Assembly: GCF_024700885.2 (NCBI RefSeq)
Contig: NZ_CP117014.1
Direction: 5' to 3' (one strand)
Length of the DNA: 64,000 bases
Source: Escherichia coli
Lineage (GTDB): Bacteria; Pseudomonadota; Gammaproteobacteria; Enterobacterales; Enterobacteriaceae
Part shown: positions 1 to 64,000 of the stretch, in pieces
How the letters are laid out: each line of letters opens with the position of its first letter
Position numbering within the stretch: the first letter of the stretch is position 1
Program-made: the position numbers and the translations under genes
Notes under the pieces: model-generated
What the model was told of the DNA's origin: nothing
Seen by the model: only the letters and a program-made list of their open reading frames with translations
The model's database searches: none

Positions 1-42
1 GTGGTGGACGACGAGTGATGGGAAAAGACTGTAGTTGTTCAT
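1..42 (-). CDS. Partial ORF start (MNNYSLFPSLVVHH...) running off the left window edge
   Basis: ATG at 42-40 on minus strand preceded by AAGGAG (53-58); only 14 codons visible. By P1 synteny the gene after ref would be mat, unverified. Confidence 0.2.
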   Translation of the reverse strand, partial: MNNYSLFPSLVVHH

Positions 43-287
43 AGTGTAGTGACTCCTTGCTTTCGGAGCCGCCATCGACTGTTCCACGGTCTGGTGGCGG
101 CGCAATAAAGGCTGGAACACCGTGAGTCAACGGGGGCTTTTCAGCCACCTATATTGCACCGCCATAGGTATGACGGCGGCAATAATACGAAAAACTAAAC
201 AGTTTGTCTCAAAAAGTTGACCGGTGTGCCAATCGGTAGTGAATGTACATCGGAGAAATTTACAATTCAACTTAAAATGTTAGAAAA

Positions 288-866
288 CTAATTTATCGAT
301 TCAATCGCCATCTGATACAACGTCATTTCATCGGCATTGTGCCGTATGAAATCTGCTTTTCCGCCTATTTTTCCATCAGCATGAACAGGGACCAGCCAGG
401 GATATTGTTCTCGGACCTCGGCTGGCGCTGCGTACTGGTGGTGCCATTTACACAAAGGGAGGACATATTTATGCGCGTTCTCTGCCGTTCTCCCGAAGAT
501 ATGGTGCAGGGATACCACTGGGCTATGTTGCCCGTGAATATGGCAGGCAATGCAGGGGAGAGTACCTATAGCGGTCTGTATCCGGCGTTCATCGGCTGTG
601 AGTGATCTGCCTTTCAGGCCGCGTGACGTGCGTGTTTTTTTGGGCGGAGCGGATACAGCTTTATCTTTTCTCCGCTGTTCATATTGCTTTGCTTTTTCAT
701 TTTTCTTTTGCCGATATTCAGGCGATGCGGCCTTTTCTCTCGCTCGCTGCTGCTGGCGTTGAGCTTGTTGAAGGCGCTTTGCCCTTTGTTCCTCTCGCCA
801 GGCCGGGTCAGCCAATTTTTGCATGGCTTTTTGTCTCTGTTTCTCCCAATAACTCTGTTTCTGCAT
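288..866 (-). CDS. ref: Ref-like HNH endonuclease (recombination enhancement function)
   Basis: 192 aa; Cys/His motifs LPCIACHIHG, SLHHIFGRT, PLCKWHH, APAEVREQYPWLVPVHADG match my recollection of P1 Ref. Confidence 0.65.
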   Translation of the reverse strand: MQKQSYWEKQRQKAMQKLADPAWREEQRAKRLQQAQRQQQRAREKAASPEYRQKKNEKAKQYEQRRKDKAVSAPPKKTRTSRGLKGRSLTADERRIQTAIGTLPCIACHIHGQHSPVVSLHHIFGRTAENAHKYVLPLCKWHHQYAAPAEVREQYPWLVPVHADGKIGGKADFIRHNADEMTLYQMAIESIN

Positions 867-936
867 GATGGCAGTCTCTTACTTTTCAACGATTTTTCTA
901 TGATTGATCAAAACGGTTAGATATTCAAAATTGATT

Positions 937-944
937 TTCTAACA
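937..944 (+). promoter_or_regulatory. Operator-like motif TTCTAACA in the ref promoter region
   Basis: Lies within GTTAGA-N-ATTGATTTT-CTAACAC about 70 bp upstream of the ref start; same motif recurs at about 12 other promoters. Confidence 0.45.
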
Positions 945-1138
945 CAAAACATTAATATCATCACTGATAAATGTTTGGAGGACATGATGCTTATAGCTTT
1001 AAGTGCGATCCACCAGCCATCTGTGAATGAGATTGGCCTGTTCTATGTGTTGTTTTTCGGGGCGTTGGCGCTACTTGAGCTTGGTATTGAGCTTTTCGCA
1101 GTGCTTATGTTTTGCGTCACGATTTTGGGGAAATTTTG

Positions 1139-1750
1139 ATGGTGAAACGTGTTTTGAAAATTTACATCGCGGGGCCGATGACTGGTTATCCAGATTACAA
1201 CCGTGCTGCGTTTAATGCGAAAGCGAGCGAGCTGATGGCTGAAGGGCATATCGTTCTGAATCCAGCTGTGTTACCTGGTGGCCTTTGTCAGAGTGAATAC
1301 ATGGATATTTGCCTGGCAATGGTGCGTTCTGCTGATGCGATCTACTTGCTCAATCGATGGGAGGAATCGATTGGTGCTCGTGCAGAGCACGCGCTGGCTG
1401 AAAAGCTGGGGCTGACTGTAATTTATGAGTCACCAACCAACATTGAATGCCAGGTTGCTCCGCATATTTACCGGGAACTGGTCAATGCACTGCGTGATAT
1501 CGCTGCTGTATATCACGGCACAGAACAGCTTCGTGAGCGTTTAGCCCATACCATTTCCTATTACCTGTCTTTATCTCATGAGCACAAGCTCCGCCAGAAG
1601 GTAATGATCAAATTTATCATGAGGTTATCGAAATCCCTGGCAAACGCCGATCCAAAGAATCCATTACCGAAAGAGGCAATGAATTACCTGAAGTCCTGCA
1701 ACGTTGTTTCTGAAGATGGCGTTCTTTTGGTTAGAAGGAGTTCTGCGTGA
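1139..1750 (+). CDS. DUF4406-like (nucleoside 2-deoxyribosyltransferase-fold) protein with a C-terminal module shared with the 8866-10386 protein
   Basis: KIYIAGPMTGYPDYNRAAF...VLNPA motif; C-terminal PHIYRELVNALRDIA..GTEQLRERL recurs as PHVYRELVNRLHDTA..GTQQLRERI. ATG at 1139 chosen over the upstream alternative start at 1112. Confidence 0.5.
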   Translation: MVKRVLKIYIAGPMTGYPDYNRAAFNAKASELMAEGHIVLNPAVLPGGLCQSEYMDICLAMVRSADAIYLLNRWEESIGARAEHALAEKLGLTVIYESPTNIECQVAPHIYRELVNALRDIAAVYHGTEQLRERLAHTISYYLSLSHEHKLRQKVMIKFIMRLSKSLANADPKNPLPKEAMNYLKSCNVVSEDGVLLVRRSSA

Positions 1751-1779
1751 GCTGGCGGGGATGGGGAAGGGCAGAAATC

Positions 1780-2064
1780 ATGATACTCCGCCAGTGCGCC
1801 GGAACTATGACGGTCGAGAGTATTGGGAAGCTGATCGGTCGTACCGGTGATGCCGTCAGGACTAAAGCGCGGGAGTTGGGGATCAGCATGATTCTGAAAG
1901 GAGACTTTCATCCGTCAGCCAAATTCCGGCAGAGCGATATAGAACTGGCGCGGCAGCTTCATCAGTGTGGTGTTCCCCGCCGTGAGATCGCGGAAAAACT
2001 CGAAATGCCCCTGGGCATGATTAATCAGTACGTTTATTTCGAAAGGAGAGTACATGAAGTCTGA
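1780..2064 (+). CDS. Small putative DNA-binding (HTH) protein
   Basis: ORF; segment TVESIGKLIGRTGDAVRTKARELGI is HTH-like. Start taken at the internal ATG with an RBS. Confidence 0.4.
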   Translation: MILRQCAGTMTVESIGKLIGRTGDAVRTKARELGISMILKGDFHPSAKFRQSDIELARQLHQCGVPRREIAEKLEMPLGMINQYVYFERRVHEV

Positions 2065-2557
2065 AGGTTTAACGCCAGCACAACTGGCAGAGCGTAACGC
2101 TGAGTATGTAACGGAAATTTCCCGACTTGAGAAAGCGTGTGCTGCGCTGGCGGCGGAGAATGCGAGACTGAATGCGATATGTGAGGATCGCCGCACGTTC
2201 ATTATGAATGGCGTGCAGCTTGGCTTTATCAAGGTGCCAACAGTGGAAATAGATCCAGCTCTCGAAACAATTCGTCTCGCCCTATCACCACAAAAAACCA
2301 CTCCTGCGACCGACACTTTCCTGGATGAAGTGAAGACTGAAGCACGCAAGGAGGGCGCTTACTTTGTGGCGAACAGGATGCTGGCTGCTTGGGAAGCTGG
2401 TTTTATTGATGATACTGCGAAGAACGCCGCGGATATTGCCCGGATGATTCTTACCTCTACTGAGTTTATGGCTAATGCGCGGGAAGGCGATTTTGACCGC
2501 TCATTCTCTGATGGCGTTCTCGAAGATATCGCCGAACAGCTTAGAAAAGGAAGGTAA
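2054..2557 (+). CDS. Ead/Ea22-like coiled-coil protein (paralog family member)
   Basis: ACAALAAENARL motif and C-terminal similarity to 5775-6488 (FLDEVKTEARKEGAYF / FLAEIRAEARNEGVNY); RBS AAGGAGAG. Confidence 0.5.
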   Translation: MKSEGLTPAQLAERNAEYVTEISRLEKACAALAAENARLNAICEDRRTFIMNGVQLGFIKVPTVEIDPALETIRLALSPQKTTPATDTFLDEVKTEARKEGAYFVANRMLAAWEAGFIDDTAKNAADIARMILTSTEFMANAREGDFDRSFSDGVLEDIAEQLRKGR

Positions 2558-2560
2558 ACA

Positions 2561-2809
2561 GTGAGTAATACCGCACGACTACAGCTTGGTTTTTCACCGC
2601 TATCAAAAACCATCGTGTTGGCAAAAATGCGTGACTTAGGGGATGGAACAAAACGTCGTGTTGGCAATGATCGCGGTCGTGATGTAACCAACGAGGCCGC
2701 TCAACTCCTCTGGCATCTGGTCATGGCAGAAGGCGGTGAAATTAATTGGGAGCTGGATGATGGTTCTCGCATGGTATTGAAGGCAGAAAAGCAGGAACCA
2801 CCACAGTGA
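2561..2809 (+). CDS. Hypothetical small protein
   Basis: ORF with GTG start and RBS, translationally coupled to neighbours. Confidence 0.35.
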   Translation: MSNTARLQLGFSPLSKTIVLAKMRDLGDGTKRRVGNDRGRDVTNEAAQLLWHLVMAEGGEINWELDDGSRMVLKAEKQEPPQ

Positions 2810-3081
2810 ATATCGACACCACGATAACGCTCGATACGGCCCTAAATACCGGTCTGGCACTTCTTGGTTGGCTTTACATCATGTCCCGTACCTGGCGATG
2901 GCTGGGTTCCATTTTCCTAAAAGAGTGGAAAAAACGGCGCAAACAGGAACTACGCCAGAAGGCATTAGAAGCGTTCTATGACGCATTTGAACTTAGCCGC
3001 ATTGAACCAGGCACAACAGCCAGAATAGCGACAAAAGGCGACCTGATGATAGTGATGTTCAGACAGGAGAAAACCAAATGA
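2806..3081 (+). CDS. Hypothetical small membrane protein
   Basis: ORF with hydrophobic stretch LNTGLALLGWLYIM; overlapping start/stop coupling. Confidence 0.35.
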   Translation: MNIDTTITLDTALNTGLALLGWLYIMSRTWRWLGSIFLKEWKKRRKQELRQKALEAFYDAFELSRIEPGTTARIATKGDLMIVMFRQEKTK

Positions 3082-3302
3082 CAGAACAGACGATGACAAA
3101 TCGCGAACTTGTTGATGCCGCGATTGAACTTGCTGGCGATTTTTATTCCATGATGGGGTACACGCATCGCCCAGGCTTCAAATATTGGGAGTCTCCGCAC
3201 CCGCAAGAGCAACGGGTATTTCAAATGGCCTGCCGCGCTTTTGAAGTTATTCGCGGTTCTGATGTGATGGACGCGGTTGCTGATTTGGAGGATGAAGAGT
3301 GA
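3078..3302 (+). CDS. Hypothetical small acidic protein
   Basis: ORF with ATG and RBS AGGAGA; coupled to neighbours. Confidence 0.35.
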   Translation: MTEQTMTNRELVDAAIELAGDFYSMMGYTHRPGFKYWESPHPQEQRVFQMACRAFEVIRGSDVMDAVADLEDEE

Positions 3303-3610
3303 ACACAATTAAAGAAATGCCGGTAGAACGTGATGAATATGGCTGCTGGACACATCCGGAGTATGAGAAGTTTTGCGCAGGTCGTGAATATATTTCCACT
3401 GAGGAATTTGACGCCTGGATGAAGGAAAATAATCTTCAGTGGACTATTCGCAGTATGGATGAAGATGATTTTGATCTGGACGCAGCTGGTCCCGATATTG
3501 CCGCCTGGGAACCGGAGCGACCAGAGGGTGAAGGCTGGTTTGTTGGCTCTATTCATGACACTGAAGATGGTCCGGTTTGTATCTGGCTGCGTGAGAAGGT
3601 TGCCGCATGA
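3299..3610 (+). CDS. Hypothetical small acidic protein
   Basis: ORF with GTG start and RBS GGAGGA. Confidence 0.35.
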   Translation: MNTIKEMPVERDEYGCWTHPEYEKFCAGREYISTEEFDAWMKENNLQWTIRSMDEDDFDLDAAGPDIAAWEPERPEGEGWFVGSIHDTEDGPVCIWLREKVAA

Positions 3611-3767
3611 CCCAGGCTCTGCATGAAGTGAATTTATATAGCCGTATTGATGGTTCTGGCTATAGAAACTAGACACGGGCGCGGTTTTTAGCGGAAATCT
3701 GACGCTAATGCAGGTGAAGGGAGGGCAGCTTAAAGTCTGATCAAATCATTTACGCACTCAAAATCAC

Positions 3768-3796
3768 GTTAGAACATTGATTTTAGTTTTCTAACA
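3768..3796 (+). promoter_or_regulatory. Operator-like inverted repeat GTTAGAA-N14-TTCTAAC overlapping a putative promoter
   Basis: Perfect 7-bp inverted half-sites 45 bp upstream of the 3839 start; contains the recurrent TTCTAACA motif. Confidence 0.45.
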
Positions 3797-3838
3797 TATT
3801 ATTTTACCGATCGGAACAAAACAGAGTCGGTATGCATT

Positions 3839-4834
3839 ATGAGTGCAATAATCACCCCATATGTCGTAAATGAAACTGGTGTGGCTGTCTTTCCTGTAGA
3901 TAAGCCCACCAGCAATTACATCGGCGCAGGACGCCGTTTTCTTATATCCCCATTGCCGCGTGAACAGGCTGAAAACACCCCTGATGGTGTCGTTGACCTG
4001 AATTATTCACTGGTTGCCAACCAGTCACTGGCACCCTTTTTTCAAAGTGAGCGCGTATTTAACGCGTTAGGTGGTGAGGATTCTCTCGTTCACTGGGTTA
4101 GCACCAACATTCACGATTGCCAGGTGCATGATAAGCGCGATTGCAGCCACCAGCTAACCACCCATTTCTATAACGGTTCTGCCGTTCGCCTGTGCTGGAA
4201 GCATGATGCGGAATACATGATGAAGGGATACGGCAAGCTGGAAGACCAACTGTCACTGAATCGCGCCAACTGGATTATGAACTGGGCTGCCAGCGAGTTA
4301 AAACTTCCGCCAGATCGCGATCTGAGCATGGTTGAACTCACCTTTTGGGCCATTCGCCGGAATCTTAAAGACGAACTGCCTGATGAAGCTGGTCGCATTG
4401 CATTTTGTCAGCCAAAAACTGAAATCCCTACCGGCACTCTGAAAGAGTCGGATATTACTTGGGAGCATAGTACCCGCGAGCTGGTGGATATTTCCGCAGA
4501 GCAGATCGTCAATCTGTCCGTCGATGAAGATTCTGGCCTCCTATATATGCGCCGTCCAAAAACCTTACTCGGAAAAAGCCCGGCTTATCTCCGGTTTGTG
4601 GTGTCTCGCCCGTGTGTAGGCTGCGGCGGCAAGGTTAATCACCCATTCATGTACCGCGCCCGCTCGTTAAACGAACACGACCGCTGGACTGTTCCTCTTT
4701 GCGATGACTGCGCCAGAAGCGCAGAAAACGATGTCCGGGCATGGGAAAAAGCACATGGCATACGCCTTTACGTAGCCGCTAACCAGCTTTTCGACTTCGC
4801 CATTGAGCGCGGAGTGATCACGTTCAATAACTGA
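3839..4834 (+). CDS. DUF968-like / HNH-like Cys-His protein
   Basis: 331 aa; C-terminal CVGCGG...HPFMYRARSLNEHDRWTVPLCDDCAR resembles the Ref-type Cys/His cluster. Confidence 0.5.
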   Translation: MSAIITPYVVNETGVAVFPVDKPTSNYIGAGRRFLISPLPREQAENTPDGVVDLNYSLVANQSLAPFFQSERVFNALGGEDSLVHWVSTNIHDCQVHDKRDCSHQLTTHFYNGSAVRLCWKHDAEYMMKGYGKLEDQLSLNRANWIMNWAASELKLPPDRDLSMVELTFWAIRRNLKDELPDEAGRIAFCQPKTEIPTGTLKESDITWEHSTRELVDISAEQIVNLSVDEDSGLLYMRRPKTLLGKSPAYLRFVVSRPCVGCGGKVNHPFMYRARSLNEHDRWTVPLCDDCARSAENDVRAWEKAHGIRLYVAANQLFDFAIERGVITFNN

Positions 4835-4847
4835 TGGGAGCAATGCA

Positions 4848-5141
4848 ATGAGTCAAGGTAATGGTGACGGAGCTGCAAAGTGCAGAATCTCCACTTGTTT
4901 GATTAATGACAAAAAAATAGAACCGTGCGCGGCGTTGGCACAATCTCTGGAGAAGGATGCTGAATACACGACGCGGAAAGGTCTGCTGAAATACAAAATC
5001 TATAACCATGAATTAATTCATTCACAAGACCTGATCATGCTGCGGTCTGGTGAATTTTCTAAATCGCCTATTCGAGTTTCATTTTGCCCATTCTGTGGTG
5101 AAAGTCTGAAAACGTGGGAAGCGGAGGCAACCAGTGAATAA
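4848..5141 (+). CDS. Small Cys-rich protein with C-terminal zinc-ribbon-like CPFCGE
   Basis: ORF with ATG and RBS; CxxC pairs. Confidence 0.35.
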   Translation: MSQGNGDGAAKCRISTCLINDKKIEPCAALAQSLEKDAEYTTRKGLLKYKIYNHELIHSQDLIMLRSGEFSKSPIRVSFCPFCGESLKTWEAEATSE

Positions 5142-5778
5142 CCGCTTTTACATGATGTGCTTGCGTGAAACTGTGGGTAATAACGCCTCATTCCATTGCC
5201 ATAACGGCAATGGTTACAGTTCTGATATCGATCGCGCTCATATTTACACGCTGGAAGAAGCCCAAAAAGCCTGGAATTGTGGGCGAGATATCGATCAGCC
5301 TGTTTGTGCCGATAGTGTGGATGCAATGGCTGTGTGGCACGTTGATTGCCAGTACATCCCTACAGAAAGCCTGATTGAGTCAGATTGCACTGAGTATGTG
5401 GCCTACAAAAAAGGTAGCTGGAACGGCAACGATGTTTACTGGCTTCAACACGGTGGATTGCCAACAGATGACTTCAGTAAAGCGACCATCTTTAGCTTCG
5501 CCAACAAAAACGAACCAGGAATAGTTTGGTTGCCATTTTCCATTGCTGATGCAGCAAAGCGCCGGACGTTCAATATCAATAACTTTAACCGCAGAACAAT
5601 GGTTCAGGGCGCAGGTTTGGTCATGCCTGACTGGTTGAAAGAGCAGAACAGAAGAAAGAAGTCGCGAAGCGGGAAGGTGCGTTGGAATTGTCCGCATTGC
5701 GGAAAAATAACCTGGCAGTACAGCCCATATGATTTTGAAGGCTGTCGTGATTACAACTGTGAAGGATGGCGAGAATGA
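5134..5778 (+). CDS. Hypothetical protein with C-terminal zinc-ribbon-like motif
   Basis: 214-aa ORF; WNCPHCGK...CEGW near the C-terminus; start uncertain (GTG 5134 or ATG 5152). Confidence 0.35.
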   Translation: MNNRFYMMCLRETVGNNASFHCHNGNGYSSDIDRAHIYTLEEAQKAWNCGRDIDQPVCADSVDAMAVWHVDCQYIPTESLIESDCTEYVAYKKGSWNGNDVYWLQHGGLPTDDFSKATIFSFANKNEPGIVWLPFSIADAAKRRTFNINNFNRRTMVQGAGLVMPDWLKEQNRRKKSRSGKVRWNCPHCGKITWQYSPYDFEGCRDYNCEGWRE

Positions 5779-6488
5779 CAATTGACTATCAGGTACTGCG
5801 TGAGGCGGCAGAAAAGGCAACACCAGACGAATGGGTCGCATTTATTTCGACGGATACTGGTACTTATGCGGTGCACACGCCCGGTGATGAACGATGTGAA
5901 GACGTTATCAAATGGACCGGCTTTGATGGACAGAAAAATGCAGAGAACAACGCTCGTTATGTTGCCGCGTTCAACCCAAAGGTTGCACTGGAGCTTCTTG
6001 GTGAAATTAAGCGCCTGGAGGACACAAATATTGATGCTATGTGTCGAATTGCAGAGCTTGAGACTAATCTCGCGGCGCTGGCGGCGGAGAATGAACTGGC
6101 TCGTAAGGCAGTTCAGGCATTCTGCGATGTTGTTGGCGACAACACCGAGGTTATCGCTGAGGAGGTTGGGCGAGATGGCGTTCTGGTTATTTTGGAGGCC
6201 ATGAAGGCAACAGGAAATATGCCAGCCACCGATGCTTTTCTGGCTGAAATTCGTGCGGAAGCACGCAACGAGGGAGTTAACTATACCGCCAGCCGTCTTG
6301 CTGCTGCGTTCAATCACGGATTTATCAATAAGTCTTTGCGTGAAGTTTTCGACGTTACACGCATGATTTTGTCAGCGAAAGAAGAGTTGGCTAATGAAGC
6401 GCATCCGATTGATGGCCTGTCTGGTGAATATGCGGAGAAATCCCTTGAAGAATGGGCGGAACAGATTCGCAAAGGAGCTGACAAGTGA
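5775..6488 (+). CDS. Ead/Ea22-like protein (paralog of 7423-8178 N-terminus and 2054-2557 C-terminus)
   Basis: N-terminal MTIDYQVLREAAEKAT...AAFNPKVALELL matches 7423 ORF (MSKINYQALREAAEKAT...AAFNPKVALALL); LAALAAENE coiled coil. Confidence 0.5.
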   Translation: MTIDYQVLREAAEKATPDEWVAFISTDTGTYAVHTPGDERCEDVIKWTGFDGQKNAENNARYVAAFNPKVALELLGEIKRLEDTNIDAMCRIAELETNLAALAAENELARKAVQAFCDVVGDNTEVIAEEVGRDGVLVILEAMKATGNMPATDAFLAEIRAEARNEGVNYTASRLAAAFNHGFINKSLREVFDVTRMILSAKEELANEAHPIDGLSGEYAEKSLEEWAEQIRKGADK

Positions 6489-6895
6489 AGAAGATGATTT
6501 TTATCGCGGCATTGTTGGTGAATATCCAACAAGTGCATGCTTCAGCAGCTATTGTAGCCTCTACCGCCGCGACTACGGCTGCTGTAGCTGCTGCGAACTC
6601 TGCGAATATCGCAAACCAACAGGCACAGCGTGCTGCTAATGCATCAGCCAGCGTTCACTCAATCACCATTAAGAGCAGTAAGCAAAATCTGGGATTCATA
6701 ACGTGCGGCACGCGTTCTAATGAAGCTGTAGGTTCACTTGGATGTACGGTATATGGGGGTAGTGAGAATAGAGAAATTCCATGGAAAACGTGGCCCGGAT
6801 ACGTTCTTGGCTCGAAGCTCCCGGCCAGTTATGAAGTAAACGCCGTATCGTTTGATCACTATAACGGCGTGGCAACGGTCTATTTTGCATATTGA
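6485..6895 (+). CDS. Small secreted/periplasmic protein (signal peptide)
   Basis: N-terminal MKKMIFIAALLVNIQQVHA followed by an Ala/Thr-rich region; no lipobox cysteine. Confidence 0.4.
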   Translation: MKKMIFIAALLVNIQQVHASAAIVASTAATTAAVAAANSANIANQQAQRAANASASVHSITIKSSKQNLGFITCGTRSNEAVGSLGCTVYGGSENREIPWKTWPGYVLGSKLPASYEVNAVSFDHYNGVATVYFAY

Positions 6896-6902
6896 GGCCC
6901 GC

Positions 6903-7436
6903 ATGAAATTCTCCAAATTTTCTGAGTTGGTGAATCGTATTTTGTTGAATCGTATTTTGTCCAACAACCACAGCCATCGTCGCGATATGGATGTAACGAT
7001 CGTTGTTCATTCGCCTGGCAGCATTGGTTCAACACCCTCAGTTGAGGTTCAGTCAATTCACGCTGGTTTTGATTGGGATTCCGGGAAAGTGCTGATTTTC
7101 CCAGCACAGCCACTGACCACTCTAACACCAGAACAGATTACTGATATTACTGATAGTGTGCGCAAAGGTCAGTCCTGGCACGCATATCAGGAATACAAGA
7201 AGCATAAAGAGCAGTTGGAAAAATTATCGATTGAACTTGATACCGCAAAACAGCGCATTGCAGAGCTGGAGAGCAATCGCGCGGCGCTGGCGGCGGAGCA
7301 TGGTATTCAGATTGCAATAAATGAACTGCTTGCTCTGGCCCCGCGTCTGGATAAACGAGCGGTGGATGCACTCTCTGTGGCTGTGGAGCACCTGTGTAAA
7401 CTGATTAAGAAGGAGGCAGTCAGTGAGCAAAATTAA
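6903..7436 (+). CDS. Ead/Ea22-like coiled-coil protein
   Basis: ELESNRAALAAEHG motif; ATG at 6903 with RBS chosen over the upstream alternative start. Confidence 0.4.
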   Translation: MKFSKFSELVNRILLNRILSNNHSHRRDMDVTIVVHSPGSIGSTPSVEVQSIHAGFDWDSGKVLIFPAQPLTTLTPEQITDITDSVRKGQSWHAYQEYKKHKEQLEKLSIELDTAKQRIAELESNRAALAAEHGIQIAINELLALAPRLDKRAVDALSVAVEHLCKLIKKEAVSEQN

Positions 7437-8178
7437 TTACCAGGCACTGCGTGAGGCGGCAGAGAAAGCAACGTGGGGAGACTGGGACTCATATAAACCA
7501 CACCGTGGCGCACGTGGTTATAAGGTCCGACTAAGTGGTCAGGCCATTGCGCAACACGTTCTGAAAAACAACGCTGAATTTATTGCTGCCTTTAATCCAA
7601 AGGTTGCTTTGGCATTACTGGATGAACTGGAAAGAAACCAGCAATACATCAAACGCCGCGACCAGAAGAACGAGGATATTGCTCTTACGGTTGGGAAGCT
7701 GAGAGTTGAGCTTGAGGAAGTAAAACAACACGCTGAAGAATTATCCGAAACCAAGGCTGTTCGTAACCAATGGCGGCCAGATATTTGCCCAATAACCGGA
7801 CGTGCATTTTTCATGTGGATTGAGCATCCAACATTGGGAAATGTGCCGACATATGGTGGCCCATTAGATAGTTACACCATTCCAACAAAGGACGGTGACG
7901 GTGAGTTTTCATGTGAGCGTTACGATCATGATTTTGGCGGTTGGGTAGAAAGCGAATGTCTTGGGTTATATCTGATTGATGATAGAGAACAATGCAGGGT
8001 CTACGAACTGGAGGAGCGCGTTAAGGAACTGGATGCTCGGGAAATATCGCTCCCGGAACGTAGCAGCATGCTTCATCGAACAGATTTTCACGATGATTAC
8101 CAAACGGTAATGGCATACAAAGTTTCTGAAGTCATCGATGCAATCCGCGCTACTGGCATTCGCATCAAAGGAGAGTGA
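7423..8178 (+). CDS. Ead/Ea22-like protein
   Basis: GTG start with RBS AAGGAGG; N-terminal paralogy to 5775-6488. Confidence 0.45.
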   Translation: MSKINYQALREAAEKATWGDWDSYKPHRGARGYKVRLSGQAIAQHVLKNNAEFIAAFNPKVALALLDELERNQQYIKRRDQKNEDIALTVGKLRVELEEVKQHAEELSETKAVRNQWRPDICPITGRAFFMWIEHPTLGNVPTYGGPLDSYTIPTKDGDGEFSCERYDHDFGGWVESECLGLYLIDDREQCRVYELEERVKELDAREISLPERSSMLHRTDFHDDYQTVMAYKVSEVIDAIRATGIRIKGE

Positions 8179-8179
8179 G

Positions 8180-8590
8180 ATGAACGCTATAACCAAAGAA
8201 CGTATCAAATTATTCATTAAAAATCCGCTTGATAACGGACTTACTCGTGGCGAACAAATGGAACTGGCACGAATTGCTCTGGCATCGCTGGAAGCAGAGG
8301 CAGTTATGTTCTGTATATCAGGACAAAATGTAGATTCAGAAGAACATGTATCAACCAGCAAAGCGGTTGTTGATGCCTGGGTTGAAGAATGGAATCAGGT
8401 TGACGGAAGTCCTGGCGAACCACTGTACAAAACTATGCCACTCTACTATCACGCTGCCTTGCCAGCGCCGGTAGTGCCGGATGAAATGTATTGGCAGGAT
8501 GCGCCAGTTGAAGGCAGCAGCAAAGCGGCTGCATACGCTACAGGCTGGAACGCCTGCCGCGCCGCTATGCTTCATGGGAAAGGAGAGTGA
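8180..8590 (+). CDS. Hypothetical protein, N-terminal paralog of the 8866-10386 protein
   Basis: First 40 aa (MNAITKERIKLFIKNPLDNGLTRGEQMELARIALASLEA) nearly identical to 8866 ORF; about 90% DNA identity over roughly 120 bp. Confidence 0.45.
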   Translation: MNAITKERIKLFIKNPLDNGLTRGEQMELARIALASLEAEAVMFCISGQNVDSEEHVSTSKAVVDAWVEEWNQVDGSPGEPLYKTMPLYYHAALPAPVVPDEMYWQDAPVEGSSKAAAYATGWNACRAAMLHGKGE

Positions 8591-8591
8591 T

Positions 8592-8855
8592 ATGGCAACT
8601 TTAACAAAAAAAGAACGGGCATGGTTGAACGAATTACAGGACGTTCTTGATCGCTGTCCATCACCGAAAAAAATTGGTTTTTACACCATTGGCGATAAAA
8701 GCATTTACCTGTATGACCTGCGCCGCATGGATGAAATCATGGAGACTCTTGATAATCGTTCGTCGATGGATTGGTGTGTTGCTGTTCATGATATGAATGC
8801 AGGGTTTGATGAAAAGATTTTGTTCCCCTCATCAGTTGAAAGCACTGCGGGTTAA
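8592..8855 (+). CDS. Hypothetical small protein
   Basis: ORF starting MATLTKKERAWLNEL at an ATG directly after the previous stop. Confidence 0.35.
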   Translation: MATLTKKERAWLNELQDVLDRCPSPKKIGFYTIGDKSIYLYDLRRMDEIMETLDNRSSMDWCVAVHDMNAGFDEKILFPSSVESTAG

Positions 8856-8865
8856 GGAGTAACAC

Positions 8866-10386
8866 ATGACCACTATTACCAAAGAACGTATTGAATTGTT
8901 CATTAAAAATCCGCTTGAAAACGGGCTTACCCGTGGTGAACAAATGGAACTGGCACGGATTGCGCTGGCATCGCTGGAAGCAGATCCAGTTAAACGAGTT
9001 AACTCAGATCAGATGCGCCGAGTCTGCTTAGAAGCTAATCGCCATTTAGATAAATATGACGCGATGGCGAAAGAGGTAAATAAGTTGCTTGGACGCATCG
9101 CCCCGCCAGCGCCGGTAGTGCCGGAAGAAGCAACTCCGGAAAACGTAGAAATGCTCTCTGGCTATGTTTCCACGTACAAATTAACCGATAGCGAGCGCGA
9201 TATTGCTGCCGAAATATGGAACGCCTGCCGCACCGCCATGCTTCAGTCCGGAAACTTTCGGGAAAGCAAGAATTCGTCAACCAATAATTTTCGGGAAATC
9301 GCGGAAACGTCAACCAACTATCCGGTAATTCCTAGTGAGGTGTTGTCAGCAATCCTGAAGTTTGCCAGAGTTCGTGCCGATTTCGATGATTTTGACGGTG
9401 ACAGGCGAGGTATCGGTGATTGTCTGGATGAGGCCGAGCAAGAGCTTATCGTTACCATTAACAAATATGCCAGTCAGTTGGCAGCAGAACCGATAGCGAC
9501 TAATGACGTTCGAGAGCAAACAGCCGTTCCGCCAATACAGGCTGATGTCGCGCAAGCAATTGAAAATCTCAAGCAGAAGTTAGTGGAATGCAATCGCTAT
9601 AACTACTGCGCAGATGCAGTTAAAGGCGTAGAGGATGCCAGCCGCGTCTTGGCACTCCAAAATCAAAATATGTCAGCACCGGTAACGCCGGAGGCCATTG
9701 AAAACGCAATTGAATATATCCGCAGTATCGCTTTTCACATCGATGAAGACGATTACCACGGCAAGCATATTGCGTATTTCATGCGACAAGCATTGGCCTG
9801 GCTGGAAGGGCATTCATGCAGCGACGACAGGCTGGGTAAGGCCGACAATCAACCCGCATCTGGTAACCAGTCTGCCGAATCCAATCGCGGTAATGAGTGG
9901 ACCGGCAATCCTGATATTGATAACGCCATCATCATGCTCGACCGCATAGATACGGCGGAAAGTTGCGATGATGACCGTATTGAGGCCGTTAAGGCTGTGT
10001 TGCGTAGACTGGCAGGCAACTATCCGGATATTCCGGATAGTTCGGTGCCAGCGCCAGGAAAGGGCGTCACCGGTGAACGTATCCGCATTAAGCCGCATGT
10101 TTATCGCGAACTGGTTAACCGTCTCCACGATACAGCGATCAAGTGTGCTGGCACCCAGCAATTACGAGAAAGAATTAGCCGTGTTTTGGGCGACGTTATT
10201 ACACCAGATCATCATAAACAAGCCGAGAAAAGTGGCCTGGAAAGGTGTCGCCTTGAGGCGGCATTAAACATTAAGCCGGGGCATACGCTTGGCATTATTG
10301 ATGCACTATTGGTTCATAAGATGGCCAGGGCTTTATTGCCGCTGGTGGCTGAAAAGCATGAGGTGGACCATGCCAACGAAAGCTGA
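8866..10386 (+). CDS. Hypothetical 506-aa modular protein
   Basis: N-terminal module shared with 8180 ORF; C-terminal PHVYRELVNRLHDTAIKCAGTQQLRERI module shared with 1139-1750 protein; RBS AAGGAG. Confidence 0.45.
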   Translation: MTTITKERIELFIKNPLENGLTRGEQMELARIALASLEADPVKRVNSDQMRRVCLEANRHLDKYDAMAKEVNKLLGRIAPPAPVVPEEATPENVEMLSGYVSTYKLTDSERDIAAEIWNACRTAMLQSGNFRESKNSSTNNFREIAETSTNYPVIPSEVLSAILKFARVRADFDDFDGDRRGIGDCLDEAEQELIVTINKYASQLAAEPIATNDVREQTAVPPIQADVAQAIENLKQKLVECNRYNYCADAVKGVEDASRVLALQNQNMSAPVTPEAIENAIEYIRSIAFHIDEDDYHGKHIAYFMRQALAWLEGHSCSDDRLGKADNQPASGNQSAESNRGNEWTGNPDIDNAIIMLDRIDTAESCDDDRIEAVKAVLRRLAGNYPDIPDSSVPAPGKGVTGERIRIKPHVYRELVNRLHDTAIKCAGTQQLRERISRVLGDVITPDHHKQAEKSGLERCRLEAALNIKPGHTLGIIDALLVHKMARALLPLVAEKHEVDHANES

Positions 10387-10654
10387 ATTACAGGTGCGCG
10401 TAGATGAGCTTGAAAAAGAGAACGCGAGCCTCAAAAAAATGCTGTCGCGGGCGGAAAGGGAATTATCAGGCAAATTATTGCCAGAAGAACTGCCACCAGC
10501 AGATATACCTGATCGAGTGTCCTGGTGGATGAAGTATTTCCGTGCACCGTGGGAGGCGTTTTGGTGCTACGACCATCGCAGATGGTGTGATGAGCTTGAT
10601 AGCAGTTTCCCCTATTTTGCAGAAGGGAACTCTTGCCCTGAATGTAGGCGTTAA
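10370..10654 (+). CDS. Small Cys-motif protein (tandem paralog 1)
   Basis: Ends WCYDHRRWCDELDSSFPYFAEGNSCPECRR; paralogous to next ORF. Confidence 0.4.
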   Translation: MPTKAELQVRVDELEKENASLKKMLSRAERELSGKLLPEELPPADIPDRVSWWMKYFRAPWEAFWCYDHRRWCDELDSSFPYFAEGNSCPECRR

Positions 10655-10959
10655 TGATGACCGGCGAGCTTTATTTTAAAATGGCACGGGAGCGGCGTGT
10701 GCATCTGGATCGGATATTTCATCTCCAGAAGAGAGTAGAAGAACTGGAACGTCGTCTGAACTGTTATCCTGTTGATATGGTGTCTGCAATACCGCCGATT
10801 CCAATAGAAATGCAGATCCGCCTATGGATGGAAGAATATGGAATGCCGTGGGAGATATTTTTCTGCTTCGACCATAAACAGTGGGTAGATGAGCTGGATA
10901 ATAGTTTCCCATATTTCACAGAGAACACATGCCCAGTATGCAGGAAGAACGGAATATGA
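10654..10959 (+). CDS. Small Cys-motif protein (tandem paralog 2)
   Basis: Ends FCFDHKQWVDELDNSFPYFTENTCPVCRK. Confidence 0.4.
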   Translation: MMTGELYFKMARERRVHLDRIFHLQKRVEELERRLNCYPVDMVSAIPPIPIEMQIRLWMEEYGMPWEIFFCFDHKQWVDELDNSFPYFTENTCPVCRKNGI

Positions 10960-11480
10960 CAAAATTTGGAAAGCTGGAAGCTCATTTGCTAACTCGCAAC
11001 TACCGCCATGATATACACCCATATAGACAGTGGATCGATGAAAGCGAAGGAGTAGTTACATTCCCTCTCTACAGGTTTGATGGGATGTTGGCTGGGTATC
11101 AGACATATAGACCAGGTGCACCTAAGCAGCATAGCAATCCGAAGATGGCCCGGTATTTCACGCGATCACACGGCAGACAGTTACTTTGGGGAACCTATCT
11201 TCCTTTAAAAGATGGCCCAATATGGATAACTGAGTCTATTTTTAAGAGCGCAGCTGTACACAACGCGGGCGGCAATTCGTGGGCGCTGTTAGGTTCAACT
11301 TTCTCCGCAGGATTACGCCGTCAACTTGCGATGCTGCCGTATGACTTTCGCGTAATAGGTGACAATGATGCGGCTGGTGAATCACTTGTGAAGTCTTTCG
11401 GAAAAGGTTTTGTGGCCCCGGATCTTGACGAGCTACAACCACATGAAGTGTCTCATTTGATTTTTAGCCATAGCCAATAA
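10956..11480 (+). CDS. Stand-alone Toprim-domain protein
   Basis: ESIFKSAAVHNAG ... VIGDNDAAGE resembles the Toprim conserved Glu and DxD motifs; ATGA overlap with the previous stop. Confidence 0.45.
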   Translation: MTKFGKLEAHLLTRNYRHDIHPYRQWIDESEGVVTFPLYRFDGMLAGYQTYRPGAPKQHSNPKMARYFTRSHGRQLLWGTYLPLKDGPIWITESIFKSAAVHNAGGNSWALLGSTFSAGLRRQLAMLPYDFRVIGDNDAAGESLVKSFGKGFVAPDLDELQPHEVSHLIFSHSQ

Positions 11481-11690
11481 GCATCTCTCCCCTTTGAGGT
11501 CACAATTAGTGGCCTTAAACAATGTGTTTTCTACCTCGATTTAGCCTTTATTATCGTTTTGCATTTCTCTAATCCGGGCAACGAGGTTACGCTGATTCGT
11601 TGGTGATGAATAGTAGCAAAGCGCACAAAATCATCTGCGGTGGTTGATGTACGTAACGCGTTTGCACCAAATGTGTCTCTTTAATGTATA

Positions 11691-11706
11691 CTGTATAAAT
11701 GAACAG
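11691..11706 (+). promoter_or_regulatory. LexA (SOS) box upstream of humD
   Basis: CTGTATAAATGAACAG fits CTGT-N8-ACAG, 22 bp upstream of the humD ATG. Confidence 0.6.
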
Positions 11707-11727
11707 TATTATTGAGGTGAAAACGCT

Positions 11728-12117
11728 ATGGGCTTCCCTTCTCCTGCGGCGGACTATGTTGAAAGCCGAATTTCTCTTGATCAGCAACTAATCAGGCATC
11801 CATCAGCGACATACTTCATGCGGGCGGCAGACAGCCATCACCGTGAGGGAATATTGCAGGGTGCTTTGCTGGTGGTTGATTCTTCGCTTACTCCAGTTGA
11901 TGGTTCGCTGCTTGTGTGCGCTATGGAGGGAGAATATCGCGTAAAAAGATACCGGAAGTATCCGCGCCAGCACCTGGAGGATTTAAGCACCGGGAAGAAA
12001 GAGGCGTTACCAGTAGATGACGATGGTTACACGGGTAGTAATGCTGTTTTTGGTGTGATCACCCACATTATCAATGACGCCAGGGGCGGTGAATTTGATG
12101 ATAGTCCTGCTATATGA
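11728..12117 (+). CDS. humD: HumD (UmuD-prime homolog, S24 peptidase-like)
   Basis: 129 aa starting MGFPSPAADYVE; P1 synteny humD-phd-doc; LexA box upstream. Confidence 0.65.
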   Translation: MGFPSPAADYVESRISLDQQLIRHPSATYFMRAADSHHREGILQGALLVVDSSLTPVDGSLLVCAMEGEYRVKRYRKYPRQHLEDLSTGKKEALPVDDDGYTGSNAVFGVITHIINDARGGEFDDSPAI

Positions 12118-12251
12118 TTTGTTTTCAGAGAAACCATAGAGAGGCATGACTGGATCTATATCGCCCTGGCCATTTAAATGATTCCTCCCATTAGACGCGG
12201 TTACTCACTTGAAGATAAGATGAGGTTATAATTCTCTTTTTAGGTACGCGA

Positions 12252-12674
12252 ATGAGTTCGTCTGCTTTTGTCACTGTTGTCACTGGAGTAAGCGTTTTTG
12301 TCCTAGGTCGACTCATCATCAAGGGGGTTGAGTCTTACATTTCATTCAAGGAACAGTTGGGGGAAATATCGCATCTGTTATTGTCTAACCAAGCAAAGCT
12401 ATCGAATCCCCGCTCTGACTTAAAACAAGAAATCATCCATGATTTGAAAGATGCGGCAGCACAGTTACGGGTGAAGTACGAACTATTACCTTTCTATATC
12501 AAAATGTTACACATCGGTTTTCGCCTTGTTCCATCAGAAACTGAAATTCGTAAAGCGGCGCAAGAATTGAATCTGATAGCCTCGATACATGATGGTAAAA
12601 CCGGAGAGCTGCCATATGAGCACATAGCCAAGATTGGATTACTGCTCAGAATTCCAACCACTTATTCTGCTTAA
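12252..12674 (+). CDS. Moron: membrane-anchored protein inserted between humD and phd
   Basis: N-terminal TM helix FVTVVTGVSVFVLGRLII; own TATAAT at 12226-12231; AT-richer than flanks; P1 has humD directly followed by phd. Confidence 0.5.
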   Translation: MSSSAFVTVVTGVSVFVLGRLIIKGVESYISFKEQLGEISHLLLSNQAKLSNPRSDLKQEIIHDLKDAAAQLRVKYELLPFYIKMLHIGFRLVPSETEIRKAAQELNLIASIHDGKTGELPYEHIAKIGLLLRIPTTYSA

Positions 12675-12782
12675 TCCCAGCAATTGCAAGACTGCATCTC
12701 GAGGATTTAAGGCACCAAGAAGTGGTATTCAGCATCATTAAAACCTATAATTGCGTACACATAACGAGCACACGAGGTGTTT

Positions 12783-13004
12783 ATGCAATCCATTAACTTC
12801 CGTACCGCGCGCGGCAACCTTTCTGAAGTGCTCAACAATGTTGAAGCCGGGGAAGAGGTTGAAATCACCCGCAGAGGCCGTGAGCCAGCAGTAATTGTCA
12901 GCAAGGCTACTTTTGAAGCCTACAAAAAAGCGGCGCTGGATGCCGAATTTGCATCCCTGTTTGACACCCTGGACTCCACCAACAAGGAACTGGTTAACCG
13001 ATAA
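12783..13004 (+). CDS. phd: Phd antitoxin
   Basis: [73 protein letters not shown] matches my memory of P1 Phd across the full length. Confidence 0.85.
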
Positions 13005-13384
13005 TGAGGCATATATCACCGGAAGAACTTATTGCGCTTCATGATGCGAATATAAGCCGCTACGGCGGCCTGCCGGGAATGTCAGATCCGGGTAGGGCAG
13101 AGGCCATTATCGGGAGAGTTCAGGCCAGAGTTGCCTACGAAGAGATCACCGACCTTTTCGAAGTCTCCGCCACCTACCTGGTGGCTACGGCGAGAGGGCA
13201 TATATTCAATGATGCCAATAAGCGTACCGCGCTAAACAGTGCGCTGCTATTTCTACGCCGTAACGGTATACAGGTATATGATGATCCCGTGCTGGTGGAG
13301 CTTGCAGTGGGGGCTGCAACTGGTGAAATCCCCGTATCTTCAGTAGCGAAAAAACTACGTGAACTATATGGTTCCAATATTTGA
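13004..13384 (+). CDS. doc: Doc toxin (Fic-fold kinase)
   Basis: 126 aa with [10 protein letters not shown] Fic-type motif; near-identical to recalled P1 Doc; ATGA overlap with phd. Confidence 0.85.
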
Positions 13385-13385
13385 A

Positions 13386-13415
13386 AAGAAGCCCGCTCAA
13401 CCAGGCGGGCTTCTT
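13386..13415. terminator. Bidirectional rho-independent terminator between convergent doc and 13420 gene
   Basis: AAGAA-GCCCGC-tcaaccag-GCGGGC-TTCTT hairpin with flanking A/T runs. Confidence 0.55.
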
Positions 13416-13419
13416 ACTA

Positions 13420-14514
13420 TCACTCAATGATTTTTTCTGCTGTCAGCCAGCTAATTTCTTGCCTGTCTTTCGGCGGTTTTAGCATGTGGGCGTATTCAGC
13501 GACATTCTCCCACGGAATTGTTTTTGCCCACTCAACGATAGCATTGTGATCTGCAGTGAAGAGTGGAATGGTGTGCGATTTCAACCATTCTAATGTCGTG
13601 ACGCCATGTTTTTTGGCGTGGTGCTGCGCATGATGCCGGGCTATCACTCGTAATGGTATTGTCCATTCACTACCATCAGGCATCGAAAAGCGCATTGTCT
13701 TCGGCATATCTGATTCAAGAACAGCCTCCCTAATACCAGGGAACTCACCAAGAATCATACGACGATAGTCATCACTATTTCGCCCGCCATACCTTTCGGC
13801 AAAATGATCAAGATATTCTTGGGTAATAAATGGTGAATCCTCCGCACTCAGCTTAATGGCTTTATATACACCACTCGGATTATCTTCAGCTAAAGCACGT
13901 CCATGATGTGAATCATAAAAAAAGCCTATTTCCTCTGGTGACGGAATTGAAGTGAGCAATATGCGTGAATCACCACTAGTCATGCTTGCCCACACAATGC
14001 TGTATGCCCGATCGCTGATATGTGCGGAATCCACAATAATGAATAAAAGATGGTCGGCGTAGTGACCTGCAATGCTATCTTCATAGTTAAGGCGGAAGTT
14101 ACAAAAGCACATTCCCCAAAATTCATTGAACATCAGACCGCTATCACCGACCTTAAAATACTCAATGATAAAAGGTTGTTTTTTCAGCAATGCCTCCCAA
14201 CATTGCCACACATATGCAACAATTCCTCTTTTGCAAACATTTGATTTTGGATAAACAATTACTGTCCGGGAATCAGGATACATAATCGTATAAAGGGTAC
14301 TAATAACAGCAAGCACTTGCGGTCGTCCGATCCCATACGGAGTGGTGACAGTAGCTTTTGCATTATTGGGCTGTATAGCTTCAACAATTTGTTGTTGCTG
14401 GTGGCTTAAATCAATATCAAACAATTCTTTTGCTGCCAGTACCCAATTGTCTTTATATTTCTCCACCAGCGACAGCCAGCGCGGATCTTTATAAATATTG
14501 CTCTTAGTCGCCAT
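13420..14514 (-). CDS. Terminase large-subunit (PacB) paralog with degenerate Walker A/B motifs
   Basis: Aligns with PacB (19603-21111): DPRW, SHQQQQI, FYDSHH, SPF, EYGGR shared; Walker A GHGTGKS replaced by PYGIGRP, Walker B ILDEAS by IVDSAH; divergent shorter C-terminus. Start set at MATKSNIYKD (ATG 14514). Confidence 0.6.
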   Translation of the reverse strand: MATKSNIYKDPRWLSLVEKYKDNWVLAAKELFDIDLSHQQQQIVEAIQPNNAKATVTTPYGIGRPQVLAVISTLYTIMYPDSRTVIVYPKSNVCKRGIVAYVWQCWEALLKKQPFIIEYFKVGDSGLMFNEFWGMCFCNFRLNYEDSIAGHYADHLLFIIVDSAHISDRAYSIVWASMTSGDSRILLTSIPSPEEIGFFYDSHHGRALAEDNPSGVYKAIKLSAEDSPFITQEYLDHFAERYGGRNSDDYRRMILGEFPGIREAVLESDMPKTMRFSMPDGSEWTIPLRVIARHHAQHHAKKHGVTTLEWLKSHTIPLFTADHNAIVEWAKTIPWENVAEYAHMLKPPKDRQEISWLTAEKIIE

Positions 14515-15271
14515 CTGCCACTTCCTTAACTTCTTCTTTGGCCTGTTCTGCAATCGCCGCACGGCATTTCGCCCTGGCTGTAGCGATTGCTTCAGCTCGC
14601 ACATCGTCTGGAATCGTTGACGTGATATACATATCCAGTTCTTCGGCACGGAATACTGTTTGGTCCAGATATTCGCGTAGCATCCAGGTAAATTCGAAAT
14701 CACACGCGATAATCTCTGCGCTACCTTCTGCACCATTTGGGAAATGAATAAATGCCTGTTTAGCCAAACCGATAACACGACATGCGGTTGCCAAAACAGC
14801 GACAACTAGGTTTACATTTTCACACGCTACGGGCTGGTTAACGCCGGAGATTACTCCATTTAACTGTCGGTTATATGGAAGGTAGTTTGAGATGCGTTCT
14901 ACGCGCCATGTGCCAGTCAGGCTGCCATTTTTAAATATAATTGGTGTAACGGATAGCCCAAGCTCGCGTATAAGTCGTTGCGCTATAGCAGGATCATTAA
15001 ACAGGTCTAATGCTACACATTCGAAAGACTGCGCAAGGGCAAACAGTTCTTCCAGAGAGTAGTCTTTGCCCCTGGCGGTGATGTAACGACGAACGCCGCT
15101 GTCTGCATCACTCCATATAGCTACGCCATGCTCTTCATTCAGCTCTTCATTAAAGCCGAGATACGTCATGATAGTGCGTTCAATCGTGTCAAACGGCAGT
15201 GACATGTCGGCGTTAACAGCCACCAGCAGGCCATTACGCAAGCGGTATTGAATTGTTTTAGTGCTTTCCAT
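14504..15271 (-). CDS. Hypothetical 255-aa protein
   Basis: ORF tightly coupled within the six-gene minus-strand operon. Confidence 0.4.
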   Translation of the reverse strand: MESTKTIQYRLRNGLLVAVNADMSLPFDTIERTIMTYLGFNEELNEEHGVAIWSDADSGVRRYITARGKDYSLEELFALAQSFECVALDLFNDPAIAQRLIRELGLSVTPIIFKNGSLTGTWRVERISNYLPYNRQLNGVISGVNQPVACENVNLVVAVLATACRVIGLAKQAFIHFPNGAEGSAEIIACDFEFTWMLREYLDQTVFRAEELDMYITSTIPDDVRAEAIATARAKCRAAIAEQAKEEVKEVADGD

Positions 15272-15277
15272 GTCAAA

Positions 15278-15718
15278 TCACTCCACAACAAACCAGTCAC
15301 AGGCCAGCAGGTCGCCAACTGAAGGCACCCACGGAACAACTACACCTTGTGCATTTTTTAAGGCGAAATAAGCACCATACGGAACGAGGTCGCCGGGGAA
15401 ATATCCCTTAATGGCTTCCATTCGTGCCGGGTACTGTCCTTCAGGAACCAGCCAGCAGAATTGGTTTTCGCCGTTCCACCCGCGTCGAGCAACTTTCTTG
15501 CCTTCCTTCAGCCACATCAGCGCGTCTGAAAAGTCGGCTGCTTCAAGGTCGATTTCTTCTTGCTGGGTGGTGATGCCACCAGCAGAAATAGTTACGCTCC
15601 CGGTAAGATTAATCATCACGCCGTTGTCATCCGTAATGATGACCGTGGTTCCATTTTTTTTGTGAGCTTTGTATTTGGGACGGAACTTAAAAAGCTCTTT
15701 CGTTGCCATGTTATTCAT
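15278..15718 (-). CDS. DUF2829-like protein (Tad2-like candidate) with N-terminal extension
   Basis: C-terminal half FSDALMWLKEGKKVARRGWNG...VPWVPSVGDLLACDWFVVE fits my recollection of the DUF2829 signature. Confidence 0.45.
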   Translation of the reverse strand: MNNMATKELFKFRPKYKAHKKNGTTVIITDDNGVMINLTGSVTISAGGITTQQEEIDLEAADFSDALMWLKEGKKVARRGWNGENQFCWLVPEGQYPARMEAIKGYFPGDLVPYGAYFALKNAQGVVVPWVPSVGDLLACDWFVVE

Positions 15719-15732
15719 AGTCTTTTCTCTGC

Positions 15733-16227
15733 TTATAACTTTTCGTACTGAAGCGGTGAACGCTTAATTTCAAAGTGGCCTTCCGATGTGCTACCAAAGC
15801 CACCAGCACCACGCTCCGTTTCGTTGAGTTCCTCAACCTCGACTAGTGAGACTTGTTCAACACGCTCAAAAATTCCTTGCATGACAGCCATTCCAGGCTT
15901 GAGACAAACGCCTTCCCCGCCGGGATCAGTAATCAGTTTTGCCATGATTTCGCCGCGATAATCGGAGTCGATAATTCCTACGCAGTTAGCCAGGCGAGTA
16001 TGTTTTTTGCAGCCCAATCCTGATCGCGGATAGAGTTTCAGACACCAGCCGGGCGGGATCTCCATAGCCAGTCCGGTATACACCCACCAGCTTGAGGAAA
16101 TTGCACCATTGCTATCGACGCATGGTTTTATTTCAACAGCCTCAAAATCCATCGCCGCCGATCCGGAGGTGGCATAAGCTGGAAGTTTTGCTGCCGGATG
16201 TAGGCGTTTCACTTTTACGTAAATCAT
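15733..16227 (-). CDS. dut: dUTPase (trimeric dUTP diphosphatase)
   Basis: Motifs SAAMDF, PRSG, GIIDSDYRGEI and RGAGGFGSTS. Confidence 0.75.
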   Translation of the reverse strand: MIYVKVKRLHPAAKLPAYATSGSAAMDFEAVEIKPCVDSNGAISSSWWVYTGLAMEIPPGWCLKLYPRSGLGCKKHTRLANCVGIIDSDYRGEIMAKLITDPGGEGVCLKPGMAVMQGIFERVEQVSLVEVEELNETERGAGGFGSTSEGHFEIKRSPLQYEKL

Positions 16228-16706
16228 TGTTTTTTAGCTCTCTGCGTGAAGGTGTAAACCCGACGTTTGATATGTGGAACGGTAGGAACAGGAAGACAGG
16301 AACTTTCAATAACTCCTTGCTCATCCAGCGATCGCACCGCCCGCAAGAACTGCGACGTGTCGCCGCCAAACTGGCGGGCATAGGTGCTGCCGTTATGAAG
16401 TATTTGAGCTATTACCCGAGTTTTTGTCTGGCTGTCACGATATGCGAATAGCCGCACGGCCTCTTCTGGCGCAATCGCTAACTGATAGCCTTTCCCGGCA
16501 CGGTGTCGAATGAATCCATGCGCCAGTAGGTTTTTGAGTTCGTTACGAGTGCGAACAGATCCGTAACCCAGGAAGTGTGGATTGATAACGACTGGCTTAA
16601 ACCATTCCGTAGGTGCTTTAGCTAATAGAGCTAACAGCTTCCCGGATAATTCTGGATAGGAAGACGGGTAACAATTCAGAGATGGGTAATAAGTTTTCAC
16701 CGACAC
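16224..16706 (-). CDS. Hypothetical 160-aa protein
   Basis: ORF with 4-bp overlap to the downstream gene. Confidence 0.35.
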   Translation of the reverse strand: MSVKTYYPSLNCYPSSYPELSGKLLALLAKAPTEWFKPVVINPHFLGYGSVRTRNELKNLLAHGFIRHRAGKGYQLAIAPEEAVRLFAYRDSQTKTRVIAQILHNGSTYARQFGGDTSQFLRAVRSLDEQGVIESSCLPVPTVPHIKRRVYTFTQRAKKQ

Positions 16707-17041
16707 CCCCTTGCAGGATATCGACCGGCATTAGTATCCGGTGCAATAAAGCCGGTAGTGGGGCGAGTGAAAGCGAGATTAATCTTCTCGACCATAGTGC
16801 GATAATTTTCCTGATAGTGGGCCAGGAGTTTTTCGGCGGCAATGATGGTTACTTTCCGGACGTAGCTTTCTGCTTCCTCCAGATTTCGCCAGTTTTTTTC
16901 GAGGGTAAACACAGGGACGGCCTCAAGCCCGGTCATGATGCCGAACACAACGACAGCATGACTGTTCTTAACACCAGCGGCGAAGGTTACGGTGTAACCA
17001 TCCACCTTGAAGCGTCTTGATTCCGTGATTTGACTCTGCAA
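16697..17041 (-). CDS. Hypothetical 114-aa protein, first gene of the operon (P1 c8 position)
   Basis: ORF preceded on its upstream side by the TGTTAGAA operator-like motif at 17099-17106. Confidence 0.35.
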   Translation of the reverse strand: MQSQITESRRFKVDGYTVTFAAGVKNSHAVVVFGIMTGLEAVPVFTLEKNWRNLEEAESYVRKVTIIAAEKLLAHYQENYRTMVEKINLAFTRPTTGFIAPDTNAGRYPARGCR

Positions 17042-17098
17042 AGCACCCTCCTAAATAGGCGAGGGTACTTTACAGCAAAGGCGTTAATCTAAAAAGAT

Positions 17099-17106
17099 GT
17101 GTTAGA
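17099..17106 (-). promoter_or_regulatory. Operator-like motif (TGTTAGAA) upstream of the 17041-13420 operon
   Basis: Same motif family as 937-944 and others. Confidence 0.4.
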
Positions 17107-17114
17107 AATTTAAT

Positions 17115-18143
17115 TTACGAATCCATCAGGCGGCTATTAGCCCCCACAGACACGCCGCCACGGCGAAGATACCGCATAAGTGTTTCCGGTTTCTTCCAGG
17201 TTCCTTCCTGCATGATCTCCACCATAGACACCTGCTTTTCAGCCATATCAATAGCGGCCCCGACGCGTGCACTATGCCCGGTCCACGTCCGGTATCTTCC
17301 TTTGTTTGGCGTAGCATCTCTTTTATTCAGCAACACCCAGGCGTCGCTGAATATTTTCTCCATTGCAGGTGCAGTAAGGGGCGTTGTCGTGATCCTGGCC
17401 TTATTGCTACGGTGTATCGGCGGGAACAGCACTGCGTCAGGATGTTCGCGAAGCCCGGAAACATCCAGCCAGTCATTCAGCACAGCGGTAGTGCGACGGG
17501 AAAGCACCTTATCAAGCCCGGCGGCGGTCGTTATTGTCTTCGTGTGTGAAATATGTAGCGTGACAGTGTCACCTGTTTGATCCAGATCTCCTACACGAAT
17601 ACGCGAGATTTCCGACATACGCATCAGCGTATTGTATGCAACAAAGAGAAAAGCCCGGTTGCGCAGGTCCACCAGCCGTTCTGACCTGGACAACAGGACG
17701 TCGAGCAGTTTCAGATCGTCCCACCGAAGCGGTATAGCCTGGCCTGTTCGTTCGCCTTTTTCAGTTGCCGCTTCGCGCCGGATGCGCCGCATAGCCAGAG
17801 AAACACTTTTATCATCCGAAAGTGGCGGAAGGCCACAATGCGAAAGCAGCATATTCAGCATGGCGTAGTGCTTATCAATGGTGGTCGAAGCCAGATCGGC
17901 ATCATGCAGCTGAAGAAAATACTCGCGGGCCATTTCTGGTGAGATCGGAAACCAGGCAAGCTGGCGAGCGTGACACCAGCGCGCCCATGAATGAAACACC
18001 AACCGGAGGTCGCGCAGAGTATTCGGCGCATAAGCCCCCTGGTCATTCATGAACCGCATAAAGTTTTCTGCAGCCTCCTGGTACTCTTTGCCAATGTTGC
18101 GCAGAAAACCACCGGAGCTGCCAGAGATAATTAATTCACTCAT
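17115..18143 (-). CDS. dre: Cre-family tyrosine recombinase (Dre-like)
   Basis: 342 aa; AVSLAMRRIRRE, AYNTLMRMSEISRIRVGDL, WTGHSARVGAAIDMA parallel recalled Cre (AVSLVMRRIRKE, AYNTLLRIAEIARIRVKDI, WSGHSARVGAARDMA) at roughly 40% identity; adjacent rox-type site. Confidence 0.85.
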   Translation of the reverse strand: MSELIISGSSGGFLRNIGKEYQEAAENFMRFMNDQGAYAPNTLRDLRLVFHSWARWCHARQLAWFPISPEMAREYFLQLHDADLASTTIDKHYAMLNMLLSHCGLPPLSDDKSVSLAMRRIRREAATEKGERTGQAIPLRWDDLKLLDVLLSRSERLVDLRNRAFLFVAYNTLMRMSEISRIRVGDLDQTGDTVTLHISHTKTITTAAGLDKVLSRRTTAVLNDWLDVSGLREHPDAVLFPPIHRSNKARITTTPLTAPAMEKIFSDAWVLLNKRDATPNKGRYRTWTGHSARVGAAIDMAEKQVSMVEIMQEGTWKKPETLMRYLRRGGVSVGANSRLMDS

Positions 18144-18295
18144 GAAACTATTTAACCTCTATATACAGATAACGCTACGCGAAAAATATAAAAATGACAG
18201 GGTAGCTATAAGTTAATTTTCAAGATTCAAGCCTTTGATTCGAGGCGCGTATTTTCAGTGATGTCAATACTGATCATCTACCCATAATTATAGCC

Positions 18296-18327
18296 TAACT
18301 TTAAATAATGCCAATTATTTAAAGTTA
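18296..18327. other. rox-type recombination site (14-bp inverted arms, 4-bp spacer GCCA)
   Basis: TAACTTTAAATAAT-GCCA-ATTATTTAAAGTTA, perfect arms; arm begins ATAACTT-like as in loxP; 150 bp upstream of the recombinase start. Confidence 0.8.
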
Positions 18328-18426
18328 TAAAATGCCGATTTTTTTTAATCCATCATAGATTGATGATGACCAGTAACACGTTGCCTTCATGGTCTTTAAT
18401 TTGCGAAGTGTGGTTTCTACGGTTGG

Positions 18427-18521
18427 TTTTCTAAAATTGATGACAAAAAATCACAGTTCGATCCTTTACTCACTCTGTTATTCGACATAAATTTGTCATA
18501 GTAATTTTATGTTAGAAAACT
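18427..18521 (+). promoter_or_regulatory. Two operator-like motifs upstream of the 18538 gene
   Basis: TTTTCTAAAATTGATGAC at 18427-18444 and TGTTAGAAAACT at 18510-18521. Confidence 0.4.
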
Positions 18522-18537
18522 AAATCGAGTAGGAATA

Positions 18538-19575
18538 ATGAGTAAGAAGTCGATCGAGAAAGAGTACAAACGGTTCCTGCAAACCGCTGAACGGTGGAAA
18601 GAGCTGGTGGTCGCAAACTCTGTTTTCCATGATACCAGTTATGCTGGCGAGGAATTCCGCCATGTTGCATTAACGCATGACCAAAACATATTAGAAGAAG
18701 CTGAAAAATGTCTTGCTGAATGGAAAGCCTTCGTTGACATGTGCCGCGATGCCGACGGCAAAGCGTCGAACATTGTTGAGTCTGTATATTCTCCGATCCC
18801 ATTCATCATTGAGGACACCAATCAAAGCACGCATGTCGTTGTGCAAAGCGCTACAACAACACGTACATTTACACGTGAACAATTGCTAAAAAAATACGAC
18901 AAAATCATAAAGAAAAGCCTTAAAAATAGGGTTTTTTCTCAAATCGTAGGTGATCTTGAAGAAGAACAGCGCTTCTTTGAAGCTGAGCCTGAAGGCGAGA
19001 TCTACCGGGCGCGTAAAGAGGCATATACAGATGTTGTGCTGACAACAAACATCGAAGGCAGCAATGCCCTTTCTCGCTTTAGAGTTGGCGCACATGGTGC
19101 ATTGGTTTTCGCAAGACTACCGAAGACAACGATCCCCGTTGTCAATAATGTTGGTGAACGCCGGAGCATTACAATTTATTCTGGCGTCGAATCGGTACCT
19201 TGCAGCCTTCTCGGCGATTTTAACTTATATCGTGTTCGTGACCTGGAAAAACACCAGCCAAGCTATGTTGCGAAGTCGTACATCTTAAGGAACATCGATA
19301 TTCGCAATGAAAGCCTTAAGCAGAAATCCGCTAAGATGCTGGAGGATGCCGATCCGGCTATTCGCCATATCATTGAGCGTAAGATACGTACATCACGTGA
19401 AGCAATGGCAAGGCTGGATAAAATGGATCTGGAATTGTTAGACGTAATGATGGCCTCTGGAGACGACCTGACCGGCATTAAACTGAATGAAGCTCGTAAA
19501 AAATACGGCAAAGCAATCGAAGAACGTTACGGATACACATTCCCCCAAACGCAGTACGCCGCGAAGCTCTGGTAA
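18538..19575 (+). CDS. Hypothetical 345-aa protein, candidate immunity repressor (C1 position)
   Basis: Lies between pacB and the rox/recombinase, transcribed opposite to pac as c1 is in P1; two operator-like motifs upstream. No sequence match to C1 verified. Confidence 0.35.
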   Translation: MSKKSIEKEYKRFLQTAERWKELVVANSVFHDTSYAGEEFRHVALTHDQNILEEAEKCLAEWKAFVDMCRDADGKASNIVESVYSPIPFIIEDTNQSTHVVVQSATTTRTFTREQLLKKYDKIIKKSLKNRVFSQIVGDLEEEQRFFEAEPEGEIYRARKEAYTDVVLTTNIEGSNALSRFRVGAHGALVFARLPKTTIPVVNNVGERRSITIYSGVESVPCSLLGDFNLYRVRDLEKHQPSYVAKSYILRNIDIRNESLKQKSAKMLEDADPAIRHIIERKIRTSREAMARLDKMDLELLDVMMASGDDLTGIKLNEARKKYGKAIEERYGYTFPQTQYAAKLW

Positions 19576-19584
19576 TCACAACCG

Positions 19585-19604
19585 GCCCCGCATCGCGGGG
19601 CTTT
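19585..19604. terminator. Bidirectional terminator between convergent 18538 gene and pacB
   Basis: GCCCCGC-atc-GCGGGGC followed by TTT. Confidence 0.5.
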
Positions 19605-21111
19605 ATATATCCAGATCCGGCATTTCGATATCCGCCAGAACCTGATCTCGGAAAGTTGCCATTTCGGCACCAATATCTTCATTAGCAGGCACATAGTCCA
19701 CCAGCATAGTGAAGCAGTAGGTATCCCATCGGTCAGGCGATTTGATGTTTAGCTTTTGCCGCATGTGCTCTTTGCGCATCATCGCCATTTTCCCTTCTTC
19801 ATTCAGTAAAAAGGGGATTTTTGACGCTTGCTCTGCCGTTTTAGGGTCACTGTCTATCCGCATACGCCCTGACTTTATGGCATCACGCGCCATAATGTTT
19901 GCGTAGGCACGCTGATTAACAAATCGCTCCCTGTCTTTGTTCGCAAACATGGGTTTTCCCCACCGAATACGTACCGGGTTCGCACCACGACGCACCAACT
20001 GCGCACACGTATCAGAACCAAAACCATCAGCATCAACCGCGATTGTTATATTCGGGTATTTTTCCGGCGTACATTCGTTATATATGAAGTCAGCAAAGGC
20101 CAATGGGTCCATAGTGCCAGGCATCTCCATTACCTTAAAGTTAACAACGCGCCGCTTATCCCTGTGACCTGATACCTTGCAGATGTTGAGGACCGACTTA
20201 TCTCGCCCATTACCAACGTCAGCCGTTGCCACCCATCCCCAGTTTTTCTCCAACAACACCTTGCGGCGAGCAGAGCGATCGCATTCATCACGACCAAGCA
20301 AATAGCCGTTAATTTCTCGTGGGAACTGACCAAGCACCTTGACCATGTACTCAATAGAATCGCGCCCACCATATTCCAGAAGCTTCTCCTTGATGAATTG
20401 TGGTGTGACGAACGGTGATTCTTCCGAGTTAAGAACAATTGCTGTCCAGATCCCTTTCGGGTTGTCTGGGGTTTTTGCTCGAGAATGGTGCGAATCGTAG
20501 AAATAACCACTTGGCCTTGTTGGCTGGGATAGCATCAACATCCGGTTATCTTCTTCAGTAAGAGCACCGGTCATTACGCCGATCGCCTTATCAGATATAC
20601 CAGATGCTTCATCCAGAATTAGAAGCAAATGTGCCGCGTGTTCCCCCGCCAGCGCTTCTTCGTTGCCGAGTCGATAACCTTTGCAGAGAACTTCCCAAAT
20701 CCCCTTACGGGAGCGCTCATAAAACATGGTGTCAGAGAGGACAAAATAGGTCTGCAACCACCCATGACGCTTAACTGCATTCGCCCAATACTGTTTAACG
20801 TATTTGAATACGCCTGTTTTTACCTGGCCTATCTTGTTAGCAACAATGATGACACGGGCATCGGGGAACAGGATCATAAAAATCAACAGCAACATCGCGG
20901 TAAGGGACGACTTCCCCGTTCCGTGTCCGGACGTGACGGTCGTCCTACTCCCCGTTTCCTGCACTGACTGAATGATCTGCTGCTGCTGGTGGGAGGGGAA
21001 CATCCCAAAAATATCGACTACAGCCTGGGTAAAGTTGTAGCGGTATTTGATTACCATATCGCGCCAGCGTGGATCGCTGGTGACGCATTTAATCTTGCGC
21101 CCGCCAGCCAT
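19603..21111 (-). CDS. pacB: Terminase large subunit (PacB-like)
   Basis: 502 aa; Walker A SGHGTGKSS, Walker B LLLILDEAS; downstream of pacA with overlapping stop/start. Confidence 0.75.
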   Translation of the reverse strand: MAGGRKIKCVTSDPRWRDMVIKYRYNFTQAVVDIFGMFPSHQQQQIIQSVQETGSRTTVTSGHGTGKSSLTAMLLLIFMILFPDARVIIVANKIGQVKTGVFKYVKQYWANAVKRHGWLQTYFVLSDTMFYERSRKGIWEVLCKGYRLGNEEALAGEHAAHLLLILDEASGISDKAIGVMTGALTEEDNRMLMLSQPTRPSGYFYDSHHSRAKTPDNPKGIWTAIVLNSEESPFVTPQFIKEKLLEYGGRDSIEYMVKVLGQFPREINGYLLGRDECDRSARRKVLLEKNWGWVATADVGNGRDKSVLNICKVSGHRDKRRVVNFKVMEMPGTMDPLAFADFIYNECTPEKYPNITIAVDADGFGSDTCAQLVRRGANPVRIRWGKPMFANKDRERFVNQRAYANIMARDAIKSGRMRIDSDPKTAEQASKIPFLLNEEGKMAMMRKEHMRQKLNIKSPDRWDTYCFTMLVDYVPANEDIGAEMATFRDQVLADIEMPDLDI

Positions 21112-22475
21112 TAATCATCCTCCGGCGGTTCTATCGCGATATCATCATCTCCGGCGTCATACCCTGCATCAGATGCATCATAATCACCGTAAATTTCAGC
21201 CGTTGCCGAAGGGTCAATATCCAGCTCTTCGTCGTTGGCCTCGAATTCTCCAGCTTTACGCTCGCCATTGCGGTCGTAATCTCCGCACCCCAATTCTTCA
21301 ACAATGGTTGCCACATCCGCCCGGCGCTCTGCCAGCCATTGCGGATGGTTAGCCTGAAGCGTTGCAAACTCCCTTGCCTCTTTGTCCAGCTGTTCATCAT
21401 CAACATCATTGACGTCAGAAACAGGTGGTTCGAGAAGAGTGATAGCTTTCGCCGCGCGCGCCGCGAGGATAGCCGGGACGCTGACACCCTGGCGCTCGAT
21501 GTATTCAGCAACACCGATATCATCCAGTTCCTCGCGCTCACGCATACGTATAGCGGCGGCGATAACTCTGGCTGCGCGTGCGTCAGCGCCAATGCGATAT
21601 TCAATCTCTTTGCCACGCTGTTCGGCCTGTAGGCGTGCTAATTCGAGTTTTTCTCTGGCCTCAGCCTCTTTGAATGCTTGCTGGCGAGCGCTCTGACGAA
21701 GCTTTTCATCCCCCTGTCGCAGCTTTTGTTCGGACTGATATATAGCTGCCAACCTACTGATAAAATCATTCATGTAGTAGGCCGCGTCACTGATTAGACC
21801 GAGAAGGCGCTGCCCAGGGTGCATTCCTTCTGGCTCTTTATCGCCCAAGGCGTCTATTTCCGCCTGTAGACGTTCGGCCTCCTGATCAACAATGCTTTGA
21901 TACTGAAGTGCGCGCTCTTGCGCCATTTGAATTGCTAACCGCAGGTGTTCTTCTGCGCCGTTCTTCATCATATCGCGAGCCACATTCGTAGTTGGCAATG
22001 TGGCACGCTGCACAGCACCGTCAGGGATCATTGCAGAAGATCCCTCAATTTTTGGGGCGTTTTTATCTTCTTCGGGGATCATTTTCGCCATTTTTTCGCG
22101 CAATGATCTCCTGACAGATTCTTTTATCTCATTGTTATTATTTGAATTATTTTCATGATCCGAAGTTTTCTTTCTCGGCATACTTCGGAAAGAACCTGCG
22201 CCCTGCGAATTGTCAATTTCTGTAAATTTTGTTTTTTCTGCACCCTCTTCCAGCTTTTTTGTTGCTCTTCCCGCCCGTTTTTTTTCAGGTGATTTGGTGC
22301 TTTTTTTTGTTGTCTTTACCTGCGACCGCACCTCATTTTTTTTCATATTGAGATGCTTTCTGGCTGTATTGAAGCTAAGGCCATGCTCCTCACAGTATTC
22401 CTTTACAGTGATCCCTTTTTCTTCACGCAACGCTATAAAGCGGGCGCGGTGCTCCTCCCAATTAACCAGACTCAT
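21111..22475 (-). CDS. pacA: Terminase small subunit (PacA-like)
   Basis: 454 aa, N-terminal HTH-like and Lys/Glu-rich region; position immediately upstream of pacB; GATC cluster inside. Confidence 0.6.
   Translation of the reverse strand: MSLVNWEEHRARFIALREEKGITVKEYCEEHGLSFNTARKHLNMKKNEVRSQVKTTKKSTKSPEKKRAGRATKKLEEGAEKTKFTEIDNSQGAGSFRSMPRKKTSDHENNSNNNNEIKESVRRSLREKMAKMIPEEDKNAPKIEGSSAMIPDGAVQRATLPTTNVARDMMKNGAEEHLRLAIQMAQERALQYQSIVDQEAERLQAEIDALGDKEPEGMHPGQRLLGLISDAAYYMNDFISRLAAIYQSEQKLRQGDEKLRQSARQQAFKEAEAREKLELARLQAEQRGKEIEYRIGADARAARVIAAAIRMREREELDDIGVAEYIERQGVSVPAILAARAAKAITLLEPPVSDVNDVDDEQLDKEAREFATLQANHPQWLAERRADVATIVEELGCGDYDRNGERKAGEFEANDEELDIDPSATAEIYGDYDASDAGYDAGDDDIAIEPPEDD
22026..22160. 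other. Candidate pac site (cluster of Dam GATC hexamers inside pacA)
   Basis: Five GATC sites within 135 bp (22026, 22039, 22077, 22105, 22157), far above chance; P1 pac is a cluster of TGATC(A/G) elements inside pacA. Confidence 0.35.
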
Positions 22476-22864
22476 AAAGCAACACCACGCTTTTTAACGG
22501 CGGCATTCCACAGCTTATTCGCCATGTCCACCAGCTCTCGTTGCTCTTTTCGCGCCTGTTCGACTGATTTCCTGCTACAGTTTTTAACCAGTAAACTGCC
22601 ATATTCAGGGGTTCGCCCACGCACCTTGAACTGATATCCGTTCAGGCCATGCAACCAGTATTTTCGTGGGTAAACACGATCATCAAGCTCACAGATTGCC
22701 CTGCTTGAACGAACAAAATGACGAATGATGTTAGTTACACTTACTCGTGAAACATGGAGATGAGGGTATTTTTCTTTGGCGAGAGTGGTAATTTCAGTGA
22801 CTGTCAGATAGCAGTCAGCCCTGATCATGATATCCGCAATTTCTGCGCTGCTGATTTGTTCCAT
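22472..22864 (-). CDS. Hypothetical 130-aa protein, positional analog of late-promoter activator Lpa
   Basis: Immediately upstream of pacA as lpa is in P1; operator-like motif TATTAGAA at 22941-22955 upstream. Confidence 0.3.
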   Translation of the reverse strand: MEQISSAEIADIMIRADCYLTVTEITTLAKEKYPHLHVSRVSVTNIIRHFVRSSRAICELDDRVYPRKYWLHGLNGYQFKVRGRTPEYGSLLVKNCSRKSVEQARKEQRELVDMANKLWNAAVKKRGVAL

Positions 22865-22972
22865 TAATCCCCCGGGCAGGAAATGACCGAGGGGATGATA
22901 ATGAGAATGTTAAAACTGTATAGACTGGTAAAAAGATGAATGTATTAGAAAATTAATACTAAATATCTAATG

Positions 22973-23365
22973 CTACCAGCTAGACAAACGAACAACATGT
23001 TTCACTTTTGCGATCCACTGTCCGCGATAACTATTGATTACGGCCTGTGCCAGCTTCAAATTGGCTTCAAAATCAGCCTTACTACCATCAGACTCCACCA
23101 GCATTCCTCCATCTATTTCTGGTAAACATAGATAATCCTGCTCAACCTGCAGCGGCATTGATGGCTCTCTGAATGGGGTTACTTGCTCTGCTTTCCAGCG
23201 AAATCTAACCCTTATCCCCCTGGTGGTCATTACTAGATAGCCTGTTATAGTGCTTTTATGGCCCACATCAGTACGCGTGGCATTGCATGACTCGATCTTA
23301 CAGTTAGCGATAGACCACTCCATATTGGTGGCCTGTTGAGTGCTTAATTTGGTAGTCCCGTACAT
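22973..23365 (-). CDS. Hypothetical 130-aa protein
   Basis: ORF coupled with the upstream 191-aa gene. Confidence 0.3.
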   Translation of the reverse strand: MYGTTKLSTQQATNMEWSIANCKIESCNATRTDVGHKSTITGYLVMTTRGIRVRFRWKAEQVTPFREPSMPLQVEQDYLCLPEIDGGMLVESDGSKADFEANLKLAQAVINSYRGQWIAKVKHVVRLSSW

Positions 23366-23940
23366 CAGAAAGCCTCCCAGTCAGTCGCGATAATATCCAC
23401 ACCAGTTGCAAACCAGTCTGTCTGCGCCTGTAAATCCCCATTCATCATTACCAGGCGAGGCATCACCATCACATCGCACCCTTCCACAATATCGAATGCC
23501 TCTTCCGGCAAGAATTCGAAGAGCTTTTCTTTGCTGCCAATACTGCCACGGAACATCGATATATAGCTCCCTTTGGGCCATGATGTCCGCCGGGCATCAA
23601 GCCCTTTCATCATCCAGTAAAAAGCCGAGGAAAAAGGGATATTCTTTTTGCCAATGATTACATTATTCGCTTCTGTGTATTTCAGGAACTTAACTAACCT
23701 TACCATTGACTCGGATAACGCAACGTATGGCTCATGATTGATTGCTGACACGCTTACACCGTGCAATCCAACGCTTACCACTGTCATATCGCCGCTCTGT
23801 GCGGTTTCGATATTGACGCCTTTGCGAACTAATGAGGCGTAAATTTCCTCTCGCTTTTGGGTCCAGCGTTCACGCTTCCCTATGAAGTCACTCAAAATGA
23901 GATCTTCTTCTGTATATGCGTTATCGTTCGCCATTAACAT
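23365..23940 (-). CDS. Hypothetical 191-aa protein with a possible DUF2829-like C-terminal region
   Basis: FYWMMKGLDARRTSWPKGSYISMF ... TDWFATGVDIIATDWEAF loosely parallels the 15278 ORF pattern. Confidence 0.3.
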   Translation of the reverse strand: MLMANDNAYTEEDLILSDFIGKRERWTQKREEIYASLVRKGVNIETAQSGDMTVVSVGLHGVSVSAINHEPYVALSESMVRLVKFLKYTEANNVIIGKKNIPFSSAFYWMMKGLDARRTSWPKGSYISMFRGSIGSKEKLFEFLPEEAFDIVEGCDVMVMPRLVMMNGDLQAQTDWFATGVDIIATDWEAF

Positions 23941-24392
23941 AACGTTTCCTTTTTTACACGCGCGACTATCCCCCGGAAGTACCGGTAGTGATGTCGTAAC
24001 TTCGTATTAATTAAGGGGTACAGCCTGAGCGGCTATATGATGAATTGAAAGGAGTTGTGGCGGTGGTGCCTCCACCTGCCAGGTTAGCCACTCCTGGCGA
24101 CGTCACTTATCAGAACGTAGTGAATGAAAATGGCTTCGTCACGAGCGCATAGCCGCAATTACCACAACGGAAACGGCGCTCACGCTAATTAAACGCCTTT
24201 TCCTGTTGTGCGCCGTGCTCTTCCGGCTGTCACACCGAATCGCCAGGATGGTGAATCCGCAGTCCGACGCTATGAACGGGGCTTGCACATTCCGGCTACC
24301 TGGTGTGCCCATGCAGTGTTAGTAAAAGGTACCTAACAGCTACACCAGACCGCTAACGACGCATGTGCCATACGCCGTGTTACAACCAAATG

Positions 24393-24468
24393 TGGTGGCC
24401 CCTACCGGACTTGAACCGGTGACCGTGCGATTATGAGTCGCCCGCTCTAACCACTGAGCTAAAGGGCC
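24393..24468 (-). tRNA. tRNA with CAT anticodon, most like tRNA-Ile2 (lysidine, reads AUA)
   Basis: GGCCCTTTAGCTCAGTGGTTAGAGCGGGCGACTCATAATCGCACGGTCACCGGTTCAAGTCCGGTAGGGGCCACCA; cloverleaf folds; closely resembles E. coli ileX as recalled. Confidence 0.75.
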
Positions 24469-24897
24469 AGATTACTGTTAATTACGCTTACGCTTTTTGC
24501 CAGAACCGCGTAAGGCTTTTGCCGCTTGCTCTACCCCGTATGCAACCACCAGCAGAAACAATAATGTCCACTCCGGGTTTTTATCGGCAAACGCCCAAAA
24601 ATCCATCACTTGCAGCCACCTTTTAAGACAAAACGCCATTGCTGTTAGGTTGCGGTGCCGGGCGCCTCCCGGTGACGTTAACCAGTTAACAATTAACGCC
24701 GGATCACTTATGGATTCTCGTTACGCCAGTAAAAAGACCACCTTTACTGTTTTAACTGTTCCGCGTGCGCTTAGCCGCATTCACCGCAATGGTAAGAGCA
24801 TTTGGCTGACTGGGCGGCGATGACGCCTGTACGCATTTGGTGATCCGGTTCTGCTTCCGGCATTCGCTTAATTAGCCAAATACCCTTAATGTTGCAC

Positions 24898-24984
24898 TGG
24901 CGGAGAGTAATGGAATCGAACCATCATCGCTTGCGCAATGGGACGGTTTTCAAGACCGCTTGAGCACCATGCTCCCTACTCTCC
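24898..24984 (-). tRNA. tRNA-Ser (anticodon TGA) with long variable arm
   Basis: GGAGAGT...GGTCTTGAAAACC...GGTTCGATTCC...CTCTCCGCCA; 87 nt. Confidence 0.7.
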
Positions 24985-25438
24985 CGTTATTGTGGCGACC
25001 GGTGCTGATCTCCGGCTTGCGGTTATTTCAGACTCTCACGGGCGTTTAATTGCCCCGCCGAACAGCTCTTTTCCGCAATAGCTGCAATGTCTTTCGCGCA
25101 TCAGCCTGCGCATTCACCACAATGTTGAGAACACTGGTTGTCACGCTGCAACGCAACATTTATTCGTAGATTGGGATATGACCCCGTTACGCCAGTGTTC
25201 TCAACGTTGTAGTGCCGGTTACGGTTCCGGCCAGACCTCTTCCTCAACGGGGTGTTCTCCATACGGACTACCGTTTATTGGTCGTTCCTGCGGTTTATGT
25301 TGTGAAGCCAGATGCTTATCTTCTGGTTGCTTCAAAGAGCTGCACTTCATCACAACGGTAAGAGCATTTATGGCTCGCATCGCGGGAAAAAGCCCACGGT
25401 AGAGAGTCGAACTCTACAAATGCTCTTACCTGTTGTGT

Positions 25439-25514
25439 TGGTGCCGGTTAACGGGATCGAACCGCTGACCATTCGCTTACAAAGCGACTGCTCTACCAAC
25501 TGAGCTAAACCGGC
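25439..25514 (-). tRNA. tRNA-Thr (anticodon TGT)
   Basis: GCCGGTTTAGCTCAGTTGGTAGAGCAGTCGCTTTGTAAGCGA...GGTTCGATCCC...AACCGGCACCA. Confidence 0.7.
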
Positions 25515-25518
25515 AATT

Positions 25519-25605
25519 TGGTGGGGAGTGATGGAGTCGAACCACCCGAGTCGCAATGACAGTAGATTTACAGTCTACCCCGCTACCCCTACGGACTAAC
25601 TCCCC
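25519..25605 (-). tRNA. tRNA-Tyr (anticodon GTA) with long variable arm
   Basis: GGGGAGTTAGTCC...AGACTGTAAATCT...GGTTCGACTCC...CTCCCCACCA. Confidence 0.7.
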
Positions 25606-25610
25606 TAAAT

Positions 25611-25687
25611 TGGCGATGGTGGGTGGATTCGAACCACCTACCGAAAGCTTAGAAGGCTGCTGTTCTATCCTACTGAGCTACACCATC
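25611..25687 (-). tRNA. tRNA-Arg (anticodon TCT, reads AGA)
   Basis: GATGGTGTAGCTCAGTAGGATAGAACAGCAGCCTTCTAAGCTTT...GGTTCGAATCC...CACCATCGCCA; anticodon loop CTTCTAA like argU; stem slightly degenerate. Confidence 0.6.
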
Positions 25688-26191
25688 ACTTGCCGGGTAC
25701 GTCTCCGGCGAGGGCTTCCACCTCCGTATGCTTTTCGGCGCACCGCGCCCTGGCTGCAATTCGGTAACAGGGGATGCACAACCCTGGCTTCCAGCGTGAT
25801 TAGCGCCTTCAGCATGACGGGATATACCCGTTACAAGAAGTTCTCCCAGGATGCCATTAAGCAATGGCTGTTACGCGGGAAGGACGCAACAGGTAAGGGC
25901 GCTGACCAGAAAGACCTGACCCTTCTCATTCATCTGGTTAATCACACCAGCGCCCTTGCCTGTTATGCCTCCCCGTTCCCTAATACACAGACGGGGACAC
26001 TCTGCGGTCGATTTTTTTGACGGGGGACGACTCATACCCCGTGGCGTCTGGCTTCTTAGGCCGCTACCATCATCAGATCATCGTTTGCATTTACTTTAAT
26101 GGTCAGTTTCTAAACCGCCGCAAAGTCGCTAACCATGACGAAAACCCTAAAAAAGCCCACCCGAAGATGGGCAAATACGCTACATCTCACA

Positions 26192-26270
26192 CAAGAAAGA
26201 AGCCGACTGCCTGAGCTGGATTCACTTTCAAATGCCCGCTGAAAGGGATCACAAGTCGGCTTCTTTCTTG
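26192..26270. ncRNA. Long perfect hairpin (17-bp stems, about 45-nt loop), candidate structured RNA
   Basis: CAAGAAAGAAGCCGACT ... AGTCGGCTTCTTTCTTG in a 1.2-kb ORF-poor region next to the tRNA array. Confidence 0.3.
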
Positions 26271-26756
26271 ATGCGGCACTCTCTCCGCCCGTCACCGCTC
26301 TGTCTCGGTTGTCGCGTTTGCCACGCCAGCCGTAACGAGGTTTAAAGTCTTTACACGTTTCCATCACTCGACTGCCGTCTGTGGCTGTTCGTTGCAGCGG
26401 GGGTGCCTCCCCCTGGGGATATCCCCGGCCTTACCCCATTCTTTCAAGACACAATGCAAGGCCACATCCGCATAGGTGCATTACCGCAACATTAAGGAGA
26501 CTCAGGGCAAAAGGTAACCGCCACAAAAATCCCTATGCCTCCTTAATGTTGAAGATGTGCATTGATGATTAGATGCAGCATGTACCGTTACTCTCTGCCG
26601 GACCATCATCAATGAACACCTTAAAAAGACCTTCCGTGGCTCAACATGTATTGTCGTTTACTCCGCAAAGTGCTCTCTCTGAAACCACTTTCCGCACTAA
26701 ACCTGCTGAACTTTGGCCTGCACGGTGCCAAAGCGTGCTCTTGCATTACTATACAT

Positions 26757-26920
26757 TTCTAACACTTTAATTTGTTAAATGCTGGTGGGCGAACAATAAC
26801 CAATAAGTGACTATCAAGCCCAGCAAGCGAAACGTGGGTACCGCCCACCAGCAAGGAAAATTCTATGTTAAGTTATCTTCACAATCAATACATTCGAATT
26901 GTGATTTTAGATTTCTAACA
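26757..26920. promoter_or_regulatory. Two operator-like motifs flanking an 11-bp perfect inverted repeat
   Basis: TTCTAACA at 26757-26764 and 26913-26920; GCTGGTGGGCG ... CGCCCACCAGC between them. Confidence 0.35.
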
Positions 26921-26922
26921 CA

Positions 26923-28131
26923 TTATTTCCCATAAAGATCTTCTACACCCCCATTCTTCTTATCCCATTCGTTCGCCCATACCCGGCAAGCGTCAATGAT
27001 TTCCTGACGACGATCTCCTTGCATGAACGGGATGCTTTCATGGAAACAGCTTGGAATGCAGGCCACACTGAATACAGTATCAAACTCCGTCTGCTTGATT
27101 GCCTCCAGCGTCTCCGGACGCATTTTTAATTCATCGATTGGCGCATCCTTAGAGTCCATAATCCGGCGATATAAGCGCGGAAAATCCGTCTCCAGATACG
27201 CCATAATTTTATCTGCGAGACATTCGTCTATGTCGGTATTCCAGTCCTTTTCGAAGCCCGGCAGGCGATAGTAAAGCGGCGTTCCCCATACCGATGGGAT
27301 CACATCCATCGTTAACAGGCGATTGGTTCTGATTTGTTGATGGTAATTAGCCGTCAGCAGTGCTTCGCCACGCTGCCCAGTTTCCGCAACCAGGCCGTGC
27401 GGATACTCATGGATGTAGGCAATGGCATCCCTTCCATCATACATAAGTGGAAATGTCTCTGGTCTTTGTCCCATGCCACAAGCACGGTTCAGATCGTGAC
27501 CAAGCTGTGAGCACTCTCGCTTTAATGTTTCGATAATGCTCTGCGCTGTAGCCAACTTTTTACGCAGTGTGACGCCTTCGCCTTGATAATCAATGCATTG
27601 CTGATTGAGCTTGGTTAAACGCTCTTTTAGTTCCCGGCGCTCTCTTTTCAGCGTGCGGTTATCCTTCTCCGCAACATCCAGCCGCTTTGTCAGGCTTGGC
27701 GGATAGTCTTTTTTGTAACGGTTCAAATCGGCTTCGGCAGATTTACGCAGTGTATTTGCCTGTTCAAGACGCGCTTCCAGATTGCCGATCTCATTACGCA
27801 TATTCGCGGCAAATTGATTAACTGCATCACCCAGGCTTTCAACTGTCGCTGATACGCCTGTGACTTGTGAAAAACGGATCAAGCCATCATTAACTGCTTG
27901 TTGGTATTCCTCAAACTGATCCACCAGCTTATTGTAATCAACTGCCCCATCATCAAGCAGCTTGTTGATTTCCGCCACCAGGTTATCTGTAGTGGCAATG
28001 ACACTCTCGTGCAGTCGCTTTGACAGGTCATCACCCGGATTCCGTTTCTGTATAAGAGCGATTTGTGTGCGCAGCGTTTCAATTGCTGTCGAGATAATTT
28101 CCAGATTAGAAGTATCAGTGTGTTGACTCAT
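26923..28131 (-). CDS. Hypothetical 402-aa protein: N-terminal coiled coil plus unrecognised C-terminal domain
   Basis: ORF with operator-like motif (28162-28169) in its promoter; no motif I can assign to a known family. Confidence 0.5.
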   Translation of the reverse strand: MSQHTDTSNLEIISTAIETLRTQIALIQKRNPGDDLSKRLHESVIATTDNLVAEINKLLDDGAVDYNKLVDQFEEYQQAVNDGLIRFSQVTGVSATVESLGDAVNQFAANMRNEIGNLEARLEQANTLRKSAEADLNRYKKDYPPSLTKRLDVAEKDNRTLKRERRELKERLTKLNQQCIDYQGEGVTLRKKLATAQSIIETLKRECSQLGHDLNRACGMGQRPETFPLMYDGRDAIAYIHEYPHGLVAETGQRGEALLTANYHQQIRTNRLLTMDVIPSVWGTPLYYRLPGFEKDWNTDIDECLADKIMAYLETDFPRLYRRIMDSKDAPIDELKMRPETLEAIKQTEFDTVFSVACIPSCFHESIPFMQGDRRQEIIDACRVWANEWDKKNGGVEDLYGK

Positions 28132-28212
28132 TGCTATTCCCGTTACTTTGTTAAATTATTTTTCTAACATATTTTATTAGTTTGATGACAGTATCGAAAG
28201 ATGCAATAAACA

Positions 28213-28238
28213 AAAAACCCGCTAATTGGCGGGTTTTT
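28213..28238. terminator. Rho-independent terminator separating the 104-aa gene from the 402-aa gene
   Basis: AAAAACCCGC-taattg-GCGGGTTTTT. Confidence 0.6.
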
Positions 28239-28244
28239 ATGCAA

Positions 28245-28559
28245 TTACTGTGTTGCAGCCTGATAAATAAGATACGCGATAAATACAGGTACGATGGCCC
28301 ATTGCAGCAATGAAAGTAGCCTCATTACTGTTATTGGGGTAACTCCATCCACGTATTGTTTCTCTGACATTTTCCCGAACCAACTAACCGACAACAGTGC
28401 CGAGTTTTCCCCCAATTCCAGCTCTCTGAGAGCTTCACGGATTAACGGCGCTGTCACAGCCTTAACCGGTGTGCTCAACGTGATACTCCGCGTCCTCCCC
28501 GCATCGTCAGCGAACGCCAGACTCACATAATATTTTTTGCTCAATGTACAAACTCCCAA
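28245..28559 (-). CDS. Small protein with C-terminal transmembrane helix
   Basis: C-terminal LLSLLQWAIVPVFIAYLIY; start uncertain, may be the shorter MSEKQYV form. Confidence 0.35.
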   Translation of the reverse strand: MGVCTLSKKYYVSLAFADDAGRTRSITLSTPVKAVTAPLIREALRELELGENSALLSVSWFGKMSEKQYVDGVTPITVMRLLSLLQWAIVPVFIAYLIYQAATQ

Positions 28560-28741
28560 TCATCAGCGCTTGCACTTTCCGGGGTTATGTGAACCTTATC
28601 GCCAGTAACAATATTGCGAGCTTCAAAACTTCCATTGATACGTTTCGAGATCTCAATACATAGAGCCTGCTGCCATGAGCGACGACGAGCGATAGCATTA
28701 GTTCCTGCAGGGATAAGTTCTGCCACGTTAAGTAACCGCAA
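28541..28741 (-). CDS. Hypothetical 66-aa protein
   Basis: ORF immediately downstream of the VRR-NUC gene; short overlap with the next ORF. Confidence 0.3.
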   Translation of the reverse strand: MRLLNVAELIPAGTNAIARRRSWQQALCIEISKRINGSFEARNIVTGDKVHITPESASADDWEFVH

Positions 28742-28755
28742 AACGATTTCTCCGT

Positions 28756-29250
28756 TTAATCAAGACAAACATACTCCGTGATAGCTTTTATGGCTTCAGC
28801 GGCACTGCGCGCCTCAAAGCAGTAGTAACCGGCTTCTGTGAGGCGAGTCATCCAGACGAGTTGTTCGGGAGTCAGGCGATTTCTCCCATGTTTCATCTCA
28901 ATGCGCATTCCGTGGTATCCCCCACAAGCAAGGTCTATAGAAAGATCGGGATATCCCTTCTTTTGGCCCTCTGCCACCATTTTTATTGCCGTCCTTATGC
29001 CTCGCAGGCCACCGTTTGGAGTGGCGTGAGTATGCTCATACACATAACGCATATTGCGATACATCCAGTCCAGGACGCGAACCTGCTCGTAATGCTCATG
29101 GTTCCTTTTGATTAGATCTGGGTTTTTCTCCAGTTCTCTAAGAGCTGCGGCATGTGGGGATGTTTCAGAATATTCACTGCGACGCCTTCTCTTTCGCGCT
29201 ATTTTTCTAACACACCCATTGATAGTAAATATGCGAAATAATAACAACAA
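28756..29250 (-). CDS. VRR-NUC domain nuclease (PD-(D/E)xK fold); true start probably internal
   Basis: GYPDLSIDLACGGYHGMRIEMKHG...LTPEQLVWMTRLTEAG fits the VRR-NUC pattern; operator-like motif at 29205-29212 lies inside the longest ORF, so the real start is likely Met63/Met67 (about 29064). Confidence 0.55.
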   Translation of the reverse strand: MLLLFRIFTINGCVRKIARKRRRRSEYSETSPHAAALRELEKNPDLIKRNHEHYEQVRVLDWMYRNMRYVYEHTHATPNGGLRGIRTAIKMVAEGQKKGYPDLSIDLACGGYHGMRIEMKHGRNRLTPEQLVWMTRLTEAGYYCFEARSAAEAIKAITEYVCLD

Positions 29251-29386
29251 CGTTAGATTTGTAAAACAAGAGAGATACTACTCAAGGATGGTCTATATGC
29301 AACAGGTCGGATTTGCTTTTAGAGTAAAGAGTGACCTTAATCAACAAGGAGGGTAAATCGCATGGCATTTACCCAACCTGTTATTT

Positions 29387-29647
29387 TTAAAGGGTTATTT
29401 TATCCTGTTCGGATAATTCTTTGATTGTCTTGTCGATTGCGATCAACCAACCTTCATAGGTTAAATCATCAACAAGTTCTACCAACTTATCATCGGTGTG
29501 AGGAAAGTATATCCAGCTCCAGTTCGCAGGGTTTTCTGCTTTTCGCAGCGTAAAAACCTTCTTGTATCGGTGGAACTCAAGGATATACCCCTTCGATATG
29601 GAATATTCCTTTAGGTCTTCGACCGTAAACCTACGATTCTTTCGCAT
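29387..29647 (-). CDS. Small protein, positional analog of P1 Lxc/Bof
   Basis: 86 aa, directly downstream of the ulx-like and darB-like genes as in P1; no sequence match verified. Confidence 0.35.
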   Translation of the reverse strand: MRKNRRFTVEDLKEYSISKGYILEFHRYKKVFTLRKAENPANWSWIYFPHTDDKLVELVDDLTYEGWLIAIDKTIKELSEQDKITL

Positions 29648-29649
29648 GG

Positions 29650-30084
29650 CTACCCCATAATTCGATATTTCTCTATAGACTCGTCGTAACTTGTGTACAC
29701 GTATGGCTCTGTATCATCGGCATAAGGTGCGACTTCCAGAGCATGAACAGGATTGTATACCGCGTCATTTTCCAGGCGATCGCTCGAATACAGATGCCCA
29801 GCCAAAACCGTAAGCGCCGGGCGACTCATTTTGTAGATCTCTGCCACATCACTATCTACAACTTGTCCAAATGATATGTCGCCGCGCTCCAGCAATAACG
29901 TTTTAAGCGCAGGCCACCACGGCCCATAAAGGTGATAAAGCTGTGGATCTCGTTTCAGCCTTTCCACCATGCCATTCAGATATGCATCCAGAAACGCCTC
30001 TTCACTCCTGCCATTGAGCGCCTGCGGCAAAATGTCCTCAAGGTAGGATTCCGTCGGTTTTACAGTGTCAATTAATGTCGTCAT
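29650..30084 (-). CDS. Hypothetical 144-aa protein, positional analog of P1 Ulx
   Basis: Immediately downstream of darB-like gene. Confidence 0.3.
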   Translation of the reverse strand: MTTLIDTVKPTESYLEDILPQALNGRSEEAFLDAYLNGMVERLKRDPQLYHLYGPWWPALKTLLLERGDISFGQVVDSDVAEIYKMSRPALTVLAGHLYSSDRLENDAVYNPVHALEVAPYADDTEPYVYTSYDESIEKYRIMG

Positions 30085-30120
30085 TCAAATTCGGCCCCAG
30101 TTGGGGCCGCTCCTTATCTG

Positions 30121-33100
30121 TTAGGCCGCATCGGCGATTATTTTACGCAGTTCATCTACCGAGTAACGCGTAGATACCATCCATGCAGGACGGTCAAAGT
30201 TCACATCAGCAACCGGGTTTGCTTCAAAATTCCAGAAACGTCCGCCAATCTTCTTAATCGCGTCTTTGGCGTTCCGTATTGTCGAGGAACCTGGTTGGTC
30301 GGCAATGAGATAAACCGCGCCAACGTCCTCGCTGACGCTCCACCAGCGCCCGCGAACACGCGCCTTAGCGCGAATCGGCTTATCATTAACCACAATGATA
30401 TAGTCATCATTCGCCGCTTCATCAGCTCTGGCTTCAGCCACTGCCGCCTGCTCTTCTCTTTTGCTTTCAGCCTGCTCAAGCCTTTCCGCGATCTCTGATT
30501 CAGTGGCCCCGCCGTTTTTCAGCGATACATAGTCCTGCCACGTTGCCGATTTGAGCGTATCCGGCAACTCATTCACATAGTCGCCGTCTTTCAACTCACG
30601 GGCGCGGCGGGTAGCCATTTCTACCAGGCGATTAACAGAAACAGCATCAGCAAAATCGTCCTTACTAATGTGTTTTTCATCAAATGCATTGATGACAGCC
30701 CCCACCTTAATCCACTGTGCTGCCGGTGATTCCAGGGGGTTATCAGCCTGAACAATGGCGAGTTTCGCTCCATCTACCCCATTATTCGCCAGCTGTTCCA
30801 ATGCCGCCCATCCATCTGCATCACTGAGTGATTTATATTGCTCAAACAATGCATCGCGCCAGGCCACCAGCGCAGAACGTGTTTTTTCGATCTTCGCCTT
30901 AATTTTCGCGATCTTGACCTGATTAAACATCCGTTCAATATCATCGATATTGCTAAAGGCTTTCATCCTGCCCTGGAATAAACGGTATGCCAGCACGGTC
31001 CTCCAGAATGATTCCAGACCTTCTCCGGACGGTTTGCGGAACAAGCTAAGAATATCTTCAGAAGTGACTTTATTAAGCGAACGACCTGACAGACCACGCC
31101 CAGCCATCCAGTTTTCGAACTCATGGGCAACATCATCCATCGTTGCCTGTGCGCCCCATGCCTGCATTCCCTGGGTGTAATCATACCCATACAATGCCTG
31201 GAGGAATCCCTCGCCGTCCACGATATTCAGCGGGTTATCACTGGCTTGTATTTTTGCCACTTCACGCTTCAGCGCCTCGTCGTTGCCATCAGGATATATC
31301 CATCGCTCAGGTGCTATATCCGATGCTCGCCCGATTTTTTGGCCTATCACGCCATCATAGGCCGATGACAGCGCGATCTGACCATCATCTGTGCGATATG
31401 CCCAGTATTTAATAGCTGACCCACCGCCCCATGCATTACCAGGTTTACCAGCAATAACATTCATTACCCCATTGCGAATAGCATCATAGAACTGATCGCG
31501 AGTAAGTATTGTTGATAGCTGGTGGCACTGAACACCACGCGCAGCCGTTGCGCGCGATTCAGCTACCCCCTCTTCAAAAGTTACCGCTTCAATCACAGAG
31601 TCAAACGGCAATGTAACGATTGACCCCGGTGCTCGAGCGTAACGACTTGCTCTATCCAGCCAGGCGATACGGCAGAGGTATTGTGCTTTTTCACCGTCAA
31701 TTTTTTCCACCCGGACAATCGCTGTTGTTTCGCGATCATCAATGACTGCACGGTAATAACTACCTTTATGCAACAGGATATTCTTGTCAGTGCGCATATA
31801 TTCCTGTGGGTTCTGAATAACATCGATACTGATATCCAGCACACCAGACTTAATAGCGCGCTCCACCTCACCACGAGAGCGTTTCATTATGGTATCCGCG
31901 TCTTTTGCCCTGGTGATCGCAAACCGCAGCACCCGCGCACGTTTTCTGTAGCTACTCAACTGCTCAAGCGCGTATTTTTGCCCATTCCTGTTCGTACCCG
32001 CTTTTATCAGGTCGTCAAGATTGCGCTGGTAATACTCTATCTGTTCCATCGCGCTTTTCAGTTCTGTCTCCATCATGCCGATATCTTTTCCGGCGGCGTT
32101 TGCCGCTTTCAGGTAGATATCGAGAGCATTGTTGGCCTCGCGCTGTGCTTTCAGTTTCAGACGTTCTTCACGCTCTTGCGCCTGGCGAGCCATGATTGCG
32201 CGGCGTTCTTCCGGGTTTGCCGCCAGCATAATGGCGCGTTCATCAGCATCATCCGCATCACCATTGGCGATCTCTGACATGTCGGATGTCATCACCATCT
32301 TGATCCAGTCTTTCTTACGTTTCAGCGTATCCAGACGGAAGTCGTCGAATGTGCCTTTGCCACAATAGTAGTGAACATTGACCTTTTCTTGCGGTGAACC
32401 TACGCGCGCACCGCGCCCATTTCGTTGGTCGATACTGGCTGGTGTCCAGGGTAGTGTCAGGTGGTGGATATCGGTTGTCCCGATGTGCAGGTTAATACCT
32501 ACTTCAGCCTTCTTGTTACAGATTATGATGCGCGTGCGACCTTCGTTATAGTCGGCGGCAATACCTTCCATGCCCTCAAGGCCAGCATCATTTTTAGCGG
32601 AGAGATAATCCTCATATTGGGCAAGTTTGCTGTAGTAGGTTTCCCATGCCCCTTCTTTGTATTCACCGTTTTTGTTTGGAGTAGGTTCGGTCGGCTTATT
32701 CACCTTCTTCAGCTTGATGCCACCAGCCTGGCTAACTGTCGTCGCATTGATAATGCCAATCTCCTGCTCCGGCATTTGCAGTGCACTGGCGATAATACGG
32801 CGCAGCTTCTGGTGCTGGGCTTTTTCATCAATAAAGACGATCTGCTTACCGTTCTTCAGACCTTCACGAAGATTTTCGATCAGCGCGGCATACTTCGGCG
32901 GGATGGGGTGCGACACCTGCTGCATATCAATGCCGGCAGCCGCAATGGCCTTCAGTATTTCAGCTTCCAGTTCAATGCTGGCACGTATTTCAACATGCGT
33001 CGGATGTTCACTAAAAGCGGTCTTCACTACCTTGCTGGTACGCGTACTGACCAGCCCGCCAGCGCCGTCTTCCTCGGCCTCATCAACATCATCTGCCACT

Positions 33101-36100
33101 TTACCGCCAGCTACTTTTGGCAAGGCATCAGCAATAGCTTTTACCTGGTCTGCAAGCTCAACGGGGAACTGGAATGTAATCGCACTGGCATACAGATCCG
33201 GGTCTATAGCAACCTTATCCATGTCACGGATGATGGAGAAGATGAAATCATCCGGTTTGTCGTTAGTGATATGCCCGTTTTCATCGACTGTCAGCTCATC
33301 ATTGCGACTTAACTCCTGAGCACGCTTACGAAGCTCTTCATAAGCAGTCTCCTGCTCCCCTGTCATCGGGATCTGCAAGGTGTTCTCGATGATGTCGGGA
33401 ATTTTAACCGTCGCTCCGACATCTGCAGCAGTCTTCAGAGTGGTCCAACGATGGAAAATACCACGCAGGCCGTCAAGGTTCTGGAAGCCCACCAGCCCCT
33501 GCTTCTCTTCCACTTCCCCGGAAATTTTCTGGACCTGAACTGTGGCTGTTTTGCCAAACACACGAACGAAATCATCAGGCGTAATGATGCCCATGCGCAT
33601 CCACTCTTCCTGCGGAATGACAGTAGACAGCATGTTGAAGGCATCAATCGGACTGTTCACCAGCGGTGTTGCCGTCAGCATGACTACACCACGCCCGTTG
33701 TTGCGTTTCATCATGTACGCAGCTTTTACAGCCATGTCGCGGGCCATCTTGGATACTGCCGGGTTAGGCAAATATGCCAGTTGTCCCGCTTCACGCCCGG
33801 CATTAAAGGAGTTGCGGTAGTTATGCCCCTCGTCGGCAATCACGCTATCGAAGTTCATATCCTCAAAGTACGGGATATTCTGCTTCTTCGTTGTACCGGT
33901 ATTCGCGGCCTGATCCTTAATCTTGTTCTTCTTCTGCGCATCACGGTGTTTACCGGACGCCAGGTCAAGACGCCCCATTTCCACAGCATTAAAGACAGCT
34001 TGCTGTGAGTTCTCCTCGATGGTTTTTTCTCGTAGCGGGATAGACGCGAATTGTTCTTTTGTCATGATGACCGTTCGCCAATTTGACGACGGGATCATGT
34101 TCATGCGCTGAACGATAACGGCGCTGGCGGACTCTTTCACAACATTTCTGGTAAGAGGCTGCCCGTTACTGTCGAGGCGTGGTTCGCCATTTTCATCAAG
34201 CACCGGCGCGGTCAGAATATTTCCGCTGTCATCACGAACTTCATCCAAACCGATAAACATCATATTGGCGAAGGCATCAGCACTGTAGAAACTCTGTGCC
34301 TCGTGATACCAGTTCTGATAAACCGCCTTCGGAACAACAATACACGTGCGTTTAGTGCGACCTGTTTCGAAGTTATACGCCTCAAGCGCAAGCGCGGTCG
34401 TGGTTTTACCCAGCCCGGTACCAAATCCCATGATGCCGCGCCCATCTTCTGACAAGCTACGAACTTCTTCATTCTGATAAGTCAGAGGAATGCGCTTTCC
34501 ACTAATCCCTTCCAGGCCAAGCGGTGCGTTAGAGTGCGTGAACGGAATGAAGCCATTGAATGCGTCGTTATAGTCACGGGCTATCTGATCCGCCTGCGGG
34601 TGGGTGCGTAACCAGTCGTTAAAGCTAACTTCCAGTTGAGCAATTTTATCCAAGTACTCGTTAGCGTTCTGCCCACGCGGTTTAACACCGTTCAGGTAGT
34701 TTTCTAACTGGTTCAGGAAGCCGTCTTTATTGTTGGCCTTCTTGAACTCATTCCCGTTTTTGCCGTTTACGGTTCGTAGTTGATAGCCGGTAAATACCCC
34801 GTCCTTACCTTCGTAATCGTCCGGAGATACCAGAATGCCATCGACGACCTTCAGATCAGGTTCAGTGTACTTAAACTCGTCATAGCCCTGCTCTGCCAGG
34901 AACTCTTTTATCAAGCGGCGATCCAGCCAGCGGGCATTCAGATTAACGGTGACTTTATTTAGTGGCGTGAAAATGCGTTTCTCTTCGATTTTCGCCAACT
35001 GACGCTCAAAGTTCGCTTTCTGCTCACCTGTTGACGCATCACGCCAGCCCACCAGCAGTGCTGTTTTGGTTGCAACATCGCCGCTGGTGGCGCGGTCCAT
35101 CGGCAGCAGACAGCCATACCCATCAATAGCGATATCATCAAATTTCGCCAGGTATTCAAGGACCGCGTCGTCGTCCTCTGGCAGTTCACCAGCAAACGCC
35201 TCACGAAAGTCGCCCAGCGTTATAGGATTAAGGGCTACATCACTAAAAAGATGTGCTATCACTTGTTCAGGACGCGTAAAGTCAATACCGGCAGCACCAT
35301 CCGTTACATCAAGTCGCCCTGCCAGAAGGTCAGAAGTGGAACCATCCTGTTTCACATTGCCAGTGAACGTCATCCAGTTTTTAGCGCCAGCTTCAGCAAG
35401 CCCATTCAGCTTAATCGCGTGCGGTGGTCCATACTTCGCAACTTCTGCTGCCGCCAGGCGGGATGCATCTGCCAGTTTGTCATCAACGTTCACCCCCAGG
35501 TTACGCAAATCAAGTGCCTTGTTGATCAACTGACCTATCAGTGCACCGCGCATAACGCGCTCCCTGTCTTTTTCTCGCTGCTTGCCAGCAAAGCGAATCA
35601 TTGCTGCCACTTCATCACTGACAACCGATGGATAGTCGGACGCGATCGCCGATATCTGGTCCCATGACAAAGCCAGAATCCCGTTTGTTGACTGGAACGC
35701 GATCTGCAGATCGCCAAACGTCGAAACACCATATCGACTTACATCAAGCGCGGAGGATTTGGTTGTCGTGTCCTTAACCCATTTCAGACCATCAAACTCA
35801 TGCCAGATACCGCCTACAAGGCGTTTATCGCCCACTTTCGCGCCCTGCCATGCCTGAGTAGTTACGCCGAGCAAATCCCAATTGATGCGACTATCAAAGC
35901 GACGAGATAGCGCGGTTTTCATCGACTCATTGGATACACGACCGTCTTTTTTCACCACCAGGGTATTGCGGAAGCTGGTACGTTCCATGTCGCCGTAAAC
36001 AAATCGCTTCCCTTCGGTTGTAAACCATTTCCCTTTGAGGAAGGTATCCCAAAGGACGTTTGCCGATTTGAGCGTCGAATCATCCGTATCGGGGATCATC

Positions 36101-36957
36101 ACCAGGAAGGCTTCCGGGTGTTTACGCAATACCCATACGTCCACCACGGTATCTGTACCTGATTCACTGAACGTACCGGAAGGCATACGATGCGCGCCCA
36201 AAAATTCCGCTTTACGGCTGACTTTATCGCGCAATTTTTTGTATTTCGTACCATCAGTCATGCCATTCGGCACCACCAATACGATAAGCCCACCAGGTTT
36301 AACCTTGTCGATCGTGCGCAGCACAAAGTAATTGCCAACGTTCTTCTCGTTTGCATATGCCGGATCAAGCCCTGCAACGCCGGAACGGCCTTCGCCAAAC
36401 GGTACGTTACCAACAGCGTGGTCATACATTGCGTCTTTCGCCGCCAGCGCCTCAAACGCCCCGATATTCACATCGTCTTCCGGGTGCAAAAGCTGGTTTA
36501 TTCGACCGGAAATCGGAGACAGCTCGGCGCTGGTCATTATCATTCCCTGCCGTTTTGTCTCCTGGAAAATACCCGTGCCAGCTGATGGTTCCAGTACGTG
36601 ACCGCCATCAATACCGTAGTCAGCAAACAGCTCCCATATACCTTCAGCCATAAACTGTGGCGTGTAGTATTCGTATTGGCTGCCCTCACCATCTGTCAGG
36701 CCGCCTTCACCGGTATACCCAGCAAGAATCTGACGTTGTTCGTCAGTTAATTTCGCCCCATCGAAGCCGGGCGGAAGGGAATTAAGAAGATTTACTGCGG
36801 CATTGTTTGCTGCCCGGCGTGTTTTCTGAATACTGACGCCATCGGCTTTCCTGACGCCAAAGGTCGCAACAGCACGTAATTTATGCAACCGACTAACAAT
36901 TTCAATCAGTTCGCCTAAGCTGGAGGCTTCACTGATTGAATGAAGTAGTTTGTCCAA
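30121..36957 (-). CDS. darB: DarB-like virion anti-restriction protein (N6-adenine methyltransferase plus helicase)
   Basis: 2278 aa (P1 DarB about 2255 aa as recalled); methyltransferase motifs LEPSAGTGIF and NVPFG; helicase Walker A GFGTGLGKTT and VIADEGHNYRN. Confidence 0.75.
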   Translation of the reverse strand: MDKLLHSISEASSLGELIEIVSRLHKLRAVATFGVRKADGVSIQKTRRAANNAAVNLLNSLPPGFDGAKLTDEQRQILAGYTGEGGLTDGEGSQYEYYTPQFMAEGIWELFADYGIDGGHVLEPSAGTGIFQETKRQGMIMTSAELSPISGRINQLLHPEDDVNIGAFEALAAKDAMYDHAVGNVPFGEGRSGVAGLDPAYANEKNVGNYFVLRTIDKVKPGGLIVLVVPNGMTDGTKYKKLRDKVSRKAEFLGAHRMPSGTFSESGTDTVVDVWVLRKHPEAFLVMIPDTDDSTLKSANVLWDTFLKGKWFTTEGKRFVYGDMERTSFRNTLVVKKDGRVSNESMKTALSRRFDSRINWDLLGVTTQAWQGAKVGDKRLVGGIWHEFDGLKWVKDTTTKSSALDVSRYGVSTFGDLQIAFQSTNGILALSWDQISAIASDYPSVVSDEVAAMIRFAGKQREKDRERVMRGALIGQLINKALDLRNLGVNVDDKLADASRLAAAEVAKYGPPHAIKLNGLAEAGAKNWMTFTGNVKQDGSTSDLLAGRLDVTDGAAGIDFTRPEQVIAHLFSDVALNPITLGDFREAFAGELPEDDDAVLEYLAKFDDIAIDGYGCLLPMDRATSGDVATKTALLVGWRDASTGEQKANFERQLAKIEEKRIFTPLNKVTVNLNARWLDRRLIKEFLAEQGYDEFKYTEPDLKVVDGILVSPDDYEGKDGVFTGYQLRTVNGKNGNEFKKANNKDGFLNQLENYLNGVKPRGQNANEYLDKIAQLEVSFNDWLRTHPQADQIARDYNDAFNGFIPFTHSNAPLGLEGISGKRIPLTYQNEEVRSLSEDGRGIMGFGTGLGKTTTALALEAYNFETGRTKRTCIVVPKAVYQNWYHEAQSFYSADAFANMMFIGLDEVRDDSGNILTAPVLDENGEPRLDSNGQPLTRNVVKESASAVIVQRMNMIPSSNWRTVIMTKEQFASIPLREKTIEENSQQAVFNAVEMGRLDLASGKHRDAQKKNKIKDQAANTGTTKKQNIPYFEDMNFDSVIADEGHNYRNSFNAGREAGQLAYLPNPAVSKMARDMAVKAAYMMKRNNGRGVVMLTATPLVNSPIDAFNMLSTVIPQEEWMRMGIITPDDFVRVFGKTATVQVQKISGEVEEKQGLVGFQNLDGLRGIFHRWTTLKTAADVGATVKIPDIIENTLQIPMTGEQETAYEELRKRAQELSRNDELTVDENGHITNDKPDDFIFSIIRDMDKVAIDPDLYASAITFQFPVELADQVKAIADALPKVAGGKVADDVDEAEEDGAGGLVSTRTSKVVKTAFSEHPTHVEIRASIELEAEILKAIAAAGIDMQQVSHPIPPKYAALIENLREGLKNGKQIVFIDEKAQHQKLRRIIASALQMPEQEIGIINATTVSQAGGIKLKKVNKPTEPTPNKNGEYKEGAWETYYSKLAQYEDYLSAKNDAGLEGMEGIAADYNEGRTRIIICNKKAEVGINLHIGTTDIHHLTLPWTPASIDQRNGRGARVGSPQEKVNVHYYCGKGTFDDFRLDTLKRKKDWIKMVMTSDMSEIANGDADDADERAIMLAANPEERRAIMARQAQEREERLKLKAQREANNALDIYLKAANAAGKDIGMMETELKSAMEQIEYYQRNLDDLIKAGTNRNGQKYALEQLSSYRKRARVLRFAITRAKDADTIMKRSRGEVERAIKSGVLDISIDVIQNPQEYMRTDKNILLHKGSYYRAVIDDRETTAIVRVEKIDGEKAQYLCRIAWLDRASRYARAPGSIVTLPFDSVIEAVTFEEGVAESRATAARGVQCHQLSTILTRDQFYDAIRNGVMNVIAGKPGNAWGGGSAIKYWAYRTDDGQIALSSAYDGVIGQKIGRASDIAPERWIYPDGNDEALKREVAKIQASDNPLNIVDGEGFLQALYGYDYTQGMQAWGAQATMDDVAHEFENWMAGRGLSGRSLNKVTSEDILSLFRKPSGEGLESFWRTVLAYRLFQGRMKAFSNIDDIERMFNQVKIAKIKAKIEKTRSALVAWRDALFEQYKSLSDADGWAALEQLANNGVDGAKLAIVQADNPLESPAAQWIKVGAVINAFDEKHISKDDFADAVSVNRLVEMATRRARELKDGDYVNELPDTLKSATWQDYVSLKNGGATESEIAERLEQAESKREEQAAVAEARADEAANDDYIIVVNDKPIRAKARVRGRWWSVSEDVGAVYLIADQPGSSTIRNAKDAIKKIGGRFWNFEANPVADVNFDRPAWMVSTRYSVDELRKIIADAA

Positions 36958-37108
36958 AGGATTTCCCCCTCTAAACCGTAAAAAATTCCGCTATGCGGTA
37001 CGGTTGAGAGGGTATGGAGAATGTTATTTTCAGGGGGACGATACTACCGTCAAAATCACATACTCCCCATAGTTTGCCTACTTATTAACCCATGACCGGG
37101 AGAAAAAT

Positions 37109-37594
37109 ATGGCAAACATTGAACCTCGCTGGCTAATTGAAGCCCGTAAGCACATTGGCTTGACTGAAATAAAAGGCGCTAAACACAACCCTGAAATCGT
37201 TCAGTTCTGGCGCGACATCAAGCGCGGCGGAATTAAAGACGATGAAACGCCGTGGTGCGCAGCATTTGTCGGTGCAATGCTGGAACGTGTAGGCATTCGC
37301 TCAACAAGATTTGAGTCGGCAAAATCCTATCTGGATTGGGGCGAGAAATTAGATACACCGGCATACGGATGTATCGTTGTATTTACCCGCGTAGGCGGTG
37401 GGCACGTAGGCTTCGTTGTCGGACGCCGCGCCAATGGCGATCTGCTTGTCCTGGGTGGGAACCAGGGGGATGCGGTTAATATTCGCGCATTCCCAACATC
37501 AAGAGTGTCTGGCTATCGCTGGCCTGCTGGCGAACCACGCAATACCGCCCTGTTACCAGTCGGAGACGCAGCAACCTCAACTAATGAGGCATGA
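37109..37594 (+). CDS. CHAP/NlpC-P60-like peptidoglycan hydrolase (candidate endolysin)
   Basis: Cys in ETPWCAAFVGA and His in GGGHVGFVVG typical of the TIGR02594-type family; occupies the lyz region relative to P1. Confidence 0.5.
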   Translation: MANIEPRWLIEARKHIGLTEIKGAKHNPEIVQFWRDIKRGGIKDDETPWCAAFVGAMLERVGIRSTRFESAKSYLDWGEKLDTPAYGCIVVFTRVGGGHVGFVVGRRANGDLLVLGGNQGDAVNIRAFPTSRVSGYRWPAGEPRNTALLPVGDAATSTNEA

Positions 37595-37622
37595 AAAAAG
37601 CCCCGGCCAGGCCGGGGCATCA
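37594..37622. terminator. Rho-independent terminator after the hydrolase gene
   Basis: AAAAAAGCCCCGGCC-a-GGCCGGGGC. Confidence 0.55.
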
Positions 37623-37823
37623 CGCTTCAAGTCACGATCCAATCATTACCGACTATATCAGCCGTCGATAAATCAACTTCCCGGATCTGGAGTCCATTAA
37701 TACAAAACCATCCGGTAGTAGAGTAATTATCAGGCCAGGCCCATACACCAACACTCCATGCTTTACGGCGGCACACTTCAGCCTGTCCTTCCCTGATTTT
37801 TTTTACCGCCTGCATGATGTCCA

Positions 37824-38531
37824 TCACTCACCTCCCCAACCGATCACCTGGAATTGCCCCATTTTGGGGTGATACCAGCGTTTTCCTCGGTGTTCAGCCT
37901 CCGACATCATCCGGTTAAAAGCATTCATGAAGGGAGATAAGGCCACGATGGAACGACGCGACAATACCCCCTCTGGAGTCAAAAACTCATGTGTATCGGT
38001 GGGAATCCGGTAAGCGTTGACAAGGTTTCGGCATTTGGCTTCAGTCAGGCCGCATTTCGCCGCCAGCTGGCGGTAGCCAATGTAGCCTTCCGGAATATTG
38101 CCTTTCTTTATTTGCTCGACGGTTTCAGCGACCTGGCTAACCTTTGACTCAACAGCATGAATCAGCTTTTGCTGCTGAACTGCATTCGCAGCCATTGCAG
38201 CGATCATCTCTATTTCGGTCAACGGCTGGCGTACTTGTTCTTCCAGTTCGCGCCAGCGGTCCACCAGCCGGGCGGTGAATTCGGGAGAGAGCTGCGCGAC
38301 GACAATGATGCTGTCTCGTTTGCCTTGCTCGCCTTCGAAGACGTAAGCCTCAACGCCACGACGCAATCCTAAGTTATTGATTTTTTCGAAAACAGCCATT
38401 GGCGGTTTTCGGATAATGCTTCGAGCAACCATACGCTCAATACTACGTTTAACGTCAGAGTGTTGGCTTCCCACCAGCTCCGCAATCTCAATGCTGGTCA
38501 TTGATAGTTTTTCGAGAATGCAGATACCCAT
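37824..38531 (-). CDS. Rha-family phage regulatory protein
   Basis: N-terminal MTSIEIAELVGSQHSDVKRSIERM resembles the Rha domain. Confidence 0.45.
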   Translation of the reverse strand: MGICILEKLSMTSIEIAELVGSQHSDVKRSIERMVARSIIRKPPMAVFEKINNLGLRRGVEAYVFEGEQGKRDSIIVVAQLSPEFTARLVDRWRELEEQVRQPLTEIEMIAAMAANAVQQQKLIHAVESKVSQVAETVEQIKKGNIPEGYIGYRQLAAKCGLTEAKCRNLVNAYRIPTDTHEFLTPEGVLSRRSIVALSPFMNAFNRMMSEAEHRGKRWYHPKMGQFQVIGWGGE

Positions 38532-38755
38532 CAGTGTGCCTCCGCAATTCCGGGATTGGTAATATTGCGATACCAGGGATTAGTGTTTGGTTGTGGGGAA
38601 GTAGAGAAACGACCAGTAAGAACACCATGCTGATCAGGGATCAGAGAACGGGCTTCTTTTTCGGTTGCGGCAATTGCGAAGTGATCGCAGCGTTTTTGCA
38701 GGGAGTGGAAACGCCAGATGAATTCTGGACGTGAGCAAGGATTGGCATTAACCAT
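38531..38755 (-). CDS. Hypothetical 74-aa protein
   Basis: ORF coupled to Rha-like gene. Confidence 0.3.
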   Translation of the reverse strand: MVNANPCSRPEFIWRFHSLQKRCDHFAIAATEKEARSLIPDQHGVLTGRFSTSPQPNTNPWYRNITNPGIAEAH

Positions 38756-39168
38756 AGTTACGGCCTCACTAACAGGTTTAACAACCTGCCACCCGCTGTC
38801 AAACAGGTGGCAGGACGTGACAGGGTTGACAGACTGGCGTTAGTGAAACCAGCAGGCCGAAGCCTCCCCATCACGCCCCACCATAATTCGGGCGTAACGC
38901 GGTTTACGGACACAAAAATACCGCAATATCGGAAATCTGCGGTTGTCCGCACTAACATTCAGGCTGTCAAACCCGGTCGCAGAATTTGCTACGACGGCAT
39001 GAATATAAGCCTGAAAACATGGAAGATCAACTAAAAATTTCAGCAATGGATGACTTCAGTCGATGATGCAGATCATACATTCCGTTTTAGAAACAGCAAA
39101 TTAATTTTCTAACATAAATAATCGGCCGAGCATTTTCCGATCATTGGGATGTTTTGTAGACACACAGG

Positions 39169-40131
39169 TCATCCCCTAAATCCCGCAGGGATTGACCAAT
39201 CCTCACGGTCAAATTCAGACCGATAGCCACGCTGTTTCATCAGGTCAAAGGCTTCACCAATGGTTGCACACCCCTGGGAGCCAGAATAATCCATTGAGAA
39301 ATCTAGGGCACTGGATTGTTTAGGCTTATTCACTGCGGTAGCGGCACTACGTATCCATGCAAATTTTTTTGCCAGCTTTTCAGCGGTACGATACAGAGCC
39401 TGCCGTTTTGCGTGCCCCTCGTCTGAACGACGCTTTGCAGCTCTCGCTTTTGCCGCCGCCAGGCAGTGGTTGGTATGTTCTTCCCTGATTACTGGTTTTT
39501 TATCCAGTACCCCGTTATCCGTTTGAGAACTATCTGCAGGTGAAGCCTTTGGCTGAACCGCGCATGATCTTTCTCTTCTTTTGGCTATAGAGTGACTCTT
39601 ATTTTCTATTGGCTGTTCATTTTGAACATGGGGGGACTTGTTCAATTTGAACAGGGGGTTCCCAGTTTCAAAAAAATAACGAACCTTTGAAATCAACTGC
39701 TTAACCAGTTTTGTGGCGTTGGCAAATTTGATGCCCTGCTTACCCCCTATCTCCATTGCTACATGAATGAAGTGGAGAAATTGTGTCGTAAACCGATATA
39801 CGTTACACACCTGGGCATTGTTATTCGCTACCTGATGTTGCTTAACAAGCATTCCGCACTTCGTCGCTTCAGCAAATGCCCGGCGCACAGTAGAAATACT
39901 GCGTCCTGTAATCTCGGACATATCAGCATATGAGCGACGGATCATGTATTCATCGGTAGACCCTGCCAGGTTGGCGAACTCGGCAATAATGGCGCTATGT
40001 GAAGGGGAAAGAAGACCGCTATGACGAGCAAAAAAACTCAACTGATGACCTTTGATTTTTTTGTGGTATTCAGTGTTGTTTTTATACTCAGAAGTGTTGA
40101 AAGTTACTGAAACTGAATTTAAAATACTCAC
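39169..40131 (-). CDS. Putative replication initiator (RepL-like) with internal palindromic repeats
   Basis: HTH-like MSEITGRSISTVRRAFAEATKCGML; two tandem palindromes inside the coding sequence; operator-like motif upstream. Confidence 0.4.
   Translation of the reverse strand: MSILNSVSVTFNTSEYKNNTEYHKKIKGHQLSFFARHSGLLSPSHSAIIAEFANLAGSTDEYMIRRSYADMSEITGRSISTVRRAFAEATKCGMLVKQHQVANNNAQVCNVYRFTTQFLHFIHVAMEIGGKQGIKFANATKLVKQLISKVRYFFETGNPLFKLNKSPHVQNEQPIENKSHSIAKRRERSCAVQPKASPADSSQTDNGVLDKKPVIREEHTNHCLAAAKARAAKRRSDEGHAKRQALYRTAEKLAKKFAWIRSAATAVNKPKQSSALDFSMDYSGSQGCATIGEAFDLMKQRGYRSEFDREDWSIPAGFRG
39614..39657. repeat. Two tandem palindromic sites TGTTCA-N3-TGAACA inside the RepL-like gene (candidate internal origin)
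   Basis: TGTTCATTTTGAACATGGGGGG and TGTTCAATTTGAACAGGGGG about 24 bp apart. Confidence 0.4.
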
Positions 40132-40304
40132 CAGATAGTTCCGTGAAAAAATCTATCTACCGTATAAATCTATGGCAGTGGATTTATACACCCAAAAAGC
40201 CGCTTCTCAGCGGCTTTTGCTTTTTTGGCAGTCGCTACCGGAGCAGTGACCGCGATCCTACTCGATCCCATCCACCAGGATCAACAGTGTATATAAATAC
40301 ACTA

Positions 40305-40312
40305 TGTTAGAA
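40305..40312 (-). promoter_or_regulatory. Operator-like motif upstream of the RepL-like operon
   Basis: TGTTAGAA about 175 bp upstream of the 40131 start. Confidence 0.35.
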
Positions 40313-40331
40313 ATTTAACTTAACAAGGCGA

Positions 40332-41330
40332 TTACCCCCTTCTGGAAACGAAGAGTAACGGGGTAGTGTTTTTGTTCTCCTTCGGTGATAACTCTGGTTC
40401 TTTCTTGCCTGATACCGGTAAGCCATAAGTAGCATTTGCCCCAAGAGATTCAAGCATCGCAGCCACTATGCGGGCATCATCTTCAGACTGCATACGGCAG
40501 AGCGCCCGGCGCTGTTCTGCGCTGATAAAAACAGGCATTTCCTGGATAGCTTCACGCAAAATCCGGCGGCATTGCTTTGCATTTTCCCCCTGGCTTTCCA
40601 TCATCGCTGTTTGAGCGCGCAGCTTATCTCGAAGCTGTATGTTTTCCACTTCAAGGAGCATCAATTCTGATTCCAGGGCTTCACGATGTGCAGATTCGAG
40701 CATGGCTTGCTGATTTTTCATTGCTGAAAAGTGGTGAACCAGATCCGTAGCAGCGTTATCGGTAAAACCTTGTTCGATAAGTGCTGCATGAATAGCCGCA
40801 TCGCGCTCTTCTGCTGATTCAAGCATCAGGCTTTTCTTGTCGAGGCTGATATAGTTAGGCACAGTTACGTAATCAAAGCCGTGGAAAGACTTTACCAGGG
40901 ATACCGATGAATCTGGACCAGATGTAGCCCACGACCAACCACCAGCACCAGAATTAATCATGCCCTGAACAATACGCCCGGTGTCTGTATTCAGTATTTC
41001 CTGCGTATGAGTAACAATGCCGTTGTCGTCAATCGAAATGTCGATAGTCCTGTTTGACGGCACGTTCTCCAATACAACAGGCTTCCCATCTACCATCACA
41101 ACAGAGACTTCCGGCAAGTTCAGGCTTTTCGTTTTGTTATAGTGCATCGCCCGGCGACCATGACCGTAATAACCATACATCTCACCCAGCGCGATACGCT
41201 CTTTTGTTTCTGGCGAGTTGAATGTGTCTCGTACCGACTGAATGACGTAATTTCGGTTGTTCTGCGGTGTGTGTTTGCGGATTTTCTCTACCAGGGAGAA
41301 GCGATCCGTAACAGTATTCAGTGATTGCAT
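40332..41330 (-). CDS. Putative prohead protease/scaffold (Pro-like)
   Basis: 332 aa with C-terminal coiled coil; directly downstream of the portal candidate. Confidence 0.4.
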   Translation of the reverse strand: MQSLNTVTDRFSLVEKIRKHTPQNNRNYVIQSVRDTFNSPETKERIALGEMYGYYGHGRRAMHYNKTKSLNLPEVSVVMVDGKPVVLENVPSNRTIDISIDDNGIVTHTQEILNTDTGRIVQGMINSGAGGWSWATSGPDSSVSLVKSFHGFDYVTVPNYISLDKKSLMLESAEERDAAIHAALIEQGFTDNAATDLVHHFSAMKNQQAMLESAHREALESELMLLEVENIQLRDKLRAQTAMMESQGENAKQCRRILREAIQEMPVFISAEQRRALCRMQSEDDARIVAAMLESLGANATYGLPVSGKKEPELSPKENKNTTPLLFVSRRG

Positions 41331-41343
41331 TATTTCCCTCCGG

Positions 41344-43026
41344 TTAATTGCTCATCACAAATTTTGCAAAGTTTATTAACTGTTCTGGCGTCCAGTTTTC
41401 CGGATCGTCACCGGACGACAACGGCGCGGATTCGTACATACCATGCTCGTTGTTTTGCTCTGATTCATTCGCCTTAAACTCTTTGATCATGGTGTTGAGA
41501 GTGTCATCGTCGATGTGCAACTGCTCAGTGAACAGATAACGCATAAACGCGTCGCTACCAGCCAGTTTCGGGTTGTTCTGGATCTGGTCCATAATTTGGG
41601 AGATGACAGCAACAAAGTTGGCGCGTGCATCCAGTTCTCGGTTTTCCTCTTCCTGGATAGCTGTGTTCATTGAGTTGAATTGCACGTCATAAGGGCGGTT
41701 TGTTTCGGTGTAAACCTTGCCGTATTTATAAGCGAGGTGAATGTCCAGAAGCCGATAAATAGTTCGCTGGGCGGCCTGTCTGATCCAGTTCGCACGCAAT
41801 GCAGCCTGGATAGCAGTTTGCTGCCAGCCGCCTTCTCCAAGCCCTCCGCTCATCTGATCAGCCCAGCCAAGCATTGTTGCGTCAATGCCGAGGCTTGCAG
41901 CAAGCTGCCGGAGGTGAAACATAACGTCTTCGATACCACTGATATCTGCGGGTATGGATTGCGTATCAATGGTGATGCCGTTCTTCCCGTCTCCCATAAC
42001 AGGTATCAGATGGTTAAGCACAGTCGGAATAGCGTTGGCATTAATCGACCTTTGCGCCACCAGGTCACTATGACGCTTCAATGCCTGGCTGACGCCACGC
42101 GTATAGTTCGCCGCATTAACCGGGTCCAGTGTGTTCGTCGTAAGAGCAATCAGGCGGTCAATTTTGGCTGCATTATTTCGCGTTGATTTCAGCGCGGCGA
42201 GCGAAGCACATAAATTAAGGTAAGGTTCATAGCTGTATTCCAGGAATGAAGTTCCGTAATTCTGCGTCTCCATTAACGGCTTATCAGCCTGATCACTTAA
42301 CAGTGAGTACCCTTTTGTGCCGTAGCTAACCGGAATAACTTTATGCTGTGGCGTCCAATAGGGATTTTTCATGGAAACCAGATTCCACGGTTCGGTTATT
42401 ACTCTGCGCAAACTATGCGTATCCAGAATGTAATCACCACTGAAACCTACCAGCTGGCTACCACGATAAAACTCCTGGACGAAGTGTGGCAGAGTGTAAT
42501 AACTGGACTCAATGCCTGTTATCCCCCTGCCCTGTTCAGCATAAGGTCGGACATAAGACACCCCAAAGATCGCCATAATCATGGCCCATGAAGGAAGTCC
42601 GTCATTAATCACCGTCCCCAAATCAGCGGTTAACTCTTCACATCTACTTACTGCCTCGGCATCGGAACCATCCTTTGGCGAAAGGATGAATGCTTGTCCG
42701 GTTTTTTTTGAAGGCGCAAGCGCATGTGCAATGTGAATATTTAAAGCCGTCGAGATAGTCGGGCTTTTAGCCATCGTTTCCAGGATGTTGTACTTTTGCA
42801 GGCGGTCGCCGGGCAGTTCTGCCGAAATTGATACTGTATCTGCCGCGCTTGTCATGCCATCGCTATTGCCACCCAGTATCCCCGGACGTAAAGCGGACAG
42901 ACCAGAACGCGCAACGACACTATGACCGCTCGTAAAAACGACCGGATCGGCAGGCGTGACATCGCCACTGTTGAAGGCTTTCTTCAATGCCGACAGAAAG
43001 CCTTTGTTTTTGTCTTTCGTTGCCAT
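41344..43026 (-). CDS. Putative portal protein (Prt-like)
   Basis: 560 aa; size and position next to protease gene and the dar cluster. Confidence 0.4.
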   Translation of the reverse strand: MATKDKNKGFLSALKKAFNSGDVTPADPVVFTSGHSVVARSGLSALRPGILGGNSDGMTSAADTVSISAELPGDRLQKYNILETMAKSPTISTALNIHIAHALAPSKKTGQAFILSPKDGSDAEAVSRCEELTADLGTVINDGLPSWAMIMAIFGVSYVRPYAEQGRGITGIESSYYTLPHFVQEFYRGSQLVGFSGDYILDTHSLRRVITEPWNLVSMKNPYWTPQHKVIPVSYGTKGYSLLSDQADKPLMETQNYGTSFLEYSYEPYLNLCASLAALKSTRNNAAKIDRLIALTTNTLDPVNAANYTRGVSQALKRHSDLVAQRSINANAIPTVLNHLIPVMGDGKNGITIDTQSIPADISGIEDVMFHLRQLAASLGIDATMLGWADQMSGGLGEGGWQQTAIQAALRANWIRQAAQRTIYRLLDIHLAYKYGKVYTETNRPYDVQFNSMNTAIQEEENRELDARANFVAVISQIMDQIQNNPKLAGSDAFMRYLFTEQLHIDDDTLNTMIKEFKANESEQNNEHGMYESAPLSSGDDPENWTPEQLINFAKFVMSN

Positions 43027-43209
43027 GAGTCACCGCGAAATGTTTTCAGTTTGCGGCAGCATAATCAGTATGTGATTTTTGATGATGGATCTTTTCAACT
43101 AGAAATATTGGCTGGCCCCTCTCGTAACAAAGTGAAGAATAAAACTTGAATATGCACATTGTGCGCATTAAGATTGAAAAAGTTGACCACTTTGCTGCGG
43201 AGAAATCCC

Positions 43210-43512
43210 ATGAAAAGCTCTTTAATTAATTCCAAATTACACCAACTTGCTATCAAAAATCGAGTTCCTGCATGGTCGGTTTACATGCATATCAGCCGCG
43301 CATGTCTGAGCAATGAAAACATTTACAATCTGCAAATTCTAAGCCGGGAAGGCAGGACTTTGTTTAGCGTTGCAGAGGATTCCTATAAGGCCTGGGATAT
43401 GCTGGATGACGCGTTAAGCCAATACGCGCAAACAGAAGAATGCCAAAAAGAATGGGCCAGGTACTGTGATGAAGGGATGCCATGCTGCGGTCTATTCGGC
43501 GCAGCTCTGTGA
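43210..43512 (+). CDS. Hypothetical small protein
   Basis: ORF; ATG at 43210 with GGAG upstream. Confidence 0.3.
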   Translation: MKSSLINSKLHQLAIKNRVPAWSVYMHISRACLSNENIYNLQILSREGRTLFSVAEDSYKAWDMLDDALSQYAQTEECQKEWARYCDEGMPCCGLFGAAL

Positions 43513-43524
43513 ATCGATTCAACG

Positions 43525-43788
43525 ATGATATACTTCGTTGCGAATCACAGCATTGGCAAAGGGCATATTGTGAAACAACTCCCACCAAACACCCCGGAAA
43601 CTATAATTGAAATCCGCCAGCGAATGGGGCTAACGCAAACGGAGTTAGCCCACAAAATGGGGTATCAACTCCGGGCTTGGCAATTCAAAGAAGATAGAAA
43701 TAAACCGAGACGCCTTATGGCTGGTGAATTTGAGTACCTGTTATTGCTTGCTGGAGAGCATCCTGAATTTATTCTTACACCACGCTAA
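43525..43788 (+). CDS. XRE-type HTH regulator (Hxr-like)
   Basis: IRQRMGLTQTELAHKMG helix-turn-helix; same position relative to ddrB as hxr in P1. Confidence 0.5.
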   Translation: MIYFVANHSIGKGHIVKQLPPNTPETIIEIRQRMGLTQTELAHKMGYQLRAWQFKEDRNKPRRLMAGEFEYLLLLAGEHPEFILTPR

Positions 43789-43792
43789 AAAA

Positions 43793-43808
43793 ACCCGCCT
43801 GACGGCGG
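43793..43808. terminator. Bidirectional terminator between convergent hxr-like and 43823 gene
   Basis: AAAAAAACCCGCC-tgac-GGCGGGATT. Confidence 0.55.
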
Positions 43809-43822
43809 GATTATCAATCATA

Positions 43823-44116
43823 TCAATTCACATCAATGTCTTGATATGATTCGCCAGTATCGTCTTCGTCGTCAGGATCTCCTTCCACCTCTGGCCACTC
43901 AACCTCCCAGCCAACAGTTTCCAGGCTCCGCAGAACAAACACCCCATCGGCATGAATGGTATTCACGATCCCCATTGCGGAATTTGAGTTGATAAAGCGT
44001 AAATCTTGCGCAATATTTTCTTCCGAAATATCGCCTTCAAATATACGCAATGTGCCGTCATCAGAGCATTCAACAATCCCTCTAATCCCAGCGGGACTCA
44101 CAATGCTATACTTCAT
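43823..44116 (-). CDS. Small acidic protein (IddB-like position)
   Basis: 97 aa, acidic C-terminus; overlaps the stop region of the upstream 1013-aa gene. Confidence 0.3.
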   Translation of the reverse strand: MKYSIVSPAGIRGIVECSDDGTLRIFEGDISEENIAQDLRFINSNSAMGIVNTIHADGVFVLRSLETVGWEVEWPEVEGDPDDEDDTGESYQDIDVN

Positions 44117-47100
44117 TTTGCAACTCCTTCATACATCCCAAGAAAAATTCCAGCACGCCGTCATTGTTTAATACAGAGTTAGTCGCCTGCTCCGGATCGG
44201 CATACATCTGCAAGGCCATAGAAAAAATCTCAGTCGCCCTGCAATTGCTTAATGCAGGTGGCTTTGATATAAATCTGCCGCTGACAGAACTTACCGTATT
44301 TTCCATATAAATTTTAGACATATATCCATGACTTAGGTCGGTTCGCACCAAATACTCAGCACTGCCACGGCTACCAATATTATGATAAGAAACTTTACCG
44401 TTAGTTTTTGATTTAATGAAGGCTTTGGCCCTCTCCAATAGATGGGGATTTGAATGTTCTATATGGTGACCTATTTCATGCCATAATACACGCTCGTGAT
44501 CACTATTAGCATCAATTGTTATATTCCCATTTCGACTTGCAAAAGCACGAACATTGTTCTTGTGGTTAATATTTTTTAATGTAGATAAAGTCCCTCCTGA
44601 AATAATATAGGCTTTTTCAATCGTCTCGCGAATACTGTATGCTTTACGGGAGAAAGTTTCATTATCGTGACCACTTAACTGCTCTGCTTCATCAGAAATA
44701 GCAATCCCACGACTCCATTCCTTAGACTGGTCATGTGACACATTTGACGATTCAAGAATCATGTCAAATGCGGCTCTGACTTTTTTATGTACTACATTTT
44801 CAAGCGCATTAGGATAGGCTTTTTGTCCACGTGTTAATGAAGCTATTTCATATAGTTCTGCTTGCAAGTCTTCCGGTATGTCCAGATTAAAAACAAGCAT
44901 TTTTTTCAGATCATATCCAATCCCATGATCATTCTGGTGCAAAACCTCAGCAAGGTAGTCAGTGAGTTTTTCCTTATTTGACCTAACTTTATTGATTTGT
45001 TCTATAGTAAAGTCAACACGCTCCTTGATTCCGTAATATGAGGAATGCTCTGCTAATTCCACTATCTCCTTAAGCCTGACAAGTGTCTCAATATACGCAT
45101 CAGCGATCTCCTCTGCCGTTAGTTCAGAGCTAACTCCGACACTGGCTGTTATTTTCCTACCAGCCGCCATAATATCGTCGATATTATGCAAGCTCTTTTT
45201 GAATAACTTCAAAGTATTTTGGATTATGCACACCATCTCTTCTGCGCTTCCAGCTTTATTCATTTCCTTTCTAAATCTTAAAGCTGTTTTCTCTGCAATA
45301 GACGCTGGAGATTTTAAATAGTTACCTAACCAAACAAGACAACCATTGCGCAATTCATCAATACTAAAGTCATCAGGAATATGTTTTGCTGCATTATGTA
45401 AAACACGTATAAATTGTTCAGCGGGCACGCCTTCTTCTGATATGTTGCAAAACGTTTCAATATCACAATCAATATTTCTTTCATCTGCGAGCGAAGGAGC
45501 TTCATCTCCTTTTTCAATCGCGTCACGCAGTGCGTTAGCATAAAAATTGCTGCGTTGATAAGACAATAACATCGTTGTTAACACAGCGTCGCTGTATCCA
45601 TAACGTTTAGCCCACTCCTTAATCTCATTAACGGTGACATTGCGAATATAAAAACCAAGTTCCAAAAATACATTGCGCTTTATTTTTTTTGCGGACTCCT
45701 TAATTTTTTCTGACACCTTCACGATTCGGATCAAGTCCTCCACGCTGGTCGCATCAGCAATTAGCTTTGAAATGTATGGTTCGACATCTCCTGAAACCGA
45801 TTCAAACATGGCGAAATTAAGCCCTTTACCTTCGCCATACTCAGCCTCAATTTCATCAGAAACGGCAGATAAAATGCTACGCAGATCGACATCTCCGCCG
45901 CCGAACATATCGCCTAACGCTTGTTGCTGGTGAATAAGTTCATCGTTAATTTTTTGCGCCAGTTTCTTGAAAGCTGCCCCCATTCGCTTAGCGCTTCGGT
46001 TGTTGGCAACAATAAACAGAGCAAGCGCTTCTGCTTCCGGAGTGCTATCTCCAAACAATCCACGCTGTGCGATCACCTCTTCTACTGCCTGACCGTTATC
46101 TTTTGCTTCACGAACAAGGTTAATTGCTTCCTGTAGCGCGGCAATAGCCTGTTTATCCAGACCATTCAATTGCTCTATACCGTCTACCAGTCCGGTTACC
46201 GTGTCATGGTGAACATCACCTGAAAGCGACTGCATTTGCGCAAAATCGCTGGCTGCCGTATTTAATGCGGTAAGAATGTTACGCATTTCCGGATCTGGCT
46301 CTTCCGCCACCAGCCGAACAAGCCTTTCATCCTTGTACGCTTTGGCAAAAATTGCATTCTGGATGCGGTCGATAAGTTGTTTCGTTGGACGCCCATCGGC
46401 AGTAAGCAAACCTGCCGTCGCCGTATCACCTATTTCGCGCAAAAACGCACGAATAAACGCATCATTGGACCGCGCCAGTAGATTTCCATCATCTGAAGGA
46501 TTAAATAGCGCCATGACGCTCTCAGTGAGAAATTGCGCATCCGCATACGCTTTTTCACTTGCAGCCATCTCTTGCAGATCGCTGATGTTTGAATCGCGGG
46601 CAAATTGTGCGCGGTCTACATCTGTGAGTCTTTCTCGCACCAATACGGGCATAGACATTTGTGAAATGTCGTCAGGATTCAGACCAAACTCTTTTGCATG
46701 ATCGATCAGGTACTGGCGATATTCATCCGCCTGCCCTTGCTCATAGGCACGCCAGATACCCATGCTCCTTCCGTTGCCGGATTCAACAACGTTGTCCGGA
46801 CCAACTATCGGCGCTCCGTGGCTGCTCATGCCGGAATCCGTTAATTGTGCCGGGCGTAAATTGGAGGCAATACGGTTAACCTGGAGTTTGCTTGATAGCC
46901 GTGTACGGTCACGTGGCTGGAGTTCTTCCGGGAAGGCCGGATTAATCGTACCGTCAAGGTTGTTCGAAATGATCAGACTGCTGGCATCAACGACCTTAAA
47001 AGCCGTCTTTACCTCTGCCCCTTTACTGGTGACTACGTAACTACTGCGCCCCTGGCGTGTTTCTCGCCTCTCTAATGAAGAAACCAGCGCAATAACACTG

Positions 47101-47147
47101 TTAATGTCTGCTGCTTCGGATAGCGCGGAAGTAACTGACTTGTTCAA
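44106..47147 (-). CDS. Large virion/anti-restriction-cluster protein (DdrB-like position) with HExxH motif
   Basis: 1013 aa; LWHEIGHHIEH zinc-metallopeptidase-like motif near C-terminus; position in the dar operon. Confidence 0.45.
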   Translation of the reverse strand: MNKSVTSALSEAADINSVIALVSSLERRETRQGRSSYVVTSKGAEVKTAFKVVDASSLIISNNLDGTINPAFPEELQPRDRTRLSSKLQVNRIASNLRPAQLTDSGMSSHGAPIVGPDNVVESGNGRSMGIWRAYEQGQADEYRQYLIDHAKEFGLNPDDISQMSMPVLVRERLTDVDRAQFARDSNISDLQEMAASEKAYADAQFLTESVMALFNPSDDGNLLARSNDAFIRAFLREIGDTATAGLLTADGRPTKQLIDRIQNAIFAKAYKDERLVRLVAEEPDPEMRNILTALNTAASDFAQMQSLSGDVHHDTVTGLVDGIEQLNGLDKQAIAALQEAINLVREAKDNGQAVEEVIAQRGLFGDSTPEAEALALFIVANNRSAKRMGAAFKKLAQKINDELIHQQQALGDMFGGGDVDLRSILSAVSDEIEAEYGEGKGLNFAMFESVSGDVEPYISKLIADATSVEDLIRIVKVSEKIKESAKKIKRNVFLELGFYIRNVTVNEIKEWAKRYGYSDAVLTTMLLSYQRSNFYANALRDAIEKGDEAPSLADERNIDCDIETFCNISEEGVPAEQFIRVLHNAAKHIPDDFSIDELRNGCLVWLGNYLKSPASIAEKTALRFRKEMNKAGSAEEMVCIIQNTLKLFKKSLHNIDDIMAAGRKITASVGVSSELTAEEIADAYIETLVRLKEIVELAEHSSYYGIKERVDFTIEQINKVRSNKEKLTDYLAEVLHQNDHGIGYDLKKMLVFNLDIPEDLQAELYEIASLTRGQKAYPNALENVVHKKVRAAFDMILESSNVSHDQSKEWSRGIAISDEAEQLSGHDNETFSRKAYSIRETIEKAYIISGGTLSTLKNINHKNNVRAFASRNGNITIDANSDHERVLWHEIGHHIEHSNPHLLERAKAFIKSKTNGKVSYHNIGSRGSAEYLVRTDLSHGYMSKIYMENTVSSVSGRFISKPPALSNCRATEIFSMALQMYADPEQATNSVLNNDGVLEFFLGCMKELQNEV

Positions 47148-47240
47148 AATACACTCCCCTTACATAGAAAGCAGGAAGTGTAAAAAGTGTGTGATTTATG
47201 GACTTACAGGAAAGTGAAAGGGGCATTTCAGCCCCTTTGA

Positions 47241-47609
47241 TTACCCTGCATAACCGTTGGCTTTCACCCAGCTTATGGTCTGCTCTTTTGCCTGTTCCAA
47301 CGTAAGGAACTCGCCAACATAGTTTGAGATCCCACGCAGCGCATCAATAAATTCCATTTGTGTGGACTTTGTGAACACACCGCCCAGGAAGTCAGTCACT
47401 ATCTTAGGAACTTCATCTACAACAGGATCAGTCTGTTGTTGCGGTTCCGCTGCCGGTTGCGCGGCAGTCCCCAAGCCCAATTTCAGCATCACATCAACAA
47501 TCTGCTTACCAATGGTGACGCGTTGCAATACTGGCGCCGTTTTCTGCGCCTGCATTAGATCTGATAGCTCTTTACCTAATTTCAGGCGGTCTAAAACAGA
47601 GATGGTCAT
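47241..47609 (-). CDS. Small protein (DdrA-like position)
   Basis: 122 aa; located between DarA-like and DdrB-like genes. Confidence 0.35.
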   Translation of the reverse strand: MTISVLDRLKLGKELSDLMQAQKTAPVLQRVTIGKQIVDVMLKLGLGTAAQPAAEPQQQTDPVVDEVPKIVTDFLGGVFTKSTQMEFIDALRGISNYVGEFLTLEQAKEQTISWVKANGYAG

Positions 47610-49534
47610 TAAGCACCTCCCTGCTGAATTTCAGCCAGAATGTTGATCAGGTAGTCAACTGCTGCACCAACAGTGGCTTCGTTCTCGTCGTATCGACCTG
47701 CGCTGATTAGAGCGTTTGCTGCTTCCTGCACATGATCAAGTTCAGCACTGATGACCGTCAGATCGCGGGATGTAAACTGCTCCGGCACGGATTTCAGGTA
47801 CTCCAGTGCTTTATCTGCCTCCTGATCAGCTTCACTTGCTGATTCACCAGCTTCTTCTGGCTCCGGCTCCTGTTCTGGTGCTGGTTGTGGTTGTGATTCC
47901 GGCTCAACCACATGCTCTGCTTTTACTTCGCTTGAATGATTTTGAAGGGCGTTATACACGTCCATAATGAAAAGGTTCTCCCCATCACCAAGTGGATACG
48001 CCACGTTTGGAAACGCTTTGCGGAAAAGAATTTTCACTTGCGCCTTGAATGTTTTCAGGTCACTGCCAAACAGGTCTACATAGCCATCAATATGTTTCGA
48101 CATGCTGGACACAACCAATTGGCCTGCAAAATCTTTCAGCTCATCTTCATCAGGAAGATAGAGCAACTCGTACTGGCTGACTTCTTCATCTGTCAGTTTA
48201 CGGTCATACGTAATGATACCGTGACGAGCATATTCGTAATACTGATCAGCCTGGTCAGGACGATCAAGCACGGCTTTATTTCCATCCGGCACAGCACCAA
48301 CACCAGCCGGGCGAGATTGAAGTGCATAGTGGTATTTACCTACATCCTGGCTCTCTGGTTGTGATACTGGGTTCGTCTCGGGGTCTGTCTGTGGTGGTTC
48401 GGGGTCTTCCTGCTGGCCTGGTAACACATCAACTTTATATTTATCTGCGTTATGCTCTCGGTAGGCTTTAAGTAATTTGGTTGCAGCATCTGCCAAACTG
48501 CCTCCTTTGACAGCACTGGCATCAATACTGAATTTACCTTCAGGTGCTACTATCGTAACGAAATTGTCACTGCCGGACGTGATATAATTAACTTCAGCGC
48601 CATTATCCAGCACTGTTTTTCCGTCAATGGCAAGATTATGTTTTACATGTCGCAGCTGGTCACTAAACGCTCGTTCCTTCGTTTTTTCACCTTTAGCAGA
48701 CAACAATTTATCGCGTTTTTCTTGTAATTCCTCGTTGATGGCTTTCTGGGCATCAAGTTTTTTTTGCATCTCCGTAAGAGCAGCACGCTTTTCAGTCAGC
48801 CCACGTTGCGCAACGTCCACCTGATCAATCATTATTGACCGTTCTTCTGCCAGTTTATCTGCTTCATTGAGATAACTCTCAATATCTGCCTTCATTTTGT
48901 CCTGGCGCTCTTTTGCTTTCTTAAATTTTTCGCTGTTACGCTCAATCAAATTAGATAGCGCCTGGCATACCTGGCTTAAAGAAACATCTCTCCCACCAAT
49001 CGGGGCGACAACGTGAGTTACGTTACGCTTATTAAGTAAAAACTGAAATGCAACAAGCTCGTCGTTACTCTTTATTTTTGCCCCGTCAGCTGTTGGAGAG
49101 TGGAAAATTATGCTTGTACTCTGCCCGTCAGTAAGTGGTATCTGCGCGGTCAAAACAGGGATATTAGCTACCCGACGTACACGACCGATAATCGCACCAC
49201 CAATACAATTACGTCCATTTTCATCGGTCCCGGCTTCATCAGTCCCTGCCATAATATTCGTACCATTCAGGCCACGATTCAGCGCACGGACGAAAGCTCG
49301 CATTGTTTGGGCTAACCGAATTCTGGTTGTAGTTATGGACTCAAACATAGCTTCGTCAGACACAACCAGAATTTCATTGCCCATATAGGCAAGCTCAATA
49401 TCTTCTAAGGTCGCCGCCTCAAAAATCAGGTCATCTTCGCTTAATTCTTCTGAAGACCAGCGACTTGGCACATAGCCGGGGATCGTATCAGCAAAAGTAG
49501 ACTGAATATTAATTCGTAAAGGATTGTTAATCAT
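47609..49534 (-). CDS. DarA-like internal head/anti-restriction protein
   Basis: About 641 aa from ATG 49534 (GGAGG RBS); P1 DarA about 639 aa as recalled; coiled-coil centre, acidic Pro/Glu-rich linker. Confidence 0.45.
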   Translation of the reverse strand: MINNPLRINIQSTFADTIPGYVPSRWSSEELSEDDLIFEAATLEDIELAYMGNEILVVSDEAMFESITTTRIRLAQTMRAFVRALNRGLNGTNIMAGTDEAGTDENGRNCIGGAIIGRVRRVANIPVLTAQIPLTDGQSTSIIFHSPTADGAKIKSNDELVAFQFLLNKRNVTHVVAPIGGRDVSLSQVCQALSNLIERNSEKFKKAKERQDKMKADIESYLNEADKLAEERSIMIDQVDVAQRGLTEKRAALTEMQKKLDAQKAINEELQEKRDKLLSAKGEKTKERAFSDQLRHVKHNLAIDGKTVLDNGAEVNYITSGSDNFVTIVAPEGKFSIDASAVKGGSLADAATKLLKAYREHNADKYKVDVLPGQQEDPEPPQTDPETNPVSQPESQDVGKYHYALQSRPAGVGAVPDGNKAVLDRPDQADQYYEYARHGIITYDRKLTDEEVSQYELLYLPDEDELKDFAGQLVVSSMSKHIDGYVDLFGSDLKTFKAQVKILFRKAFPNVAYPLGDGENLFIMDVYNALQNHSSEVKAEHVVEPESQPQPAPEQEPEPEEAGESASEADQEADKALEYLKSVPEQFTSRDLTVISAELDHVQEAANALISAGRYDENEATVGAAVDYLINILAEIQQGGA

Positions 49535-50147
49535 GCTCATCCTCCAGGCGCGCGATTTCTTCTTTAAGAGCACGTGTCTTAGCTACTTCCTGAGACAAGG
49601 CAGCTTTAACGTTACCCGTATCTTGCATTACTTTGTCTGACTTGCTCTGGAGTTTAGACAGTTTGTCGTTAGCATTAGCGATATCTTCACGGAGTGCATC
49701 ACGTGATTCTTTCGCTTCAGCTAATTTCTGAGCGTTAGATTTAACTCCCTGCCGCTTCTTATTTCCGTCATCAATATTTTTTGCTGCACGAGCAAGTTTT
49801 CGAGCTAATGACTTCTGGAAAGAAGTTGCTCCGCGATTAAATAAAGCCGCAAGAGATTGCCCCAAAGCCGACATTGTTTTTACTGGCTTGAACGGTACTG
49901 TTTTACCATTCAGTTTGATCCCAGATATATCACCGGTATCGTTAACCTGAACTTCCATTGTCTGTTCATCAATACCAATAAGGGTAAATGTGCGCGTCAT
50001 GATCCCATCTTTCTTCCTGCCATTACTTGCAGGGATCACCCTCGCTATCTTGTAACCACCTTTGCTGATTTCTTTGACGAGTTTTGCCAGCCCCTTTTCG
50101 TTTAACTCATCATAATTAAGAAGAACATAATTATTCTTATTTGACAT
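49527..50147 (-). CDS. Hdf-like protein
   Basis: 206 aa from ATG 50147 (AAGGAG RBS); coiled-coil; position between lydB-like and darA-like. Confidence 0.35.
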   Translation of the reverse strand: MSNKNNYVLLNYDELNEKGLAKLVKEISKGGYKIARVIPASNGRKKDGIMTRTFTLIGIDEQTMEVQVNDTGDISGIKLNGKTVPFKPVKTMSALGQSLAALFNRGATSFQKSLARKLARAAKNIDDGNKKRQGVKSNAQKLAEAKESRDALREDIANANDKLSKLQSKSDKVMQDTGNVKAALSQEVAKTRALKEEIARLEDEHD

Positions 50148-50583
50148 CCCAGTCTCCTTCACGCTTTTCGATCGTAAACTGGCGCTCTATGCAGTCATTG
50201 ATAGGGAAAATGCGATAAAGCGGATTCAGTCGGCAGTTACCGTTAGTCAATGTGACTTTCAGATCCCACTTCGTTGGCTCAAGATATTTCGTATCGATGA
50301 GCAAATACTCTTCTCTCTCACCGCGTTTTGAGGCGTCAACTGGTCGCGTTTTCCCTGAAATAACCACAGATGGATTTTTCAGGTCTTGCAACCAATATTC
50401 GATTTGAGCATTGCTGACCCAGCTTCGCTTAACACGTAGCGAAACAGGAAATGCTATAGCGGATTCTTTCACTACAGCGTCACCAATACTCAAAATCTCA
50501 ACACTCTTGCGACGAAAAATGAAACGGTCAATGATGGCAACAAATGCCATGATAAAAATGAAATAATTTCCAAAGTTACCCAT
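50137..50583 (-). CDS. LydB-like (antiholin position)
   Basis: 148 aa with N-terminal hydrophobic segment; directly after the holin candidate. Confidence 0.35.
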   Translation of the reverse strand: MGNFGNYFIFIMAFVAIIDRFIFRRKSVEILSIGDAVVKESAIAFPVSLRVKRSWVSNAQIEYWLQDLKNPSVVISGKTRPVDASKRGEREEYLLIDTKYLEPTKWDLKVTLTNGNCRLNPLYRIFPINDCIERQFTIEKREGDWDVK

Positions 50584-50909
50584 TATTTCTCTCCACCTTT
50601 TCCCCCATTCGCTATTACGCTTAAGAGATTCAAGACGTAACTAGCTCTGGACTTCAAGCCCTGTAAAATTTCACTACCGTTGTTACTGGCAATCAGAACA
50701 ACGCAGAAAATGATACCTTCAGGCCATTCTTGGCTAACCGCCACCCCATACCCCGCAAGCCCGGCTGTTACCGCAGTAAACAATTCACTCGCAAGATTGA
50801 GCAGGGACGCAGAAATGCGCCCGTCTCTAACTCCGAGAAGGAATACGCCGGTTCCACTTAGTAGGGATGTTATGACTACTACAGCCAGATTTTCATAATC
50901 TGCAAACAT
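50583..50909 (-). CDS. Holin candidate (LydA-like)
   Basis: 108 aa with multiple hydrophobic helices; first gene of the operon next to the invertase. Confidence 0.45.
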   Translation of the reverse strand: MFADYENLAVVVITSLLSGTGVFLLGVRDGRISASLLNLASELFTAVTAGLAGYGVAVSQEWPEGIIFCVVLIASNNGSEILQGLKSRASYVLNLLSVIANGGKGGEK

Positions 50910-51012
50910 ACCCCTCCAGAAATAACATCTAATGCGCCACTAACTTAGTCAGTTTGTTATTTCCTTACAGGACATCTTCTAGGATCGTATCCTTAGCATA
51001 CAAGGGAGACAT

Positions 51013-51048
51013 ATGCTTATTGGATACATTCGCATATCAACAAATGAT
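51013..51048 (+). pseudogene. Relic of a second invertase 5-prime end (MLIGYIRISTND...) in inverted orientation
   Basis: About 80% identical to the first 36 bp of the intact invertase gene (51698-51663) but frame diverges immediately. Confidence 0.5.
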
Positions 51049-51125
51049 GATGCGCCGCGCGATAAATGCACTCTATCTTGTGCGATAAATGGCATCCACG
51101 CGGCGTTTCATTATTTGAAAAAGAA

Positions 51126-51698
51126 TTACATTTCAGGTTGCGTTATGACAGTCCCAACAGGGTGATAGCGGTAGATCGTTGACAGTCCAATATCATAGAT
51201 AATTGCCAGCCGCTTTCTGTCATACCCTTTCTGGAGCAATCTTGCGATCTGCTCATGCTGCTCCTTCGTCAGTTTCGGGCGACGTCCTCCAACTCTTCCT
51301 TGTGCTCGCGCAGCAGCCAGTCCTGCCAGCGTGCGCTCAACTATCAGTTCACGCTCCATTTCTGCCAGTGCACCCATCATATGAAAAAAGAACCTTCCCA
51401 TCGGAGTGCTGGTATCGATTGAATCCGTCAGACTGCGAAAATTGACACCTTTTGCGCGTAACTCTTCTGTGAGAGCAATGAGGTGTTTCATTCTTCTACC
51501 CAACCGATCCAGCTTCCAGACCACCAATGTATCCCCTCTTTTAAGGCACTTTAAAGCGCGTTTCAGGCCTGGTCGTTCCGACTTGGTTCCGCTCATTTTG
51601 TCCTCAAAAATCTGTTCACATCCTGCGCACATTAATGCATTGCGTTGCAAATCTGTGTTTTGGTCATTTGTTGACACACGTATGTAGCCAATCAGCAT
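51126..51698 (-). CDS. cin: Serine DNA invertase (Cin/Gin/Hin family)
   Basis: MLIGYIRVSTNDQNTDLQ...LVVWKLDRLGR...C-terminal HTH (GLSTIYRY); about 190 aa from ATG at 51698; adjacent invertible segment. Confidence 0.85.
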   Translation of the reverse strand: MLIGYIRVSTNDQNTDLQRNALMCAGCEQIFEDKMSGTKSERPGLKRALKCLKRGDTLVVWKLDRLGRRMKHLIALTEELRAKGVNFRSLTDSIDTSTPMGRFFFHMMGALAEMERELIVERTLAGLAAARAQGRVGGRRPKLTKEQHEQIARLLQKGYDRKRLAIIYDIGLSTIYRYHPVGTVITQPEM

Positions 51699-51742
51699 TA
51701 AAAATACTCCCTTTTGAGTGGTTAAAGTACTGAGATAATGTG

Positions 51743-51768
51743 GGGAGGATTTGAGAGATAAACGTTGG
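51743..51768. repeat. Left crossover site (cix/gix-like) of the invertible segment
   Basis: Reverse complement TTCTCCCAAACC-AA-CGTTTATCTCTC; inner half-site identical to the right site. Confidence 0.65.
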
Positions 51769-51769
51769 T

Positions 51770-52123
51770 TTGGGAGAAGCGGCAAAACGGAATGTGGGCA
51801 CAGGAGATAATCAGATACCGGATATGGGAGCATTCGCTTCTGGTTCGGGATGGTTCAGGCTACCAGGTGGATATATTGTTCAGTTTGGCACTTTTTCAGG
51901 AAACACGACCCGCTTTATCAGTGGACACTTCCCTATACCATTCCCTAATCGGCCGATGGTTTCAGTCAGTGTTATGTCTGATGCCGTTCAGTCAGACCCG
52001 TCGAATCCTGCCCCGCATGTTTTGTCTGTAAATTTTGAACATATCAGTAATTCAGCGTGGCGTGTGGCAACCAGTGATATCTCACAGCAATACAGATTCA
52101 GTTATATTTCGATAGGATGGTAG
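51770..52123 (+). CDS. Alternative tail-fibre C-terminal exon (Sv-prime), currently silent
   Basis: Starts directly at the left crossover site; no own ATG; would fuse in frame to ...YLGLGE of the fibre after inversion. Confidence 0.6.
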
Positions 52124-52566
52124 AAATGCAGAAATATATTTTCAGTGCCGATAAAAATGCGTTTTTCCCTGTGGAGCTTAAAATCGCTTATCAGGAATCC
52201 GGCGAATGGCCCGATGATGGAATCGAAATTGACGACACTGTTGCTGCCGAATTTATGAAGGAAGCACCAGAAGGAAAATACAGAGGTGTCATCGACGGAA
52301 TGCCTGCATGGATTGATATTCCACCGCCAACTCATGAGGAACAAATTGCCGCAGCCGAACTGAAAAAGCAGCAATTGATTAATCAGGTCAACGAATACAT
52401 AAACAGTAAGCAATGGCCTGGTAAAGCGGCGATTGGTCGCCTGAAAGGTGAGGAACTGGTGCAATATAATTTGTGGCTGGATTATCTGGACGCACTGGAA
52501 CTGGTCGATACTTCCAGTGCGCCAGATATTGAATGGCCTACGCCTCCGGCAGTTCAGGCCAGATGA
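52117..52566 (+). CDS. Alternative tail-fibre assembly chaperone (U-prime)
   Basis: 149 aa; C-terminal [23 protein letters not shown] parallels the other Tfa ([25 protein letters not shown]). Confidence 0.65.
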
Positions 52567-53131
52567 CATCAGGCGCGGTGCTGGTATCTGTTGCCTCCAC
52601 CGCGTCAATGTAATCCAGCACAGCGTTAAGTCGGGTGGTTTCTGCCTGCGTCAGCTTCCGCCCGGCCCGTAATTTCAGCTGAATCAGACTGATGGAAGCC
52701 ATTGCAGCATCAATCAGCGACTGGCGCTTTACTTCTGCCGCGTCTAGTGCGGCGCTATGCTGTGCCTCGGTATCCGTCACCCATTTCTCACCATCCCATT
52801 TATCGTATGGCGTTAACGGTGAAAGCGTGACATAACCGTCTTTGATGGCACCGATATAATCCACTGTAACAGCTGCGCCATTTTCTGTTGAGTAAACAGT
52901 CTCATTGCGATGGTCTTCTTCATGGCTCCATCCCTTACCCGTAAATACTGCCACTCTTCCCGGAATGTATTCGCCCGGGTCAATACCAGTGGAACAGGCG
53001 GGCATACTTACGCCAGTATTAATATATTCATCAGACCAGCCAGTATATTCATACGTAACTGCCTCATAATAAAAACAACGCATATTACCCGGTACTGTAG
53101 CCAGCCCATTTTCATCAAAAACAGGTTTCAT
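52538..53131 (-). CDS. Tail-fibre assembly chaperone (U), expressed orientation
   Basis: 197 aa; MKPVFDENG...Tfa-type sequence; directly downstream of the fibre gene. Confidence 0.7.
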   Translation of the reverse strand: MKPVFDENGLATVPGNMRCFYYEAVTYEYTGWSDEYINTGVSMPACSTGIDPGEYIPGRVAVFTGKGWSHEEDHRNETVYSTENGAAVTVDYIGAIKDGYVTLSPLTPYDKWDGEKWVTDTEAQHSAALDAAEVKRQSLIDAAMASISLIQLKLRAGRKLTQAETTRLNAVLDYIDAVEATDTSTAPDVIWPELPEA

Positions 53132-55740
53132 TATGCAGCCCTCACAATATAATTAAAGGCGATGTTACGTGGACGGTTTTCATTAGCTGTTGGCACGACA
53201 CGAGAGGCGTCGAATCCAAGGTCATCGGTTTTGCCTATATCAGTTGTGTTATTCGGCATTCTCGCTGATCGTGTTCCTGCATCGTAAAAAGCCCCTCTGA
53301 TTGCATCAAAAGACATACCGATCCCGCCATCTGCGAATCCCTCAATATTTCTTATTGCATCCCCCTGTGAAGATAATAATTGTCGCCCGGCATCCACTCC
53401 ACGTCCGTCATCCCAGCCACGAATAAATTCACCGCGTAAATCAGGCAATTTATTTGTCGGATAAACCTTTGCCAGTTCCGGGTATTCTTCAGCAGAAAAA
53501 GCCGCACCGTTGCATTTCAGCCAGCCTGTTGGCGGAGTGGCGGAAGGCCACGGAACAGGCACACCAACGGGTAATGCCGAACCTTCTCCCAAACCAAGGT
53601 AATTGAGGACATCTTTTATACTGCCCTTAGCGATAATAGCGCGACCAATAGCTGTAAGGGTTGTCAGCGCTGCGCGGTCTGCTCCGGTAAAATAAGGCAA
53701 CCGATCTGCTGCAGTGGCAAGTCCTGCCAGAGCAGTGAGCGTGGCATCTGCCGGTTGTTTTCCGTTTGCCAGATCGTATGCAGCCTTGACAGCTTTCGGT
53801 GTAGCGGCCAGCACTTCAGACGTGCTGTTAGTGGCACTACTGAGCTGAGTGATGCCTTTCGCTGTCAATGAAGCTGTTGGCACACCAGTGATCTGATTCC
53901 AGGGATGTATATGATTGGATGGTGCCTTTCCGGCTGCTAGATCGTATGCAGCTTTAACCGCTTTTGGAGTTGCAGCTAATGTTTCAGAAGTGCTGTTGGT
54001 GTCGCTACTGAGCTGAACTATCCCTTTTTGTGTCGTGGTTGCATCCTGGGCTGTGTACTTCCCGTTAGCCAGGTCATATGCAGCCTTGACAGCTTTCGGT
54101 GTAGCGGCCAGCACTTCAGACGTGCTGTTAGTGGCACTACTGAGCTGAGTGATGCCTTTCGCTGTCAATGAAGCTGTTGGCACACCAGTGATCTGATTCC
54201 AGGGATGTATATGATTGGATGGTGCCTTTCCGGCTGCTAGATCGTATGCAGCTTTAACCGCTTTTGGAGTTGCAGCTAATGTTTCAGAAGTGCTGTTGGT
54301 GTCGCTACTGAGCTGAACTATCCCTTTTTGTGTCGTGGTTGCATCCTGGGCTGTGTACTTCCCGTTAGCCAGGTCATATGCAGCCTTGACAGCTTTCGGT
54401 GTAGCGGCCAGCACTTCAGACGTGCTGTTAGTGGCACTACTGAGCTGAGTGATGCCTTTCGCTGTCAATGAAGCTGTTGGCACACCAGTGATCTGATTCC
54501 AGGGATGTATATGATTGGATGGTGCCTTTCCGGCTGCTAGATCGTATGCAGCTTTAACCGCTTTTGGAGTTGCAGCTAATGTTTCAGAAGTGCTGTTGGT
54601 GTCGCTACTGAGCTGAACTATCCCTTTTTGTGTCGTGGTTGCATCCTGGGCTGTGTACTTCCCGTTAGCCAGGTCATATGCAGCCTTGACAGCTTTCGGT
54701 GTAGCGGCCAGCACTTCAGACGTGCTGTTAGTGGCACTACTGAGCTGAGTGATGCCTTTCGCTGTCAATGAAGCTGTTGGCACACCAGTGATCTGATTCC
54801 AGGGATGTATATGATTGGATGGTGCCTTTCCGGCTGCTAGATCGTATGCAGCTTTAACCGCTTTTGGAGTTGCAGCTAATGTTTCAGAAGTGCTGTTGGT
54901 GTCGCTACTGAGCTGAACTATCCCTTTTTGTGTCGTGGTTGCATCCTGGGCTGTGTACTTCCCGTTAGCCAGGTCATATGCAGCCTTGACAGCTTTCGGT
55001 GTAGCGGCCAGCACTTCAGACGTGCTGTTAGTGGCACTACTGAGCTGAGTGATGCCTTTCGCTGTCAATGAAGCTGTTGGCACACCAGTGATCTGATTCC
55101 AGGGATGTATATGATTGGATGGTGCCTTTCCGGCTGCTAGATCGTATGCAGCCTTGACAGCTTTCGGTGTAGCCGCTTTTCTTTCTTCTGTACTGCTTAT
55201 TTCATTAGAGAATTCGACACCAACAGCCCGGTTAACCCGGTATTTAAGCACAATCATTTCTTTAGTCACAGCCGTTGCGCCGCTAGGCACGATAACTCGA
55301 CATAATTCAATTTGATTCTGCCCAATAGTATTGTCCGTACGCGCGTAAATTCTTGCAGCACTGACAGAAGATGCGCTATCTACCTGTGTCGTTTTTACAC
55401 CATGTTCAAAATTGGCTTCCAGCACAATAATGTTGGTAGCCCCTGCCTTTACCGAGACAGTCACATCTTCTATTTGCTGAACGGATATCTGAACATTATT
55501 TACATCTACTGAAGCAGCCCCTTTACCTTCGGAGTTTTCAGAAGTTATGCGGACACTCAACCCTGTGCCGGGAACCGGTTCAAATCCACAGTAAAAGCCA
55601 GGCAAAACAATATTTTTTAGTTTTCTGTTAAGAGCCAGACTACTATAGAGTTCGAAATATTGAACATCAGCAAGCAACGACTGTGAGACACCAGAGGATA
55701 GTGTCATTATGTTGTTCGTTTTATCAGCCCCCATAATCAA
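53131..55740 (-). CDS. Tail fibre protein S with tandem-repeat shaft and invertible C-terminus
   Basis: 869 aa; repeated ATPKAVKAAYDLA units; C-terminal GEFIRGWDDGRGVD...NIAFNYIVRAA; right crossover site inside the gene. Confidence 0.8.
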   Translation of the reverse strand: MIMGADKTNNIMTLSSGVSQSLLADVQYFELYSSLALNRKLKNIVLPGFYCGFEPVPGTGLSVRITSENSEGKGAASVDVNNVQISVQQIEDVTVSVKAGATNIIVLEANFEHGVKTTQVDSASSVSAARIYARTDNTIGQNQIELCRVIVPSGATAVTKEMIVLKYRVNRAVGVEFSNEISSTEERKAATPKAVKAAYDLAAGKAPSNHIHPWNQITGVPTASLTAKGITQLSSATNSTSEVLAATPKAVKAAYDLANGKYTAQDATTTQKGIVQLSSDTNSTSETLAATPKAVKAAYDLAAGKAPSNHIHPWNQITGVPTASLTAKGITQLSSATNSTSEVLAATPKAVKAAYDLANGKYTAQDATTTQKGIVQLSSDTNSTSETLAATPKAVKAAYDLAAGKAPSNHIHPWNQITGVPTASLTAKGITQLSSATNSTSEVLAATPKAVKAAYDLANGKYTAQDATTTQKGIVQLSSDTNSTSETLAATPKAVKAAYDLAAGKAPSNHIHPWNQITGVPTASLTAKGITQLSSATNSTSEVLAATPKAVKAAYDLANGKYTAQDATTTQKGIVQLSSDTNSTSETLAATPKAVKAAYDLAAGKAPSNHIHPWNQITGVPTASLTAKGITQLSSATNSTSEVLAATPKAVKAAYDLANGKQPADATLTALAGLATAADRLPYFTGADRAALTTLTAIGRAIIAKGSIKDVLNYLGLGEGSALPVGVPVPWPSATPPTGWLKCNGAAFSAEEYPELAKVYPTNKLPDLRGEFIRGWDDGRGVDAGRQLLSSQGDAIRNIEGFADGGIGMSFDAIRGAFYDAGTRSARMPNNTTDIGKTDDLGFDASRVVPTANENRPRNIAFNYIVRAA
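53584..53609. repeat. Right crossover site (cix/gix-like) inside the tail-fibre gene
   Basis: TTCTCCCAAACC-AA-GGTAATTGAGGA, inverted relative to the left site; segment between sites about 1.84 kb. Confidence 0.65.
53761..55160. repeat. About 4.6 copies of a 300-bp tandem repeat inside the tail-fibre gene (copies 2-5 perfect)
   Basis: Identical text recurs at 54061, 54361, 54661, 54961; first copy at 53761 slightly divergent; encodes a 100-aa unit. Confidence 0.85.
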
Positions 55741-56183
55741 CCCTCAACTTGCTCGATTGTCATGAGAATACTGTAACGTTTACCTTTATAGAGGGTATCT
55801 TGCTGGGTGCAAAGCACACCAAAAGCCTGTTCCTCAGCATCAACAAGCACAAGCGTGTTAAAGTCGTAAGGCGTGTTATCCGGCATTCTTTCTTGAGGGA
55901 AGGCTGCATTGATCGTGATAATCCCATCCACGCTGGACAATATCAGATCGGACACAGCAAACTGTTGAGCGCCACTCAATTTAAAATCGAGCGGAATGTC
56001 CGCTATATTCCAGCCTCCTGCACCATTAGCAGTTACCAGACTAGATTTGCACCAATACGCCTTAGAGATAACAAAACGCGCACCTTTGCCGATCGCCGAC
56101 TCTGCGCGGCGTGAATAATAGTAGGAAAGTAATTGCGCCTTATACAGGCGGTTACCATCTCTTGCCTTTAAATTTTCAGCCAT
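55737..56183 (-). CDS. Tail-fibre-associated protein (gene R position)
   Basis: 148 aa; 4-bp overlap with the fibre gene start. Confidence 0.4.
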   Translation of the reverse strand: MAENLKARDGNRLYKAQLLSYYYSRRAESAIGKGARFVISKAYWCKSSLVTANGAGGWNIADIPLDFKLSGAQQFAVSDLILSSVDGIITINAAFPQERMPDNTPYDFNTLVLVDAEEQAFGVLCTQQDTLYKGKRYSILMTIEQVEG

Positions 56184-56277
56184 ACGAACATAGCCCCTTC
56201 ATAAGCAATGAACCAAAGGAGAGTATGCTCAGTTTGTGATTTCCGTTGTTCTTCCCCCAAATGCGGGGGAAGAATTA

Positions 56278-57123
56278 TTAAACAGATTGAAGGTGGTAAT
56301 CCAAAGGCCACGCATCGAGTGGGGTTACATCAAGATGTAATTGCTTTTCTGCCGTTCGGTTCGGTATGGCATTAAGAGAAATATTGTCTGCCTGGCAGGA
56401 GGTATCACTACGGGATAGCATATCAGCCATACTCTCAGTAACATAAACACCTTCAATTACCGAAACATCCGTAGACAGGTAATTTAATATTTCTGCCACT
56501 TCAGGGAATACAGCACTAAGCCGAAACGAGACGCCATCAAAAACAATATGCAATGGCAACAAAGGGGCTATTACTGTTTCGAAGTCAGATAACAATTTCT
56601 GCACAGCGGCTTCTTTATCCTGCTCTCCATATGAGCGATATAGCTTGTTCTGATCAACAACGACCAGCCCCCTTGATGTCAGGAAGAGCTCACCGAATTG
56701 AGCCTGTGCCGTAGGTATTTCTATTTCGGTCGCAAAATATGAACCATAGGGGTGTTTTTCTATATTTACAGGTGCATACAGCGGTTCCCAACTAACAGGA
56801 ATACAACCGAATTCACGCCAGAATGTCTGCTCAATAGGCAAGATAGTACCTTTAAAGTGCACTTCATCTAAACGCTGCGCCAGAAGCATTGGCCTACGGG
56901 CATTATCTTTTTCAGTGATAACGAAAAAACGCCCGTATTCAGCAATGCGGGCATCCATATCCTCACTGTCCATAGTGAAGAAGGATTTTCTGTTACTTAT
57001 TCTTGTTAATATTGGTTCTACTGCCTCATTCCAGACATCCTGTAAAGCGTCTATAAATGCACTCCAGAGATGTGAATCCTGTTTTACTTTAGTTAATCGT
57101 TCCTTAAGCCAATTATCTTTCAT
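56278..57123 (-). CDS. Baseplate protein (gene 16 position)
   Basis: 281 aa in the baseplate cluster. Confidence 0.4.
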   Translation of the reverse strand: MKDNWLKERLTKVKQDSHLWSAFIDALQDVWNEAVEPILTRISNRKSFFTMDSEDMDARIAEYGRFFVITEKDNARRPMLLAQRLDEVHFKGTILPIEQTFWREFGCIPVSWEPLYAPVNIEKHPYGSYFATEIEIPTAQAQFGELFLTSRGLVVVDQNKLYRSYGEQDKEAAVQKLLSDFETVIAPLLPLHIVFDGVSFRLSAVFPEVAEILNYLSTDVSVIEGVYVTESMADMLSRSDTSCQADNISLNAIPNRTAEKQLHLDVTPLDAWPLDYHLQSV

Positions 57124-57133
57124 GCTAACCTCA

Positions 57134-58564
57134 TTACGGGTAAGAAATGCTGAACGTTGAAGATTTTACGTTAAGATAAATGAAGTCATTAAAGTAAACA
57201 GCATCTTTCATATTTTGTATTGTTATGTCGTAAGACAGAAACATATCCAGAGACTCTATTACTCGCCAAATATCTTTAACTTTTACCTGTGCATAACATT
57301 GCTGGGAATCATCATCACTCTGTAGTAATAAACTGAATGATGACGAATCACGGCCAAAATTATCTTCCAACGCTGCTTTAATAGCATTTTGAGCATCGTC
57401 TATCAGAACATTTTTACGTGCAATACCTATAAATTTTATAGTAAATGGCTGTTCATTTGTATCTACATACTCGAACCGCTTGTTCAACTCATTTGGAACA
57501 TTCTCTAGAGCTTTCAGTATTTCTGATTTTAGCTGAGCCTGGCTTACACCCGGCTTATGTCCGCAAAAGAAAATTTTGTTGATGTTTCGAACGTCAAACC
57601 CAGTTATTTTCTCTTGTAACGCTTCGCCCCAAACGTTCAACCATGAAGTTCCATGAACAACATTCTGAATGAATTGGCGATAATCACCGCCCCATACCAC
57701 TTGTTCATCGTATGCAACATAATACTGAGCACGATTTCGAGTTTCTTCTGTAGTTTCCATACCACTACCACCGGTAATGATCGAATCAGTTTTAAACTCT
57801 AGTGACTCCGCATATTGAGCGATATTTCCAGCCGGTTCTAACTTTTGTCCTTCAGCCAAAGTATAGTCGCCAAGGCTAGCCATAACATCGATTCGAACCT
57901 GACAGCCTGCTGGAGGCATCATACCCATAGAACCATCACCAAACTTGACTCCAAGTTGTTCTGTAGGTTTATATGCCAATGAATAGTGCTTACTCTTGTC
58001 TCTGGACATTCTAAATAATGGGTTATATGTCCATTTTTCTTCTACTCCATCTGTAATAACATAAACATCCAGGCTAGAGACTTCTTTTGTTAACTCTCTG
58101 GAAAGCAACAATGTCAGAAATAAAGTTTCCTTCTCAATATCAAATGTAATGCTAACAGCTTCATGCTGTTTAGTTTCTACGCCAGAAACAGTTCCTCCAG
58201 CAGGAATTACAACACTGTTAATAATTGCCAAAGGTGTTTGGTCATTGGCAAGCAATTCAGCCCCGGCTGGTAACGTAATATCCCGATCAGTTTTATTGGT
58301 TATAGACGTTGTTCCGTATGAAGCACTAACAAATCGCCCTACGTAGCTACGGTCTTCAGCAACCGCTAAAATACTTGAGCGACGCGTTGCCGTTGAAATA
58401 AGTCCCTCAGTGAGGCCGCGGCTTGCAAATGTACGGGCAATATAAATAAGCTGCGCTCCGAATATAGCGTGCATCTGCACAAACTGACTATTTACAAATC
58501 GTGACCACCATGTGTTTTCGTTTAACTTGGCGTTAAATTTGTCCAGTAATTCTGTAATCGTCAC
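57134..58564 (-). CDS. Baseplate protein (BplA / gpJ-like)
   Basis: 476 aa; position and size. Confidence 0.45.
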   Translation of the reverse strand: MTITELLDKFNAKLNENTWWSRFVNSQFVQMHAIFGAQLIYIARTFASRGLTEGLISTATRRSSILAVAEDRSYVGRFVSASYGTTSITNKTDRDITLPAGAELLANDQTPLAIINSVVIPAGGTVSGVETKQHEAVSITFDIEKETLFLTLLLSRELTKEVSSLDVYVITDGVEEKWTYNPLFRMSRDKSKHYSLAYKPTEQLGVKFGDGSMGMMPPAGCQVRIDVMASLGDYTLAEGQKLEPAGNIAQYAESLEFKTDSIITGGSGMETTEETRNRAQYYVAYDEQVVWGGDYRQFIQNVVHGTSWLNVWGEALQEKITGFDVRNINKIFFCGHKPGVSQAQLKSEILKALENVPNELNKRFEYVDTNEQPFTIKFIGIARKNVLIDDAQNAIKAALEDNFGRDSSSFSLLLQSDDDSQQCYAQVKVKDIWRVIESLDMFLSYDITIQNMKDAVYFNDFIYLNVKSSTFSISYP

Positions 58565-58935
58565 GCGCCCACCCCACTTGATTTCTGCATAACAATATCC
58601 ATGCTCCCACCTTTCGCATAAAAACTAATTAATAAAGAATCTTCAGAAATTGATGTGCAACGAATCCCCTGCACATCCAAACCTGGCAAGTCTTGTCGTA
58701 GTTTTTTCATCATTCTCCCTTCAATAGCCACTTCAACTATGTGCGAAGTTTCAGAGCCGAATGGTTCATGCTTAAATTCTTCCATTGGACTCCCCCAAGA
58801 GGGTAAACCATAAACACTCCCTTCAGGGGTTCGTAGCCACTCGTCAAGTCGGGCCATCCATGCTGCGGTACTTCCTTCTGCAATAATGACACCGCTCTCA
58901 TTCGTTTGAAGTCTTGCGTCTATTTCGTAAAGCAT
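58561..58935 (-). CDS. Small baseplate protein (PmgA position)
   Basis: 124 aa; 4-bp overlap with the downstream gene. Confidence 0.4.
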   Translation of the reverse strand: MLYEIDARLQTNESGVIIAEGSTAAWMARLDEWLRTPEGSVYGLPSWGSPMEEFKHEPFGSETSHIVEVAIEGRMMKKLRQDLPGLDVQGIRCTSISEDSLLISFYAKGGSMDIVMQKSSGVGA

Positions 58936-58940
58936 CAGTA

Positions 58941-61900
58941 TTAATCCTCAAGCAGAGCATCCAGCGACTGGTCATTAATAGTTGTGCTCGCACGTGGTCG
59001 CGGCTGCGGCTGCGATGTTTTGACAACATTATCCGGATCGCCTTTTGTATTGTTCTTGTTCACATTCAGCAGATCGTTCAGGATAGAGCAGATGTTATCC
59101 AGCGCCTTCAACATAGCAGGATCGTTATTTATAGTGTCAGTAGTTAATGGTTGTCTTATTCCGCTTCGTGCGAGATCGGTTACAGTAGGGAGTTGTGGCG
59201 GCATAGCAAGAAAAGGTTCTTGCACAGCTGAAGCAGAGCCAAATATGGCGTTATTGGCACCAGTTGCTATTCCCCTAATGCTATTAGCGGTTTGTTGAAT
59301 CCCCCCATTCAGCCAGTCTCCAACATTTCTTGTTAATGGGCTAATAGCTCGCGCAATCGCACTATTCTGCCCAGTAGACTGCATTACAAGATCGTTCAAT
59401 ATCCCTGTACTATCAATCCCCCCAACAAGTCGTGAAAGGTTATCGCCAACGGCAGGAATTACTGCGGTTCCTGTCTGTTTAAGCCCTGACACCGTGGAAT
59501 CAAATAGCGAACCAAAGAAGCTCTTATCCTCACCTGTAACCACCTTGTAGCCGTTGTCATAAATCTGCACATCACTTGGTGCCGTGATAGTTCGTTTTCC
59601 AGAGGTAACTACTGGCGCAGCTCCCGCCATAGCCTGGCTGATTGCTAGAGCCTGCTCCTGCTGTGGAGTTTTCGGAGTAGAAGGGGATACTTGATCTCCC
59701 GGAAGTAGATCAATGATTTCTGTATCGTGATTAACAGTGCGTTTTTGTTGTATGGCTGTTGCGATATCAGCCACTTGAGAAGCTTTTTTAAATCCAAAAG
59801 ATTTACCGGTTAAGCCGGATATCTTTTCAGTAAGAGCCTGATCCATTCCTTTCGCTTTTTCGGAAAGCGAAGATATAGAACCAAACGAAGTAGCCAACGC
59901 AAAATCCTTTACCAGGTCCAGACTTGTTCCAGCAAGGCTGGTAGCCGCGCCGCCAAATAAATTACTTGCACCACTGATTCCGCTTTCATTTATTGCGATT
60001 AACCGCTCAAGCAAACTCGATGGAGAGCCGGTATTAACATCAGCGTTCTCTGGATTAATCGGTTGTGGTTGGTTACCTGTTTTTTGTGGCTTTTTGACTG
60101 CCTGGGCATGTTGTGCAACCTCAATTGGCTGTTGTGTTGCTGTCGGAACGGCATTCAAAACTGGTTGAGCTGGAGATTTTCCATTAGCATATTTTACCTT
60201 GCGACCAACACTATATTGCGAATCGCGGGCAATTAGCTGACCACCATTTTCTTTCTGAATTTTATTAATCCGCGCCAAGGTTTCGTCAGAGAATTGCCCC
60301 TCCCATCGACCAGTGTTTGTGTTAAATGCTCCAAGTGCGTTCTTAATGAACTCATTATTAACTGCCGGATTTCCGCCTTCTTTCGTCGCAATTGCACGAA
60401 CTAATTGCGTCATAACCTCTGGTTTGCTGACATCTATTTTTTCATTAGGCGATACACCAAGATATTTACTGACGTTATCAATATATTGGTTAGTATTGTT
60501 CTCATTTGGCGGTGCCCATTTTGAAATGATGCTGGATACCGTCTGTAACTTCTGATATCCCGCTGCGGCACTGGTGCCGTTGTAATAGCTGGAAACCTGG
60601 TTTGCCAGTGCCCTGATCCCTTCTTCAGGTGTGTTAAATCGCGCAAAACGTTGTTCACCTTTTGCATTTGGCGATTCCAGCGTCGCCCCTTCCTGGTTGG
60701 CAAAAACAAGATTGCCGAGATTATTATTTCGGTAATTGCGGTTTTTAGCGTTGCTGCCGCCAATATTCAGATCCGCTGCAATGGTGTTGTTGGCAGGTGC
60801 ACTAAATTCAGTTGGAGAAGTATACCCGTGCTCACCAACTCCATCCTCGCCATTACGCCCACCTTGTAATTGTTCACCTAGAGAATGAATCGCATCGACA
60901 GTTTTTTTGGTGCCGTCTTCAACAGCTTTTTTTACTTGTTTCGTGTTTTCGTCAGTGGATAAAAATGTATCCTTAAGGCTACCAAAAACAGATTTGGTGA
61001 TATCTACCGCGCCGTTAACACCACGAGCAATATCTCCGGTATCAAAATTCTGAAGTTTTTCACCTGCTCTTTCAAATCCTAGCGCAGAAATTCCTTTCCC
61101 TATCAAGTTCGTTGCGCCCGACACCAAGCCCCCCATATCGAGCACATTAGCTGTTGCGTAAGCCGTTTTTTGCTGTTCGGATACAGCATTATCGTCACTT
61201 AATCCAAAGGCTGCCTTTTGCGCCTCTGTATCTGTGTAACCATCTATGGCGTCATATCCAGCCATTGCCAGCGAACCGATGATAGGGACCGCTCTTGCCG
61301 CTGTGGATGCTGCTGATTTAACACCTATTTTTGCAGCACTTTTGAGGGCTACAGATTCAGTTTTTTTCTTTGCAATGGCTTCGCCGGTTTTAATGGTGGC
61401 ATCTTCAGCCACAACACCAGCTGACTTCACGGCCTTAGCAGTATTTTTTGTTTCCTTTGCAATCCCCTTTGATGTATCGCTGATAGTGCTTACATCTTTG
61501 GGTTTGCTGATCTTATTTTTAACTACTTTTGCTGCTCCGACACCAGTGCCAGCCGCAGCGCTACCGGCAGCAACTTTTTCGCCAGCGGAGAGTGCTTTTT
61601 TCCCAAGATTGCGTCCTTTCCTTTTCGATTTGTTCCGTTTATTTTTTCCCGTCTGATCACCAATATTGATTTTATTTCTTCTGCTTGCTCGATTTTTCCA
61701 GAGATCACTTAAGCCGAACTTATTTCCAGAAGACACTGATTTCCGAAGCTTAACTATCTCGTCAGAAACATTTTCCAGACCATCAATTATTTCGTTGTCA
61801 TTGGTCTGAAGGATTTTGGTTTGCTCTTCTACTGCTTGTGCGGATTTTGTCTCAACAGCGTTATTGAACGCTTTTGCAGATGTTGCTTTTTGAGAATTCA

Positions 61901-62810
61901 CCGCCGCCGGATAAGTAATTACTGGTGATATTGCTTTCGAGGTTGATGTTTCTTTTTTCCCCTTTTCTACCCATTCTTTAAGAGATTCTGCTTTACCTGT
62001 GATCTCTTTAGTTATATCGTACATGCCACGAGCCGCCATCCAGAACGGCCCACCAGCACCGACACCAGCTGCATTTGTTAAAGACTCTTCACTGGAAGAC
62101 CGATTGCCATCTACCCCCATAATGGAACCTAGCTTTCTGAGAAAGCCAGCTTGTAATTTTGCGTCGGCTTTACGTGCGTTCTGCAATTCTTTTTTTCTGG
62201 CTACATCCTCATTGCTTTTTTGGGATACAAAACGTCCATTACTATCCCGCAGCGGGCCTTTTAGACTTTGGGGGGATTGTGGTTCAAGAGGGGCTGAATT
62301 AGCAGCTACCGGTATAAAACCGTCCGATTTTCGGATGGTCTGACGTGATTGCACGGAGCGAACACTTTCTGGTGTGTTCGTTGCAACGATAGAGCGGTCC
62401 ACGGTTTGGTTTATCGGTGCCCTCTCCTTTTTAGCAGGGAGACGTTTTTTATATGGGTTAGTTTGGACATCTCTAACGCTATCAGATGTACTTTGCTCGT
62501 ACTCTTTACGCCTGCGTGATAGTCTGTTGCTAACTCTGCCTTGCCTTTCGTCCTGTTGAGTTATGGTGCTTGCCCCAGAAAGAATGGCGTCTTTTACCTC
62601 AGCAAGAGCTTTAAGTTCGTTTGTGCTCGCTTCCTGAATAGCGTCAATTATTGCGATACGGTCTTTATTCTCTTTCAAAATAACCTCTCTTTTACCAGCG
62701 CGATCAACGTTTCCCGGCTTGAGCTTTGTATTTTTCTTCCAGGGCTTTTGACATATGGAGTGCTCGCCATTGCGGTAATTGTTCAGCGTCACTAACGGGC
62801 TGATATCCAT
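58941..62810 (-). CDS. Tail tape-measure/injection protein (Sit-like)
   Basis: 1289 aa, Lys/Ala/Gly-rich with repetitive low-complexity stretches; position upstream of baseplate genes. Confidence 0.55.
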   Translation of the reverse strand: MDISPLVTLNNYRNGEHSICQKPWKKNTKLKPGNVDRAGKREVILKENKDRIAIIDAIQEASTNELKALAEVKDAILSGASTITQQDERQGRVSNRLSRRRKEYEQSTSDSVRDVQTNPYKKRLPAKKERAPINQTVDRSIVATNTPESVRSVQSRQTIRKSDGFIPVAANSAPLEPQSPQSLKGPLRDSNGRFVSQKSNEDVARKKELQNARKADAKLQAGFLRKLGSIMGVDGNRSSSEESLTNAAGVGAGGPFWMAARGMYDITKEITGKAESLKEWVEKGKKETSTSKAISPVITYPAAVNSQKATSAKAFNNAVETKSAQAVEEQTKILQTNDNEIIDGLENVSDEIVKLRKSVSSGNKFGLSDLWKNRASRRNKINIGDQTGKNKRNKSKRKGRNLGKKALSAGEKVAAGSAAAGTGVGAAKVVKNKISKPKDVSTISDTSKGIAKETKNTAKAVKSAGVVAEDATIKTGEAIAKKKTESVALKSAAKIGVKSAASTAARAVPIIGSLAMAGYDAIDGYTDTEAQKAAFGLSDDNAVSEQQKTAYATANVLDMGGLVSGATNLIGKGISALGFERAGEKLQNFDTGDIARGVNGAVDITKSVFGSLKDTFLSTDENTKQVKKAVEDGTKKTVDAIHSLGEQLQGGRNGEDGVGEHGYTSPTEFSAPANNTIAADLNIGGSNAKNRNYRNNNLGNLVFANQEGATLESPNAKGEQRFARFNTPEEGIRALANQVSSYYNGTSAAAGYQKLQTVSSIISKWAPPNENNTNQYIDNVSKYLGVSPNEKIDVSKPEVMTQLVRAIATKEGGNPAVNNEFIKNALGAFNTNTGRWEGQFSDETLARINKIQKENGGQLIARDSQYSVGRKVKYANGKSPAQPVLNAVPTATQQPIEVAQHAQAVKKPQKTGNQPQPINPENADVNTGSPSSLLERLIAINESGISGASNLFGGAATSLAGTSLDLVKDFALATSFGSISSLSEKAKGMDQALTEKISGLTGKSFGFKKASQVADIATAIQQKRTVNHDTEIIDLLPGDQVSPSTPKTPQQEQALAISQAMAGAAPVVTSGKRTITAPSDVQIYDNGYKVVTGEDKSFFGSLFDSTVSGLKQTGTAVIPAVGDNLSRLVGGIDSTGILNDLVMQSTGQNSAIARAISPLTRNVGDWLNGGIQQTANSIRGIATGANNAIFGSASAVQEPFLAMPPQLPTVTDLARSGIRQPLTTDTINNDPAMLKALDNICSILNDLLNVNKNNTKGDPDNVVKTSQPQPRPRASTTINDQSLDALLED

Positions 62811-62824
62811 ACAGAGTCAGGTTG

Positions 62825-63646
62825 TTAATAATGGTTAGCCATCCATTCAGATCTAATTGATGGGATAAACTCTCTATTGAGAAAGGGGACGTACAGTGTG
62901 GTTGTCACATCTGCACCCTCCTTAGCGTTTTTGCAATGTTGCGGAGGCAGGATCAGTCGGCTTGAGCCTCTCTCAATAGACATTTTCAGGCCGTGACGTA
63001 GGTCTTTTTGCATAAGCTGTATGCGAGCCACAAGCGGAGTAAATTCGGTTTCAAGCGCCATGCTTTCAATGATGTCAAAGCGTCGGTTAGCGGCCTGCGT
63101 GAAGTCCTCCGGATCGTCTTCAAGCGCCGTGCATAAAGCGAGTTCAGCAATTCGCATCCGTGCTACGCCAGCACTGTATTCGGGACTTTTCATATCAGGA
63201 AGTGACGCTCGCATTCGTTCAAGGAGTTCCGCACCTTTCCCGGTTAATGGTTTAAGTATCCAGTCAGTTGGTACTCCATTTACTGGTACGTTGGTTTTCA
63301 CGTAAGGAGGTACAGTGAGTATTTCTACTGTTTGGGCCAGGTCGCTCAGGTTAATATCTGCATGATGCGTATTACCGCAGTGACTGCACTCATAGGAGTA
63401 GGTCATTACTGCATCGGGGCGCGAATTAACAAATATCCACCAAAGGGCAGTTCTGCGATCCTGGACTGTCCAGTAAGCACTGTCGTTAATTTCACCATCC
63501 TGCATAGAGTTAAGGTACTCTGTAGTAGTTGCCTCATCTTCTGCCGGGTTCAGGTCAGAATATTTCAGCGCATCCTTCACGGTAGGGGCGTGGAACTGAA
63601 TTTCTGTCTCAGGACGGGAAGGCAATGGGAATTTTGGAATGTTCAA
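62825..63646 (-). CDS. Hypothetical tail-morphogenesis protein (PmgB position)
   Basis: 273 aa with CSHCG motif; directly upstream of sit-like gene. Confidence 0.35.
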   Translation of the reverse strand: MNIPKFPLPSRPETEIQFHAPTVKDALKYSDLNPAEDEATTTEYLNSMQDGEINDSAYWTVQDRRTALWWIFVNSRPDAVMTYSYECSHCGNTHHADINLSDLAQTVEILTVPPYVKTNVPVNGVPTDWILKPLTGKGAELLERMRASLPDMKSPEYSAGVARMRIAELALCTALEDDPEDFTQAANRRFDIIESMALETEFTPLVARIQLMQKDLRHGLKMSIERGSSRLILPPQHCKNAKEGADVTTTLYVPFLNREFIPSIRSEWMANHY

Positions 63647-63732
63647 GTATTCCTCCGATAAGCAGATGTCTGTTTATTCGTTGGAGGATAGGTAGTGTGT
63701 GAAATTGGGTGGAGCTTTGTAATTCTTCTTTT

Positions 63733-63941
63733 TTATCCACAGGATAGATCCAATATATAGATCCTGATTAGATCCATATAGTACCAAATAGATCCCGTAG
63801 CTCTTCAGGCCGCGCCACATAAGGCTTTAACCACTATTCAGATGTGTGCTGGAGGGAGAACGATGTGTGCTGACGGGAAAAATATGTGTGCTGGAGGGTT
63901 TTACATGTGTGCTGACGGGATGTAGGATGTGTGCTGACGGG
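63733..63941. other. Plasmid-type replication origin (oriR-like): DnaA box, GATC heptamer cluster, five iterons
   Basis: TTATCCACA at 63733-63741; AGATCC repeats at 63746-63795; five 21-bp-spaced iterons (G/C/T)ATGTGTGCTG(G/A)(A/C)GGG at 63841, 63862, 63883, 63904, 63926. Confidence 0.75.
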
Positions 63942-64000
63942 AAAAAAAGCCGGATATCCACTGTCGTAAACTTTATTCACAACATGACGGTAACTTATTG

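Follow-up and report, generated by a model that had tools for sequence, protein, structure and literature searches.

A P1-type oriR/incC origin, predicted to belong to a complete iteron-controlled replicon, in the pmgB-tub slot of a D6-like phage-plasmid

Among the closest described counterparts of the origin reported here are the replicons of the phage-plasmids P1 and P7. In P1, DnaA boxes lie at both ends of oriR, and the annotation runs in the order DnaA site, five Dam sites, five RepA iterons, the promoter PrepA within the iterons, repA and incA. P1-like phage-plasmids have been split into P1-g1, the group of P1, and P1-g2, the group of D6 (Pfeifer et al. 2021, PMC7969092); rep and par are co-localised in P1-g1, and 14 persistent genes separate them in P1-g2 (PMC7969092). 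Replicase switching between IncY and p0111 has already been documented within P1-g1 (PMC7969092, PMC11165635), including 17 inferred switches in Salmonella (PMC11165635). In D6 the gene order is pmgB, repA (orf42, pfam01051) and tub, and the same order is found in ptetA.

The window, by which we mean the whole 64-kb stretch of Escherichia coli DNA that was analysed, ends in a compact series of replication-origin elements that begins behind a tail gene. The features of this region are as follows, with the source of each assignment in brackets.

62825-63646, minus strand: pmgB homologue of 273 aa with a TTG start (ORF list; annotated CDS in plasmid pB2C_96).
63647-63702, minus strand: pmgB leader with a GGAGG ribosome-binding site (backbone sequence common to D6 and all D6-like plasmids).
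63703-63732, plus strand: AT-rich linker of 30 bp, 33% GC (alignments, GC count).
63733-63741, plus strand: left DnaA box TTATCCACA (scripted motif location; P1 DnaA site annotation).
63745-63795, plus strand: AT-rich region, 36% GC, presumed to serve strand opening and SeqA sequestration (aligned with the P1/P7 annotations "Dam methylation site 1-5").
63745, 63758, 63769 and 63789, plus strand: four TAGATCC heptamers, each with a Dam GATC (script).
63746, 63759, 63770 and 63790, plus strand: AGATCC within these four heptamers (script).
63806-63818, plus strand: GC-rich spacer CAGGCCGCGCCAC (alignments).
63841-63859, plus strand: incC iteron 1, GATGTGTGCTGGAGGGAGA (aligns with P1 iteron copy 14).
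63862-63880, plus strand: incC iteron 2, GATGTGTGCTGACGGGAAA (script).
63883-63901, plus strand: incC iteron 3, TATGTGTGCTGGAGGGTTT (script).
63904-63922, plus strand: incC iteron 4, CATGTGTGCTGACGGGATG (script).
63926-63944, plus strand: incC iteron 5, GATGTGTGCTGACGGGAAA (the preceding 22-bp step is the same as in P1).
63900-63928, plus strand: putative sigma-70-like repA promoter, TTTACA-17-TAGGAT, inside iterons 3-5 (consensus scan).
63954-63981, plus strand: right DnaA-box region (script and alignment with P1).
63982-64000, plus strand: last part of the repA leader, directly followed by the repA ATG (pB2C_96 record position 32533).

The five iterons share the core ATGTGTGCTGnnGGG on the plus strand, starting at 63842, 63863, 63884, 63905 and 63927, and the resulting steps of 21, 21, 21 and 22 bp are those of iterons 14-10 of incC in the P1 annotation. 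DnaA boxes bound the origin on both sides, with TTATCCACA at 63733 and TTATTCACA at 63973. Within the right-hand region, ATATCCACT (63954-63962) carries two mismatches and TTATTCACA (63973-63981) is a perfect TTATNCACA; their P1 counterparts are TTATCACCA and CTATCCACA, respectively. Direct reading and a script thus both recovered the DnaA box, the four AGATCC sites and the five phased iterons that the first-pass annotation had reported. The pattern is more than chance, because the iteron core is unique to this site, TAGATCC is scarce and the GATC cluster is the densest of the window. Specifically, no copy of the core with up to two mismatches was found outside the five on either strand of the 64 kb, where a single three-mismatch match lies elsewhere, at 27430; TAGATCC has only two further copies, both strands counted; and the four GATC sites fall within 50 bp (four TAGATCC in 51 bp).

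Three small minus-strand open reading frames in this region (63674-63820, 63827-63961 and 63834-63980) were considered as genes and rejected, as they span the repeats and are unannotated in every relative. An Rfam scan of 63000-64000 returned no RNA family, and the pmgB leader motif is not reused elsewhere in the window. Similarly, no P1-type late promoter (-22 box AAGTKACTW plus -10) was found near 63647-63732 with a motif compiled from four late promoters of the P1 annotation, which has only two one-mismatch matches window-wide. The replicon splits the pmgC-tub and pmgB-sit parts of an operon that is transcribed in P1 from LPsit.

The likeness to P1 extends beyond the order of motifs. In a sensitive BLASTN comparison of 63650-64000 with phage records, the annotated oriR/incC of P7 and P1 matched at 78-79% nucleotide identity and Cronobacter phage JK004 at 80%, and a three-way alignment with the P1 and P7 oriR is unbroken between the DnaA box and the start of repA, which bears out the earlier assignment of the region to a P1-type oriR/incC. 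All 13 bases of the spacer CAGGCCGCGCCAC are identical in P1 oriR (13/13), and JK004 and the p0111-type origins retain only a shorter CCGC..CC core of it, with substitutions. The putative promoter at 63900-63928 occupies the aligned position of the annotated P1 PrepA, and its burial within iterons 3-5 implies that RepA may repress repA. By contrast with the region to its right, the 30-bp linker (63703-63732) has no counterpart in alignments with P1, P7, JK004 or D6, and it was otherwise seen only in the p0111-like cassette of the D6-like plasmid pNCYU-26-73-5.

The genes that would complete such a replicon lie outside the window, and their presence was read from identical or near-identical public plasmids. 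Plasmid pB2C_96 (NZ_CP035876.1) is 100% identical to the window over 63300-64000 and 99.9% identical over 62000-64000. The first-pass annotation had expected repA to start just beyond the window and had named the search for a repA-like gene downstream as its test; in pB2C_96 an 861-bp repA is present, and its ATG is the base directly after window position 64000. The 286-aa product is 83.7% identical to the RepA of P1 and P7, 92.6% identical to that of JK004 and 94.8% identical to that of the Salmonella P1-like plasmid p21-SA00706-0, and it matches Pfam Rep3_N at 28.6 bits against a cutoff of 22.4 bits. Directly 3' of repA follow seven incA iterons, three forward and four reverse (pB2C_96 locus L001, 11863-12084). 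Neither annotation nor typing gives pB2C_96 a Rep initiator other than this P1-type RepA.

That the window stops one base before the repA ATG might raise the suspicion that the junction between the tail genes and oriR was created by assembly or circularisation. In some records (CP057047, CP057052 and CP057059) the circle has been opened so that repA stands at position 1, so the window edge is probably the end of a record, and linearisation of this kind probably explains why the window ends where it does. The junction itself has next to no probability of being an artefact, given that pmgB, oriR, repA, incA and tub are contiguous in the independently assembled NZ_CP035876, NZ_CP066033, NZ_AP018804, NZ_CP067430 and NZ_CP044179 and that both flanks are colinear with D6.

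Taken together, we consider it highly probable that 63733-64000 is the oriR/incC half of a complete P1-type iteron-controlled theta replicon (oriR, repA and incA) that serves as the maintenance replicon of a D6-like phage-plasmid. This reading is supported by the anatomy and homology of the region, by the repA and incA that follow it in public plasmids of identical or almost identical sequence, by the conservation of the slot and by the position of the breakpoints.

The backbone next to the origin belongs to the D6 lineage. The pmgB homologue is the first gene of a pmgB-sit-pmgA-bplA tail/baseplate block that reads away from the origin; its product has 39.7% amino acid identity to P1 PmgB and a weak match to Pfam T4_baseplate (23.7 bits, under the 24.5-bit cutoff), and the D6 homologue is annotated as "similar to P1 gene pmgB." Over 57000-63702, nucleotide identity to phage D6 is 96% (96.2%), and identity to the corresponding P1 proteins is only 40-57% (R, 16, BplA, PmgA, Sit, PmgB, Tub, PmgC, BplB, PmgG, 21 and 22). 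Judged by these identities, the window element is a D6-like (P1-g2) phage-plasmid and not P1. One carrier of the same P1-type cassette, NZ_CP066033, has been used as a P1g2 representative (PMC10879196).

Further features of the element were recorded elsewhere in the window. The sit homologue, a tape-measure/transglycosylase gene, occupies 58941-62810 on the minus strand (pB2C_96 locus L001, 5867-9811); it is mosaic among carriers, since plasmids that are nearly identical elsewhere agree at 99% in some of its segments and at only 83% in others, and its annotated length varies from 3651 to 4170 bp. Rfam models identify a C4 antisense RNA (68.8 bits; 38803-38888, minus strand) and an a1/b1 target element (55.2 bits; 38956-39008, minus strand), and the pair makes up an immunity region (immI) of the P1 type. 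On the minus strand at 24393-25687 there is a cluster of five tRNA genes (Met-CAT, Ser-TGA, Thr-TGT, Tyr-GTA and Arg-TCT).

The identity of the backbone bears directly on the position of the origin. The first-pass annotation had noted that the P1 origin is far from sit and pmgB and had taken its placement here as a rearrangement. The first part stands: P1, P7, JK004 and p21-SA00706-0 have oriR-repA-incA flanked by upfA and parA-parB-23, at a distance from sit and pmgB, so the position does differ from that in P1. The second part does not, as the backbone is D6-like and the slot is the standard one of that lineage. D6, ptetA and about 110 PLSDB plasmids with the D6-type cassette all have their replicon in this pmgB|tub slot, which makes the arrangement seen here the ordinary one for the lineage. 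It is therefore very unlikely that we are looking at a rearranged P1 genome whose origin moved from the upfA/parA interval to a site beside sit and pmgB. Such a move is also at odds with the occupation of the pmgB|tub slot by a replicon in every D6-like plasmid examined, with the separation of rep and par already described for P1-g2 (PMC7969092), and with the absence of any upfA or par flank travelling with the cassette. In pB2C_96, parM/parR are far from repA. They lie at 43788-48234 of the NZ_CP035876.1 record, together with a second AAA-ATPase pair and a full-length glnS (glutamine-tRNA ligase), and this segment takes the place of the rep-par region of P1.

What is unusual is not the position of the slot but its content, a P1/IncY-like cassette that replaces the usual D6-type Rep_3 replicon. 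The left breakpoint is at 63702|63703, where homology to D6 and ptetA ends, and this homology resumes at position 12070 of pB2C_96 locus L001, within the last incA iteron. Between the two breakpoints there are 1366 bp of P1-type oriR-repA-incA in these plasmids, versus 1442 bp in D6. In the pB2C_96 record, the stretch that begins at window 63703 and takes in repA and incA spans 32235-33627. No D6-type iterons were found in the window or in the cassette. The P1-type cassette occurs in this slot in only eight PLSDB plasmids, all at least 99.6% identical, and in 6 of 5426 complete E. coli genomes, versus 83 with a D6-like pmgB flank. The same junction recurs in these independent records, which come from Vietnam, Germany and Japan and from cattle, human and Salmonella sources.

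The extent of the homology defines the unit that occupies the slot. BLAST homology to P1-g1 replicons runs exactly from the DnaA box at 63733 to incA, and because it is bounded by these two elements, the unit is a minimal replicon with its control locus, without an upfA or par flank. A recent transfer from a sequenced P1-like donor was considered and rejected, since even the nearest relative of RepA is only 77% identical at the nucleotide level. With nucleotide identities to the nearest relatives of only 77% and 74%, the cassette is an old, selectively maintained lineage. Moreover, RepA is 84-95% identical to P1-g1 proteins versus 40-57% for the backbone, a disparity that argues for exchange between the P1 subgroups and not for vertical co-divergence.

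Comparison of the carriers with one another suggests that exchange may also occur within the D6-like group. The cassette is 99.6-99.9% identical among carriers, against differences of up to 7% in adjoining parts of the backbone. For instance, between pB2C_96 and NZ_AP018804 the cassette is 99.6% identical, pmgB 96.0%, bplB-pmgG 93.3% and the sheath gene 97.0%. Because the cassette is less diverged than its flanks, these values suggest either movement of the cassette from one diverged D6-like backbone to another or mosaicism of the backbones.

The same data bear on whether the origin is in use at all, or is a decaying relic or decoy in a plasmid driven by another replicon. Some observations would fit a relic: P1-type iteron fossils that look non-functional are present at the right junction of D6-type plasmids, and P1 has more DnaA boxes and GATC sites than this origin. 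Yet the core and the P1 phasing are kept in all five iterons, repA is full-length with its protein 99.7-100% conserved in 8/8 carriers, and the cassette keeps its 99.6-99.9% identity between carriers whose flanks are up to 7% apart. RepA is 94.8% identical to its nearest relative at the amino acid level against 77% at the nucleotide level, pointing to strong purifying selection, and the carriers have no other recorded Rep gene or replicon type and no D6-type iterons. A relic is accordingly highly improbable, and a maintained P1-type replicon remains the preferred reading.

The fossils themselves are informative about the history of the slot. D6, ptetA and pNCYU-26-73-5 have two P1-type iterons directly beside tub. 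In D6 (NC_050154, about 46923-46966; locus L007, 14031-14074) these are a degenerate copy in forward orientation, GTGGGTGCTGACGGGAAA, and, after a 7-nt gap, a reverse copy with a perfect core, CCCTCCAGCACACAT. Their position is that of the last incA iteron in the window-type plasmids, at the right cassette breakpoint. The simplest reading would be that the D6-type replicon took over from an earlier occupant of the slot, of P1 type.

A third cassette has been found in the same slot of at least one plasmid. In pNCYU-26-73-5 (CP042620.1; locus L008, 3914-5700) the slot holds a p0111-like cassette with a Rep that shares 85% identity with the p0111 reference (that of pO111_2, NC_013370) and 41% with the P1-type RepA. 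On its right side, D6-type incA iterons are followed by the P1-type fossils, giving a three-layer mosaic. The slot is thus exchange-prone, as marked by the iteron fossils and the third cassette. The module at 63733-63818 is about 77-79% conserved in p0111-type and in Klebsiella/Escherichia phage-plasmids, despite quite different iterons and Reps. An origin-opening module therefore appears to be shared across Rep specificities, and it is a plausible substrate for cassette swaps. A farther-reaching proposal is that pmgB|tub is a dedicated replicon-exchange site, in which D6-type, IncY-like and p0111-like cassettes are swapped by recombination in the opening module and the iterons, the fossils record the order with the P1-type first, and the D6 fossil pair acts as a decoy against an incoming competitor, holding IncY RepA by titration or handcuffing. 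We regard this proposal as unlikely.

How the P1-type replicon would work can be outlined by homology with P1, from the oriR literature of which the following steps are drawn. RepA monomers would bind the five iterons, which the 21-bp phasing would place on one face of the helix, and host DnaA would bind the flanking DnaA boxes. Jointly, RepA and DnaA would open the adjacent AT-rich TAGATCC region. The GATC sites would need Dam methylation and would be sequestered when hemimethylated, so that re-initiation would be delayed. RepA bound to iterons 3-5 would repress its own promoter (PrepA), and the seven incA iterons 3' of repA would keep the copy number low through titration and handcuffing. 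The cassette is transcribed away from pmgB, in the standard slot of the lineage between pmgB and tub. Activity, dependence on Dam, DnaA and RepA, autoregulation and incompatibility specificity are all predictions by analogy with P1.

These results have consequences for annotation and for the study of phage-plasmids. repA, incA and the replicon type can be assigned with confidence, and the window should be labelled as D6-like and not as P1. The locus provides a breakpoint-resolved case of replicon-cassette exchange between two P1 subgroups, at non-homologous genome positions, and it bears on how phage-plasmids escape from incompatibility or impose it. A resulting prediction is that carriers may be incompatible with P1/IncY elements even though typing tools call no IncY. 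The type of origin is ordinary and well understood; what is new is a P1/IncY-like cassette in the D6 slot, a modest example of replicon swapping that does not overturn current understanding.

Set beside the known systems, the cassette combines features of several. D6 (NC_050154) and other D6-like (P1-g2) elements share with it a backbone of 96-99% nucleotide identity, the slot between pmgB (orf41) and tub (orf43), the orientation of repA and the breakpoints. They differ in the replicon: the D6 Rep_3 initiator (orf42) has 251 aa and no significant BLASTP similarity to the P1-type RepA (best E-value 0.2), and its iterons are of the type GGTGTAAGATTTGCCCTCAA, unlike the P1-type iterons here.

The p0111-type replicons have in common with the window origin an opening module of DnaA box, GATC heptamers and GC spacer; they differ in their iterons, ACATTGACTATACACGAT, and in a 294-aa Rep only 41% identical to the P1-type RepA. 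pNCYU-26-73-5 has the left junction, the 30-bp linker and the DnaA box in common with the window; beyond them, it continues as a p0111 origin. p21-SA00706-0 (NZ_CP146848) and JK004 have the same origin architecture and iteron core as the cassette, to which they are 77% and 74% identical at the nucleotide level, respectively, and their replicons stand in the P1 context, upfA | oriR-repA-incA | parA parB 23.

With P1 and P7 (IncY), the cassette shares the order of DnaA box, AT-rich GATC heptamers, CAGGCCGCGCCAC spacer and five direct 19-bp iterons, the 21/21/21/22-bp steps with an embedded promoter, and an incA array in two orientations. It has one left DnaA box versus two in tandem in P1, four GATC heptamers versus five, and seven incA iterons versus nine; at the nucleotide level it is only about 71-80% identical to any replicon of P1-g1 (about 71-79% for P1/P7); and, unlike in P1, it is not adjacent to parABS, sitting between pmgB and tub, inverted relative to the tail genes. 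MOB-suite assigns its carriers to rep_cluster_2221, true P1-like plasmids to IncY and D6-type plasmids to rep_cluster_1704. The modest identity and the fewer boxes and heptamers are points against the replicon reading, and because of the rep_cluster_2221 typing, functional equivalence to P1 and incompatibility with it are not guaranteed. Nevertheless, since the iteron core consensus ATGTGTGCTGnnGGGA is common to the cassette, P1, P7 and JK004, cross-reaction with IncY replicons seems rather likely.
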